Shown here one piece after another: positions 1 to 64,000 of a stretch of 64,000 nucleotides of DNA (positions are counted from its first letter, which is position 1; the number at the start of each line of letters is the position of its first letter). The notes beneath the pieces were generated by a model. That model did no database searches. It was not told the origin of the DNA and was given only the letters and a program-made list of their open reading frames with translations. Both the position numbers and the translations under genes were made by a program. The DNA comes from Eledone cirrhosa (taxonomy: Eukaryota). The stretch spans positions 149,916,001 through 149,980,000 of the forward strand of contig OZ024741.1 of assembly GCA_964016885.1 (NCBI GenBank), given 5' to 3'.

Positions 1-428
1 CATATATATATATATTTATATGTAAACACAAACACAAACACACACACACACATATATATATATTTATATGTAAACACAAACACACACACATACATATATA
101 TATATATTTATATGTAAACACAAACACACACATACATATATATATATATTTATATGTAAACACAAACACACACACACATATATATTTATATGTAAACACA
201 AACACACACACACACACATATATATATATTTATATGTAAACACAAACACACACACATACATATATATATATATTTATATGTAAACACAAACACACACATA
301 TATATATATATATTTATATGTAAACACAAACACACACACATATATATATATATATTTATATGTAAACACAAACACACACACACATATATATATATATATA
401 TTTATATGTAAACACAAACACACACATA
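1..428. repeat. Compound minisatellite, unit about TATTTATATGTAAACACAAAC(AC)n(AT)n
   Basis: About ten tandem ~40-bp units with a fixed core TTTATATGTAAACACAAAC and variable (CA)/(TA) arms. Confidence 0.9.
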
Positions 429-532
429 TAATGACAAAAGTATCTAAAAAATACAAGAGGGGTGCTGTAAGTGTAAAATGAAACGCTTATTGTAAATTTA
501 TATAGGAATATTAGGAGGCTTATATAAATAAC

Positions 533-546
533 AACTACTACTACTG

Positions 547-597
<51 letters not shown>

Positions 598-610
598 TTA
601 CTACTACTAT
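533..610. repeat. (CTA)n microsatellite
   Basis: Read directly from the sequence. Confidence 0.95.
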
Positions 611-691
611 AACAATAAATGAATACCAATCAATAGATCAATAATTGTTTCTACTTTTGGCACAATAGATCAATAATTGTTTCTACTTTTA

Positions 692-882
692 GGGCGGTGG
701 ATTGGCAGTATCGGTAGAAGGTCGGACACCATGCTTTGACGCATAGAGTTACGGCCCTTGCCATTCTGAGTTCAAATCCCACCGAGGTTAACTTTGCCTT
801 TCATCCTTACGGGGTCGATAAATAAAGTACCAGTAATGCACTGGGTAATTGCTGGCCTTGTGCCAAAAGTAGAAACAATTAT
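692..882 (+). mobile_element. tRNA-derived SINE with Deu/Nin-like central domain
   Basis: A-box-like TGGCAGTATCGG, B-box GAGTTCAAATCC, core GCCTTTCATCCTTACGGGGTCGATAAA..AGTACCAG, tail TGTGCCAAAAGTAGAAACAATTAT; at least seven copies in the window. Confidence 0.85.
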
Positions 883-1016
883 TTATTTATGTTCATACAC
901 GGAACAAAAGCGCTACCTAAGGTTTCAAGGCCCAATAGTGACCATATCTCCAGATTGTTAGAGGGATCAAAATTGTGACCTATATTTAGGCGCTTATATA
1001 TATATATATATATATC

Positions 1017-1137
1017 TAATATAGAAATGGCTTCTACAGGGCTAGAACTGTTTCATTCGAAGGAAATCATCAGGGCTTTCCTGATGATTTCCTTCGAATA
1101 AAACAGTTCTAGTCCTGTAGAAGCCATGTCTATATTA
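1017..1137. repeat. Inverted repeat (~55-bp arms) containing a hammerhead-like CTGATGA..GAAA core
   Basis: ATGGCTTCTACAGGGCTAGAACTGTTTCATTCGAAGGAAATCATCAGG is mirrored by CCTGATGATTTCCTTCGAATAAAACAGTTCTAGTCCTGTAGAAGCCAT. Confidence 0.85.
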
Positions 1138-1208
1138 AATATTTATACCCTGCTTTGTATTGAGTACCTTACTTACTGTAGTTACCCCCAATTGAACCCG
1201 GGATACAC

Positions 1209-1256
<48 letters not shown>
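1209..1256. repeat. (TATC)n microsatellite, left end of the retrotransposon array
   Basis: Read directly from the sequence. Confidence 0.95.
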
Positions 1257-1480
1257 CTCTTTCTGTCTGACGCGTGGAACATCGCCGGTAAGCTTTTTTG
1301 TTAATTTCTATACAAAAAACCGAACTAATTGTTTGAAAAACCATAACATTTTGTAGATTAACCCCCAGGCTGAATTGTCAGCTGGGTGGCAATCTTATTT
1401 TTCGCCCCCAAAGGGGAGAAAATTTAATTTGAAATTAATTTGAAAACTGTTTAAAATTTTTGAATATTTTGCCATCAGCT

Positions 1481-1712
1481 ATGGCAAGCGTTCAAGGAAC
1501 GCTAGCGAACGTTGAAGAAGGAAAAAGAAAAGAAATAGACTTTAACGTTGCTAAAATTCTGCCTGTATCGAGGTAGTTAACAACAGAGCTTTGTGTAACG
1601 AAAGTGAAGTAGACAACACAAACAAAATTGAATCGCACAGTGAACCACACAGTATACAACACACTAAAATCAACAGAAAAAACAATTGACACAACTACAA
1701 ACGGAAAACTCG

Positions 1713-1770
<58 letters not shown>

Positions 1771-3541
1771 AATAACTTATACAGAAACAGTCACAAATCA
1801 TAATAATAACGTTACTTCTAACTCCGCATGTATTGGCGTCACCATGGAAACCAATATGAACAACAAGAATAAAAACAAGATCGAACTACACACAGTACAA
1901 CAGACGGAAAAAACAACAGAAAATAAAACCATTGACACAACTACAAACGGAAAACCCGACAACCACAACAACAATAACAATAACAACAACAACAACAACA
2001 CCAAAAAAAACTTTTGTGCAAACAGTCACCAAGACACAAGATTTCACGGATCTCGATATCTCCAATGCGAAACAGATGCTCTCTGAAGCAAAGGAGTTTC
2101 TGACTTTCGGTGAAAATGGGGGATTTCAGATAAACTCACCCCCAGAAATTCGTCTGGAAACATTTCGAAGGATAATTACCTTCAGAATTGTTTCAAATGA
2201 AACAAAAAAACCAGCATTCCTCAGTCAAGGGGAAATTGAGGCAACCTTAATAAAGATATTGCCAGACATTGACTTTATGCAGAGGGCGAAACAGTACGGG
2301 AGTATTTCGGTACTCCTCAAAAGCGAGGCCCTTGCACAAAGATACTCAGTGACGCCAATACTGTCACAAAAATACACCTTTTTCCCTACATACCTGGGAA
2401 AAAGGACACAAAAAATTAGAGTTTCAAACATACCACCAAATATTAATATTTGGTGGATATTGGCAGGATTTTTAGAGGAGAGAAAAGACACTATTCCCTC
2501 CATAAAAAAGTCCATCAGACACACCTGGTCTGGTACAAATTTGGAGATTCTGGTGCAAATGAGCCCGGAAAGAATCTCCAAAATACTAGAAAAAGTGATG
2601 GTGGACAACAACAGCCACATAAACATTGTAGTTGAGGGACGAAAACCACATTGTTTTCGTTGCAATAACACCACACACCTAAAGGCCTCCTGCCCTTTAC
2701 AAACACGCTCAACCAAAATAATACAAAAGAAAACACTGTTACCAACACCAACACCAAAGCAACCACCACAAGTACAACGACTGACGAAACGGGCAACCAC
2801 ACCAAAACAAACAGACACTCAACAACAACAGAAAAAAACAGAAACAACACCCTGAAGAACACAGCCCCACTCCATCCCACTCCATCAAACACTCCCACAA
2901 ACACACACACCGAAACACCACCACCACACAACATACCCCTACCCCACACACCTGACGATGATTATTCATCGACGGATGAAGCTGCTTCTCCTTCTTTAAG
3001 TGAAGAAGAGGGAGAGCCGCGGAAATCTAAAAAACAAAAAAAGAGACACCACAAAACCCCCAAAACTCCAAACACCAACACACACCCACAGACACAAACA
3101 AAAACACAAACAACACCATAGTCAAACATCCCCCTACCAGCAAAACCAACACCAACACCACCCCAAACACAAGCACCCACCATAAAAAGAAAACTCCCGG
3201 ACGAACAACAAACTAAAACAACACAACAAAAACATAAACAACAATACGCTTACATCAACACAAATAACAAGAGTTTGATGGAGGTCATCTCCCAAAACCC
3301 CAAGGTGGAGACGGAGGGGAAAACTTTCGTCAAAGCAGAATCGTCTCAACACCTTAAACTTATAAGGGTTTCTATGGAAACCTATAATGACCTAAAAAAT
3401 AAATTTTCACAGGACGTGGGCAACCCCTGCCACAAACCCATCAACCGCGTCCTGTTAAAATGTTTCCCCACCCCACCCAACACCCCATCCAGCACCTAAA
3501 TGGAGATTGAACAACCCGATCTCCAGGAAACGAAAAGGTAA
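1481..3541 (+). pseudogene. Copy 1 ORF1 (gag-like, CCHC zinc knuckle), disrupted
   Basis: CFRCNNTTHLKASC in ORF 1932-2855; Asn- and Pro/Thr-rich linkers; C-terminal block DVGNPCHKPINRVLLK; ends MEIEQPDLQETKR*; several stops and frameshifts. Confidence 0.8.
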
Positions 3542-3582
3542 GTGCACCTTTCGTCCTTTTTCTCCAACTCTTCTTCACCAAC

Positions 3583-6500
3583 ATGGCTAGTTTACGAGTT
3601 GGAACCGTGAATGTGCGTGGTCTAGGGATGCCCTCGAAACAGGGCCAACTTTTAAACGACCTTAGGTCACACAGTATGGATGTGATAGCCATCACCGAGT
3701 CCAGGATCCACAACAGGCAGCAACTACCCCCTACCTTCGGCGACTGTGAGATCTACGCATATCTCTGTCAGCCAGGAGGTGGAGGTGGAGTGACTGTCAT
3801 GTTTCGGAAGAACCTGGACGTCGGAGTACAGCAAGTATACTTGGACCCGGAGGGTAGACTGGTAGTCCTAGACGTGAACAGTATCGGAGGTGGAGCCTTC
3901 AGACTGGTGGCCGTTTATGCCCCGACCAGGCAATCACAATCACGGCCAGACTTCTTTAAGCGTCTAGAGTCTTTTCTGGGAACGTCTCGCTCCTTACTTT
4001 TAGTGGGGGACTGGAATGGTATCCTAGATGCACGATCGGAATACGTGGGAGCATGTCCCAGTAGAGCGGGGTGCAACAGCCTCAAAACTTTAATCGGCCA
4101 ATTCCAACTGGCCGATAGGTATCGACTGGATTTCCCGACTGCACCACAGTGGACGTGGGCAAACCGCAGTGGGACATCTAGATCGTATTTAGATAGGTTC
4201 TTCATTAGAGAAAGGGACAAGGAGATGTTAAGCTATCCACGAATGCACATGGTTGCCTATTCAGATCACAAGTTAGTCGTCTGCTTAGTCAACCGTGATA
4301 GAATACATAGACAGGGTCCCGGATACTGAAAGCTGAATGTATCGTTGTCGGCACGTAAAGCTTACAGTGAACGGATAAGTAGACTAGTCAAGCAACAGTT
4401 AACGGGAGCCATCGTCAACAATAGATGGTGGTAGTCTCTCAAGAAAGCAATTAGAATAGAATCGATAGGGTATAGCAGAGAGTTAGCCTTAGAGAAAAAC
4501 AGAATAGAAAGAGAACTAGTAGCCAAGGTAGAGGAGGCACTTAGTGGCAACGCGGCTAGAGTGTTAGCGTCGAGAACGGCACTGGACCAGTTCTTCGATG
4601 CGAAACACGAAGGCAGCGTGGTCAGAAGCAAAACACGTGCTCTAGGAAACGAAGGAGCGAAAGCTGTCAGCTGGGCCCGAGTGGCGGAGGCAACAAGTGG
4701 CAACAAGTCCACGATTCGGTCTTTGAAAGACCAAAACGGACGCGTGCTACTTGACCCCAAGCAAATGTGCGCAGCCTTTCAGCGGCACTTTGCGCGACTG
4801 TTTGAGCAGAACGACGGTGAGCCGAACGGGGCAATGGATTTTAGTTCATACCTCGACGGCCTGCCGCGTCTCTCGAACACGGACGCCGAGTTCTGCGAAA
4901 GACCGATTACAGACACTGAGATACGGGACGCTCTGGGCCGCTGCGGGAAACGCAAGTCACCCGGTCTAGATGGTCTACCCTACGAATTTTACATAGGCAT
5001 GCCGGACTTGTTCTCTGGCGTCCTCGAAGCTGTCTACTGCAATTGGCAGCAGAACGGGAGAATTCCCAGTTCTGCAGGCAAGGGCGTAGTAACGCTGATC
5101 AGGAAAGACAAGAACAAGGGGGACGAAATTAACAACTTCAGGCCCATAACTTTGCTCAACACAGAGTTAAAGATTTTGGCCAAGGTGCTAGCGACGAGGT
5201 TGGCGCTTGTCGTCGAGAACCTGGTAGGGAAAGCGCAAACGTGTGAAATCCCGACCAGGTCCATACACGGCAACCTCCACCTCATGCGATACATCATAGA
5301 GAGGGTGGGTAGTAAACTCGGCTTCGGTGGGGCTCTGATCAACTTGGATAAGTCTAAGGCATTCGATAGGGTCGACCATCGAGACTTGGAAGCGGTTCTC
5401 AAGACGGCCGGTTTCGGGCCCGTGTTCAGAGGATGGATCGAGGCGATGCACACCAGCATCTGCTCGAGGGTCAAGGTGAACGGCTACCTATCGGAGCCGT
5501 TCGCAATCACGCGTTCCATACGACAGGGGTAGCCTCTCTCCTCCATTCTGTATGTATTGACTCTAGAGCCACTACTGCAGAAATTGGAGCTGTTGCAGGG
5601 CATCCCTCTGTCATCTACTACCGCTTGACTGTCGCGCCTTGTCCCCGTGAACACCTCGCCAAGATGGAATGCATGCTCTTCCAATTTCTGTGGAAGAAGC
5701 AGGCTCCGCTGGTGAGGAGATCCGTCTGCTGCCAGCACCCTTTCAACGGAGGGCTGGGAATGCCGTGGCTGATGATGCGCAAACATGCGCTGAGGCTGCG
5801 GCAACTCCAGGTATTCCTCACCGACCCACAACCGGTGTGGGCACCGTTTGTGAGACAGGCTTTCCCACAGCTCGTCTCGCTGACGGAGCTGCAGTACTGG
5901 GTGAAGAAAAGACTGAAAACGATGGGCGCCTGGCACATTGAATGCGCTCAGGCGCTCACAGTCCTCTGGCAAGCGGGCGCAGCAATCAGTGGAGACTCCA
6001 CTTTGACATTCTATAGAGGGATTGTACGTTACAAGGGAGACGACGTTCTCGGAGAGACTCTGGGCGTCGAAGACGATGATCTCACCAGTCTGTTTGGTAG
6101 GACTTTCCGCCCGGGACCTATGGACAACTTCCAGAGGTCCCTGGTCTGGTAGTGCTACCGAGGAGCTCTACCGGTTCGTGACAAGATCTACAGGCACGGA
6201 CGCCCCGACAGGGATCCTTCCAAGAGGACGTGTGCAAGATGCGCGCAGGACATTGAAACAGTCCTGCACGCAATTGTACACTGCCCGGGCGTAACCGACC
6301 TGTGGAACTATGTGGAACAACTGCTGTCGCGTATGGGACAAATCCAGTTGACTGCCGAGTCCATAGTAAGGATCAAACCGCCAGACTCTTTCAAAAAACG
6401 AAAGAGAGGCGGTTTTTCTATGTACGGTGGCTATGGTGAAAGAAGTTATATGGTGGACGAGATTGAGAGGACTGAGGACAGATGCCTTTCTTTCCGGACA

Positions 6501-6648
6501 ACAATTGATTCCCTTCTTTAAGTATCACTTTAGAAGGAGAATCAGGGTGGAGAGAGAGGCACTGCACCCCAGTACATTTACTGAAAGGTGGGTGAATGAA
6601 GCGAAAATGGCCCGAGTGATTGGGCCTTCTCTGTTTATAAGCCTGTAG
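3583..6648 (+). pseudogene. Copy 1 ORF2: APE endonuclease - reverse transcriptase - C-terminal zinc finger, disrupted
   Basis: NVRG, GDWN, YLDR, SDH (APE); PGLDG, FRPITLLN, DKSKAFD, IRQG (RT); in-frame stops; deletion at ~5610 removes the YADD region. Confidence 0.92.
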
Positions 6649-7139
6649 GTTGAGGAAGAGAACAAAAGGAAGAAAGGAGCACTTGCACAACACGCTCCTG
6701 GAGTTGAGGGTTGTTCTATCGACGGGGTATTAAACAACCCATTTGTGGCGCTTCCCCCCTACTGGGGATTTCGATTGTTGTAATTGTTTGTTTTTATATT
6801 TTTTACACGACTGTATGTAAAATCTCCGGCATGTCTTTGTATTGTCCCCTTTTCTTGTGCGCCCTTGTGGCTAATAAAGAAATATATTTATCTATCTATC
6901 TATCCATCTATCTGTTTTACTTGAGACGTGTTCCAGTTCGCTGGTAAGTTTTTGTTGATTTTCTAAGTAAGAAATCAAAAATTTATTGTTAAATTTATTA
7001 CTATTTTATAGCTTGACCCCACGTCTGGACTTTCAGACGGTGGGTCAAGTCATCTTCACCCCTCCCTGGGGTGAAATTTTCGTTTGAAAAAAAAATTTCG
7101 CCGGTGAAAAAAAAGTGTAAACAGACCTTGCATTCAGTC

Positions 7140-9032
7140 ATGAACGCTGCGTTCATAACTAGAAGTGATGGAGAGGCGGTAAGAGTGTTAAGCTCGCAGT
7201 CACCTCCTCTCTCCACCTCATTGAAAGACATCGAAAATGTCGTCAGTTTTGAAAACACGATGTCGGACGTTGATTGTAACATCAACACTAACACAAACAC
7301 CAATAACATGCAAAATATAAACAACACCAACCAGAACAACAACAACAACAATAATGACAACAAGAACAACAACAGCAACAATGATAACAACAACACCACC
7401 AACAACAACAGCAACAATGATAACAACAACACCACCAACAACAGCAGCAACAATGATATACAACAACACCAGCAACAATAACAACAACACGAACAACTCC
7501 AAGAACAAGGAAAAGATTTCCTTTGCTCAAACCGTCCAAAAGAAGGAACTGTTCACATACCTTGACATTTCCAATGCTAGGGAAATGTTAAGCGATGCAA
7601 AACAGTATGTAACTTTTGGTGAGAGTGGTGCTTTCAGTATCACTTCTCAACAGTTACGCAGAGAAACTTTTCTAAAAACAGTAATTTTTAGGACTGTTTC
7701 AAATGTGTCGAAAAAACCAGTTCAATTATCCCAAAACGATATTGAACTGGTTCTGAAGAACTCCATGAAGGATATTGCCTTCATCCAAAAAGGGAAACTT
7801 TTTGGAAGCATTTCAGTGTTGTTGAAAGACCAATTGACGGCACAAAAATATTCTGTATCGCCTATTTTCTCCCCCCTTTACACTTTTCCTCCACATATAT
7901 GGGAAAAAGAACACAAAAAATAAAAATTTTGAACATTGCACCAAATGTGAACGTCTGATGGATTCTAACTGGCTTCATCGATTTCGACGAAGACACCATC
8001 ATTTCGGTGGGAAAGTCCTCCAGAGGCATATTCAATGGTACAAGCATGGAAGTTCTGGTCCAAATGAGGCCAGAACGGATAACTAAAATACCCCAACGTG
8101 TGCCTCTGGATGGAATTTTATGTTACCACTGTTTAAGCAGTGGTCATCTGAAGGCTTACTGTCCTCAGTTAACTAAAAAAAAGAAGCACTACTGCCAACA
8201 CCCAAAACAACAACACAACCACCACCACCAACACCACCACCACCACCACAACAACAACAACAACACGCAAACACAACCAAAACAAGAACAACAAACCAAC
8301 CTGCAAGCACAGTCCCACCCAGCACCACTCCACCTAAAACCACTGCAAAAACACCCACAAACACAACAGCTCCCCAAAACATACCCCTTCCAAATAACAC
8401 AGATACCACAACGGACGAGGCCCCCACATCATCACCAAGTGACGATGAGGGAGAGCCTCTCCGTTCGAAAAGAAAGAAGAAAAGACACCACAAGAACAAA
8501 AAAACAACAAACATCACTACAAACATACAACCACCAACACAAACAACACAAACATTACAAACAAAAACCCCCCGTCCCGAAAACAAAACCATGACATCAC
8601 TCCAAACACAAACACCTACAACAAAACGAAAGCTCCCACAAGAACAATAGACAAAAACCACCGCAACACAACAAGAACATTACACATACATAAACAGTAA
8701 AAACAAAACTTTAATGGAGGTCATAACCAACGACCGTTCGGTGAAAACCGAAGGGAGAACTTTTTTGAACTGTGTAGACAAACCTAATTTAAAGATGATT
8801 AGGGTCCTTACGGACACCTATAAGTCTTTAAAGGAAAACTTTCCTAAGGACGTGGGTAATCCTTGTGTTAAACCCATTAACCGCGTCCTTTTAAAAATTT
8901 TCCCCACCCTCACCCCAGACACCCCACCCCACCAAACATCTCCGTCCCCACCCCGCCGGAAACCACCCAGACAACCCCTCTAACACCCCCATGGAAACCG
9001 TGCGGCCTGATCCCCGGGAGACGAAGAGGTGA
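7140..9032 (+). pseudogene. Copy 2 ORF1, disrupted
   Basis: Homologous to copy 1 ORF1 (LDISNAREMLSDAK; CYHCLSSGHLKAYC knuckle; DVGNPCVKPINRVLLK); ends METVRPDPRETKR*. Confidence 0.8.
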
Positions 9033-9066
9033 GTGTTTTCTTCTCTTTTAACTTTTCAGAACCAAC

Positions 9067-9536
9067 ACGGCCAATATAAGAGTTGGATGTGTGAATGTAC
9101 GCGGCCTGGGGATGCCCTGAAAACAGGGCAAACTCTTAAACGACCTCAGGTCGCACAGTATGGATGTAGTAGCTATTTGCGAGTCCAGGATCCACAGCGA
9201 GCGACAGCTGGCCCCCCATCTTCGATGACTTTGAGATTTACGCATCTCTCTGTCGGCCGGGGGGTGGGGGCGGGGTTGCCGTTTTGCTGCGGAAACACCT
9301 TGGCCTCTTAACACAGACGGTACATCTGGACCCGGAGGGTCGACTGGTGGTCCTAGACGTTGACGGTAGTGAAGGTGGAGCCTTCAGGCTGGTGGCCCCA
9401 TCCGGGACACCGCGGCCAGACTTCTTCAAACGTCTAGAGACTTTTCTGGGAACGTCGCTTTCCTTGCTTTTAGTGGGGGACTGGAATGGATTCCTAGATG
9501 CACGTTGGGACTATGTGGGAGCATGTCCCGATAAAG

Positions 9537-9588
<52 letters not shown>

Positions 9589-12511
9589 CATCCTCAAACA
9601 GTTAATCGGCCGATTTGACCTGGCCGATAGATATCGACTAGATTTTCCGACTGTGCCACTGTGGATGTGGACTAATCGTAGCGGAACATCTAGATCGTAC
9701 CTAGATAGGTTCTAGTTAGAAATAAGGATAGGGACATGTTAAGCTGTCCACAAATGTTCATGGTTGCCTATTCAGATCACAAACTAGTGACCTGCATGGT
9801 CAACCTTGATAGAACCCATAGACAAGGACCCGGCTACTGGAAGCTGAACTTGTCGTTACCGACATGCAAAGCCTACAGTAGACGGATTAGCACTTTAGTT
9901 AAACAGCACTTGACAGGGGCCATTGTCAACAACAGATGGTGGTACTCTCTCAAGAGGGCAGTTAGATTAGACTCGTTAGTTTTTAGTAAAGAATTAGCGT
10001 TAGATAGAAATAGAATCGAGAAGGAATTGGTAGATAAAGTAGAAGAGGCAATTAGAAGTGGCAACGTAGCCAGCGTGCTAGCAACGAAAACGGCTTTGGA
10101 CCAGTTCTTCGACGCAAAGCACGAGGGCTGCGTTGTCAGAAGCAAAATACGTGCTCTGGGAAACGAGGGAGCCAAAGCTGTTAGTTGGGCCCGAGTGACG
10201 GAGGCAAAAAGTGGCAACAAGTCCACGATTCGGTTTTTGAAGGACCAAAACGGACGCGTGATACATGAGCCGAAGCAGATGTGTGCGACCTTTCAGCGGC
10301 ACTTTGCTCAACTGTTCGGGCAGGGCGACGCGCCGGGAGGGGCTATGGATTTTGGTCCATACCTCGACGGCCTACCGCGACTCTCGGACAGTGAGGCAAA
10401 GTTCTGCGAAAAGCCGATTTCGGCCGCTGAGATAGGGGACGCGCTGAGCCAATGCGGCAAATGCAAATCTCCAGGTCTCGACGGTCTACCCTACGAATTT
10501 TACGTAGCAATGCCGGACTTATTCTCTAGTCTCCTGGAAGCGGTCTACTGCAACTGGCAACAGAACGGGAGAATTCCCAGTTCTGTGACTGGGGGCGTAA
10601 TCACACTAGTCAGGAAGGACTAGAATAAGGGGGGTGACATAGGCAACTTCCGGCCCATAACTCTGCTAAACACAGAGTTACAGATTTTGGCCAAGGTGTT
10701 GGCAAAAAGGCTGGCGCTTGTCGTCGAAAACCTGGTGGGCGAAGCGCAGACATGCGCAATCCCGACCAGGTCCATACACGACAACCTCCACCTCATGCGA
10801 TACATCATAGAGAGGGTAGGGTGTAAACTCGGCTTCGGTGGGGCCCTGATCAATTTGGATTAGTCTAAGGCTTTCGATAGGGTTGACCATCGTTACCTGG
10901 ATGCGGTGCTCGAGGCGGAAGACTTCGGATCCGTGTTCAGGGGCTGGATTGCTGCAATGCACAACAGCAACATCTGCTCAAGGGTCAAGGTGAACGGCTA
11001 CTTCTCGGAGCCGTTCGATATCACGCGATCCATTCGATAGGGATTCCTTCTCTCCTCCCTTCTGTACGTACTGACTCTCGAGCCACTACTGCGGAAGTTG
11101 GAGCTATTGCAGGGCATCCCTCTGGAACCGGGACTGCGGAAAGCGGCATCGGCCTACGCTGACGACGTGACAGTAATGGTGTCGAGCGCCTCGCAAATCG
11201 AGGAAGTCGGCACCTTACTGAAGGAATACGAAAGGTTCACAGGAGCGAAGCTGAACCGGAACAAGTCCATCGGTTTGCAACTCGGATCGTGGAGAGGCAA
11301 ACCGATGCCTTCCGATGGCGTCGTCGGACGCTGGACGGAAGGACCGGTAAAGCTGCTCGTGGTCTGGTTTGGTCCGGACCTCCAGGTGGAGAAGAACTGG
11401 AACGAGGTGACGGCCAAGGTGTTTGCACTCACCCAGAAGTGGGCCGAGTGCAAACTATCCTTGAAAAGTCGAGCGGAGGTGGCGAACACTTTTATAGCGT
11501 TCGCCATCTACTACCGCTTGACCGTCGTGCCTTGTCCAGCCAAAACGCTCACCAACATGGAGCGCGCGCTCTTCCAATTCCTTTGGAAGAGGTGGGCTCC
11601 TTTGGTGAGAAGATCCATCTGCTGCCAACACCCTTCCAACACACTGCCAACACGCGCTCAGGCTGCGGCATCTCTACGTATTCCTCACCGGACAACCGGT
11701 GTGGGCCCCGTTTGTGAGGCGAGCCTTCCCACGACCCGTCTTGCTGACCGAGCTGCAGTCCTGGGTCAAGCAAAGACCGAGGAAAATGGGCGAATGGCAC
11801 ATCGAATGTGCTCAGGCGCTCACAGCCCTCTGGCAAGCGGACCCGGCGATCAGTGGAGACTCCACTGCGTCATTCTATAGAGGGTTGATCCGCAGCAAGT
11901 GCGACGATGTGCTCGGTGAAACTCTAGGCGTAGAGGAAGACGAACTGGCCAGTCTGTTCGGTAGGACCTTCCGCCCGGGACCGATGGACAACTTCCAAAA
12001 GTCCCTGGCCTGGCAGTGCTACCGAGGAGCTCTACCAGTTCGTGACAAGCTCTACAGACATGGGCGCCCGGGCAGGGACCCTGTAAAAAAGATATGTCCG
12101 AGATGCGTGCGAGACGAAGAAACCGTCGCGCACGCATTCATACACTGCCCGGGCGTCACTGACCTGTGGGGATATGTAGAACGACTATTGTCGCGGGTGG
12201 GACCAATCTAGTTGACCACCGAGTCCATTGTCATGATCAAACCGCCACCCTCCTTCAAAAACGAAGGAGAGGCGGTTTTCCTTTGTGTGATAGCTATGGC
12301 GAAAGAGGTTGTATGGTGGACAAGGTTGAAAGGGCTGAGGTCAGACACCTTTCTCTCCGGCCAACAACTGATTCTTTTTTTCAAATACCACTTTGGAAGA
12401 AGAATCAGGATGGAGAGAGAGGTGCTGTACCGCAGCAAGTTTTATGAAAGGTGGGTGAAAGTGGCGAGAATGGCCCGAGTGAATGGGCCTTCTCTCTATA
12501 TCAGCCTGTAG
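9067..12511 (+). pseudogene. Copy 2 ORF2 (APE-RT-ZF), disrupted; start codon position reads ACG
   Basis: GDWN, SDH, PGLDG, YADD, CPRC..H....C motifs across several ORF fragments; (GT)n expansion at 9541-9586. Confidence 0.92.
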
Positions 12512-12749
12512 ATTGAGGAAAAGGAGGAGGAGAGGAAAGGAGTACAAGCTCTTCGTACTCCTGGAGATGAGGGTTGCACATTTTTTCGGGGGTATGTGTT
12601 ACCCATATAAACTGTCTCCCTCTATTGGGGAAAATCGACTAACTTTTAAATTCCATCTGTGATAACATTTTACACGTTTTTATTGTATGTAAACTTCCCC
12701 CTTTGTATTTGTCCCCTTCTTTTGTGCCCCTGTGGCTAATAAAGAAATA

Positions 12750-12784
<35 letters not shown>

Positions 12785-12994
12785 TTATCTCGGAGAAGAT
12801 TGACGTGTTTTTGTTTCGCTCCTGCATTTTGTCGGAATTTATTACGAGAAGCGGTAGGTTTGTTTAAGAAACTTGTTATTTGTTGTGTTTAACCCCTCGC
12901 CTGGGCCTGCAGACGTTGGGTAAAATAAATTTCGCCCCTTTTTGGGGCGAAATTTAATAGTTATAAGTTGTCGATAAAAAGTCGTTTAGTGACA

Positions 12995-14822
12995 ATGGGC
13001 GCCATTAATACGACACATGCCACGCCCCCCAAGGAAAGTGATAGAGAGAAGGTAGCAGCACAACGCTGTAAACCTTCCCTCCTCACTCCCGCAAAAGACA
13101 CCACGAAATCAAAAGAAAAAATTGTGGAAATGGGTGAAAACCCCCAAAGTAACAATTACACAAACAAGAACAACAATGACAATAACAACACAACCAACAA
13201 CAGCAACAATGACAATAACAACATAACCAACAACAGCAATAATGACAACACCAACAAAGGAAAAAAGCAAGCCAACACGAATAACAACAACAACAATGAT
13301 AACAACACGAAAGAAAACGGACCCACATCTGCAGACTCCTTCGCACAGGCGGTCCGAGAAACGCAGGCATACAAGGCACTGGACATCTCGAATGCCAAGA
13401 AATTGCTGAAAGAAGCAAGGAATTGTGTAACTTTCGGGGAAGGTGGGTAATTCACAATTACCTCCCCCGAAGAAATTAGAAGGGACACAGTCCTCAGGAC
13501 CGTAATCTTTAGGACAGTTTCCAACACGACTAGGAAACCGGCTCAATTGTCCCAAAGTGAAATTGAGCTGGTTCTAAGTAGTGCTCGAAAGGATATCGCT
13601 TTCATACAGAAAGGGAAACTGTATGGAAGCATATCTGTTTTAATGCAAGATGAATTGGCGGCACGGAAATATTCTGTGTCGCCAATTGTATCCAAAGCAT
13701 ACACCTTTTTCCCCACATATTTGGGGAAAAGAACTCAAAAGATAAAAATCTCGGGCATCAGGCCAAATGCGAGCATTTGGTGGGTGCTAACGGGATTCTT
13801 AGAAGATGAGGACACAATCCTTTCGATAGGCGAATCCACCGGGGGCGTATTCGGCGGTAATGGCCTTGAAGTTCTGGTCCAAATGAGACCAGAACGGATA
13901 ACAAGAATACCGCAGCGTGTGTCCCTGGATGGAGTCGCCTTCATAAACATTTCTGTTGAGGGCAGGCGACCTTCATGCTACCACTGTTCAAGAAGAGGTC
14001 ACCTGAGGGCTTCCGGTCCCCTTTTAAATGCCCCCCCAAAAAGACGCTTCTGCCCACTCCATATACACCACCACCACCACCACCACCACCACCACCACCA
14101 CCACCACCACCACCACAACAACAACACGAAAAGATAACAACACAAGACACTGTCCCACCCAACCCCTCCCCACCTAAAACAAATACAAAAGCAACCACAA
14201 CAAAACCCCAAAATATACCCCTCCCCAACAACACGGACGCGGACCCCTTATGAACGTCACCCAGTGACGAAGAGGGAAAACCCTTTCAACCTGTAAAAAG
14301 AAAGAAAAGAAGGCACCCCATTAACAAAAATACAACAAACACACAACCACCAGCACAAACAGAACAAACATCATAAACAAAAAAACCCACCCCTCCCGAA
14401 AACATAACACATACTACAAAACGCAAACACACACAAGAATAACAAACAAAAACAATCACAACACAAAAACAGTATACATACATCAACACAAACAACAAAC
14501 ACTTGTGCAAACAATAGACAAAGACCCTTCGGTGGAAACCGAAGGGAAAATGTTCACCAATGCGGCGACTAAAGCGCATTTAAAAAAGATTAGGGTCCCA
14601 AGGGACACCTACGCAATGCTCAAACAGAACTTTCCCGAGGACGTGGGAACCCCTGTACTAGACCTAGCAACCGCGTCCTCTTGAAATGTTTCCCCACCAA
14701 ACACCCCCACCCCACCACACACTGATGTCCCCACCACATCCCTAACCACCACCCCACCAAACAACCCCTCCAACAACCCCATGGAAATTGTGCAGCCTGG
14801 TCCCCAGGAGAAGGACAGGTAG
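12995..14822 (+). pseudogene. Copy 3 ORF1, disrupted
   Basis: LDISNAKKLLKEA; CYHCSRRGHLRASG (last Cys lost); ends MEIVQPGPQEKDR*. Confidence 0.8.
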
Positions 14823-14844
14823 GTGTCTTTTCCTTTTTCTCCAC

Positions 14845-17800
14845 TCTGGGCCTCGCAACACGGAATGTACACCTGGACCCGGATGGTCGACTGCTGGTTC
14901 TAGACGTAGGTAGTAGTGAAGGTGGAGCCTTCAGGCTGGTGGCAGCGTATGCCCCATCTGGGACACCGCGACCGGACTTCTTCCAACGCCTAGAGACATT
15001 TCTGGGAACGTCTCGCTCCTTGCTTTTAGTGGGGGACTGGAATGGTATCCTGGATGCACGTTGGGACTATGTAGGGACATGTCCCGATAGAGGGGTGTGT
15101 AACAGCCTCAAACGGTTAATCGGCCGATTTGATCTGGCCGATAGATATCGACTAGATTTTCGGACTGTGCCACGGTGGACGTGGACTAATCGCAGCGGAA
15201 CATCTAGGTCGTACCTAGATAGGTTCCTAGTTAGAAATAAGGATAGGGACATATTAAGCTGTCCACGAATGTTCATGGTTGACTATTCGGATCACAAGTT
15301 GGTGACCGGAGTGGTCAACCTTGATAGAACCCATAGAGAAGGACCCGGTTACTGGAAGCTAAACTTGTTCTTACCGACAAACAAAGCTTATAGTAAGCGG
15401 ATTAGCACTCTAGTTAAGCAGCGGTTGACGGGAGCAATTGTCAACAACAGGTGGTGGGGCTCTCTCAAGAGAGAAATTAGAATAGAAACAATAGGTTTTA
15501 GTCAGGAATTAGCATCAGATAGGAATAGAACTGAAAGGGAATTAGATAGCTAAAGTAGAAGAAGCGATTAGGAGGGGCAACGTGGCCGGCGTGCTGGCGT
15601 CAAGAACGGCCCTAGACCAGTTCTTTGACGCGAAGCACGAGGGCTGTGTTGTCAGGAGTAAAATACGTGCTCTGGGTAACGGGGGAGCCAAAGCTGTTAG
15701 CTGGGCCCGAGTGACAGAGGCAAAAAGTGAAAACAAGTTCACGATTCAGTCTTTGAAGGACCAGGATGGACGTGTGATCCTTGAACCTGAGCGGATGTGC
15801 GCGGCCTTTCAACGGCGCTTTGCACGACTGTTCGGGAAGGGCAGCGGGCCGGGTGAGGCCATGAATTTCGGTCCATACCTCGACGGTCTGCCGCGGCTCT
15901 CGGACGGGGAGTCAAAGTCCTGCGAAAGGCCGATTTCAGCCGCTGAAATAGGGGAAGCGCTGAGCCAATGCGGCAAACGCAAATCTCCCGGTCTCGATGG
16001 TCTACCATACAAACTGTAAGTAGCGATGCCGGACTTGTTCTCCGATCTCCTCGAGGCGGTCTACTGCAACTGGCAACAGAACGGGAGAATACCCAGCTCT
16101 GTGACCAAGGGCGTAGTCACGCTGGTGAGGAAGGACGATAACAAGGGGGATGACATAGATAACTTCAGGCCCATAACTCTGCTAAACACAGAGTTAAAGA
16201 TTTTGGCCAAGGTGTTAGCGAAGAGGTTGACGCTTGTCGTCGGGAACTTGGTGGGAGAAGCGCAGACATGTGCAATGCCGTCCAGGTCCATACACGACAA
16301 CCTCCACTTCATGCGATACATCGTAGAGAGGGTAGGGAACGAACCCGGCTTAGATAGGGCCCTGATCAACTTGGATCAATCTAAGGCGTTCGATAGGGTC
16401 GACCATCGGTACCTGGATGCGGTGCTTGCGGCGGCAGGCTTCGAACCCGTTTTCAAGGGCTGGATTGCTGCAATGCACAGCAGCAACACCTGCTCGAGGG
16501 TCAAGGTGAACGGCTACCTCTCGGAGCCGTTCTAAATCGCGTGATCAATTCGATAGGGATGCCCTCTCTCCTCCCTTCTGTATATGCTGGCTCTCGAGTC
16601 ACTACTGCGGAAGTTGGAGCTATTGCAGGAATCCCCTTGGAACCGGGATTGCGGAAAGCGGTCTCGGCCTACGCCGATGACGTGACAGTAATGGTGCCGC
16701 GCGCCTCGGAAATCGTGCAGATCGGCACCTTACTGGAGGAATACGAAAGGTTTACAGGAGCCAAGCTGAACCGGGACAAGTCCGTCGGTTTGCAACTCGG
16801 AACGTGGAGAGGCAAACCGATGCGCTCCGACGACGACATCGGACGCTGGACGGAGGGACCGGTGAAGCTGCTCGGGGTCTGGTTCGGATCGGACCTCCAG
16901 GTGGAGAAAAACTGGGACGAGATAACGGGCAGGGTGTTTGCACTCGCCCCAAAATGGGACGAGTGCAAACTATCCCTGAAAGGTCGAGCGGAGGTGGCGA
17001 ACACTTATATAGCGTCCGTCATCTACTACTGCTTGACCGTCGTGCCTTGCCCAGCGAAAACGCTCACCAAAATGGTGCGCGCGCTCTTCCGATTCCTTTG
17101 GAAGAAGCGGGCCCCTTTGGTGAGAAGATCCATCTGCTGTCAACACCCTTCGAACGGAGGGCTGGGGATGCCGTGGCTGACGATGCGTAGACACTCATTA
17201 AGGCTACGGCACCTCCAGGTATTCCTCACCGGTCAGCCGGTGTGGACCCCTTTTGTGAGGCGAGCCTTTCCAAGACTCATCTCACTCACCGAGCTGCAAT
17301 CCTAGGTCAAGCAAAGACCGAGAAAAGTGGGCTTCTGGCACATTGAATGTGCCCAGGCGCTCACGGCCCTTTGACAAGCGGATCCGGCAATCAGTGGAGA
17401 CTCAACCTCAACATTCTATAGAGGACTGGTGCGCAGCAAGTGCTACGACGCTCTCGGAGAGGCTCTGGGCATGGAGAAAGACGAGCTAGCCAGTCTGTTC
17501 GGTAGGACGTTTGGCCCGGGACCGATGGACAACTTCCAAAAGTCCCTGGCTTGGCAGTGCTACCGAGGAGCTCTACTCGTTCAGGACAAGCTCTACAGAC
17601 ACAGGCGCCCGGGTAGGGACCCCTCGAAGAAGATCTGTCCGAGATGCGTGCGTGACGAGGAAACCGTCGCGCACGCATTCGTACACTGCCCGGGTGTTGC
17701 TGACCTGTGGGGCTATGTGGAACGACTATTGTCGCGGGTGGGACCAATCCGGTTGACCACCGAGTACATTGTCACGATCAAACCGCCTCCCTCCTTCAAA

Positions 17801-18052
17801 AACGAAGGAGAGGCGGTTTTCCTCTGTGTGACAGCTATGGCGAAAGAGGTTGTATGGTGGACTAGGTTGAAATGGCTGAGGTCAGACACTTTTCTCTCCG
17901 GCCAACAACTGGTCCTTTTTTTCAAGTATCATTTTAGAAGAAGGATCAAAATGGAGAGAAAGGTGCTCTACCTCAGCAAGTTTTATGAAAGGTGGGTGAA
18001 AGTGGCGAGAATGGCCCGAGTGAATGGGTCTTCTCTCTATATCAGCCTGTAG
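14845..18052 (+). pseudogene. Copy 3 ORF2 (APE-RT-ZF), N-terminus deleted, disrupted
   Basis: Inter-ORF spacer is joined directly to LGLATRNVHLDP; GDWN, SDH, DQSKAFD, YADD and CPRC motifs are present. Confidence 0.92.
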
Positions 18053-18300
18053 GTGAGAGAGGAGGAGAAGGAGGAGAGGAAGGGAGCACCCGTTCTTTGT
18101 GCTCCTGAGGAGGAGGGTTGCACATTTTTTTCGGGGGTGTGTGCGACCTACGTCAACGCCCTCTCCCTATTGAGGACTTCGATTGTTGAATTTGATTTGT
18201 TATATGTTTTTACACGTCCTTTAAAATGTATGTAACCCCCCTCCCCCCTTGTATTTGTCCCAATCTTTGATGACCTGGTGGCAAATAAATAGAAAGTTAC

Positions 18301-18370
<70 letters not shown>

Positions 18371-18372
<2 letters not shown>

Positions 18373-21300
18373 AAAGAGGACGTGGGTCCCCCCTGCGTCG
18401 GGTCCATTAATCGTGTCCTTCTAAAAAACTACCCCTCCCCCTCCCCAAACACCCACACAACTTCAAACACCCCAACCACACAACACACTGATGCCCCTAC
18501 ACTTCCACAACCCCCCTCCCCCCCACCCAACCCCCCCCCACCCTAATGGAAATTGTGCAGCCCGATACCCGGGACGCAGAGAGGTAAGTGCCTTTTCTCT
18601 TCACCACCAACATGGCTATGCTAAGAGTAGGCTGTTTAAATGCGCGTGGCCTGGGCTCAACTTGGAAGAAGCAATGCTTCTAAATGACCTCAGGTCACAA
18701 CGTATAGATGTGATGGTTATTTGCGAGGCCCGGATCAGCAACGTGCGACAGCTGGCCCCCACCTTTGATGACTTTGAGATGCACGCATCTCTCTGTCAGC
18801 CCGGAGGTGGGGGTGGGGTTGTCGTTCTGCTGCAAAAACATCTGGGTCTCGCAACACAGATGGTACATTTGGACCCGGAGGGTCGACTAGTGGTTCTGAA
18901 CCTTGGCAGTGGTGAAGGCGGAGCGTTTAGGTTGTTAGCCGCCTACGGCCCTTTCGGGTCAATGCGGCCGGACTTCTTCCATCGTCTGGAGACTTTTCTA
19001 GGGACGTCCCGCTCCTTGCTATTAGTGGGGGACTGGAATGGTATCCTAGATGCACGCTGGGACTACGTAGGGGCCTGTCTCGATAGAGAGGGGTGTAATA
19101 GCCTCAAAGGGTTAATCGGTCGATTTGATCTGGCCGATAGATATCGACTAGATTTTCCGACTGCGCCAACCTGGACTTGGGCAAATCGTAGCGGATCATC
19201 TAGGTCGTACCTAGATAGGTTCTTAGTTAGAATTAAGGATAAGGACTTTTTAAGTCGTCCAAAAATGCGCATGGTTGGCTATTCAGACCACAAGTTAGTG
19301 ACCTGCATGGTCAACCTTGACAGAACTCATAGACAGGGACCCGGTTACTGGAAGCTCAACTCGTCCTTACCGGCAAGTAAGGCTTACAGGGACCGGATTA
19401 GCACTTTAGTTAAGGAGCGGTTGACGGGCGCCATCGTCAACAGCAGGTGGTGGGGATCTCTCAAAAGAGAGATTAGAGTAGTCTCTATAGAATTTAGTAA
19501 GGAGTTAGCCTCAAATAGAAATAGGAAGGAAAGGGAGTTGGTAGATAGTGTAGAAGAGGCAATTAGAAGCGGCGACGTGGCCAGAGTGCTAGCGTCGAGA
19601 ACGGCCCTGGGCCAGTTCTTCAACGCGAAACACGAAGGCTGCATCGTCCGAAGCAAAATACGTGCTCTGGGAAACGAGGGGACCAAAGCTGTTAGCTGGG
19701 CCCGCGTGACAGAAGCCAAAAGAGGGAGCAGATCCACTATCCGGTCTTTGCGAGACCAGGATGGACGGGTGATCCTTGAACCTAAGCAGATGTGCGAGGC
19801 TTTTCAAAAGCACTTTGCCGGATTGTTCGGAAGAGGCGAGGAGCCGGTTGGGGATGTGGACCTCGGTCCATACCTCGACGGCCTGCCGCGTCTCTCGGAC
19901 AGGGAGGCGAAGTCCTTCGATGAGCCGATTTCAGCCGCTGAGATAGAGGACGTGCTGAGCCAATGCGGCAAACGCAAATCCCCGGGTCTCGATGATCTTC
20001 CATACGAACTATATCTAGCTATGCCGGACTTGTTCCCCGATCTCCTCGAGGCGGTCTACTGCAACTGGCAACAGAACGGGAGAATTCCCTGTGCTTTGAC
20101 CAAGGGCGTAGTCACGCTAGTGAGGAAGGACGAGAACAAGGGGGACGATATAAATAATTTCAGGCCCATAACTCTGCTAAATACAGAGTTACAGATTTTG
20201 GCCAAGGTGCTAGCAAAGAGGTTGGCGCTTGTCGTGGGCAACCTGGTGGGAGATGCGCAGACATGTGCTATCCCGTCCAGGTCCATCCACGACAACCTCC
20301 ACCTCATGCGATACATCATAGAGAGGGTTGGGAACGAACCCGGCTTTGGTGGGGCCCTGATCAACTTGGATCAATCTAAGGCATTCGATAGGGTCGACCA
20401 TGGTTACCTGGATGCGGTGCTAGCGGCGGCAGGCTTCGGACCCGTTTTCAGGGGCTGGATCAATGCCATGCACAGCAGCCGCATCTGCTCTAGGGTCAAG
20501 GTGCTCCGAGAGGTAGCCGTTCGAAATCGCGCGGTCCATCCGACAGGGGTGCCCTCTCTCATCCCTTCTGTATGTAATGACTCTAGAGCCACTGCTGCGG
20601 AAGTTGGAGTTGTTGCAGGGCATCCCGTTGGAACCGGGATTGCGGAAAGCGGTGTCGGCCTACGCCGACGACGTAACAGTAATGGTGTCTACGGCCTCGG
20701 AAATCGGGGCGATCGGCACCTTACTGGAGGAGTACGAAAGGTTTACAGGGGCTAAGCTGAACCGGGACAAGTCGATCGGTCTGCAACTCGGCACGTGGAG
20801 GGGCAGATCGATGCCCTCCGATGGCGTCGTCGGGCGCTGGACGGAGGGCCCGGTGAAGTTGCTCGGGGTCTGGTTCGGACCGGACCTCCAGGTGGAGAAA
20901 AACTGGGGTGAGGTAACGAACAGGGTGTTTGCACTGACCCAGAAGTGGGCCGAGTGCAAACTGTCCCTGAAAGGTCGGGCGGAGGTGGCGAACACTTATA
21001 TAGCGTCCGTCATCTACTACCGCCTGACCGTTGTGCCTTGCCCAAGGGAAACGCTCGCCAAAATGGAGCGCGCACTCTTCCAATTCCTTTGGAAGAAGCG
21101 GGCTCCTATGGTGAGGAGATCCATCTGCTGTCAACACCCTTCGAAAGGAGGGCTGGGGATGCCGTGGCTAATGATACGTAAACACGCATTAAGGCTACGG
21201 CACCTCCAGGTATTCCTCTCCGGTCAACCGGTGTGGGTCCCGTTTGTGAGGCGAGCCTTTCCTAGACTCGTCTCACTCACCGAGCTGCAATCTTGGGTCA

Positions 21301-22266
21301 AGCAAAGACCGAGAAAACTGGGCGCCTGGCACACCGAGTGTGCCCAGGCGCTCACGGCTCTCTGGCAGGCGGACCCGACTGTCAGTGGAGAATCCACCTC
21401 GTCATTCTATAGAGGGCTGGTGGTTAGCAGGTGCGACGACGCCCTCGGAGAATCCCTAGGCATGGAGGAAGACGAACTGGCCAACCTGTTCGGTAGGACA
21501 TTCAGCCCGGGACCCATGGATAACTTCCAGAGGTCCCTGGCCTGGCAGTGTTACAGAAGGACTCTGCCCGTTCGAGAAAGGCTCTACAGACACGAGCGCC
21601 CGGGTAGGGACCCCTCGAAAAAGATCTGTCCCAGATGCGTGTGCGACGAGGAAACCGTTGCACACGCATTGGTACACTGCTTGGGCATTGCTGATCTGTG
21701 GGGCTATGTCGAACAACTGCTGTCAAGGGTGGGACCGATGCGGTTGACCACCGAGTCTATTGTAACGATCAAGCCGCCTCCCCTCTTCAAAAACGAAGGA
21801 GAGGCGGTGTTTCTGTGCGTAATAGCCATAGCGAAAGAGGTTGTATGGTGGACGCCTCTGAAAGGACTGAGGTCAGACACCTTTCTCTCTGGCCAACAAC
21901 TGGTCCGTTTCTTCCGATATCATTTCGGAAGAAGGATCAGGATGGAGAGAGAGGTGCTGCACCCTAGCCGTTTTTATGAAAGATGGGTGAAAGTGGCGCG
22001 AATGGCCCGTGTGAATGGACCTTCACTCTACATCAGACTATAGGTGAGGAAGATGAAAGACCAAGGGAGCACCCCTTCTCTGTGCTCCTGAGGAAAAGGG
22101 TTGCACACTTTTTTTGAGGATTTTGTTATAAATTTTATTCTGTTATATTTTATTTTATTTTTATATTTTGTTATTGCCTCCTCCTTATTGAGGACGCCTT
22201 GTTTTGTAAACTCCCCCCATTGTACTTGTCCCACTTTTGATGCCCCGGTGGCAAATAAAAGAAACA
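18371..22266 (+). mobile_element. Tx1/L1-clade retrotransposon copy 4 (5'-truncated within the ORF1 C-terminus)
   Basis: Begins at the EDVGPPC..INRVLLK block right after (TATC)n; AATAAA at 22254; (TATC)n 22267-22291. Confidence 0.92.
18612..22043 (+). pseudogene. Copy 4 ORF2 (APE-RT-ZF), lightly disrupted
   Basis: ATG at 18612 (MAMLRVGCLNARG); frameshift near 18670; micro-inversion and frameshift at 20501-20523; ORFs 18491-20755 and 20577-22043 carry all motifs. Confidence 0.93.
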
Positions 22267-22493
22267 TATCTATCTATCTATCTATCTATCTTGATAGAGT
22301 AAGACACGCTTCACATCGGCTCCGCTATTCCATCGGGATTTACCCTTACTATTGTAAGTACCGGATAAATTTTTCAGTGCAACACATTTGGAACACTAAC
22401 CCCTGTTTTTTAGGGAAACATTTTTGCATTTACCCCCTTTTAAGGGGGTAAAATAAATATCTATTTTTGCCGAAAAATTTCTTTCTTGGCAGC

Positions 22494-24322
22494 ATGGCGG
22501 AAAAGATGGCAGAGATGTCTGCCATTAGCTCTGCCACGCCCCCCAAGTCTGAAGAACAAAAAATAATTACAACAAAATTAGACAATGAAACAAACAAAGA
22601 AAATGAAAAAACAAATGTTAAGGAAAATGAGCAAACAGAAAACAAACAAACAGAAAATAATACAAATAACAACAGGGCAACTTTCGCCCAGAAAACAAAA
22701 CAATCCATTACATACACACCAATTGACCTAACTGTCGCCAGAGAAAAACTGGCCGAAGCAAAGAAACACATTGTTTTGGGGGAGAACGGAATGTTTTCCA
22801 TTAACCCCCCCCCCCAGAATTCAAGAAAGCCAGAGCAGAAAACACAGTTCTCTACAGAACTATACTGAACCAGACAAGAAAGCCAGCACAGCCCAGCCAA
22901 ATGGAAATAGAGTTAGTCCTAAAAGACTATATGAAGAATATTCTCTTCATACGAAAGGACCGACTCTATGGCAGCATTTCGGTCCTAACAAGAGACAAGG
23001 AAACGGCGGAGAAGCTTTCCTTAAGCCCACTCTCATCGACAACATATAGCTTCTATCCCTCCTACATGGGTAGAAGAACACAGAGAGTAAAAGTAAAAAC
23101 AATGCTGCCCACAATGGACTTCTGGTGGGCTATTGCTGGCTTCATTGATATGGGCGAAGACACAATGCTGTCAATGGGGAAGGCAACTGGAGATGCATTC
23201 CTGGGAATGGGCCTCGACATACTAGTCCAAATGAGGCCCGAAAGAATAGCAAAAATCCCGGATCGCATCTGGCTGGATGACCTTACCCCAATAGACATAA
23301 TTGTAGAGGGGAGAAGACCAGCATGCTATTTATGCATGGAAAGGGGACACGTTAAGGCTAACTGCCCGAAACGTATCCCCCAAAAAGGACTATTGCCCAC
23401 ACCCACCACAAACAGTACACAAACACCACCCACCTCCAAAAATACACTAATACCACACACAGCAAACAAAATACAGACACCACCAACCACAAACACAACA
23501 CAAACATCACCACCACCAGCACCAAACACAAGCACGACACAAAAATCACCACCACCAACCACAACACAAACACCACCATCACCAACCACAAGCACGACAC
23601 AAACATTACCACCACCACCACAAAACCCATTCCAAACAAATAATAAAAAAAACAGTAACAAATCTACCCCTCCCGCAAAAAAAAAACAACCACACAACAC
23701 GTCCCTCCCACCTAGCGCTGAAGAGTTTCCCCCAACTTCTGAAGAAGAAGGAGGAGAAGCCTTCAGACAAGTTAAAAGAAAAAAAAGAAAACACACACCC
23801 AGCACACCACAAATAACCCACACACAAACACCAACTCCAATCAAAAACACCCCACCCTCAACAAACAAAAATAAATCTGCGCCTCCCCTCTCCGAAACAT
23901 TGACAGCATCACAAAAAAAGACGTTGCAATACACATATATAAATAAAGAAAACAAAAAACTGGTTAAATTAATAAACAATAACCCTATGGTGCAGACCGA
24001 AGGGCCAAACTTTATCTCAACAGAGAACTTCACCCATTTAAAAATGATAAAGGTCCCTCTGGACCTTTATCGTTCCTTAAAAGAACAATTTAGACGGGAC
24101 GTGAGCCCCCCCTGTTTAAAACCGTTGAATCGCGTCCTCTTGAAAGATTTCCCCATAACCGCCCCTCTCCCTGACACAACTCCAAATACCCCAACCCCAC
24201 CACACACGTGTACCCCCACACCACCACAAAACATCCCTCCACCCAACACACCTGATGCCATGGAAATTACGCAACCCGGAGAGGTAAGTGCTTTTCTTTC
24301 TTCACTTTCAACACCAAAATAG
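22494..24322 (+). CDS. Copy 5 ORF1 (gag-like nucleic-acid-binding protein, CCHC knuckle); frameshift at C-run 22805-22815
   Basis: ORFs 22467-22868 and 22901-24322 join across a poly-C run; CYLCMERGHVKANC; Pro/Thr linker; KRKKRK basic patch. Confidence 0.85.
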
Positions 24323-27300
24323 ATCAATTGAGAGTTGGCTGTTTGAACGCGCGTGGCCTGGGCTCAGCTTGGAAGCAAGCAAAGCTTCTAAGTGACCTCA
24401 GGTCACAAAGTATAGATGTGATGGTTGTTTGCGAGAGTCGGATCAGCAGCGTGAGACAGCTGGCGCCCGCCTTCGATGACTTTGAGATGCACGCATCTCT
24501 CTGTCAACCCGGAGGCGGGGGGGGGGGGAGTTGCCGTACTGCTGGATAAACGTCTGACTCTCGACGTACAGATTGTTCACTCGGACCCGGGGGGTCGATT
24601 ACTGGTGCTGGACGTCGGAGGCGGTGAAGGCGGGGCTTTCAGACTGGTCGGTCTTTATGCTCCCTTCGGGGCGGAAAGAGCCGACTTCTTCCAGCGTCTG
24701 GAGACTTTTTTAGGAACGTCGCGTTCCCTGCTTTTAGTGGGGGACTGGAATGGAATCCTAGATGCGCGTTGGGACTATGCAGGGGCATGTCCCGATAGAG
24801 GGGGGTGTAGCAGCCTCAAGGGGTTACTCGATCGATTCGACCTGGTCGATAGATTTCGACTGGATTGTCCAACTGCGCCAACCTGGACCTGGGCAAACCG
24901 CAGTGGACAATCTAGATCGTACCTAGATAGGTTTTTGGTTAGGAGTAAGGATAGGGACGTATTTAGTTGTCCAGAACTGATCATGGTTGGCTATTCAGAT
25001 CACAAATTAGTGACCTGCGTGGTCAACCTTGATAGAACGCATAGACAGGGTCCCGGTTACTGGAAGATGAACTTGTCCTTACCGACAAAGAAAGATTACA
25101 GAAACCGGATTAGTAGCTTAGTTAAGATGCGGTTGACGGGAGCGATCGTCAACAGTAGGTGGTGGATATCTCTAAAGAGAGAGATTAGAGTAAGTTCGAT
25201 AGGTTACAGTAAGGAACTAGCGGCGAATAGAAATAGGAGGGAAAGGGAGTTAACAGATAAACTAGAAGAGGCGATTAGGAGCGGAGACGTAGCCAGAGTG
25301 TTAGCGACGAGAACGGCATTGAGCCAGTTCTTTGACGCGAAGCACGAAGGCTGCGTTGTCCGAAGTAAAATACGTGCTTTAGGAAACGAGGGGACCAAAG
25401 CTGTTAGCTGGGCCCGCGTGACAGAAGCCAAGAGTGGGATTAAATCCACCATTCGGTCTTTGCGAGACCAGGATGGACGGGTGATCCTTGAACCTGAGCG
25501 AATGTGCGAGACCTTTCAAAGGCACTTTGCTCGACTGTTCGGAGGTGGCGGGGGGCCGGACGGGGATGTGGACTTCGGTCCATACCTCGACGGTCTACCG
25601 CGTCTTTCGAGCGGCGAAGCCGAGTGCTGCGAAAGGCCAATCACAGCCACTGAAATCGGGGAAGCGCTCAGTCAATGCAGCAGACGCAAATCCCCGGGTC
25701 TCGATGGTCTACCATACGAACTTTATTTAGCTATGCCGGTCTTGTTCTCCGAACTCCTCGAGGCTGTCTATTGCAACTGGCAACAGAACGGGAGAATTCC
25801 CTGTTCTGTGACCATGGGCGTGGTCACGCTAGTGAGGAAGGACGAGAGCAAGGGGGACGACTTAAGTAACTTTAGGCCCATAACTCTGCTGAATGCAGAG
25901 TTACAGATTTTGGCCAAGGTGTTGGCGAAGAGGTTGGCGCTTGTGGTGGGTGGTTTGGTGGGAGACGCGCAGACATGCGCTATCCCGTCCAGGTCCATTC
26001 ACGACAACCTCCACCTCATGCGATACATCATAGAGAGGGTTGGCTACGAACCCGGCTTTGGTGGGGCCCTGATCAACTTGGATCAATCTAAGGCGTTCGA
26101 TAGGGTCGACCATGGTTACCTGGATGCGGTGCTAGCGGCGGCGGGCTTCGGACCCGTTTTCAGGGGCTGGATTTCTGCCATGCACAGTGGCAACATCTAC
26201 TCTAGGATTAAAGTAAACGGCTACCTCTCGGAGCCGTTTCAAATCACCCGATCCATCAGACAGGGGTGCCCTCTCTCCTCCCTTCTGTACGTATTGACTC
26301 TCGAGCCACTGCTGCGGAAGTTGGAGTTGCTGCGGGGCATACCCCTGGAACCGGGATTGCACAAAGCGGTCTCGGCCTATGCCGACGACGTAACAGTAAT
26401 GGTGGCGGACGCCTCGGAAATCGGGGCGATCGCCACCCTACTGGAGGAATACGAAAGGCTGACGGGGGCTAAGCTGAACCAGGACAAGTCAGTCGGTTTG
26501 CAACTCGGAACGTGGAGGGGCAAACCGATGCCGTTAGACGGTGTCGTCGGGCGGTGGACGGAGGGCCCGGTGAAGCTGCTCGGGGTCTGGTTCGGACCGG
26601 ACCTCCAGGTGGAGAAGAATTGGGGCGAGGTGACGAGCAGGGTGTTTGCGCTGACCCAGAAGTGGGCCAAGTGCAAACTATCACTGAAAGGTCGGGCGGA
26701 GGTGACGAACGCTTACATAACGTCCGTCATTTACTACCGCCTGACCGTCGTGCCTTGCCCCAAGGAAAAGCTCACCATCATGGAACGCATGCTCTTCCAG
26801 TTCCTCTGGAAGAAGCGGCCTCCCATGGTGAGGAGATCCATCTGCTGCCAGCACCCTTCGAAAGGAGGGCTGGGTATGCCGTGGCTGTTGATGCGTAGGC
26901 ACGCATTGAGGCTACGGCATCTACAGGTATTCCTCAACGGTCAGCCGGTGTGGGCCCCGTTTGTGAGGCGAGCCTACCCACAGCTCGTCTCGCTCACCGA
27001 ACTGCAATCCTGGGTGAAGCAAAGACCGAGAAAACTGGGCAACTGGCACACCGAGTGTGCCCAGGCGCTCACGGCTATCTGGCAAGCGGACCCGACTGTC
27101 AGTGGAGAATCCACCTCGACATTCTATAGAGGGTTGGTGGCTAGCAGGGGCGACGACACCCTTGGAGAGTCGCTAGGCATGGAGGAGGACGAACTGGCCA
27201 GCCTGTTCGGTAGAACTTTCGGCCCGGGACCCATGGACAACTTCCAGAGGTCCCTAGCCTGGCAGTGTTACCGGGGGGCTCTGCCCGTTCGAGAAAAGCT

Positions 27301-27760
27301 CTACAGACACGGGCGCCCGGGCAGGGATCCCGCGAAAAAGATCTGTCCCAGATGCGTGCGCGACGAGGAAACCGTTGCGCATGCACTGGTACACTGCCCG
27401 GGCGTTGCCGATCTGTGGGGCTACGTCGAACGACTGCTGTCGCGTGTGGCGCCGATTCGATTAACCGCCGAGTCTGTGGTGAACATCAAGCCGCCTCCTC
27501 CCTTCAGAAATGAAGCAGAGGCGGTCTTTCTGTGCGTAATAGCCATGATGAAAGAGGTTGTGTGGTGGACGCGCCTGAAAGGACTGAGGTCGGGTGACTT
27601 TCTCTCCGGCCATCACCTGGTTTACTTCTTCCGATACCACTTCGGAAGAAGAATCAGGATGGAGAGAGAAGTGCTTGGTCCCAGACAGTTTTATGAAAAA
27701 TGGGTGAAAGAAGCGAGAATGGCCCGTGTAAATGGGCCTTCTCTCTACATTGTTCTGTAG
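24319..27760 (+). CDS. Copy 5 ORF2: APE endonuclease, reverse transcriptase, C-terminal CCHC zinc finger; frameshift at G-run 24517-24528
   Basis: LRVGCLNARG, then a 1094-codon ORF with GDWN, YLDR, SDH, PGLDG, FRPITLLN, DQSKAFD, IRQGCPLS, YADD, CPRC-x-H-x-C; start position reads ATA. Confidence 0.93.
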
Positions 27761-27991
27761 GTGAAGAAGTGAAGAGGAAAGGGGGAGCGCCTCCTCTCTG
27801 GGCTTCCCCCGCGAAAAGAGTTGCACACTTTTCGGGGGTATGTGCAATCCCCAACACGCCCCCTCCCTTTTGAGGACTTTTTATTGTTATATTATTATTG
27901 TTATTCCTTTTTTCTTTACTCGATTTATGTAAACTCCTCCACTGTGTAAATGTCCCCTTCTTTTGTGCCCTCGTGGCAAATAAATAGAAAT

Positions 27992-28050
<59 letters not shown>

Positions 28051-28057
28051 GCCCCCC

Positions 28058-29418
28058 AAGGTGTTTGCACTCACCCAGAAGTGGGCCGAGTGCAAACTAT
28101 CCTTGAAAGGTCGAGCGGAGGTGGCGAACACTTTTATAGCGTCCGCCATCTACTACCGCTTGACCGTCGTGCCTTGTCCAGCCAAAACGCTCGCCAAAAT
28201 GGAGCGCGCCCTCTTCCGATTCCTTTGGAAGAGGCGGGCTCCTTTGGTAAGAAGATCCATCTGCTGCCAACACCCTTCTAACGGAGGGCTGGGGATGCCG
28301 TGGTTGACGATGCGCAAACACGCGCTCAGGCTGCGGCATCTCTACGTATTCCTCACCGGACAACCGGTGTGGGCCCCGTTCCGGAGGCGAGCCTTCCCAC
28401 GACTCGTCTCGCTGACCGAGCTGCAGTCCTGGGTCAAGCAGAGACCGAGGAAAATGGGCGACTGGCACATCGAATGTGCTCAGGCGCTCACAGCCCTCTG
28501 GCAGGCGGACCAAGCGATCAGTGGAGACTCCACTTCGTCATTCTATAGAGGGTTGGTCCGCAGCAAGTGCGACGACGCGCTCGGTGAAACTCTAGGCGTG
28601 GAGGAAGATGAACTGGCCAGTCTGTTCGGTAGGACCTTCCGCCCGGGACCGATGGACAACTTCCAAAAGTCCCTGGCCTGGCAGTGCTACCGAGGAGCTC
28701 TACCAGTTCGAGACAAGCTCTACAGACATGGGCGCCCGGGCAGGGACCCTGCAAAAAAGATCTGTCCGAGGTGCGTGCGAGACGAAGAAACCGTCGCGCA
28801 CGCATTCATACACTGCCCGGGCGTCACTGACCTGTGGGGCTATGTAGAACGACTATTGTCGCGGGTGGGACCAATCCAGTTGACCACCGAGTCCATTGTC
28901 ATGATCAAACCGCCACCCTCCTTCAAAAACGAAGGAGAGGCGGTTTTCCTTTGTGTGATAGCTATGGCGAAAGAGGTTGTATGGTGGACAAGGTTGAAAG
29001 GGCTGAGGTCAGACACCTTTCTCTCCGGCCAACAACTGATTCTTTTTTTCAAATACCACTTTGGAAGAAGAATCAGGATGGAGAGAGAGGTGCTGTACCC
29101 CAGCAAGTTTTATGAAAGGTGGGTGAAAGTGGCGAGAATGGCCTGAGTGAATGGGCCTTCTCTCTATATCAGCCTGTAGGTTGAGGAAAAGGAGGAGGAG
29201 AGGAAAGGAGTACAAGCTCTTCGTACTCCTGGAGATGAGGGTTGCACATTTATTTCGGGGGTCTGTGTTACCCATATAAACTGTCTCCCTCTATTGGGGA
29301 AAATCGACTAACTTTTAAATTCCATCTGTGATAACATTTTACACGTTTTTATTGTATGTAAACTTCCCCCTTTGTATTTGTCCCCTTCTTTTGTGCCCCT
29401 GTGGCTAATAAAGAAATA
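28058..29418 (+). mobile_element. Tx1/L1-clade retrotransposon copy 6 (heavily 5'-truncated; same subfamily as copy 2) with TSD
   Basis: ORF2 C-terminal part 28061-29179; 3'UTR almost identical to copy 2; flanked by TATCTATCTAGCCCCCC at 28041-28057 and 29419-29435. Confidence 0.93.
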
Positions 29419-29586
29419 TATCTATCTAGCCCCCCTCTCTCTCTATATATATATATTGTACAAGAGTGTTGTTTATCTTAGTTGTTACGTAGTAACTTCC
29501 TGATGATAACCACTTCACTACTGGATGGACGTGCATGGACACCGGCATATCACAATGATTGCATAACTGCACCAATGATTGCATAA

Positions 29587-29637
29587 GCATCTGACGAAGT
29601 CACATGAATAACCATGTAACAGAAATATATATAATGC
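29587..29637 (+). ncRNA. Type I hammerhead ribozyme-like motif
   Basis: GCAT-CTGACGA-A-GTCACATG/aataac/CATGTAAC-A-GAAA-TATATATA-ATGC. Confidence 0.55.
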
Positions 29638-29694
29638 AATAAACAATTATGGTGATTTAATCCCGTTTTTACTACCATTATTTTATATATAGAT

Positions 29695-30101
29695 AGGGCG
29701 GTGGATTGGCAGCATCGGTAGAGAGTCGGACACCATACTTTGAAGCATAGAGTTACGTACCTTTATGATCTGAGTTCAAATCCCGCCGAGGTTAACTTTG
29801 CCTTTCATCCTTACGGTGGGTCGATAAAATAAAGTACCAGTAATGCACTGGTATAATTGCTGGCCTTGTGCCAAAAGTAGAAACAATTATTTTATATATA
29901 GATAGGGCGATGGATTGGCAGTATCGGTAGGGGGTCGGACGTCATGCTTTGACACATAGAGTTACGGCTCTTTCCATTCTGAGTTCAAATCCCGCTGAGG
30001 TCAACTTTGCCTTTCATCCTTACGGGGAGGGGGGGTTGATAAAATAAAGTACCAGTAATGTACTGGGTAATTGCTGGCCTTGTGCCAAAAGTAGAAACAA
30101 T

Positions 30102-30103
<2 letters not shown>
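29695..30103 (+). mobile_element. Two tandem copies of the Deu/Nin-type tRNA SINE
   Basis: Copies at 29695-29890 and 29904-30103, flanked and separated by ATTATTTTATATATA(GAT). Confidence 0.88.
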
Positions 30104-30154
<51 letters not shown>

Positions 30155-30206
30155 ATATGAAAATGCGAAGTAGTTTCAGATGTTAAAGTACTTTATGTAA
30201 ATATAG

Positions 30207-30237
<31 letters not shown>

Positions 30238-30819
30238 TATATATAGTATATATATATATGCCTATTATAAATTTCTAAGTGTTTGTGTGTACCGTCTACT
30301 TCATTTCTAAAATAGTTGAAGACCATTGCTAATAACACGAATATCATAATCCCCCCACCCCATACTAACCAGCATCCGATTTTCTTTCTTTTTAATAACT
30401 AGGTGCACACATTTAAGTGATGAGTTTGGTCACCACCGTGATCGTCTTTATCTTTATTATGCGGACATTGAGAAGACTTGAAATTATATAATTTAAACAT
30501 GAGTGTATATATTATATATACACAAATAGCAAATGTCTTGCCTCGTTGTATACATCTTATTACATCCTACTTTCAACTCAATTGAATGTTGTCATTGTAT
30601 TAATATATGCATACGAATTCCCACCAGCTTTGTTATTGTTTTTTCGATGTCGGTGTGTGGAAGGGTTCATGTATTATTTAAGGTCCTTTTTTCTTTTTTA
30701 TGGATTTGCGTCTCGTTAAGGTCGAATTTATCTTTTGAAATAGTAAACGAAATATATTGTATTAAGTCTCTGGATTACTGTTTTTTCTTTCGTGCTTACA
30801 AATATATTTAGGGTAAAGC

Positions 30820-32340
30820 CTTACTTCCCGCCTTGGTTCAATGCGCAGTGTGCATCTACTATTGCTCATCGGAATCTCTTTCATCAACGCTTTCAGCGGG
30901 ATCAGTCTTATGATTCTCGAATCACTTTTCGGAGAACAAGCAATGCCTGTTAAAGGGTTATTGCCGATGCTATATTTTTTTTATGTATTCAGGGTTCGTG
31001 AATCCATTGCTTCGAATAAGCTTGGAAGCAGCGACTTTGGAAAAATCTTCAATAGTGTTATAAATCCAGGCAAGTCTGATGAGATACTTTTTGGGGTCAC
31101 ATGTTCTCTTTGCTCAGAAAAAGCTGATCTCTTTGCTCGTTTGTTTGCGACTATCTCTACACTTGGTGATTCAGGTGCATCACATCCTGAGTTTCCTTCT
31201 CGTACAGAACAGCTTCTACTACTGCCCTTCTGACTTATTACAGAACATATTTACTGATTTATGGATAAATCAGGAGAGGGTTATGCTATAGCTCTTGATA
31301 TATCAAAAGCCTTTGATAGGGTTTGGCATGATGATTTGTTCCATAAGCCTCTGGTGTATGTGGAAAGGTCTTTGACATTATCAGATCATTCCAAACGGTT
31401 GGAATTTGCTGCTAATCTTGAGGTAGATCTGCAGACTGCTAAGAAATGGGGCAAGACCAGACTCTTTCGGTAGGAAGCGGGATCGCTATCTTTCTCACAT
31501 TTGTGAGTCTGGAGTGTCATATGATGGGATTGTTAAACCACTTGAAGAAGGGTTTTCTTTGAAATTTCTTGGACTTACTTTCTCACCTGATCTTTTTTGG
31601 GGTTCTTACATACATTCAATTAGTAGGTCTGTTTTCTGCAAGGATGGATTATTGTATAATTCAAAGGACTACCTCACACCCGAGGCTATTTTTATCGTTA
31701 TAAGTCAACGACTTGACCTTGTATGGAATACTTGTATGTCATATTTGGGTAGGTGCACCATCTTATCACTTGGATCTCCTCGACGAGGTTCAGAAGTGAG
31801 TCTCTAATTTCATTGGTCCGTCTCTTGCGTCAACTTCGCAACTCTTATCATATCGACATGACGTCACCAGTCTTAGTCTTTTCTATCGTTATTACCCCAG
31901 GATAGGCGGTGGATTGGCAGTATCGGTAGAGGGTCGGACACCATGCTTTGACGCAAAGAGTTACGGCCCTTTCCATTCTGAGTTCAAACCCCGCCGAGGT
32001 TAACTTTGCCTTTTATCCTTACGGGGGTCGATAAAATAAAGTACCAGTAATACACTGGGTAATTGCTGACCTTGTGCCAAAAGTAGAAACAGTTATTATC
32101 CCAGGAAGTGTTCGGAAGGACTTTCTCTTTTGGTTCCAGAACATTGTGCCATCTCACTTAACTTGAAACTCACAGCATCTTAATCCAGATGCTGTCGTGT
32201 TTCTACGAATAAGGAAGTCATTCTACGATCGCTGTTTTTCCCTCGAATTGCCAAACTTTGAAACTCTCTGTTATCTCATTGTTTTCCTCCTTCTTATGAT
32301 CTAAAATCTTCCAAGTCTAAAGTAAATTCATTTTTTCGCC
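30820..32340 (+). mobile_element. Decayed jockey/CR1-like LINE ORF2 remnant
   Basis: ALDISKAFDRVWH (RT), DFGKIFNSVINPGKS, LKFLGLTFSPDL.WGSYI in separate frames; large deletions. Confidence 0.7.
31904..32091 (+). mobile_element. Deu/Nin-type SINE inserted in the LINE remnant, 15-bp TSD
   Basis: GTTATTACCCCAGGA (31888-31902) and GTTATTATCCCAGGA (32092-32106). Confidence 0.88.
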
Positions 32341-32964
32341 TTAATTTTTCCTCCTTCATAGTCCCTTACACCAAGTGGCTTCACGCTTTGCTTGCTATCA
32401 AAGAAAAAATATATTAAGAATTCCCCCACCTATTTATAGATAATTGGACAGCGCTGTTGAGGATTATGTACCTGTCTCCAGATGAGATGCGCTGACAGAA
32501 TGAAGTGAACTGTAAACCGCTCGGTCTACTCGGTTTATTCACTTGTAAACTAAATTTTAACAGTTTCCTCTGTATTCTTCACCAATGATTGAGAATGTCA
32601 AAAGGGGGAGGAACAGCACCATCGTTATCATCGTCGTCATCGCTGCCGCCGTCAACACCCCCACCACAAACACCATCCCCGCTGCCACCACCTTCATAAC
32701 CAGCAGCAACAGCAGTACCACCACCACCGCCACCACCACCAACACAGCTGGCTATATACACTCATATAAATAATATAATTGTCTTTATTTGCAAACAACA
32801 ACAACAACAACAAAAATAATAATAATAAATGATAATAAAAACTGAAACAAAAAACTAATACAAAGAAAATGAATCAAAACCTCCAACGTTGACATCAATC
32901 GAATTTGTGTTTATGAGAAATATCGATTAGAAATCCATAAAATGTTCTAGACATTGAAATCATC

Positions 32965-32966
<2 letters not shown>

Positions 32967-33033
<67 letters not shown>

Positions 33034-33136
33034 TATATATAATATATATATATATATAATATATATAATATATATATATATATATATAATATATATAATA
33101 TATATATATAATATATATAATATATATATATATATA

Positions 33137-33215
<79 letters not shown>

Positions 33216-33231
33216 TAATATATATATATAT

Positions 33232-33262
<31 letters not shown>

Positions 33263-33316
33263 ATATATATAATATATATATATATATAATATATATAATA
33301 TATATATATATATATA

Positions 33317-33408
<92 letters not shown>

Positions 33409-33430
33409 GTCTTATATATATATATAATAT
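32967..33430. repeat. Long interrupted (TA)n microsatellite
   Basis: Read directly from the sequence. Confidence 0.95.
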
Positions 33431-33776
33431 AAATGTGTGTGTCTGTGTTATGTGTGTATGTGTGTGTTTGTGTGAATATCTCTGTGTGTATGTATATTTT
33501 TTTATTTTCTAAATTCAATATAATTTCTTCTTCATTATTTAAGATTTAAAAAATTTTGATTTTTCTCTATTTCTGCAATATTTCTACAGACGAAGTAGAA
33601 TAAAACGAAAGATCGAACTTACGGCTGATTAGCTAGAATGTTAAAATCAATCAGGAAAAACATATTTAATTCACAGACTTTCACACTGTGATTTTGTATT
33701 TAATTGCTGCAAATGACGCCGACGATGATGATTATGTGTACGTATGTGTACGTATGTGTATGTGTGTCTGTCCGAA

Positions 33777-33821
<45 letters not shown>

Positions 33822-34224
33822 TATATTTATATATATATATATGTATAAATACATATATATGTGTGTGTGTGTTGTGTGTATGCATACACACACACAACAC
33901 ACACACATACACACACAGATATATATATATTTATATACATATTCATATGCACATATATATGGATATATATGCATACATATGTGTGTGTGTGTGTGTGTGT
34001 GTATAAATATGTATACATACAGGCATATACACGCACATCTGTGCATATCTAAATGTATATATATATACATATATATACATATATACACACACTACATATA
34101 TATTTGTACGTATGTACAAAAGTAGTCTATATACTCAACTTTTTCGACTATTTCATAGCTACTATGTTTTAGTAGCTTATAATAAGTTAACATACATTCA
34201 CTATATATATATATAGCACAGGCA

Positions 34225-35164
34225 ATAAAAAAACCGGCTGATGCTGCCTTTTTACAACAAGATCTGGATGCCATATACAAATGGGCTGAGGACAATAACA
34301 TGCAGTTTAATGCTGGAAAATTTCAAGCCCTACAATACCAACTTGCTAACACAAAGACAGTACAACACAGCTACATCGGACCAAGAGGGATCGAAACCTC
34401 CGTGTCGAAATTGATACGAGACCTGGGGATAGACATGAGCGACGATGCATCTTTTTCTTCTTTTTCTTCATCATGAAGGTAGCGACAATATGCAGACGAC
34501 TCGCCGGCTGGATCTTGAGGACTTTCCGGACAAGAGACCGAGAGACCATGTTGATACCAAGGAGGACATTTGTCCTAAACCGACTGGACTACTACTCCCG
34601 ACTGTGGTCACCCCATAGTGTCAAACTAACCACGGAGCTTGATGCAATCCAACGAAGCTACACCAAGGGGATGGCCACGATGCGGGAGATGAGCTACTGG
34701 AGAGGTAAAAGAACTGAAACTCTACTGCTTGGAGTGAAGATGGGAGAGATACGCAGTGATATACATATGGATAATCCTGGACGGACTAGCACCAAACATT
34801 GGCATTGAGAGCTGGACCAATCACCGAACAGGACGTCACTGCGTGGTGCCAAAGGTCCCGTCTTTCACATCTAGAATTGGAAGCAGATATTGCAATAGCC
34901 TGGGGTTCAAAGGCCCTCAACTCTTCAATAAGCTGCCAAGAAATTTGAGAAATCTGCATGGTGTGGGCGTGGACGTTTTCAAGAACCATCTTGACACTCT
35001 GTTATCCAGGATCCCGGATGAGCCCACAGCACGATACGAAGGTAACCAATGGCCAGCAAACACAGACTGGAGATAGAACGCGTAGCAACAAAGGCGGTGC
35101 CCCAGTATGGCCTCAGCCGAATGGCTGGAACAGGTAAAAGGGTAAAGAGTAAAAGAGTAAAAGA

Positions 35165-35165
<1 letters not shown>
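34225..35165 (+). mobile_element. CR1/L2-group LINE 3' fragment
   Basis: LQQDLDAIYKWAEDNNMQFNAGKF, RDLGI, AGWILRTFRTRD, RLDYYSRLWSPH, GPQLFNKLP; tail of tandem AGTAAAAG. Confidence 0.8.
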
Positions 35166-35235
<70 letters not shown>

Positions 35236-35726
35236 ATAGTCATAGAAATGTGAAGATTTACACGATTTATTCTATTATGTAATTCGCCGTAATACATATT
35301 TCTGTTGCGTTATCAATTACCTAATGCTATCACCACGCAATCACCGACACGACTTCTTCAGACATATACAATGTAATATATTTCTAATGCAGTACAGGCT
35401 ATTCTATTCGAAGTTTCTCTTTCAAAAGCCTGTTCCTATACGTAATATCTGACTCTGTATCTAAGGAATTAACTCAGCAGAAAACGGAACTTTTCTATGG
35501 ATTTCACTGGATTACTCGCCTTCAGATTACATTGAGTTCTATCTACGGTACAGACCCTACCACCAAGGGTAGACCACACTGAAAAAAAAAATATATATGT
35601 ATATAAAAGGTAAATATTGTTTGAATATATATAAAAAAAACATTAGGTGTATCTTTAAATCTTTATTTTCCCTATATAACGTGACTTGTACATAAATGTT
35701 GAATCTCCTAACGTTTTGATTCTTTC

Positions 35727-35761
<35 letters not shown>

Positions 35762-35814
35762 GCATACATATATATACACATACATATATACATGTATATA
35801 TATACATATATACA

Positions 35815-35894
<80 letters not shown>

Positions 35895-36239
35895 TAAATG
35901 CATACATATATATATACACATACATATACGTATATATACATATATATATATATATATATACATTACAAATATAAATACACACACACACATATATATACAA
36001 ATACATATATATACGTATAAATGCATACATACACATTTATGCACTTTTCATCTTTTATTTGTTTATATCGATTATTTGTTTAGCTCATTATGTGTTTGTT
36101 AATATTTATTCAATAATATTTTTTTATTCATCACCATCGTCATTATTATCAACATGATTGTTAGTTTTTTTAAAGAAATTGTTGTTGTTGTTGTTGTTGT
36201 TGCTGTTGCTGCTGTTGTTGTTGTTGTTGTTGTTGGTCT

Positions 36240-37400
36240 TCTTCTTCTCCTCCTGCTCAATCCACCCTACTGTGTTTGTGGCTGTTACCCGATATAGATG
36301 TTGTGACCAGTATAAGAATGTTTCCTATTGTACCACAGCCCCTGGTCTAGGATGAGGAGCTTTGTTGTCCCTTCTATTAATGCCCTGCCACACTGTCCTT
36401 CATAACGGTCGATAATTTGTATGGAGGGTCTTTCTGGGTAATTCTTATTGATCCAATTAAACAGTTGTTTTGCACTATACCCAAGTTCAAGTCCATTGTC
36501 GATGCTTCCCAAGACAATTGGTAATATCAAAACCTTGTCAACTTCAAGTTAGTGTAATGTTGATTTTCCTTAAAAACATCGTCAGCAGAAAAAAATAAAT
36601 CTCTGGTACCAAATGGACGTGCTATGTCAATTACCAGGTACACTTGCTTCTTAACAACTACAAATACAGCTTGCTGTGTTGTATTTTCCTTTCAGTTGTA
36701 TCGAAAAGTCCCATATAGTCTGACGTCCTTGTTTTCTAGAACAGCGGTCGCCAACCGGTGGTCCGAGAGAAAATCTTGGTGGTCCGCTGAAAAATTTGGA
36801 CATTATTTGCAATTTTTATGTTTTATTAATAATAAAACAAAAATAATATTTGGTTAAAATATATTTTATAACACCCCTGAAAATGTTTTTCCTCAGTAAA
36901 GAACTAACATCCATGAAAGAATTTTACAGATATGTATCATCTATTGACAATATGACAATATGACACACATATGCTTCAGTATTGTTTAATAAAATGGAAG
37001 TTCTCTGATTATAATTTTACAAATGTATTTATCTTAAAAAAAAAAAAAAAAATCATATTAGAGGTCCGCGGGATTTAAAATTATGAATTTAGTGGTCCGT
37101 GAGGTCCGAAAGGTTGGCGACCGCTGATCTAGAACATACATTTCTGTTCCCACAAAATGGGCAAAGATTTTTATGTGTATGCCAAACTAAATCTGTTGTA
37201 AAACTTCCAGGGAATTATTACAGCTGTTTTTGTGTGTCTACACTTGTCATACCCATTTTGTGCTGACGCTGAACTTTGTGAAACTATGTGAGACATAGTC
37301 TTATCTGTTTTGTCATATATTCTACAATTGGCTGAATAATGTTGCATTTCTATCATTCTCTTGATCCAATTTACTCCTAGATCCGGTTCTGATAAAATCA
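36240..37400 (-). mobile_element. Decayed RLE-type (R4/Dong/NeSL-like) non-LTR remnant
   Basis: Minus-strand CRIYDK..TMSHIVSQSSASAQNGY.KCRH resembles the CCHC plus RH motif; downstream VIDIARP and PIVLG resemble the RLE domain; split by a MITE. Confidence 0.55.
36742..37126. mobile_element. hAT-Charlie-type MITE
   Basis: 15-bp TIRs CAGCGGTCGCCAACC / GGTTGGCGACCGCTG; 8-bp TSD TTCTAGAA / ATCTAGAA matching the NTCTAGAN target. Confidence 0.88.
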
Positions 37401-37550
37401 ATCCCTAGTACTTTATCAATCTCGAAATAATGAATGGCAAAGTTGATCTCGACAGAATTTGAACTCAGAACACAGAGAGCCAGAACAAATACTCCAATGC
37501 ATTTGATTCAATAGATTACCGAGTGTGTCGCCTAATGTGTTGTTTTTGTA

Positions 37551-37743
37551 ATATAATTGTTTCTTCTTTTGGCACAAGGCCAGCAATTATCCCAGTGCAT
37601 TACTGGTACTTTATTTTATCGACCCCGTAAGGATGAAAGGCAAAGTAAACCTCGACAGGATTTGAATCCAGACCATAAAGGGCTGTAACTCTATGCTGTA
37701 AAGCATGGTGTCCGACCCTCTACCTATACTGCCATCCACCGCC
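37551..37743 (-). mobile_element. Deu/Nin-type tRNA SINE
   Basis: Reverse complement of the 692-882 family. Confidence 0.85.
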
Positions 37744-37902
37744 TTAATGTTGCAATATATTATTTTATATTTGTGCTGTTCTTGTAGCAAGTCTAGAAAT
37801 AACAATTGTTTCTACTGGTGGCAAAAGGTCAGCAATAGGAAGAGAAAGAAAAAGTCGATTAAATCGACTCAAGCGCTTTACTGGTACATTATTTTATCGA
37901 CC

Positions 37903-38090
37903 GGTAGATTGGCAGTATCGGTAGAGGGTCGGACGCCATGCTTTGCAGCATAGAGTTACGGCCCTTTATGATCTGAGTTCAAATCCCGCCGAGGTTAACT
38001 TTGCCTTTCATCCTTACGCGGTCGATAAAATAAAGTACCAGTAATGCACTGGGGTAATTGGTGGCCTTGTGCCAAAAGTATAAACAATTA
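37903..38090 (+). mobile_element. Deu/Nin-type tRNA SINE nested in an older minus-strand SINE (~37800-38175)
   Basis: Family match; ATTTTATCGACC occurs on both sides (37891 and 38090) as a probable TSD. Confidence 0.8.
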
Positions 38091-39348
38091 TTTTATCGAC
38101 CTCGTAAGTATGAAAGGCAAAGTTAACTTCGACAAGATTTGAACTCAGAACGCAAAGAGCTGTAACTAAACGCCGCAAAATCATTTTGTTTGACGTTTTA
38201 TAATAATATAAATAGCAACGAGCAATACAGAACAATAACAACAACAACAACAACAAAGGAAAACAGAACAAGAAAACAGCCTCGAAATGGGCGTGGTTGA
38301 GTGGTAGTGATTCAACCAGAAATGGTGATTTAAGCCACCCCTACATACAACACCCGGTTTACCCGGAACAATAAATTATAATTTCACCAAATATTTATTT
38401 ATTTTAACTTCAAGAATAGTTCGTTAACTGGGAATTTTGGTACAAAAAATAAACAGGCATAGTCGCCATGTTGGATACATCAGGTGATGGATTACACACT
38501 GACATATAGATATAAATACGTATATATACACTTACATACAAATACATACATACATACAATTATATAAATACACATATACACACATATACACATATACAAA
38601 CATACATGTACATACACTTGTATTGACATACATATACACCCACACACATAAATATACACATATATGTACTCACATACACACACACGCATACGCACACTCA
38701 CACACAGAGAAATACTCATATATACATATACAAGCCCACACAGACACACACAGACACACACAGACACACACAGACACACACACATACACACACACATACA
38801 CACACACACATATATATATATATATATTGAAACATAAGCACATACACAAGCATACACAAAGAAGAAATGCACAAACTGATGCACAGACACACACAGGCAT
38901 ACTGATGCACAAACACAGATGCACATTCAGAAATACACACATGCAAACATACACACATGTATATACATACACACACACACACACATTCACATATATATAA
39001 ACAATCAGAAATACAAATATATATACAAATATTGATATACGCACATACAAATATAGACACATATGTAGTAAGAGACATATATAAATATATATAGTAAGAG
39101 CACATGCGTATGCATGTGACAATGTGCATGTATGTTTAAATGCTTCAATTTATGCACATATATATATACATTTTATAGCAGTTGTGTGTGTATGTGCGTA
39201 TCGTGTATATGTGTATATCTGTGAGTATGAGTGTGTATGTGTGTATGTATGTATGTGTATTTAAGTGAGAACATTTTATAATGTGACTTTTAAATACATG
39301 TATGACATATAACATATGACATATAACGACTATCTCACTGAAGACATT

Positions 39349-42300
39349 ATCACCACCACCACCACCACCACCACCACCACCACCACCACCAGCACCATCA
39401 CCACCACCACTATCACCACCACCACCAGCACCACCAACATCACCACCACCACCACCAGCACCACCACCAACACCACCAGCACCATCACCACCACCACCAC
39501 CACTATCACCACCACCAGCACCACCACCAGCACCACCACTATCACCACCACTAGCACTACCACCAGCACCAGCACCACCACTAGCACCACCACCAGCACT
39601 ACCACCACCACTAGCACCAGCACCACCACCAGCAACACCACCAGCACCACCAGCATCATCACCGCCAGCACCAGCACCACCAGAACCACCACCAGCAACA
39701 CCACCAGCACCACCACTATCACCACCACTAGCACCACCACCAGCACCACCACCAGCACCACCACTATCACCACCACTAGCACCACCACTAGCACCACCAC
39801 CAGCACCACCACCAGCACCACCACTATCACCACCACTAGCACCACCAGCAGCACCACCACCAGCACCACCACTAGCACCACCACTAGCACCACCACTAGC
39901 ACCACCACTATCACCACCACCAGCACCACCACTAGCACCACCACTAGCACCACCACTAGCACCACCACCAGCACCACCACTAGCACCACCACCAGCACCA
40001 CCACTAGCACCACCACCAGCACCAGCACCACCACTAGCACCACCACCAGCACCACCACTAGCACCACCACCAGCACCACCACTAGCACCACCACTAGCAC
40101 CACCACTAGCACCACCACCAGCACCACCACTATCACCACCAGCACCACCACCACTAGCACCACCACCAGCACCACCACCAGCACCACCACTAGCACCACC
40201 ACTAGCACCACCACTATCACCACCAGCACCACCACCACTAGCACCACCACCAGCACCACCACTAGCACCACCACTAGCACCACCACCAGCACCACCACCA
40301 CTAGCACCACCACCAGCACCACCACCAGCACCACCACTAGCACCACCACTAGCACCACCACTAGCACCACCACCAGCACCACCACTAGCACCACCACTAG
40401 CACCACCACTAGCACCACCACTAGCACCACCACCAGCACCACCACTATCACCACCAGCACCACCACCACTAGCACCACCACCAGCACCACCACCAGCACC
40501 ACCACTATCACCACCACTAGCACCACCACTAGCACCACCACTAGCACCACCACCAGCACCACCACTATCACCACCAGCACCACCACCACTAGCACCACCA
40601 CTAGCACCACCACCAGCACCACCACTATCACCACCACTAGCACCACCACTAGCACCACCACTAGCACCACCACCAGCACCACCACTATCACCACCAGCAC
40701 CACCACCACTAGCACCACCACCAGCACCACCACCAGCACCACCACTATCACCACCACTAGCACCACCACTAGCACCACCACCAGCACCACCACTATCACC
40801 ACCACTAGCACCACCAGCAGCACCACCACCAGCACCACCACTAGCACCACCACTAGCACCACCACTATCACCACCACTATCACCACCAGCAGCACCACCA
40901 CCAGCACCACCACTAGCACCACCACTAGCACCACCACTAGCACCACCACTAGCACCACCAGCAGCACCACCACCAGCACCACCACTAGCACCACCACTAG
41001 CACCACCACTAGCACCACCACTATCACCACCACCAGCACCACCACTAGCACCACCACTAGCACCACCACTAGCACCACCACCAGCACCACCACTAGCACC
41101 ACCACCAGCACCACCACTAGCACCACCACCAGCACCAGCACCACCACTAGCACCACCACTAGCACCACCACTAGCACCACCACCAGCACCACCACTAGCA
41201 CCACCACCAGCACCACCACTAGCACCACCACTATCACCACCACCAGCACCACCAGCAGCACCACCACCAGCACCACCACTAGCACCACCACTAGCACCAC
41301 CACTAGCACCACCACTATCACCACCACTAGCACCACCACCAGCACCACCACTAGCACCAACACCAGCACCACCAGCAGCACCACCACCAGCACCACCACT
41401 AGCACCACCACTAGCACCACCACTAGCACCACCACTAGCACCACCACTAGCACCACCACTAGCACCACCACTAGCACCACCACCAGCACCACCACTAGCA
41501 CCACCACCAGCACCACCACTAGCACCACCACCAGCACCAGCACCACCACTAGCACCACCACCAGCACCACCACTAGCACCACCACTAGCACCAGCACTAG
41601 CACCACCACCAGCACCACCACTATCACCACCTGCACCACCACCACTAGCACCACCACCAGCACCACCACCAGCACCACCACTAGCACAATCACTAGCACC
41701 ACCATTAGCACCACCACTATCACCACCACCAGCACCACCACTAGCACCACCACTAGCACCACCACCAGCACCACCACTAGCACCACCACTATCACCACCA
41801 GCACCACCACCACTAGCACCACCACCAGCACCACCACCAGCACCACCACTAGCACCACCACTAGCACCACCACTAGCACCACCACTATCACCACCACCAG
41901 CACCACCACTAGCACCACCACTAGCACCACCACTAGCACCACCACCAGCACCACCACTAGCACCACCACTATCACCACCACCAGCACCACCACTAGCACC
42001 ACCACTAGCACCACCACTATCACCACCACCAGCACCACCATTAGCACCACCACTATCACCACCACCAGCACCACCACTATCACCACCACCAGCACCACCA
42101 CTAGCACCACCACCAGCACCACCACTAGCACCACCACTAGCACCACCACTATCACCACCACCAGCACCACCACTAGCACCACCACCAGCACCACCACTAG
42201 CACCACCACTATCACCACCACCAGCACCACCACTAGCACCACCACTAGCACCACCACTATCACCACCACCAGCACCACCACTATCACCACCACTAGCACC

Positions 42301-45300
42301 ACCACTAGCACCACCACTATCACCACCACCAGCACCACCAGCAGCACCACCACTAGCACCACCACTAGCACCACCACTAGCACCACCACCAGCACCACCA
42401 CTAGCACCACCACTATCACCACCACCAGCACCACCACTAGCACCACCACTAGCACCACCACTATCACCACCACCAGCACCACCACTAGCACCACCACTAG
42501 CACCACCACTATCACCACCACCAGCACCACCACTATCACCACCACTAGCACCACCACTAGCACCACCACTATCACCACCACCAGCACCACCACCAGCACC
42601 ACCACTAGCACCACCACTAGCACCACCACTATCACCACCACCAGCACCACCAGCAGCACCACCACCAGCACCACCACTAGCACCACCACTATCACAACCA
42701 GCACCACCACCACTAGCACCACCACCAGCACCACCACTAGCACCACCACTATCACCACCAGCACCACCACCACTAGCACCACCACCAGCACCACCACTAG
42801 CACCACCACCAGCACCACCATTATCACCACCACCAGCACCACCACTAGCACCACCACTAGCACCACCACTAGCACCACCACCAGCACCACCACTAGCACC
42901 ACCACTAGCACCACTACTAGCACCACCACTATCACCACCACTATCACCACCACTATCACCACCACTAGCACCACCACTAGCACCACCAGCAGCACCACCA
43001 CCAGCACCACCACTAGCACCACCACTAGCACCACCACTATCACCACCACCAGCACCACCACTAGCACCACCACTAGCACCACCACTAGCACCACCACTAG
43101 CACCACCACTATCACCACCACTAGCACCACCACTATCACCACCACCAGCACCACCACTAGCACCACCACTAGCACCACCACTAGCACCACCACTAGCACC
43201 ACCACTAGCACCACCACTAGCACCACCACTAGCACCACCACCAGCACCACCACTAGCACCACCACTAGCACCACCACTATCACCACCACTATCACCACCA
43301 CTAGCACCACCACTATCACCACCAGCACCACCACCACTAGCACCACCACTAGCACCACCACCAGCACCACCACTAGCACCACCACTAGCACCACCACTAG
43401 CACCACCACTATCACCACCACCAGCACCACCACTAGCACCACCACTAGCACCACCACTAGCACCACCACTAGCACCACCACTAGCACCACCACTAGCACC
43501 ACCACTATCACCACCACCACCACCACCACTAGCACCACCACTAGCACCACCACTAGCACCACCACTATCACCACCACTAGCACCACCACTAGCACCACCA
43601 CTAGCACCACCACTATCACCACCACCACCACCACCACTAGCACCACCACTATCACCACCACTATCACCACCACTATCACCACCACTAGCACCACCACTAG
43701 CACCACCACTAGCACCACCACTATCACCACCACCAGCACCACCACTAGCACCACCACCACTAGCACCACCACTAGCACCACCACTAGCACCACCACTAGC
43801 ACCACCACTATCACCACCACCACCACCACCACTAGCACCACCACTATCACCACCACTATCACCACCACTATCACCACCACTAGCACCACCACTAGCACCA
43901 CCACTAGCACCACCACCAGCACCACCACTAGCACCACCACTAGCACCACCACTATCACCACCACTATCACCACCACTATCACCACCACTATCACCACCAC
44001 TATCACCACCACCACCACCACCACTAGCACCACCACTATCACCACCACTAGCACCACCACTATCACCACCACTATCACCACCACCACCACCACCACTAGC
44101 ACCACCACTATCACCACCACTAGCAACACCACTAGCACCACCACTAGCACCACCACCACCACTAGCACCACCACTAGCACCACCACCAGCACCACCACTA
44201 GCACCACCACTAGCACCACCACTATCACCACCACCAGCACCACCACTAGCACCACCACCAGCACCACCACTAGCACCACCACTAGCACCACCACTATCAC
44301 CACCACCAGCACCACCACCAGCACCACCACTAGCACCACCACTATCACCACCACTAGCACCACCACTAGCACCACCACCAGCACCACCACTAGCACCACC
44401 ACTAGCACCACCACTATCACCACCACCAGCACCACCACCAGCACCACCACTAGCACCACCACTATCACCACCACCAGCACCACCACTAGCACCACCACTA
44501 GCACCACCACTAGCACCACCACTAGCACCACCACTATCACCACCACTATCACCACCACCAGCACCACCACTAGCACCACCACCAGCACCACCACTAGCAC
44601 CACCACTAGCACCACCACTAGCACCACCACTAGCACCACCACTAGCACCACCACTACCACCACCACTAGCACCACCACTAGCACCACCACTAGCACCACC
44701 ACTAGCACCACCACTAGCACCACCACTATCACCACCACTATCACCACCACTAGCACCACCACTAGCACCACCACTATCACCACCACTATCACCACCACTA
44801 GCACCACCACCAGCACCACCACTATCACCACCACTAGCACCACCACCAGCACCACCACTAGCACCACCACTATCACCACCACTATCACCACCACCAGCAC
44901 CACCACTAGCACCACCACTAGCACCACCACTAGCACCACCACTAGCACCACCACTAGCACCACCACTATCACCACCACTATCACCACCACTAGCACCACC
45001 ACTAGCACCACCACTAGCACCACCACTATCACCACCACCAGCACCACCACCAGCACCACCACTAGCACCACCACTAGCACCACCACTATCACCACCACTA
45101 TCACCACCACTAGCACCACCACTAGCACCACCACTAGCACCACCACCAGCACCACCACTAGCACCACCACTAGCACCACCACTAGCACCACCACCAGCAC
45201 CACCACCAGCACCACCACTATCACCACCACTATCACCACCACTATCACCACCACTATCACCACCACTAGCACCACCACTATCACCACCACCAGCACCACC

Positions 45301-48300
45301 ACTATCACCACCACCAGCACCACCACCAGCACCACCACTAGCACCACCACTAGCACCACCACTAGCACCACCACTATCACCACCACCAGCACCACCACCA
45401 GCACCACCACTAGCACCACCACTAGCACCACCAGCAGCACCACCACCAGCACCACCACTAGCACCACCACTATCACCACCACTAGCACCACCACTAGCAC
45501 CACCACTAGCACCACCACTATCACCACCACCAGCACCACCACCAGCACCACCACTAGCACCACCACTAGCACCACCACTATCACCACCACTATCACCACC
45601 ACCAGCGCCACCACTAGCACCACCACTATCACCACCACTAGCACCACCACTATCACCACCACTAGCACCACCACCAGCACCACCACTATCACCACCACCA
45701 GCACCACCACCAGCACCACGACTAGCACCACCACTAGCACCACCACAAGCACCACCACTAGCACCACCACTATCACCACCGCTATCACCACCACCAGCAC
45801 CACCACTAGCACCACCACTAGCACCACCACTATCACCACCACTAGCACCACCACTAGCACCAGCACTAGCACCACCACTATCACCACCACCAGCACCACC
45901 ACCAGCACCACCACTATCACCACCACTATCACCACCACCAGCACCACCACTAGCACCACCACTAGCACCACCACTAGCACCACCACTATCACCACCACCA
46001 GCACCACCACCAGCACCACCACTATCACCACCACTATCACCACCACCAGCACCACCACTAGCACCACCACTAGCACCACCACTAGCACCACCACTAGCAC
46101 CACCACCAGCACCACCACTAGCACCACCACTAGCACCACCACTAGCACCACCACTATCACCACCACCAGCACCACCACCAGCACCACCACTAGCACCACC
46201 ACTAGCACCACCACAACACCACCACTAGCACCACCACTATCACCACCGCTATCACCACCACTAGCACCACCACCAGCACCACCACTAGCACCACCACTAG
46301 CACCACCACTAGCACCACCACTATCACCACCACCAGCACCACCACCAGCACCACCACTATCACCACCACTATCACCACCACCAGCACCACCACTAGCACC
46401 ACCACTAGCACCACCACTAGCACCACCACTAGCACCACCACCAGCACCACCAATAGCACCACCACTATCACCACCACCAGCACCACCACTAGCACCACCA
46501 CTATCACCACCGCTATCACCACCACTAGCACCACCACCAGCACCACCACTAGCACCACCACCAGCACCACCACTATCACCACCACTATCACCACCACCAG
46601 CACCACCACTAGCACCACCACTAGCACCACCACTAGCACCACCACTAGCACCACCACCAGCACCACCACTATCACCACCACTATCACCACCACCAGCACC
46701 ACCACTAGCACCACCACTAGCACCACCACTAGCACCACCACTAGCACCACCACCAGCACCACCACTATCACCACCGCTATCACCACCACTAGCACCACCA
46801 CTAGCACCACCACTAGCACCACCACTAGCACCACCACTAGCACCACCACTAGCACCACCACTATCACCACCACCAGCACCACCACCAGCACCACCACTAG
46901 CACCACCACTAGCACCACCACAAGCACCACCACTAGCACCACCACTATCACCACCGCTATCACCACCACTAGCACCACCACCAGCACCACCACTAGCACC
47001 ACCACTAGCACCACCACTAGCACCACCACTATCACCACCACCAGCACCACCACCAGCACCACCACTATCACCACCACTATCACCACCACCAGCACCACCA
47101 CTAGCACCACCACCAGCACCACCACTAGCACCACCACTAGCACCACCACTATCACCACCACTATCACCACCACTATCACCACCACTATCACCACCACTAG
47201 CACCACCACCAGCACCACCACTAGCACCACCACTATCACCACCACTAGCACCACCACTAGCACCACCACTATCACCACCACTATCACCACCACTATCACC
47301 ACCACTATCACCACCACTAGCACCACCACCAGCACCACCACTAGCACCATCACTAGCACCACCACTATCACCACCACCAGCACCACCACTAGCACCACCA
47401 CTAGCACCACCACTAGCACAATCACTAGCACCACCACCAGCACCACCACCAGCACCACCACCAGCACCACCACTAGCACCACCACTAGCACCACCACCAC
47501 TAGCACCACCACTAGCACCACCACTAGCACCACCACTATCACCACCACTAGCACCACCACTAGCACCACCACTAGCACCACCACCAGCACCACCACTAGC
47601 ACCACCACTAGCACCACCACTAGCACCACCACCAGCACCACCACTATCACCACCACTAGCACCACCACTATCACCACCACCAGCACCACCACTAGCACCA
47701 CCACTAGCACCACCACCAGCACCACCACTAGCACCACCACTAGCACCACCACCAGCACCACCACCAGCACCACCACTATCACCACCACTAGCACCACCAC
47801 CACTAGCACCACCACCAGCACCACCACCAGCACCACCACTAGCACAATCACTAGCACCACCATTAGCACCACCACTATCACCACCACCAGCACCACCACT
47901 AGCACCACCACTATCACCACCACTAGCACCACCACTAGCACCACCACTAGCACCACCACTATCACCACCACCAGCACCACCACCAGCACCACCACTATCA
48001 CCACCACTAGCACCACCACCACTAGCACCACCACCAGCACCACCACCAGCACCACCACTAGCACAATCACTAGCACCACCATTAGCACCACCACTATCAC
48101 CACCACCAGCACCACCACTAGCACCACCACTATCACCACCACTAGCACCACCACTATCACCACCACTAGCACCACCACTATCACCACCACTATCACCACC
48201 ACTAGCACCACCACTAGCACCACCACTAGCACCACCACCAGCACCACCACTAGCACCACCACTGGCACCACCACTAGCACAATCACTAGCACCACCACTA

Positions 48301-50665
48301 GCACCACTAGCACCACACTAGCACCACCACTAGCACCACCACTAGCACCACCACTAGCACCACCACTAGCACCACCACCAGCACCACCACTAGCACCACC
48401 ACCAGCACCACCACTAGCACCAGCACTAGCACCACCACTAGCACCACCACCAGCACCACCACTAGCACCACCACCAGCACCACCACCAGCACCACCACTA
48501 TCACCACCACTAGCACCACCACCACTAGCACCACCACCAGCACCACCACCAGCACCACCACTAGCTCCACCACTAGCACCACCACTAGCACAATCACTAG
48601 CACCACCACTAGCACCACCACTAGCACCACCACTATCACCACCACTATCACCACCACTAGCACCACCATTAGCACCACCACTAGCACCACCACTATCACC
48701 ACCACTAGCACCACCACTAGCACCACCACTATCACCACCACTATCACCACCACTATCACCACCACTATCACCACCACTATCACCACCACTAGCACCACCA
48801 CTAGCACCACCACTAGCACCACCACCAGCACCACCACCAGCACCACCACTATCACCACCACTATCACCACCACTATCACCACCACTAGCACCACCACTAG
48901 CACCACCACTAGCACCACCACTAGCACCACCACTATCACCACCACCAGCACCACCACTATCACCACCACTATCACCACCACTATCACCACCACTAGCACC
49001 ACCACTAGCACCACCACAAGCACCACCACAAGCACCACCACTAGCACCACCACTAGCACCACCACTAGCACCACCACTATCACCACCACTATCACCACCA
49101 CTAGCACCACCACTATCACCACCACTAGCACCACCACTAGCACCACCACTATTACCACTACTAGCACCACCACTATCACCACCACTATCACCACCACTAT
49201 CACCACCACTAGCACCACCACTAGCACCACCACTACCACCACCACTATCACCACCACTATCACCACCACCAGCACCACCACTAGCACCACCACTAGCACC
49301 ACCACCAGCACCACCACCAGCACCACCACTATCACCACCACCAGCACCACCACTATCACCACCACCAGCACAATCACTAGCACCACCACTAGCACCACCA
49401 CTAGCACCACTACTAGCACCACCACTAGCACAATCACTAGCACCACCACTAGCACCACCACTAGCACCACTACTAGCACCACCACTAGCACAATCACTAG
49501 CACCACCACTAGCACCACCACTAGCACCACTACTAGCACCACCACTAGCACCACCACTAGCACCACCACCAGCACCACCACCAGCACCACCACTATCACC
49601 ACCACCAGCACCACCACTATCACCACCACCAGCACCACCACTAGCACCACCACCAGCACCACCACCAGCACCACCACTAGCACCACCACTAGCACCACCA
49701 CTAGCACCACCACCAGCACCACCACCAGCACCACCACTATCACCACCACCAGCACCACCACTATCACCACCACCAGCACCACCACTAGCACCACCACCAG
49801 CACCACCACCAGCACCACCACCAGCACCACCACTAGCACCACCACCAGCACCACCACCAGCACCACCACTATCACCACCACCAGCACCACCACTATCACC
49901 ACCACTAGCACCACCACTAGCACCACCACCACTAGCACCACCACTAGCACCACCACTAGCACCACCACTAGCACCACCACTATCACCACCACTAGCACCA
50001 CCACCACTAGCACCACCACTAGCACCACCACTAGCACCACCACTAGCACAATCACTAGCACCACCACTAGCACAATCACTAGCACCACCACTAGCACCAC
50101 CACTAGCACCACCACTATCACCACCACTAGCACCACCACTAGCACCACCACTAGCACCACCACTAGCACCACCACTAGCACCACCACTAGCACCACCACC
50201 AGCACCACCACCAGCACCACCACTATCACCACCACCAGCACCACCACTATCACCACCACCAGCACCACCACTAGCACCACCACCAGCACCACCACCGGCA
50301 CCACCACTAACACCACCACTATCACCACCACTATCACCACCACTAGCACCACCACTAGCACCACCACTAGCACCACCACCAGCACCACCACTATCACCAC
50401 CACTAGCACCACCACTAGCACCACCACTAGCACCACTACTAGCACCACCACTAGCAGCACCACTATCACCACCACTAGCACCACTACTAGCACCACCACT
50501 AGCACCACCACTAGCACCACCAATAGCACCACCACTAGCACCACCACTATCACCACCACTAGCACCACCACCAGCACCACCACCAGCACCACTACCACCA
50601 CCAGCACCACCAACACCAGCACCACCACCACCAGCACCACCACTAGCACCACCACCACCACCAAC
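39349..50665. repeat. ~11.3-kb satellite of a 12-bp unit ACCACCAC(T/C)A(G/T)C
   Basis: Units ACCACCACTAGC, ACCACCACCAGC and ACCACCACTATC; ends decay into (ACC)n. Confidence 0.97.
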
Positions 50666-51372
50666 AAGTGTTATAAGTAATTTTATGTAGAATTCTGAAA
50701 CGGGGCTTTATTACGGTAATGAGGTGAAGAGGTTGAGGAGAGGGGAACTAATTGAAGGGCGGGGGGGGGGGGGGGTAAGAGGAGGAAAATAGATGATAGG
50801 AGATGATAGAAGAAAAAGTATTGAAGAAACAGAAAAAAGAAGCTGTAGAAGATGACGATAAGAATATATATTAGGAAGAAGAAATGATGAAGGAAAAGAT
50901 GAAGAAGGTGACGATAAAGAAGAGTATGGAGGAGGAAATGAAGATGAAGAAAATGATGATGATGATGATGAAGAAGAAGAAGAAGAAGACTAAGAAGAAG
51001 AAGTCTAAGAAGAAGAAAAAGAAGAAGAAGAAGAAAAAGAAAAGAAAAAGAAGACGAAGAAGAAGATAAAGAAGAAGAAGAAGAGTAAAGAGGGAGGAAG
51101 TAGAATGGAGGGGGGGGATGAGTGTATGGCTGGTTAAAAAGGGGTGAATGGTGACAATGGCACATGATCCGACTTCGTTTCTAAGGAAATCTCTAATTTT
51201 AACCGATTGTTAAATTACGGTAAATTTTTGGATTTAATGTAAAAGAAATAGATAAATAAATGTCAAGGACAACAACAGCAACCATTGGGGAAGAACTTCT
51301 CCAAAACCACACAATTTAGCAAACATTCTATTATAAGGAAGAATATATGAACTTTAGATTTAACAGTGGCTA

Positions 51373-51455
<83 letters not shown>

Positions 51456-51581
51456 TGTATGTGTGTGCGTGTATGTATGCTGTATGTATGCTTATTTATA
51501 TATATAAAAGCCATTACAATAAATGGGGGAGAAGAGATAAACACGTACGCCACATAAGTTTATATATATATATATATATAT

Positions 51582-52214
51582 ATAATAAAGAATTAGAAAT
51601 AGAAGCCAGGACTATCCATCATCAGTGGTCTACTAGCCTTCATAGGTATTTCTTCGCATTACAGACCATATACCTCCGGCTAGGGCGATACAATAACTAA
51701 ATTAAGTTATTGGGATAAAAAGAGTTGGGTGGAGAAAGAGAGACAGGTAAATAAACACGAATGGTGAGGCAACATAAAGAGAGGAAAAAAATGAGAAAAT
51801 CAAGTCAATGATTCATTTTGCACATAAGAACTTGTGAATATTGACGAGAAGGCAAAAGACACATCTTGGCCATGCGGATGTGAGCGAGGAAAGAATCTCA
51901 TACGGTGTGGGACGATGGAGGAAGTCAGAAAGAGGGTGAGTAGAAGAGGGTGAGTGAGTGAAAGTGTGAGGAAGAGGCTAGTCGAGAGAGGGTGACTAGC
52001 AGAGGAGGTGAGTGAAAGTAAGAGGGAGAAGGAGAGAGAAGGGGGAGAGAGAAAGAGGATAGCAGTAAGGGAAGAGAAAAAGACAGGTCACAGCGAAGGG
52101 GAAAGCATATATGAATGAAAAATGGCGAGCTGTGTTGTTGCAAATATGATACATAATAAAGAATTAGAAATAGAAGCCAGGACAATCCATCATTAGTGGT
52201 CTACTAGCCATCAT

Positions 52215-52220
<6 letters not shown>
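51582..52220. repeat. Two ~68-bp direct repeats (51582-51649, 52153-52220)
   Basis: ATAATAAAGAATTAGAAATAGAAGCCAGGAC.ATCCATCAT.AGTGGTCTACTAGCC.TCATAGGTAT occurs twice. Confidence 0.85.
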
Positions 52221-52300
<80 letters not shown>

Positions 52301-52303
52301 TTA

Positions 52304-52404
<101 letters not shown>

Positions 52405-54281
52405 ATATATATTTATATATGTATATATATATATGTATATATATATATATGTATATATATATGGAAAGTTATATTTAAATTGTTGGGTTACAACTAGTAA
52501 ATATTTATAACTGATATAAAAGCACTCGACAAATATTTGGAGTATATTTACAATATTAAATAAATGGAAACTATATTTATAAAACCATATTTATTTCATT
52601 ATATATATTTCAGGGATATCATATTAACAATATGCTATGCCTTCCTCAGACAAAATACAATATAAACAGTTTTATAGATAAATAGATTCGACATACCGTA
52701 ACACCATCTACTTGCATTTGAGAAGGTTGATTTGGTAGTGACAAAATTGTACACAGAGAGAAAGAAAGAGAGAGAGAAAGAGAGAAAAAGAGAGAAAAAA
52801 AGGAAAGAAAGACAGAAAACGAAGAAAAAGAAAAAGAAAAAGAAAAAGAAAAAGAAAAAGAAAAAGAAAAAGAAAAAGAAAAAGAAAAAGAAAAAGAAAA
52901 AGAAGAAATGCATGGAACAAAATAGAGAGATGGAAAGATAGATAAAGAGAAGAACTTCATGTAAAGAAACAGAAAGAGATATATATATATAGAGAGAGAG
53001 GAAATAGAGATAGATACATATATATAGAAAGCTAGGTAGTGGGACGTCTGTTGAATAACGTATCAATGATACATTTATTTATTTATTTATTTATTTAGCT
53101 CTAGTATTAATGTAAGGGAGATATATGGAGGGAAAACCAGCTGTTATATAGGGAGAGAAAAAATATAGAGAGAGAAAAAAGAGAGAGAAAAAATTCAAAA
53201 ATATCCAGACACAGGCGAGGCGTAAAAACCTCTGTTTTAATGTAGAGGTATTAGTATTTACAAAACCAGCCTCTACATTGTAAATATCAGTATTCCTGAA
53301 TGAGATATGTATCCACAATGTGTGAAAATTAATGATCTTATGTTTAGTTTAAAAAAAAAAAAAAATTCATATGTTTATGTGATAATTACAAACATCTATG
53401 TGAATGTACATGATCAATTCTGAAAACCCTAAGTTCACGGAAAGTATTCTCGATGCGGTATAAAAATGTATACTTAAAGAGAAGGAAAGAGAGAGTCATA
53501 GAGAGGCAGTGAGAAAGAAATGTAGAAGAAGAATTGATTCAATACTAGATTGCTACTTTTTACGGAGCTCAAAATGATGAAAGAAAAGTTGACTTCAGCG
53601 GGTTTTGAACTCAGAACGCAGAGAACGGGAACAAATACCGCACAACATTCTATCAGCCGTTCTAGTGATTCTGCCACTTCACCACCTATAATAAAAAATA
53701 GTAATATATTTCATAATCCTAAAGAACGTAACTACAAACACTACCACCAGAGAGATTAGATATAGAATTAATTTTGTGTAAATTTGCAAAATAGACCGCA
53801 AGGTGTCATTTTGGAAGATTTATTCTTTCCTTCGAAATTAATGTTTTAGGTCCCTCCTGATTAGCTCAATATATCATGCAGCTTAAAAGGTTTCAAAGTT
53901 TTAATTATTGGTGGTATTTAATATTTTCTTAACAACACGTTGAACTGAAACCCCATTAGGTTAATGTCTCGCCAATCTACAGAACGAACTAGGTAAAGAT
54001 AAGATAAAAATGTATTAATGCACATCGAGAGAATAAATAAGAAAAAAAATCGCTCTATATATAAACAGAGGTAATTTATCGTACAGATGACAACTTTAGC
54101 ACAACCTTAAGTTACAGTCTGACTGGATTTGCATGTTCGCAATCGGTAATGAGTCAATCCTTGTGTGCATATATATATATATAAGAGATGTCAACATGAA
54201 TGGACCTGTTATTTTTATCTAAAGACATATTTTCCAATTCCGCCCCGCCCGTCCCTTCAATCTATCTTATTTCTCATTCTT

Positions 54282-54317
54282 TCTTCTGATGAAGGACTAG
54301 CGTCCGAAACGTTAAGA
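54282..54317 (+). ncRNA. Minimal type I hammerhead ribozyme
   Basis: TCTT-CTGATGA-A-GGAC(tagc)GTCC-GAAA-CG-TT-AAGA: intact core, stem I, stem II and palindromic stem III (AACGTT). Confidence 0.72.
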
Positions 54318-54739
54318 CCCTCTTCCTGCTATTTCAAGCGTTAATCTAATATATTCCTTCCATATACTGTACCGATTGTGCTGTTTACCTTTTACACCCC
54401 CCACACATGTATATATATAAACAAGAAGTGTAAGTCAACAGGTTACAATTAACTTCGTTTATTCATATTCGCTGCTATATATATTTCAGTGATAACCATT
54501 ATTCAACAGCTATGACCTCACCAGGCAGTTAGAACTTGAACAGAAAAAAAACAGGAAAACATAATGTTGGAATAGAGTTTACCTTGTTAATTCGTTGATA
54601 CATTCAGAACCAGAGTGTGCTGTTAATCCTCTAAGGAACTGAAAGCATTACTCCGGAGTAAACAGACCCACCTGCGCACTTCGTCGAGTGCTCTAACCTG
54701 CATACTGAAGTGTCGGTAAACAACCAACACATACTCAAA

Positions 54740-54779
<40 letters not shown>

Positions 54780-54791
<12 letters not shown>

Positions 54792-55290
54792 TAAAAAAAT
54801 AATGAATAAAACAATGAAACAGTTCCTTATATTAAACAAAAAAAGTTCATTATTTAACGATCGTTTCTAGGATATATATGTGTTAGAATTGGCATGCATA
54901 TTCAACAGATCTATGTACAAAATTATACAAAATTATACAAACTATCAAAATTAAATATACATACCAAACACATATATATGCCGTCTTCAGAAATAATGAA
55001 ATATATTTATTGATAATAACAACAATTCAAAATGAAATTTTGAATTGTTGTTATTATCAATAACATGTATTTCATTATTTCTGAAGACGGCATATATATG
55101 TGTTTGGTATGTATATTTAATTTTGATAGTTTGTATAATTTTGTATAATTTTGTACATAGATCTGTTGAATATGCATGCCAATTCTAACACATATATATC
55201 CTAGAAACGATCGTTAAATAATGAACTTTTTTTGTTTAATATAAGGAACTGTTTCATTGTTTTATTCATTATTTGTTTAATATTTTATAT
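54780..55290. repeat. Near-perfect ~510-bp palindrome centred near 55035
   Basis: Arms of about 250 bp with few mismatches; centre AATTCAAAAT-GAA-ATTTTGAATT; flanked by (TA)n. Confidence 0.93.
55071..55225 (+). ncRNA. Type I hammerhead ribozyme with extended stem II (mirror copy 54846-55000 on the minus strand)
   Basis: Stem I TTCATTATTT/AAATAATGAA; CTGAAGA; long stem II ATATATATGTGTT..AACACATATATAT; GAAA; CGATCG; TT. Confidence 0.65.
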
Positions 55291-55394
55291 ATATATATAT
55301 AGTAATAATAATAAATTTGAAGACTAAAATATATATATTTATATATATTTATATATATATATATATATTGTTATACTTTGGGAGGGTCATGTTG

Positions 55395-55445
<51 letters not shown>

Positions 55446-55450
<5 letters not shown>

Positions 55451-55564
55451 AATTACACAATAAACAACACATAATTATTTCATTACCGAAGGTTTCAAGA
55501 AACTAGATTCTTGAAATCTTCGGTAATGAAATAATTATATGTATTGTTTATTACGTAATTAAAT
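55446..55564. repeat. Inverted repeat, ~55-bp arms
   Basis: ATAATTATTTCATTACCGAAGGTTTCAAGAA / TTCTTGAAATCTTCGGTAATGAAATAATTAT. Confidence 0.85.
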
Positions 55565-55622
55565 AGCTCTGTACAATACATAGAGCACTCTTTTTTCCTT
55601 TACCTTTTCAAAAGAAATACGT

Positions 55623-55742
<120 letters not shown>

Positions 55743-56601
55743 CAGTGGCGGACTGACTAGGCTGTCTGCTTGTCTGATGGCAAGTGCGCCCCTCGGGGAC
55801 CCACGGTAGTATTTTAGGGGCCAATACATAAAACGTTGCTTTCAAAGAAAATATCAGAAGTCCTAGAGAAAGAATAAAAAATTAAGAAAAAAATACAACA
55901 ATTAAGCAACGACTTTTACATGAGATCGAATTTATATATATATATAAACAATGTACGAAGCCAAATTTTCGGCTTTTGAAGCAATGAGAATATATGTAAT
56001 TATATAAGTATAAAGAAAGTGCTTAAGCGCAGAAATGCTATAAAGATAGATTATAAAATAGGGTGAACAACCTTAAAAGACGGAAAAAGAATTTGCCAAC
56101 GACGGCTATGAGGAATTGACCCCCATATTTTCCAGATAACGGCTAGAAGGTTTCAGAGATGAATGTGAGTTTAAAATAACTGGTAATTTATTTTGTCAAC
56201 CCCGGAAGGATGATAGGAAGACTCGGACAAAATTTGCACTGGAGGATCTATTAAGTTATGCAATGTAATACTGAGAGGATATGGCGGGGGTGATACATTT
56301 TTCAGTATTGCCGTTATTAGAAACTAGGCTTATTTACTTTAGGCATTGTATTTCGATTATTTATGAAAAAATGTTGGCTATATTATGTGTCCTGGCGGTA
56401 GAAATAGGTATATATTTTGATTTCTTCTAGTTACTAAAACTGATATTGTGAGATTTCGAGAGGATTTCAAGGAAACTGGCTTCCAGTTGCAAAGTAAGGC
56501 TAAAATACAAGGGGAAGGAGATGATGTATATGTATATTCAGCTATATTTGTATAACACTCATGAGCGTTTCTATGACTATCTGTATAGTCATGTCAGACA
56601 G

Positions 56602-56756
<155 letters not shown>

Positions 56757-58799
56757 AAATTAGTTATTTGTAGAGTTAAACATGAGATTAATTAAATAAA
56801 TAAAAGTAAATATTAGTCTTTGATAATTGATAGATGAACCGAACACTGCACCCAACGATGTAAAATATTTAAGCAAATTCATACGTAAGATACCAAAGAT
56901 TACTATTTACAATATAACTTTTAAAAAGGGTTGGAAATTCAACAGTCTCGGTGGTTGTGTGGTGTAATCGCTGGTTATATTATTGTATAAGTACTAATTT
57001 TAAATGACACAGACTGTTCAGAGTTCAATTTCTTCACACCAAGAAGAAGAAGAAGACATCGCTGGGCTAAAGCCCGGCTCACTTCGGACGCTCTAGCTGT
57101 GGCTATAGCTTCCTTCGGCTTCGCTGTGTTAAAGCACCACTCGCCTTGGATTTATTTGTCAAGTTGAAATATTTGACTGAGTAGATAAACTTGTAACGTT
57201 CTACGTTTGGATGTTATTTCCCGTAAATCTTAACAACGCTTTGTTTCTTGTGTATGGTTTGTTAATGAAAAATCTCCATGTTTTAATGGAAATGGAAAAT
57301 CAAAAAATTGCAAAATTATTTTTTACGATTCTTGGAAATAACACAATCGTTATACATACATCTGTATTTAAATGACACACTAGTTTGATAACAACACTTT
57401 TACCAGTATATACACTCCTCTAAACATTTAGAGTGTGATTTTAGACAAATCACGTTTGGGATTTGAAATAATCAGTCTAACTGCGTTTAAAATAAGAATG
57501 AGCATCTTAGAGCATGCCGTGCCCAATAAACATGATCCACATCGTCCCCACTTGTGCTGTAAGCTGTGTTTAAGTGCAAAATAATTTTATTATATTTCAC
57601 GACTTGCATGCATTAAATAAAAGATCCGAATTACTAAACTCCTACAGGCATACTTCTCAATACTTGCATTTTACTCTCCCGATTAACGATTAATTTCTTT
57701 CATTCTTTTTCTACAATCTGACTTTTAGACACCATCTTTTGTTCATTTTATCACTTTCTCACATTGAAGAACTTTTATTTTTACATCTTTGAAGAGAGAG
57801 TGAAAACCTCGCGAACAGCGAGTGTGTTGTCTCGACACACTTTTGCAGATTTCGAAACAAGCACACTGGAACAAGTTCTACAAGAAACAAAATCAAGATT
57901 TTCAGAATTCGACAATACCATAATCATTAACATAGACGTTGAAGTATATATATTCAACAGCACCGCAATCATCAATATAGGCACTGCAGTACATACATTC
58001 ACCAAAATATATCCTGCAAGTCCATGTAAAAAATATAACCCCAAATAACTAGATTTCTTCAAACAATACACTAAACGAAATAAAACTCAGCATGTAACAA
58101 TTAAACAAGGACATAAAAATAACACAAACTATGCAAAATAGAAAACCGGCAACAATTTGTATCCAAGAAACATGCTACAAGGCTAACAGTATAATACTTT
58201 GTAGTGTAATTGGCATGGCCAACAATCACAACAATGCTAGCTTCACACCACACTATGTCATAATAGAAACTTTAAATTCCACCCACTACAAAAACATCAT
58301 TTTCAGAACCTGCAATTTCTAGAATGGAGCACTATAGGGTTTCCGTCCGTTCACCTACCCCTTTTACCTATAGAACATGCAGACAGCTTCATATACAGAT
58401 GAGGGGACACTCACATAATCCTGGCACCATACTTTGCACACTGCTGCACAAGTACTCCAAACCTACTTCAATCACACTGAAACCTGGCCCCCACAACAAT
58501 GAAACTTGAAGTAGCATCTACCAAAAGCAGTTAACACTTTTACCAGCAACGTAAGAGAATATGGAATACTAAACAGAAATATATTATAACTGTGAAGATG
58601 GATCCGTGGGTCATATATCGTTGCTCAGCCGACTGTCAACGCGTGGTGGCACTGCTTGATCACAACTGACCTGGGGTTACACAACAACAACAAAAGCAAA
58701 TGAACATCAATAACATCGAGAAACTACAACAACAAATAGAACAAAACTTGTCATAACATAAAAAGAAACAATGACTGCCTTAGTGAAATTTCTTTATAT

Positions 58800-59054
58800 T
58801 TCTTCTTCTTCTTCTTCTTCTTCTTCTTCTTCTTCTTCTTCTTCTTCTTCTTCTTCTTCTTCTTCTTCTTCTTCTTCTCCTCCTCCTCCTCCTCCCCCTC
58901 CCCCTCCCCCCCTCCTCCTCCTTCTTCTTCTTCTTCTTCTTCTTCTTCTTCTTCTTCTTCTTCTTCTTCTTCTTCTTCTTCTTCTTCTTCTTCTTCTTCT
59001 TCTTCTTCTTCTTCTTCTTCTTCTTCTTCTTCTTCTTCTTCTTCTTCTTCTTCT
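58800..59054. repeat. (TTC)n/(TCC)n microsatellite
   Basis: Read directly from the sequence. Confidence 0.95.
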
Positions 59055-59536
59055 ATACCGCCTTCAAATCCCTCTTTACGTCCATTTTATTCAATAGAAA
59101 CTTTCATTTACAATTTCTGTTTTCTTTAAAATACCAAACCATCTCCAAAACCACTACACCCCATACCATCAACCACAAAAGCAACAACAAAATTTAAAGA
59201 AAATAGAAATTTGATGTTATTGGAATTCCAATTGAGACCAATTTCCATGTATCCCTTGTTATTTAGGGATAACATTGGTTTTTTAAAACTATTTTCCCAT
59301 ATGCTTTTAGCCTATTTTTTAAATTTTATTTTTGACACGCCCTCTATTAAAGCAGAGTCATGCTTTTACATTAAACTCTGAATATAATTCAATTTCACGA
59401 AAGCTATTGCTGCCTCCGTCTCTCTCTCTTAGTTCTACTCACCACATCCGTTGATATCACTATCTGACTGTGCCTGTTTATCTCTCCATTTTACTGTGTC
59501 AGTCTGTCTGTCTGTCTATCTGTCTATTTCTGATTG

Positions 59537-59601
<65 letters not shown>

Positions 59602-59612
59602 TTATCTATCTA
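59537..59612. repeat. (TATC)n microsatellite without an inserted element
   Basis: Read directly from the sequence; no element 3' motif upstream. Confidence 0.9.
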
Positions 59613-59984
59613 TTTAATGTAATTGAAATAGGAGTTGTTGTTTATTCAGATATCAAGAAAAGCCATTTTCAGCTTCTTAAAAAGTCGAGATTCATTTTCC
59701 TAGTTTTATCTAGCTCTCCGCCTTCTCTCTCTCTATCTATTTGTCACTCTGTCTATTTGTCTCTATGTCTAATTCTCTCTTTCTCCAACCCCACTCTCTT
59801 CACATCACCCCACTCTCTCTCCCCTCCCCATTCAATGTGAAATAGTTTGTATTAAACTAGAAGGTAATTTAGATGATGAGCTGTCTAGTCCACGGGCCAA
59901 TGTCCCAATAAATTGGGACGGTGGTGCAGTTTCAATACTCTTTTGTCATGTTGCTGGAGATGTCTTCTTTCTCCGGCTACTTAT

Positions 59985-60130
59985 TCAGGTGTTTGGTTCA
60001 GTTGTTAGGGTGTTTGACACGATCATAAGGTTGTGAGTTCGATCTCCGGTGGCTCGTAGTGTCCTTGAAATTTATTTCACGTTGCACCAGTCCACTCAGC
60101 TGACAGAAATAAGTTGCAGCTGTAATTCAT
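59985..60130 (+). mobile_element. Decayed tRNA-derived SINE
   Basis: B-box GAGTTCGATCTC followed by GTGTCCTTG and CAGTCCACTCAGCTG core-like sequence. Confidence 0.5.
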
Positions 60131-60726
60131 CATACCAACTTCATCATACACTGTGCAACGTTGAACTACATGAAGGGTACACGTGACTGTGGAAAGCTCA
60201 GCCGATTGCGCGTTAATTTCATAAGCAGGCTGTTCCGTTGATTCAACAACTGGAAGACTCGTCGTCGGAACCGACGGAGTTCCATCACACACTTTATTCA
60301 AAATCACTGTTGCCGTCGATTGGTTGAGCAGATCTATTATCAAATGTATTACAGCCGTGATCAGCCTGTCTTTTATTATTATTTTTTCATTTCAAGATTA
60401 GTGTCCCCCACACTACATTATTCAATGGATATATACATATTCAAGACAGCGGACACAACCATGACTGAATAGTTAAGAAGATCGCTTCACAATCATAATG
60501 TCCCCAGTTTGATTCGCCAATGTGATACATTGAGTTTGTGTGTTTGCCATAGCTTTGTGTCGACTCAAGTCTTGTGAGTGAAATTGGGTAGACGGAAACT
60601 AAATTGTGTTAATGCCTGTCAGATGAATTGAATATGTAATCTAAAGGCCTAGTCTTGTTAAATATTGTACTTCACTGATTCGGCTCGGGAATTACGGTAT
60701 TTGTGGAACACTCAACCAAATACTGT

Positions 60727-60919
60727 ATAATTGTTTCTACTTTAGGCACAAGACCAGCATAACCCCAGTACGTTACTGGTATTTTATTTTATCGACCCCG
60801 TAAGGATGAAAGGCAAAGTTAACCACGGCGGGATTTGAAATCAGAACGTAAAGGGCCATAACTCTATGCTGCAAAGCACGGAGTCTGATGCTTTACCGAT
60901 ACTGCCAATCCACCGCCCA
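60727..60919 (-). mobile_element. Deu/Nin-type tRNA SINE
   Basis: Reverse complement of the 692-882 family. Confidence 0.85.
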
Positions 60920-61444
60920 TACAGTATAATACAAGATAAACTGTATCTACAACTCAAAGGTTCAACCTTGTTAAATACTGTGTGACGCTGATTCAGTTTG
61001 AGAATTTCATTTAGGGAACACATATCTGTGGAATACTCAACCACTTAGACATTGATTTATGAGTTGGACGTTAAGTTGATCGAATAACTAATTGAATGCT
61101 CATCGTTGAAGAAAGCAGGGATATAATTAGAGGTTTAGCTGCTGTATCTACAGTCATTGATAGGGAAACATTAGATGATGTAGTCCAAGATAGAAAATGC
61201 CGCGTAAAAAATAAATAAAAGACATGGCTGGAATGCTTTTAATCATAGGTCTGCTTGATCAGTGTGACCTGAAGCGAAACAACAACAGCACTACTACTAC
61301 TACTACTACTACTACCCGCCGCCACCGCCACTACTACTACTACTACTACTACCCGCCGCCACCGCCACTACTACTACTACTACTACTACTACCCGCCGCC
61401 ACCGCCACTACTACTACTACTACTACTACTACCCGCCGCCACCG

Positions 61445-61481
<37 letters not shown>

Positions 61482-62599
61482 CGCCAAATCAATTTCAGCC
61501 TGATTTGAACTCCATAACGTATAAGTGAATAATTTACTCGGATACTTACTACACCTTGGAATATCCTCCAAATCTTCGGTTCTTCCTCCTATTACCATAA
61601 ATAGGAGTTTTGACATTTACAATATGACATTTACAACAACTCCTGATTCGAAACAATGGCTCAGTGTGAAAATATGCAAAACGAAAATATCTCAAATGAT
61701 AACAATAATAAACAGAAAAAAACATCAATATATTAACGACGACCACAACCACCATACCACCACCATACCACCACCACCTCCACCATCACCACCACCACCA
61801 CCACCACCACTAACACCATACTACCACCACCACCGCCACTATACTACCACCACCACCGCCGCCACCGCCACCACCATACTACAACCACCACCACCACTAC
61901 CACCACCACCACCACCACCACCACCAACAACAACAACTAATCTTCAATGAAATTGTACATAGTAACCAACTGTTCTATGTGACATATACCCCCAGTTCTT
62001 GACAACATCAATTGTGGTATATGACATAATTTGATATATCATATGACATACATACACACGCACACACTCCATATGACATACATACACACGCACACACTCC
62101 TTTTCTTTCATTCTTTTATTTGTTTCAGTCATTGGACAGCGGTAATGCTGGGGCATCACCTTACAGAGCTTTAATCGATCATATAAGCTCCAATACATAT
62201 TTTTCAAGTCTAATATATATATTTTATCGTTCTCTTTTTGTCGAACAGCTATGTTACAGGATATCCACACTAACACAAAACCGAAACCTTGTTAAATAAG
62301 TGTTGGTATACAGAAGCTGTATGGAAGGCAGCCTTTTGAAGAGAATGTTAGTGTTCTTGGTTTGTAGACCTAATCTGATGACCGGTTTATGACCACCATC
62401 TGCCCTTTAGGGACCTTAAGCGCGGTATCAGTGTTGATTCCATTGCACGGCGTTTTGTGCAAGTGTTTCTATCAGTGCTTTGAATTGATCAAAGCCTGAT
62501 GAAAGAAAATTTGGTAGGCAGAAACTGTGTGGAAGCCAGCTGAAAAACCGTTCATTTTCTTGAGTAACAAACTTAACCCGTTACCCGAGTTAAGAGCAT

Positions 62600-62890
62600 G
62601 GAGGTGAGTGAGCTAGCGGTAAAGGTGATGAATTTACGATCATAATATCGTGGGTTCGATTCCTGAACAGGTTGTGTGTTGTGTTCTTGAGCAAAACACT
62701 TCATTTCTCGTTGCTCCAGCATACTCAACAGAAAATTAATAACATCAATAATTGGGGGTTTAATTTTGCAATGGACTGGCGTCCTGTCTAGGGGGGGGGG
62801 AAAGAGTCTTGTACTCTCAGTCGCTTAACGCCACAGAAACCGGGATAAGCAGCACCCTGATGAGTCTCCTGGCTCGAGACAGACTTTAGA
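62600..62890 (+). mobile_element. Meta-type tRNA SINE
   Basis: B-box GGTTCGATTCC; TTGTGTTCTTGAGCAAAACACTT; Meta-like ATGGACTGGCGTCCTGTCTAGGGGG..TACTCTCAGTCGCTT..CAGAAACCGGGATAAGC. Confidence 0.7.
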
Positions 62891-63631
62891 CTTTAGATGA
62901 GTTAAGACCACCATGTGCGTTTTGGTTCATTTCGTCTCGTTCAATTTTCCAGTTTTAATATAACTTCCCCCTTCCTCTTACCAGTCTCTGAGGCCCTAAA
63001 ATGTCATAGTGATTTCCTGTTCTCCTCTCACTGAGTCATTAAACAAAAATGAAGATGTCGGCCAACTTGACAGCAAAGAAGCAATTAAAATACGGCGTTG
63101 ATAATATATGAATTAAAATAGGTTAAAGTTTCTCTCAAGCTCAACAAGCCGGAGTTTATCCAGGTTTCATAGGCGTTAACCCTGTCAACACTTTCTTTTA
63201 AATTTCAAACTTACTGCTCGCTCCATTCTTTACATTCTGACATTCTAGCTCAGAGGTTCTCAAACGTTTTGGGCCACCGCCCCCTGATGACCAGGTAATA
63301 CTATACTAATTTCCAGAGAGACCTGCCTACACATAAATTGCAAATAATATATAATAAATAACATCGTTAATTCATATATAACTAGACATGAAAAATGCGC
63401 AAGCTCAAAAGTGCCACAGAATGTTATAATAAACCTTCAAAAGTGTGGGACTAGAGTTGTTGCTAAAAAATATTGTAATCATTATATATCGTACATTCTG
63501 TGGCATCCTTTATAAAAATAGCTTAAACCAACGAAGCCTTTATTTTTACGCTATTTCACTTAGTTAATTCTTAGAGTGTAACATATAAAAATATGATTTA
63601 CAACTATAAAATAAATTAATTAATATAATAA

Positions 63632-63719
63632 CAGAGCTGCGGAGCTGAAATTTAGGAAATAATGGAGTATCGGATCCTGAGTTGGAGCCAGTCAATTTTT
63701 GACCGACTCCGCAGCCCTG
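63632..63719. mobile_element. Tiny hAT-like MITE
   Basis: Imperfect TIRs CAGAGCTGCGGAG / CTCCGCAGCCCTG; coordinates approximate. Confidence 0.5.
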
Positions 63720-64000
63720 TATAATACATTTCATATTAAAGTTATTAATAAACCTATTTTACACTTCATGCAAATTACCACGAGATATTGATATTAGATA
63801 TAAGATACAGCGCAATATCTACAGCTGTAAAAGTACGAAAGCGAAGTAATAATAAGTGGCTTAAGGTAATTCCAATATGAAAGTTTGTAGTGATAAAAAT
63901 TTGATAATGCAATACGATTGTTAATATTATAGTTCTATGAAAATGTAACAATAGATAACTAAATTATTTTACTATTAGTATATTTAAGAAATTATCATTA

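What the first reader, a model, noticed from the sequence alone, without database searches (positions are those of the whole stretch)
1288..1478. Conserved GT-AG candidate intron in the 5'UTR of all four full-length copies
Seen: donors GTAAGC (1288), GTAAGT (6944), GTAGGT (12854) and GTAAGT (22354) pair with acceptors CATCAG (1478), ATTCAG (7137), GTTTAG (12989) and TGGCAG (22492). Each acceptor lies 1-5 nt before the ORF1 ATG, in 5'UTRs that otherwise barely align. Inference: an intron persists in a retroelement only if unspliced RNA is the preferred template, which implies separate spliced mRNA and unspliced genomic RNA.
Basis: partly seen in the sequence, partly recalled or inferred. Interest (0 to 1): 0.75.

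Follow-up and report, generated by a model that had tools for sequence, protein, structure and literature searches.

The report
Conserved leader intron in a LINE
Four diverged copies of a jumping gene each keep splice signals around the stretch just before their first protein gene, which likely lets the cell make a spliced message for that protein while the unspliced RNA would be the one copied back into the genome; no RNA could be examined to show splicing.

Summary
The window holds six L1/Tx1-type LINE copies (four full-length) inserted head-to-tail in (TATC)n, probably from an octopod. All eight splice motifs are exactly where stated (136-194-nt candidate introns). They exceed chance: 0.02-0.10 per copy under a loose null. 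However, the 5'UTRs do align (60-69%), so the copies are not four independent cases. The donor sits in two registers (19 nt or 51-52 nt after a promoter-like motif), varies only within the splice consensus, and reads GTGAGT in contigs of another organism. Each intron carries a branch-point-like word followed by two predicted hairpins. A second, stronger donor overlaps the ORF1 stop codon in 5 of 5 copies, so ORF1 would be exactly one exon. Best reading (0.55): a real but incompletely spliced leader intron; spliced RNA serves ORF1, while unspliced RNA makes ORF2p and is copied. Two acceptors are weak and splicing is unshown. Precedents are Penelope's 5'UTR intron and human SpIREs; my searches found none for a Tx1-type LINE.

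The parts
1262..6888 (+). LINE copy c1 (full-length, decayed; 379-nt deletion in ORF2)
1268..1275 (+). c1 RGACGTGY-like downstream-promoter motif (2 mismatches); also c2 6924-6931 (0), c3 12801-12808 (1), c5 22302-22309 (2)
   Evidence: motif from PMC2377424
1288..1478 (+). c1 candidate leader intron, 191 nt, GTAAGC..CAG; ORF1 ATG 1481
1358..1362 (+). c1 branch-point-like word TTAAC at the base of predicted hairpin 1; also c2 7013-7017 TTGAC, c3 12889-12893 TTAAC, c5 22396-22400 CTAAC
1405..1416 (+). c1 core of predicted hairpin 2 (CCCC-loop-GGGG); also c2 7059-7071, c3 12935-12947, c5 22433-22448
3538..3543 (+). second donor AG|GTAAGT overlapping the ORF1 stop codon; also c2 9029 (GTGAGT), c3 14819 (GTAGGT), c4 18584, c5 24284
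6646..6648 (+). ORF2 stop TAG preceded by a pyrimidine-rich run (acceptor-like); also ends at 12511, 18052, 22043, 27760, 29179
6909..12749 (+). LINE copy c2 (full-length, decayed)
6944..7137 (+). c2 candidate leader intron, 194 nt, GTAAGT..CAG; ATG 7140
12791..18300 (+). LINE copy c3 (full-length, decayed; deletion at the ORF2 start)
12854..12989 (+). c3 candidate leader intron, 136 nt, GTAGGT..TAG; ATG 12995; weak acceptor
18371..22266 (+). LINE copy c4, 5'-truncated within the end of ORF1
22292..27992 (+). LINE copy c5 (full-length, best preserved; 1094-aa open ORF2 stretch 24476-27760 with EN, RT, zf-RVT)
22354..22492 (+). c5 candidate leader intron, 139 nt, GTAAGT..CAG; ATG 22494
28051..29419 (+). 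LINE copy c6, 5'-truncated, 97% identical to the c2 3' end
1209..1268 (+). (TATC)n target run; further runs between all copies at 6889-6904, 12750-12781, 18302-18369, 22267-22290, 27993-28048

Best explanation
Each full-length copy of this LINE has GT..AG signals around 136-194 nt of its 5' leader, ending 1-5 nt before the ORF1 start, and this stretch is likely a real spliceosomal intron that would be removed from only part of the transcripts. Shown: the motifs, their conservation, a branch-point-like word, and a second donor on the ORF1 stop codon in 5 of 5 copies, so that ORF1 lies exactly between an acceptor and a donor. Predicted: two hairpins in the intron, which splicing would remove (leader folding from -47..-75 to -3..-11 kcal/mol). 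Inferred: the spliced RNA is the ORF1 message, most simply with ORF2 cut out as well; the unspliced bicistronic RNA makes ORF2p, binds it in cis and is copied, so new copies keep the intron; any leader-spliced RNA that is copied loses the intron-borne sequence and is a dead end. The hairpins, which partly pair the branch-like word and would shorten its distance to the AG to about 25-42 nt, are the inferred switch between retention and splicing.
For: (1) Both motifs in 4 of 4 full-length copies; loose null 0.021-0.097 per copy, strict 0.002-0.014. (2) The donor sits 19 nt (c1, c2) or 51-52 nt (c3, c5) after the promoter-like motif, and each pair lacks a GT at the other pair's place: the function persists though the place moved. 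(3) Donor variation stays inside the splice consensus (GTAAGC, GTAAGT, GTAGGT) while the three bases before it differ in all four. In run X6 (organism C) all 8 contigs over 22356 read A>G, giving GTGAGT, and no other letter is listed at 22354-22355, 22357-22359 or 22476-22506; loose ends begin behind 22361 (2 contigs) and before 22476/22479 (5 contigs). The one X5 contig (organism B, 22292-22538) has 3 differences, none at GT or AG. (4) U1 pairing -8.2, -8.7, -8.6 kcal/mol for c1-c3, ranks 1 of 63, 2 of 92 and 3 (tied) of 86 GTs in the first 2.2 kb. (5) YTRAC-CC word at the base of hairpin 1 in 4 of 4; intron folding z -2.8 to -5.7; hairpin-region z -2.4 to -6.9. (6) AG|GT(AA/GA/AG)GT occurs exactly 5 times on the + strand of the 28-kb array, each at the end of ORF1, and 0 times on the - strand; three different stop codons are used and all fit the donor consensus. 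(7) Precedent: Penelope has a 75-bp intron 46 bp after its start site, behind the same RGACGTGY motif, with spliced and unspliced RNA both present (PMC2377424).
Against: No splicing was observed. The acceptors of c2 and c3 are weak: 11 and 10 pyrimidines of 20, with competing AGs 11 and 6 nt upstream. The c5 donor pairs U1 at only -5.6 and is not among the top 4 of 54 GTs. The branch-like A lies 93-121 nt from the AG, far beyond the usual 18-40 nt (recalled), and a YTRAC is common by chance (0.33-0.49 per copy). The copies share ancestry, so the product of probabilities overstates the case, and the motif classes were chosen after seeing the data. In c5 splicing would replace A by T at -3 of the first ATG. 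The hairpins fold equally well on the other strand, and covariation on 4 sequences is thin: 2 of 17 pairs with two-sided change, 168 of 500 shuffles as high. A 1.8-2.1-kb ORF1 exon is long for coupling the two splicing events. Human L1 shows that a conserved 5'UTR donor can be almost unused (PMC5860796).
Confidence: 0.55

Rival explanations
1. The donor is a U1 snRNP landing site that is seldom or never cut. It would stimulate the internal promoter or block premature polyadenylation in the A-rich ORF1, and the AG before the ATG would be partly start-codon context.
For: ORF1 is 38-43% A and holds 4, 1, 0 and 4 AATAAA in c1, c2, c3, c5, while the ORF2 region holds none. Donors are better than acceptors in c2 and c3. 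Contigs that bridge both sites unspliced stand in X4 and X5. In Arabidopsis EVD, U1 binding blocks premature termination apart from splicing (PMC5580714 section 8). An earlier scan note reads the ORF1-end donor this way (e1-9540324; unchecked lead).
Against: It does not need a YAG 1-5 nt before the ATG, yet 4 of 4 have one (0.07-0.17 per copy even with a purine imposed at -3, product 1.6e-4). In X6, alignment resumes 14-17 nt before the AG end. c3 has no AATAAA in ORF1.
Confidence: 0.27
2. The motifs belong to a DNA-level internal promoter (factor sites and inverted repeats) and resemble splice sites as a side effect, as the human L1 donor lies inside a RUNX3 site; any splicing is rare and harmful.
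For: A RGACGTGY-like motif lies in the first 25 nt of 4 of 4 leaders (0-2 mismatches; joint chance 0.0013). The inverted repeats fold on both strands. Human precedent: PMC5860796 sections 10 and 17.
Against: A factor site should keep flanking bases and place; here the flanks differ in all four copies and the donor has two registers. It leaves the second donor on the ORF1 stop codon unexplained.
Confidence: 0.12
3. Chance plus shared ancestry: AT-rich leaders contain GT and AG words, inherited from one or two ancestors, with no function.
For: The leaders are homologous at 60-69%. Loose donor words arise in 14-46% of shuffles.
Against: It needs two separate donor origins, each kept in two copies whose leaders are 69% and 64% alike, plus a consensus-keeping change in another organism, plus 5 of 5 donors at the ORF1 stop.
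Confidence: 0.06

Closest known systems
Penelope (Drosophila virilis) and Chlamys-3_cRei 5'UTR introns (PMC2377424, passages and section 15; PMC8557442, passages)
   Same: Short intron in the 5'UTR behind a RGACGTGY downstream promoter element; intron kept in genomic copies; splice sites conserved between relatives 67% alike; both RNA forms found.
   Different: Those are Penelope-like elements (GIY-YIG nuclease, pseudo-LTRs, one ORF), whose intron retention is ascribed to an unusual mechanism. This is a two-ORF APE-type LINE, and splicing here is unshown.
Human L1 intra-5'UTR splicing and SpIREs (PMC5860796; abstract, sections 10, 14, 17 part 1 of 2)
   Same: L1-type LINE with a long-conserved 5'UTR donor; spliced copies would lose leader sequence.
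   Different: The human donor is explained by a RUNX3 site, is rarely used and has shifting acceptors inside the UTR or ORF1. Here the donor changes place and flanks, and the acceptor abuts the ORF1 ATG in every copy. No intron-less copy is in this window (0 of 4).
Ty1/Copia shGAG subgenomic RNA, Arabidopsis EVD (PMC5580714; abstract, section 8)
   Same: Splicing yields a message for the structural protein alone; the unspliced RNA is the genome; U1 also blocks premature termination.
   Different: An LTR element of plants, with an intron in the protease region coupled to early termination; no leader intron.
Microsatellite-targeting Tx1-clade LINEs Kibi, Koshi and crocodilian Tx1 (PMC4494074, passages)
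   Same: EN-RT-zinc-finger ORF2, CCHC-type ORF1, insertion into a simple repeat.
   Different: Their targets are (TC)n, (TTC)n, (TTCC)n and (TTTC)n, not (TATC)n; the passages seen mention no intron in them.

Membership tests
L1/Tx1-clade LINE | ORF2 with APE-type endonuclease, RT and C-terminal zinc finger | tested here: met
   Pfam Exo_endo_phos, RVT_1, zf-RVT (the last at 25.2 bits, under its 27.5 cut-off); best solved relative human L1 ORF2p E 6e-116 against R2 2e-37
L1/Tx1-clade LINE | ORF1 nucleic-acid-binding protein with CCHC knuckle | tested here: met
   CxxCxxxxHxxxxC visible in c1, c2, c5; Atlas look-alikes carry zf-CCHC/RRM at score 0.90-0.92; Pfam itself found nothing
Tx1 clade (target-specific) | Insertion into one repeated target | tested here: met
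   (TATC)n runs precede all 6 copies
Tx1 clade (target-specific) | RT tree position with named Tx1 families | not tested
   No named Tx1 reference among the 31 homologues; the Tx1 label is inferred from architecture and target
U2-type spliceosomal intron | GT..AG ends with a U1-pairing donor | tested here: met
   4 of 4; the c5 donor is weak
U2-type spliceosomal intron | Pyrimidine tract and AG-free zone before the acceptor | tested here: inconclusive
   Pyrimidines 14, 11, 10, 12 of 20; AG-free zone 58, 11, 6, 46 nt
U2-type spliceosomal intron | Branch point about 18-40 nt before the AG (range recalled) | tested here: inconclusive
   The shared YTRAC lies 93-121 nt upstream; 25-42 nt after predicted folding; c1 and c3 also have nearer TTAAT words
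U2-type spliceosomal intron | Precise removal from RNA | not testable with these tools
   No run on record as RNA was available for laying
Penelope-like elements | GIY-YIG endonuclease, single ORF, pseudo-LTRs | tested here: not met
   APE-type nuclease and two ORFs; no terminal repeat within a copy in the self-comparison
Penelope-like elements | 5'UTR intron behind a RGACGTGY element (works-like feature) | tested here: inconclusive
   Motif order is the same in 4 of 4; splicing unshown
SpIRE (spliced retrocopy) | Genomic copy lacking the intron precisely | tested here: not met
   0 of 4 junctions in the window; the wider genome was not available

The most novel reading that the evidence does not exclude
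This LINE family is built as a three-exon gene: leader exon, ORF1 as one exact exon, and a 3' exon with the poly(A) signal, with the whole of ORF2 as the second intron. Double splicing gives a host-like ORF1 message, the unspliced RNA alone makes ORF2p and is copied by cis-preference, and hairpins at the branch point and around ORF2 set the ratio. It would be a LINE with retrovirus-like separation of message and genome, and one that may also look 'self' to surveillance of intronless transcripts.
Probability: 0.3. Interest if true: 0.8.

Novelty: new variant of a known kind. Interest (0 to 1): 0.58.

Why it matters
LINE RNA is taken to be one unspliced bicistronic molecule that is both message and template, and splicing is seen as harmful to it (PMC5860796). 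Stable intron retention is regarded as a peculiarity of Penelope-like elements, of unknown significance (PMC8557442). A two-ORF LINE family that keeps a leader intron across subfamilies 68-84% alike, with ORF1 as an exact exon, would show a second way to make ORF1p in excess over ORF2p. It would also give a simple system to test why retroelements keep introns, including whether an intron shields them from silencing of intronless transcripts (shown for human HUSH, PMC8770142 abstract; not known for this animal).

Tried and rejected
No whole genome is held, so the search for intron-less copies was limited to the window (0 of 4 junctions). Sequencing runs: no RNA holder listed among 19 rows. Contigs of 4 runs laid on 22292-22625 show no joint in 4 of 4; contigs drop rare variants and show presence only, so this neither supports nor refutes splicing or spliced retrocopies. 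The kind of run X4 is not on record; its small contig set, an A13 loose end and lack of cover before 22323 made me consider RNA, but I could not settle it and draw nothing from depth or from uncovered parts (including the X6 gap inside the intron). The ORF1-end/ORF2-end junction and the leaders of c1-c3 were not examined with reads. A 23-nt piece of the X4 loose end has 0 matches in the window at up to 3 mismatches, so it is no join within these copies. No usable related loci: viral contigs 0, metagenome contigs 1 distant 1.5-kb locus at 28%, prokaryote genomes 0. ORF1 homologue searches gave 0. Rfam: 12 weak matches, none at a family's gathering score or in a leader, so no ribozyme or known cis element. 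Pairing of 5'UTR with 3'UTR: best duplex of the cognate pair was clearly lowest in 1 of 4 copies only; rejected. Splicing from the leader donor straight to ORF2: no AG directly before the ORF2 start; rejected. Internal deletions of c1 and c3 have no GT..AG ends; not splicing products. Paper searches for a Tx1 or other LINE with a conserved sense leader intron listed none; the library lacks most subscription papers and Repbase. PMC9341512 and PMC9115989 (passages) held nothing on it. PMC13282606 (passages) lists 13 recently active L1-Tx1 families in Octopus vulgaris with no mention of introns; its supplement was listed but not read and may bear on this. PMC1636488 (passages) reports introns in TART antisense RNA and cites L1, Tad, kangaroo-1, Penelope and Athena. 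PMC4381068 was seen as a search listing only.

Full report
Setting. Positions 1262-29419 are a head-to-tail array of six LINE copies on the + strand, each preceded by a (TATC)n run. Four are full-length (c1 1262-6888, c2 6909-12749, c3 12791-18300, c5 22292-27992); c4 and c6 are 5'-truncated. Pairwise identity is 68-86%, except c2/c6 at 97%. ORF2 has an APE-type endonuclease, RT and zinc finger, and its nearest solved relative is human L1 ORF2p. The closest named homologue among 31 is an Argonauta hians gene model at 63%, so the host is probably an octopod. I call the element L1/Tx1-type from architecture and microsatellite targeting (compare PMC4494074, passages); no tree with named Tx1 families was made.

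Observation. All eight motifs are at the stated places. The candidate introns are 191, 194, 136 and 139 nt, the AG lies 2, 2, 5 and 1 nt before the ORF1 ATG, and the leaders hold no other ATG. In dinucleotide shuffles of each leader, donor plus acceptor arise in 0.002-0.014 of cases under a strict definition and 0.021-0.097 under a loose one with a purine imposed at -3. In real sequence both motifs accompany 15 of 360, 7 of 323, 2 of 409 and 3 of 433 ATGs in four background sets. The evidence is therefore two registers, each conserved in two copies: the donor lies 19 nt after a RGACGTGY-like motif in c1 and c2, and 52 and 51 nt after it in c3 and c5, and each pair has no GT at the other pair's place. 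That motif is the downstream promoter element of Drosophila LINEs and Penelope (PMC2377424); it is present with 0-2 mismatches in 4 of 4 leaders (joint chance 0.0013).

Anatomy of the candidate intron. The donors pair with U1 at -8.2, -8.7, -8.6 and -5.6 kcal/mol; the first three rank 1 of 63, 2 of 92 and 3 (tied) of 86 GTs in the first 2.2 kb, while c5 is outside the top 4 of 54. Acceptors are good in c1 and c5 (AG-free zones 58 and 46 nt) and weak in c2 and c3 (11 and 6 nt). All four introns carry YTRAC-CC 93-121 nt before the AG, at the base of a predicted hairpin, followed by a second hairpin CCCC-loop-GGGG. Folding z-scores are -2.8 to -5.7 for whole introns. Covariation is suggestive only: 79% of cells paired against 72% shuffled, 2 of 17 pairs with two-sided change, on 4 sequences, and the other strand folds as well. 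Predicted folding would bring the branch-like A to about 25-42 nt from the AG; the usual range of 18-40 nt is recalled. A YTRAC alone is common by chance. Splicing would shorten the leaders to 28-68 nt and remove nearly all structure.

Outside sequence. No genome or related loci were obtainable. Contigs of 4 public runs were laid on the c5 leader. In X6 (organism C) all 8 contigs over position 22356 read G, turning GTAAGT into GTGAGT; no other letter is listed for the rest of the hexamer or for 22476-22506; alignments give way to loose ends 8 nt into the intron (2 contigs) and 14-17 nt before its end (5 contigs). One X6 contig does run on to 22397 with 15 differences in 96 nt. The X5 contig (organism B) spans the leader with 3 differences, none at GT or AG. 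X4 (same organism label, kind not on record) has one contig from 22324 to 22539 across both sites, and another that leaves at 22352 into unrelated sequence, one base short of the donor boundary; this I cannot explain. No joint was listed in 4 of 4 runs, which contigs cannot turn into evidence of absence.

A second donor. In one search I found AG|GT(AA/GA/AG)GT on the ORF1 stop codon in all five copies that reach it. It occurs exactly 5 times on the array's + strand and 0 times on the - strand, uses three different stop codons, and pairs U1 at -10.8 to -12.0. ORF2 ends in TAG after a pyrimidine-rich run in 6 of 6 copies; joining the two would rebuild Arg-stop in c3 and c4, give a 2-residue-longer end in the shifted frame of c5, and add 27 or 49 residues in c1 and c2. 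Earlier scan notes on other pieces of this genome raised the same idea without RNA; they are leads, not support. One proposes a pairing between the ORF2 start and stop regions. I found it strong in c1 (z -7.2), weak in c5 (-2.0) and not above shuffles in c2-c4.

Mechanism. Shown: motifs, conservation pattern, exon-like bracketing. Predicted: hairpins. Inferred: partial splicing, with spliced RNA as ORF1 message and unspliced RNA as source of ORF2p and template (0.55). Human spliced L1 RNA retrotransposes in cis at about 70% when a promoter is supplied, its copies fall to about 7% on their own promoter, SpIRE97/622 makes up about 1.8% of full-length copies, and the donor is mostly unused (PMC5860796, sections 10, 14, 17 part 1). 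In Penelope most transcripts lack the intron, yet deleting it abolishes reporter protein (PMC2377424). So three routes keep an intron: rare splicing, dead-end spliced copies, or exclusion of spliced RNA, the last following simply from cis-preference if ORF2 is removed in the same molecules. Rivals: an uncut U1 site guarding an A-rich ORF1 (0.27; compare EVD, PMC5580714 section 8), a DNA promoter look-alike (0.12), chance with shared ancestry (0.06).

Comparison and novelty. It works like the Penelope and Chlamys leader introns (PMC2377424; PMC8557442, passages) but is not a Penelope-like element. It shares the element class with human SpIRE splicing but not the fixed acceptor at the ORF1 start. 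Eight searches listed no Tx1-type or other LINE with a conserved sense leader intron; TART introns are antisense (PMC1636488, passages). The library lacks Repbase and most subscription papers. Verdict: a real, more-than-chance feature, likely a retained leader intron, a new variant of a known kind, and decidable with one RNA data set. Interest 0.58.

Noticed in passing
3538, 9029, 14819, 18584, 24284 and 6648, 12511, 18052, 22043, 27760, 29179: Strong donor on the ORF1 stop codon in 5 of 5 copies and an acceptor-like TAG at the ORF2 stop in 6 of 6, so ORF2 as a whole looks like an intron.
   Followed up: partly
3538-3590 with 6646-6693 and equivalents: The pyrimidine run after the second donor can pair with the purine run after the ORF2 stop: z -7.2 in c1, -2.0 in c5, not above shuffles in c2-c4.
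   Followed up: partly
22352 (run X4): A contig follows the c5 leader to one base before the donor boundary and then continues for 255 or more unrelated letters that are not in the window; either a leader-to-host splice from a variant copy or a rearranged genomic copy.
   Followed up: partly
1268-1275, 6924-6931, 12801-12808, 22302-22309: The promoter-like motif lies only 7-16 nt inside the element; if the Drosophila spacing of about +28 holds (recalled), transcription would start inside the (TATC)n target itself.
   Followed up: no
3' ends, e.g. 12738-12750, 27979-27993: Copies end in AATAAA plus a few bases running straight into (TATC)n, with no poly(A) tail.
   Followed up: no
690-884, 29694-29892, 29903-30106: Three copies of a roughly 200-bp SINE-like repeat (87-91% alike), one before the array and two in tandem after it.
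   Followed up: no
39351-50663: 11.3-kb tandem array of a 12-bp unit, giving a 3001-codon Thr/Ser- then Pro-rich open frame; satellite or mucin-like exon.
   Followed up: no
24270-24322: c5 has a 14-nt gap just before the second donor that shifts its ORF1 stop, and lacks the ATG at the ORF2 start seen in c1 and c4.
   Followed up: no
6967: c2 has a second donor-like word (GTAAGA) 23 nt after the first, near the register used by c3 and c5; a possible intermediate in the donor's move.
   Followed up: no

What the first reader, a model, noticed from the sequence alone, without database searches (positions are those of the whole stretch)
3538..6648. ORF2 framed as an intron: splice donor on the ORF1 stop, acceptor on the ORF2 stop
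Seen: ORF1 ends AG|GTAAGT (3538), AG|GTGAGT (9029), AG|GTAGGT (14819) and AG|GTAAGT (18584). The stop varies (TAA/TGA/TAG) but always keeps a donor consensus. Copy 5 keeps AG|GTAAGT (24284) although its frame has slipped. A pyrimidine tract follows the donor, with no AG before the ORF2 start in copies 1, 4 and 5. ORF2 ends in a pyrimidine-rich run plus an invariant TAG in all six copies (6648, 12511, 18052, 22043, 27760, 29179), e.g. CCTTCTCTCTACATTGTTCTGTAG|G. In copies 3 and 4 joining gives AG+GTGA = Arg-stop, regenerating the ORF1 C-terminus exactly; in the copy 1 and copy 2/6 types it adds a short basic tail (LRKR..). Known analogue: the spliced gag-only RNA of Drosophila copia. Inference: a LINE that makes an ORF1-only subgenomic mRNA by splicing out all of ORF2, setting the ORF1:ORF2 ratio and possibly spawning ORF1-only non-autonomous retrocopies.
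Basis: partly seen in the sequence, partly recalled or inferred. Interest (0 to 1): 0.9.

Follow-up and report, generated by a model that had tools for sequence, protein, structure and literature searches.

The report
Jumping gene with ORF2-spanning intron
A young family of LINE jumping genes keeps a splice-donor signal at the end of its first gene in every subfamily examined, and likely splices out its whole second gene to make an RNA for the first protein alone, a trick known from copia-type elements; no RNA was available to test this, and no copy with that exact deletion was found in the genome.

Summary
The window holds six tandem L1/Tx1-type LINEs inserted in (ATCT)n. The donor is real. 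G|GTR(A/G)GT plus a 72-84% pyrimidine tract lies at the ORF1 end in all ~16 subfamily states found in the genome (ORF2 proteins 66-97% identical). It occurs in all three reading phases, so it is kept independently of the stop. Two hybrid lineages join one element's whole 5'UTR-ORF1, exactly at the donor, to a CAG in another subfamily's ORF1 tail, which is the shape of a splice product that then retrotransposed. The acceptor is less certain. TAG is not invariant: two young subfamilies use TAA. Copies 1-4 and 6 have a competing AG 7 nt upstream, and the tract is not constrained at synonymous sites. Yet donor phase co-varies with the first stop after TAG (10 of 16 states, permutation p=0.007, post hoc, related rows), and one prediction made in advance held. 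RNA could not be tested. Best reading (0.55): a copia-like whole-ORF2 intron in a LINE. Main rival: a U1 site that blocks early polyadenylation.

The parts
1256..29420 (+). Tandem array of six L1/Tx1-type LINE copies separated by (ATCT)n target repeats; copies 1, 2, 3, 5 full length, copies 4 (from ~18372) and 6 (from ~28051) 5'-truncated
   Evidence: Pfam RVT_1, Exo_endo_phos, zf-RVT on ORF2
3535..3568 (+). Copy 1 donor AAG|GTAAGT (GT at 3538, phase 2, ORF1 stop TAA 3539-3541) and pyrimidine tract
3583..6648 (+). Copy 1 ORF2 (broken by stops and a ~350-nt deletion), inside the proposed 3111-nt intron 3538-6648
6622..6653 (+). Copy 1 acceptor zone: AAG at -7 (ends 6641), TAG stop 6646-6648, then GT-TGA (phase-1 stop 6651-6653). 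A phase-2 join at TAG runs 28 codons; at -7 it stops after 2
9026..9066 (+). Copy 2 donor GAG|GTGAGT (9029) and spacer ending TTTTAACTTTTCAG
12485..12516 (+). Copy 2 acceptor zone: CAG at -7, TAG 12509-12511, then AT-TGA
14816..14850 (+). Copy 3 donor CAG|GTAGGT (14819)
18026..18056 (+). Copy 3 acceptor zone: CAG at -7, TAG 18050-18052, G-TGA (phase-2 stop)
18540..18561 (+). Cryptic acceptor CTAAT...GTGCAG|CCCGA (CAG 18558-18560) in the copy-4-type ORF1 tail; in 16 genomic matches another subfamily's ORF1 is joined to this point exactly at its donor
18581..18612 (+). Copy 4 donor GAG|GTAAGT (18584), tract and ORF2 start
22017..22047 (+). Copy 4 acceptor zone: CAG at -7, TAG 22041-22043, G-TGA
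24281..24322 (+). Copy 5 donor GAG|GTAAGT (24284) in phase 0; ORF1 reads through it to TAG 24320-24322, which overlaps the ATA standing in place of the ORF2 ATG
27734..27772 (+). Copy 5 acceptor: no AG at -7, top-scoring of 264 AGs by a simple pyrimidine score, TAG 27758-27760, phase-0 stop TGA 27770-27772
29153..29184 (+). Copy 6 acceptor zone, TAG 29177-29179, GT-TGA
1285..1296 (+). Second donor-like site in the 5'UTR (GT at 1288; also 6944, 12854, 22354), followed by T-rich sequence

Best explanation
These LINEs keep a 5' splice site at the end of ORF1 in every subfamily examined, and the spliceosome likely joins it to an AG at the very end of ORF2, which would remove the ~3.46-kb ORF2 as one intron and give an ORF1-only mRNA that ends in the normal 3'UTR and poly(A) signal. 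Shown: the donor and its pyrimidine tract in all subfamilies and all three phases; genomic hybrids joined exactly at the donor to a CAG; a stop within 3 codons after a join at the ORF2 TAG in 10 of 16 subfamily states; no retrocopy of the ORF1-only form. Inferred: U1 binds the donor (the U-rich tract as a TIA-1-type helper and the purine-rich 3'UTR start as an exonic enhancer are recalled analogies); the acceptor is a short zone rather than one invariant base (TAG in most subfamilies, the AG at -7 in the copy-1/2 types, lost or moved to a weak GAG at -13 in the two TAA subfamilies); spliced RNA supplies excess ORF1p, while unspliced RNA makes ORF2p and is the only template copied, because ORF2p acts in cis. 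When read-through or nested tandem copies put another element downstream, the donor occasionally uses a cryptic CAG in that element's ORF1 tail. That RNA keeps an ORF2 and retrotransposes as a hybrid.
For: Donor in all 11 references, phases 0/1/2, stops at +1, +5, +27, +36, tract 72-84% Y (more subfamilies), across ORF2 proteins 66-97% identical. Not seen in 35 distant L1/Tx1-like loci. Of 39 ORF1 ends not followed by a donor (30 loci read), 16 read AAGAG|CCCGA and 3 read AAGAG|AAACC; both 3' partners follow a CAG in their source subfamily (GTGCAG|, CCGCCAG|). Upstream parts come from two ORF1 lineages ~70% identical and several are full length with their own 5'UTR. Only 1 of ~23 distinct ordinary deletions in held loci has GT..AG ends, and it starts at the donor (L099, one base off). 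Phase covariation: TAG join stops within 3 codons in 10 of 16 states (permutation mean 5.8, p=0.007; collapsed 7 of 9, p=0.026), against 9-17% for any AG. Prediction noted before the test and met: the phase-1 subfamily t2b carries TAG|GT-TGA in 7 of 8 copies. The copy-5 lineage shifted phase 2 to 0, lacks the -7 AG and has a phase-0 stop at +10. An AG at 0 or -7 ranks in the top 14 of ~260 AGs in all 8 TAG references.
Against: No ORF1^3'UTR junction: 0 real of 2,379 t1-t4 ends, 0 for copy-5 type (30 of 30 read unspliced), 0 against 737 t6/t7 ends, 0 of 70 read among 73 t9/t10 non-G ends, 0 real of 3 acceptor-side hits. Human L1 does leave spliced copies at ~2% of full-length insertions (PMC5860796), though those keep ORF2. 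t9/t10, with intact ORF2s and an intact ORF1 in L213, replaced TAG by TAA while keeping the donor. TAG joins in t1, t1b, t2, t2a run 28-50 codons and need the -7 AG to fit; allowing two acceptors was decided after seeing the data. Four-fold sites near the ORF2 end show no pyrimidine excess (30 of 61 vs 0.47); no clear branch point; the ORF2 C-terminus ends at the same residue in two outside relatives (P0003, P0004), so protein constraint can explain the tract. Three other long deletions start at or within 5 nt of a donor without an AG partner (L148, L259, L316), and the two hybrid junctions share a 2-nt AG overlap, so template switching is not excluded. Permutation rows are related by descent.
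Confidence: 0.55

Rival explanations
1. The donor is a U1 docking site that is rarely spliced. Bound U1 would suppress premature cleavage at poly(A) signals in the A-rich end of ORF1, so that full-length bicistronic RNA is made, as the major splice donor does in HIV-1 and foamy virus and U1 does in EVD. The TAG is then just a stop codon, and the hybrids are accidents of an unpaired donor.
For: Donor kept where TAG is lost (t9/t10). An A[AT]TAAA lies within 350 nt upstream of the donor in 8 of 10 references; HIV-1's donor acts on a signal 195 nt upstream (PMC3694450, passage). A second donor-like site lies within 90 nt of the start in most subfamilies, with no spliced copy in the one type searched (3 hits, none spliced). 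No spliced retrocopies. An unpaired donor would readily take cryptic acceptors.
Against: Does not explain the match between donor phase and the first stop after TAG. t2 and t3 have no hexamer within 1 kb upstream; the hexamers lie in A-rich coding sequence and were not tested against chance; ORF2 itself has almost none to protect.
Confidence: 0.25
2. The donor is spliced, but mainly to another acceptor (in the 3'UTR, in a downstream element or a host exon), not to the ORF2 stop.
For: The only junctions seen in DNA use acceptors in another element's ORF1 tail. t9/t10 have a good acceptor, T-run ACACGCAG, 158-178 nt into the 3'UTR.
Against: That 3'UTR AG is absent in the other subfamilies and no copy is joined to it (70 of 73 read). 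The DNA record is biased to RNAs that keep ORF2.
Confidence: 0.1
3. The motif is a translation signal (stop context plus pyrimidine spacer and Kozak-like CACCAACATGG for termination-reinitiation on ORF2) that only looks like a donor; hybrids come from template switching at AG microhomology.
For: The motif always lies 28-46 nt before the ORF2 start. ORF1 swaps without duplication also occur at this point (L084). Non-AG deletions start near donors.
Against: The motif is kept whether the stop is at +1, +5, +27 or +36, and its variants (GTAAGT, GTGAGT, GTAGGT) are the U1-compatible ones. Both recurrent hybrids break at the donor and after CAG. By eye, none of the first 100 of 649 listed control matches shows a long-range join to other element sequence in the 17 nt upstream.
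Confidence: 0.1

Closest known systems
Drosophila copia gag-only spliced RNA (Yoshioka 1990, as described in PMC5580714; passages read)
   Same: An intron of ~3 kb covering the whole enzymatic ORF gives an RNA for the structural protein alone and ends at the normal 3' end.
   Different: copia is an LTR element with one long ORF; here a bicistronic LINE with separate ORF1 and ORF2. Splicing is shown for copia, only inferred here.
Arabidopsis Ty1/Copia EVD shGAG RNA (PMC5580714)
   Same: Conserved donor, with U1 both splicing and blocking early termination; the donor matters more than the acceptor.
   Different: Short intron plus premature polyadenylation, not removal of the whole pol; LTR element.
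Human L1 splicing and SpIREs (PMC5860796; passages)
   Same: Splice sites inside a LINE, and spliced RNAs that keep ORF2 retrotranspose in cis and leave DNA copies.
   Different: The SpIREs described use a 5'UTR donor with 5'UTR or ORF1 acceptors within one element and are dead ends. Here the donor is at the ORF1 end, the recorded junctions are between two subfamilies, and the hybrids went on to multiply.
HAL1 (half-L1) elements (PMC5753468; passage)
   Different: No such copy was found here. The primary HAL1 paper was not held, so whether HAL1s arose by splicing was not checked.
Microsatellite-targeting Tx1 elements Kibi and Koshi (PMC4494074; passages)
   Same: Two-ORF APE-type LINE inserted specifically in a microsatellite.
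   Different: Targets here are (ATCT)n and (ATT)n, not (TC)n/(TTC)n. No splicing is mentioned in the passages read.

Membership tests
L1/Tx1-type non-LTR retrotransposon | ORF2 with APE endonuclease, RT and C-terminal zinc-binding region | tested here: met
   Pfam Exo_endo_phos 4e-8, RVT_1 5e-24, zf-RVT 3e-5; intact 1,143-1,152-aa frames
L1/Tx1-type non-LTR retrotransposon | Separate ORF1 with CCHC zinc knuckle | tested here: inconclusive
   CX2CX4HX4C is visible but Pfam zf-CCHC E=0.015 is below cut-off; no ORF1 homologue in the protein search
Tx1 clade (Kibi/Koshi-like) | Target preference for a microsatellite; frequent 5' truncation | tested here: met
   All 30 3' ends read run into ATCT-type repeat; (ATT)n for t6-t10
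Tx1 clade (Kibi/Koshi-like) | RT phylogeny inside the Tx1 clade | not tested
   No named Tx1 reference set was in the tree; the label Tx1 is from recalled resemblance
copia-like structural-protein-only spliced RNA | Donor at the end of the structural ORF, conserved across the family | tested here: met
copia-like structural-protein-only spliced RNA | Conserved acceptor beyond the enzymatic ORF | tested here: inconclusive
   TAG in 14 of 16 states, TAA in 2; phase match 10 of 16; competing AG at -7
copia-like structural-protein-only spliced RNA | Spliced RNA detected | not testable with these tools
SpIRE-like spliced retrocopy | DNA copy with exact donor-AG junction | tested here: inconclusive
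   Two recurrent exact junctions, but between elements and with 2-nt AG overlap
HAL1-like ORF1-only element | Copies with ORF1 joined to the 3'UTR | tested here: not met
   t8 not searched, t2b only from the acceptor side

The most novel reading that the evidence does not exclude
This LINE clade uses a whole-ORF2 intron as its expression switch, with donor phase and 3'UTR stops co-evolving to keep ORF1p's end short, and the same donor splices between neighbours in tandem arrays, moving an entire promoter-ORF1 module onto another subfamily's ORF2 and founding new retrotransposing hybrids. That would be exon shuffling as a route of LINE 5' and ORF1 replacement.
Probability: 0.4. Interest if true: 0.8.

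Novelty: new variant of a known kind. Interest (0 to 1): 0.62.

Why it matters
LINEs need far more ORF1p than ORF2p and are thought to set this by inefficient ORF2 translation from one RNA (recalled); in human L1, splicing is described as harmful (PMC5860796). A LINE that keeps an ORF2-spanning intron would have reached the copia solution independently. The hybrids suggest a concrete, testable way in which LINEs swap their 5'UTR and ORF1, a long-noted pattern. The family has thousands of near-identical copies with many intact ORF2s, so one RNA-seq data set or RT-PCR settles it. My searches of the held library found no title or abstract start describing this arrangement; subscription papers and Repbase notes are not covered, and no supplements were read.

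Tried and rejected
RNA: no RNA holder listed for copy 5 (4 runs of unknown kind, one study); no reads or contigs were laid, so expression and splicing remain open. ORF1 protein search for a transcript-derived spliced form: no hit. Apparent junction hits rejected: L061 (point mutant); L431/L433 (12-nt slip duplications) and L432 (unrelated purine run); 2.4-2.7-kb spaced copies on C1 (nested insertions then duplicated). chimC2 (L094, L105) not counted as a third event because homologous exchange explains it. 5'UTR intron: no shared acceptor across subfamilies and no spliced copy in type 4; other types not searched. Spacer mini-intron (30-37 nt; good AG in t2, t6, t7): AG absent before the start in t1, t3, t4, t8-t10, frames inconsistent, and probably too short (recalled). 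3'UTR replacement acceptor in t9/t10: no DNA trace. The low-copy hybrid chimC was left out of the permutation; it does not match via TAG (94 codons) but does via -7 (3 codons). The protein tree was the quick version and included one mis-picked row (t1b_L122). Junction patterns miss about 44% of arbitrary partners and, for t9/t10, all partners that begin with G. Earlier scan notes: three look-ups returned nothing.
Full report
What the window is. Bases ~1.26-29.4 kb are six head-to-tail LINE copies separated by (ATCT)n. ORF2 has endonuclease, RT and zinc-binding domains. The closest named ORF2 relative is from Argonauta hians (62%), so the host is probably an octopod (inference). The family is young and large: 2,351 first-look candidates for the copy-5 3' end, the 40 scored all 99-100% identical, and many intact 1,150-aa frames.

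Observation. All five donors and six TAGs are at the stated positions. Corrections are listed under the observation check; the main ones are the long tails in copies 1 and 2 (28 and 50 codons), the competing AG at -7, and TAA stops elsewhere in the genome.

The donor is a real conserved signal. Searching the genome gave further subfamilies: t1-t5 (window types and variants, ATCT targets) and t6-t10 (ATT targets), with ORF2 proteins 66-97% identical. All 11 references tabulated carry a donor hexamer at the ORF1 end followed by a 72-84% pyrimidine tract, while the ORF1 tails before it are unrelated between the main groups. The donor falls in phase 2 (t1-t4, t9, t10), phase 1 (t2b, t6, t7', t8) and phase 0 (t5, t7), with the ORF1 stop at +1, +5, +27 or +36. 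It is therefore kept as nucleotides, not as a stop context. The hexamer is rare elsewhere (34 in 63,495 nt). In 35 distant L1/Tx1-like loci only 4 have any hexamer within 110 nt of the ORF2 start, and their stops are TAG 10, TAA 10, TGA 7 of 27, so the feature belongs to this clade.

Signs that the donor is used. Of 2,379 t1-t4-type ORF1 ends, 39 are not followed by a donor (30 loci read, 9 classed from the listed letters). Twenty are point mutants, small indels or the single deletion L099. Sixteen read AAGAG|CCCGA and three AAGAG|AAACC. In the first class the exon end of one subfamily is joined, exactly at its donor, to the base after GTGCAG in the copy-4-type ORF1 tail (window 18561). In the second a different ORF1 lineage is joined to the base after CCGCCAG in that first hybrid. 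Trees of the two sides disagree as expected for hybrids, and several carry a full 5'UTR and ORF1 from lineages about 70% identical. I count two independent events. Splicing from an upstream element into a downstream one, followed by cis retrotransposition with the downstream ORF2, explains both (inference; cis preference from PMC5860796, passages). Against: each junction shares only 'AG', so template switching is possible, and three other long deletions begin at or near a donor without an AG partner (L148, L259, L316). For: only 1 of about 23 distinct ordinary deletions (34 rows, duplicates and flank artefacts removed) has GT..AG ends, and that one also starts at the donor, one base off; the first 100 of 649 control matches show no such join in the 17 nt upstream (by eye).

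The acceptor. Negative results first. No copy joins ORF1 to the 3'UTR: 1 pattern hit among 2,379, a point mutant; none among the 39 and 8 deviant ends, which also covers the -7 AG; 0 for copy-5 type; 0 against 737 t6/t7 ends; 0 of 70 read among 73 t9/t10 ends; 0 real of 3 acceptor-side hits. t8 was not searched. TAG is replaced by TAA in t9/t10, a derived pair sister to t8 with intact ORF2s. Four-fold sites in the last 8 codons are 30 of 61 pyrimidine against 0.47.

Positive results. Every 3'UTR begins with an out-of-frame stop close behind the ORF2 stop (GT-TGA, TT-TGA, AC-TGA, AC-TAA, GC-TAG, GC-TGG-TGA, G-TGA). I noted that t2b, whose donor is one base shifted, should carry the GT-TGA form; 7 of 8 copies do. 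Across 16 subfamily states a TAG join stops within 3 codons in 10 (permutation mean 5.8, p=0.007; 7 of 9, p=0.026 after collapsing near-identical states; 9-17% for an arbitrary AG). The four TAG mismatches (t1, t1b, t2, t2a) stop after 2 codons if the -7 AG is used, and t9/t10 after 4 if a weak GAG at -13 is used; these rescues are post hoc. Copy 5's lineage shows three linked differences from its sister t4: phase 2 to 0, no -7 AG, and a phase-0 stop at +10; its TAG is the best of 264 AGs by a crude score. Rows are related and the hybrid chimC was left out, so the p-values are indicative only.

Mechanism. Most likely (0.55) ORF2 is a retained or removed intron: spliced RNA for ORF1p, unspliced RNA for ORF2p and copying. 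The main rival (0.25) is U1 binding that blocks early polyadenylation; 8 of 10 references have a poly(A) hexamer within 350 nt upstream of the donor, like the HIV-1 arrangement (PMC3694450, passages). The two can coexist, as in EVD (PMC5580714, passages). I put the chance that the donor binds U1 at all at about 0.9.

Known versus new. It would work like Drosophila copia's gag-only RNA (PMC5580714) but is not a member of that family. Human L1 splicing uses other sites and is described as detrimental. HAL1 is the predicted by-product and is absent here. A recent octopus repeat paper has no occurrence of 'splic' in its main text (PMC13282606). Six searches listed nothing describing a whole-ORF2 intron in a LINE; I saw only listings for those, passages for the six papers cited, and no supplements. 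TIA-1, purine-rich enhancers, minimum intron length and AUG-independent ORF2 translation are recalled, from no call.

Verdict. Observation partly confirmed, interpretation partly supported, retrocopy prediction not supported, and a new lead (splice-shaped ORF1 swaps between subfamilies). New variant of a known kind; interest 0.62 until RNA is read.

Noticed in passing
window 24284-24340; L031-L060: The copy-5 subfamily has no ORF2 AUG in 30 of 30 loci (ATA, once ACA, overlapping the ORF1 stop); the first in-frame Met is ~36 codons in, yet the frame is open for >490 codons in 15 of 30. Non-AUG start, -1 frameshift or trans-mobilisation are all open.
   Followed up: partly
window 1288, 6944, 12854, 22354; L131, L204, L209: Second donor-like GTRAG with T-rich tract 29-64 nt from the element start in most subfamilies although the 5'UTRs are otherwise divergent; weak or absent in t7 and t9.
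   Followed up: partly
window 9029-9066; L204, L207: In t2, t6 and t7 the ORF1-ORF2 spacer ends in the top-scoring AG of the element, just before the ORF2 ATG. With the 5'UTR donor this could give an ORF2-only RNA; not searched.
   Followed up: no
t1-t5 versus t6-t10: Sister groups with ORF2 about 68% identical target different microsatellites, (ATCT)n and (ATT)n: a natural pair for endonuclease specificity.
   Followed up: no
G000:C1:423365098-423418069: At least eight t6 ORF2 starts spaced ~5.84 kb apart on one strand, a long tandem array of mostly intact elements.
   Followed up: no
L084/L427, L091, L127: ORF1 swaps without duplication also map near the ORF1 end; several ORF1 and 5'UTR types ride on the same ORF2 clade.
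   Followed up: partly
window 39300-50700: About 11 kb of low-complexity repeat (CACCACTAGCAC-like units) open in several frames on both strands; not examined.
   Followed up: no
window ~690-880, 29700-29870, 29900-30100, 31900-32090: A recurring ~190-nt SINE-like repeat, often next to the LINE arrays in other loci too.
   Followed up: no
window ~30900-32300 and ~34350-34800: Degenerate fragments that look like other non-LTR elements (by eye).
   Followed up: no
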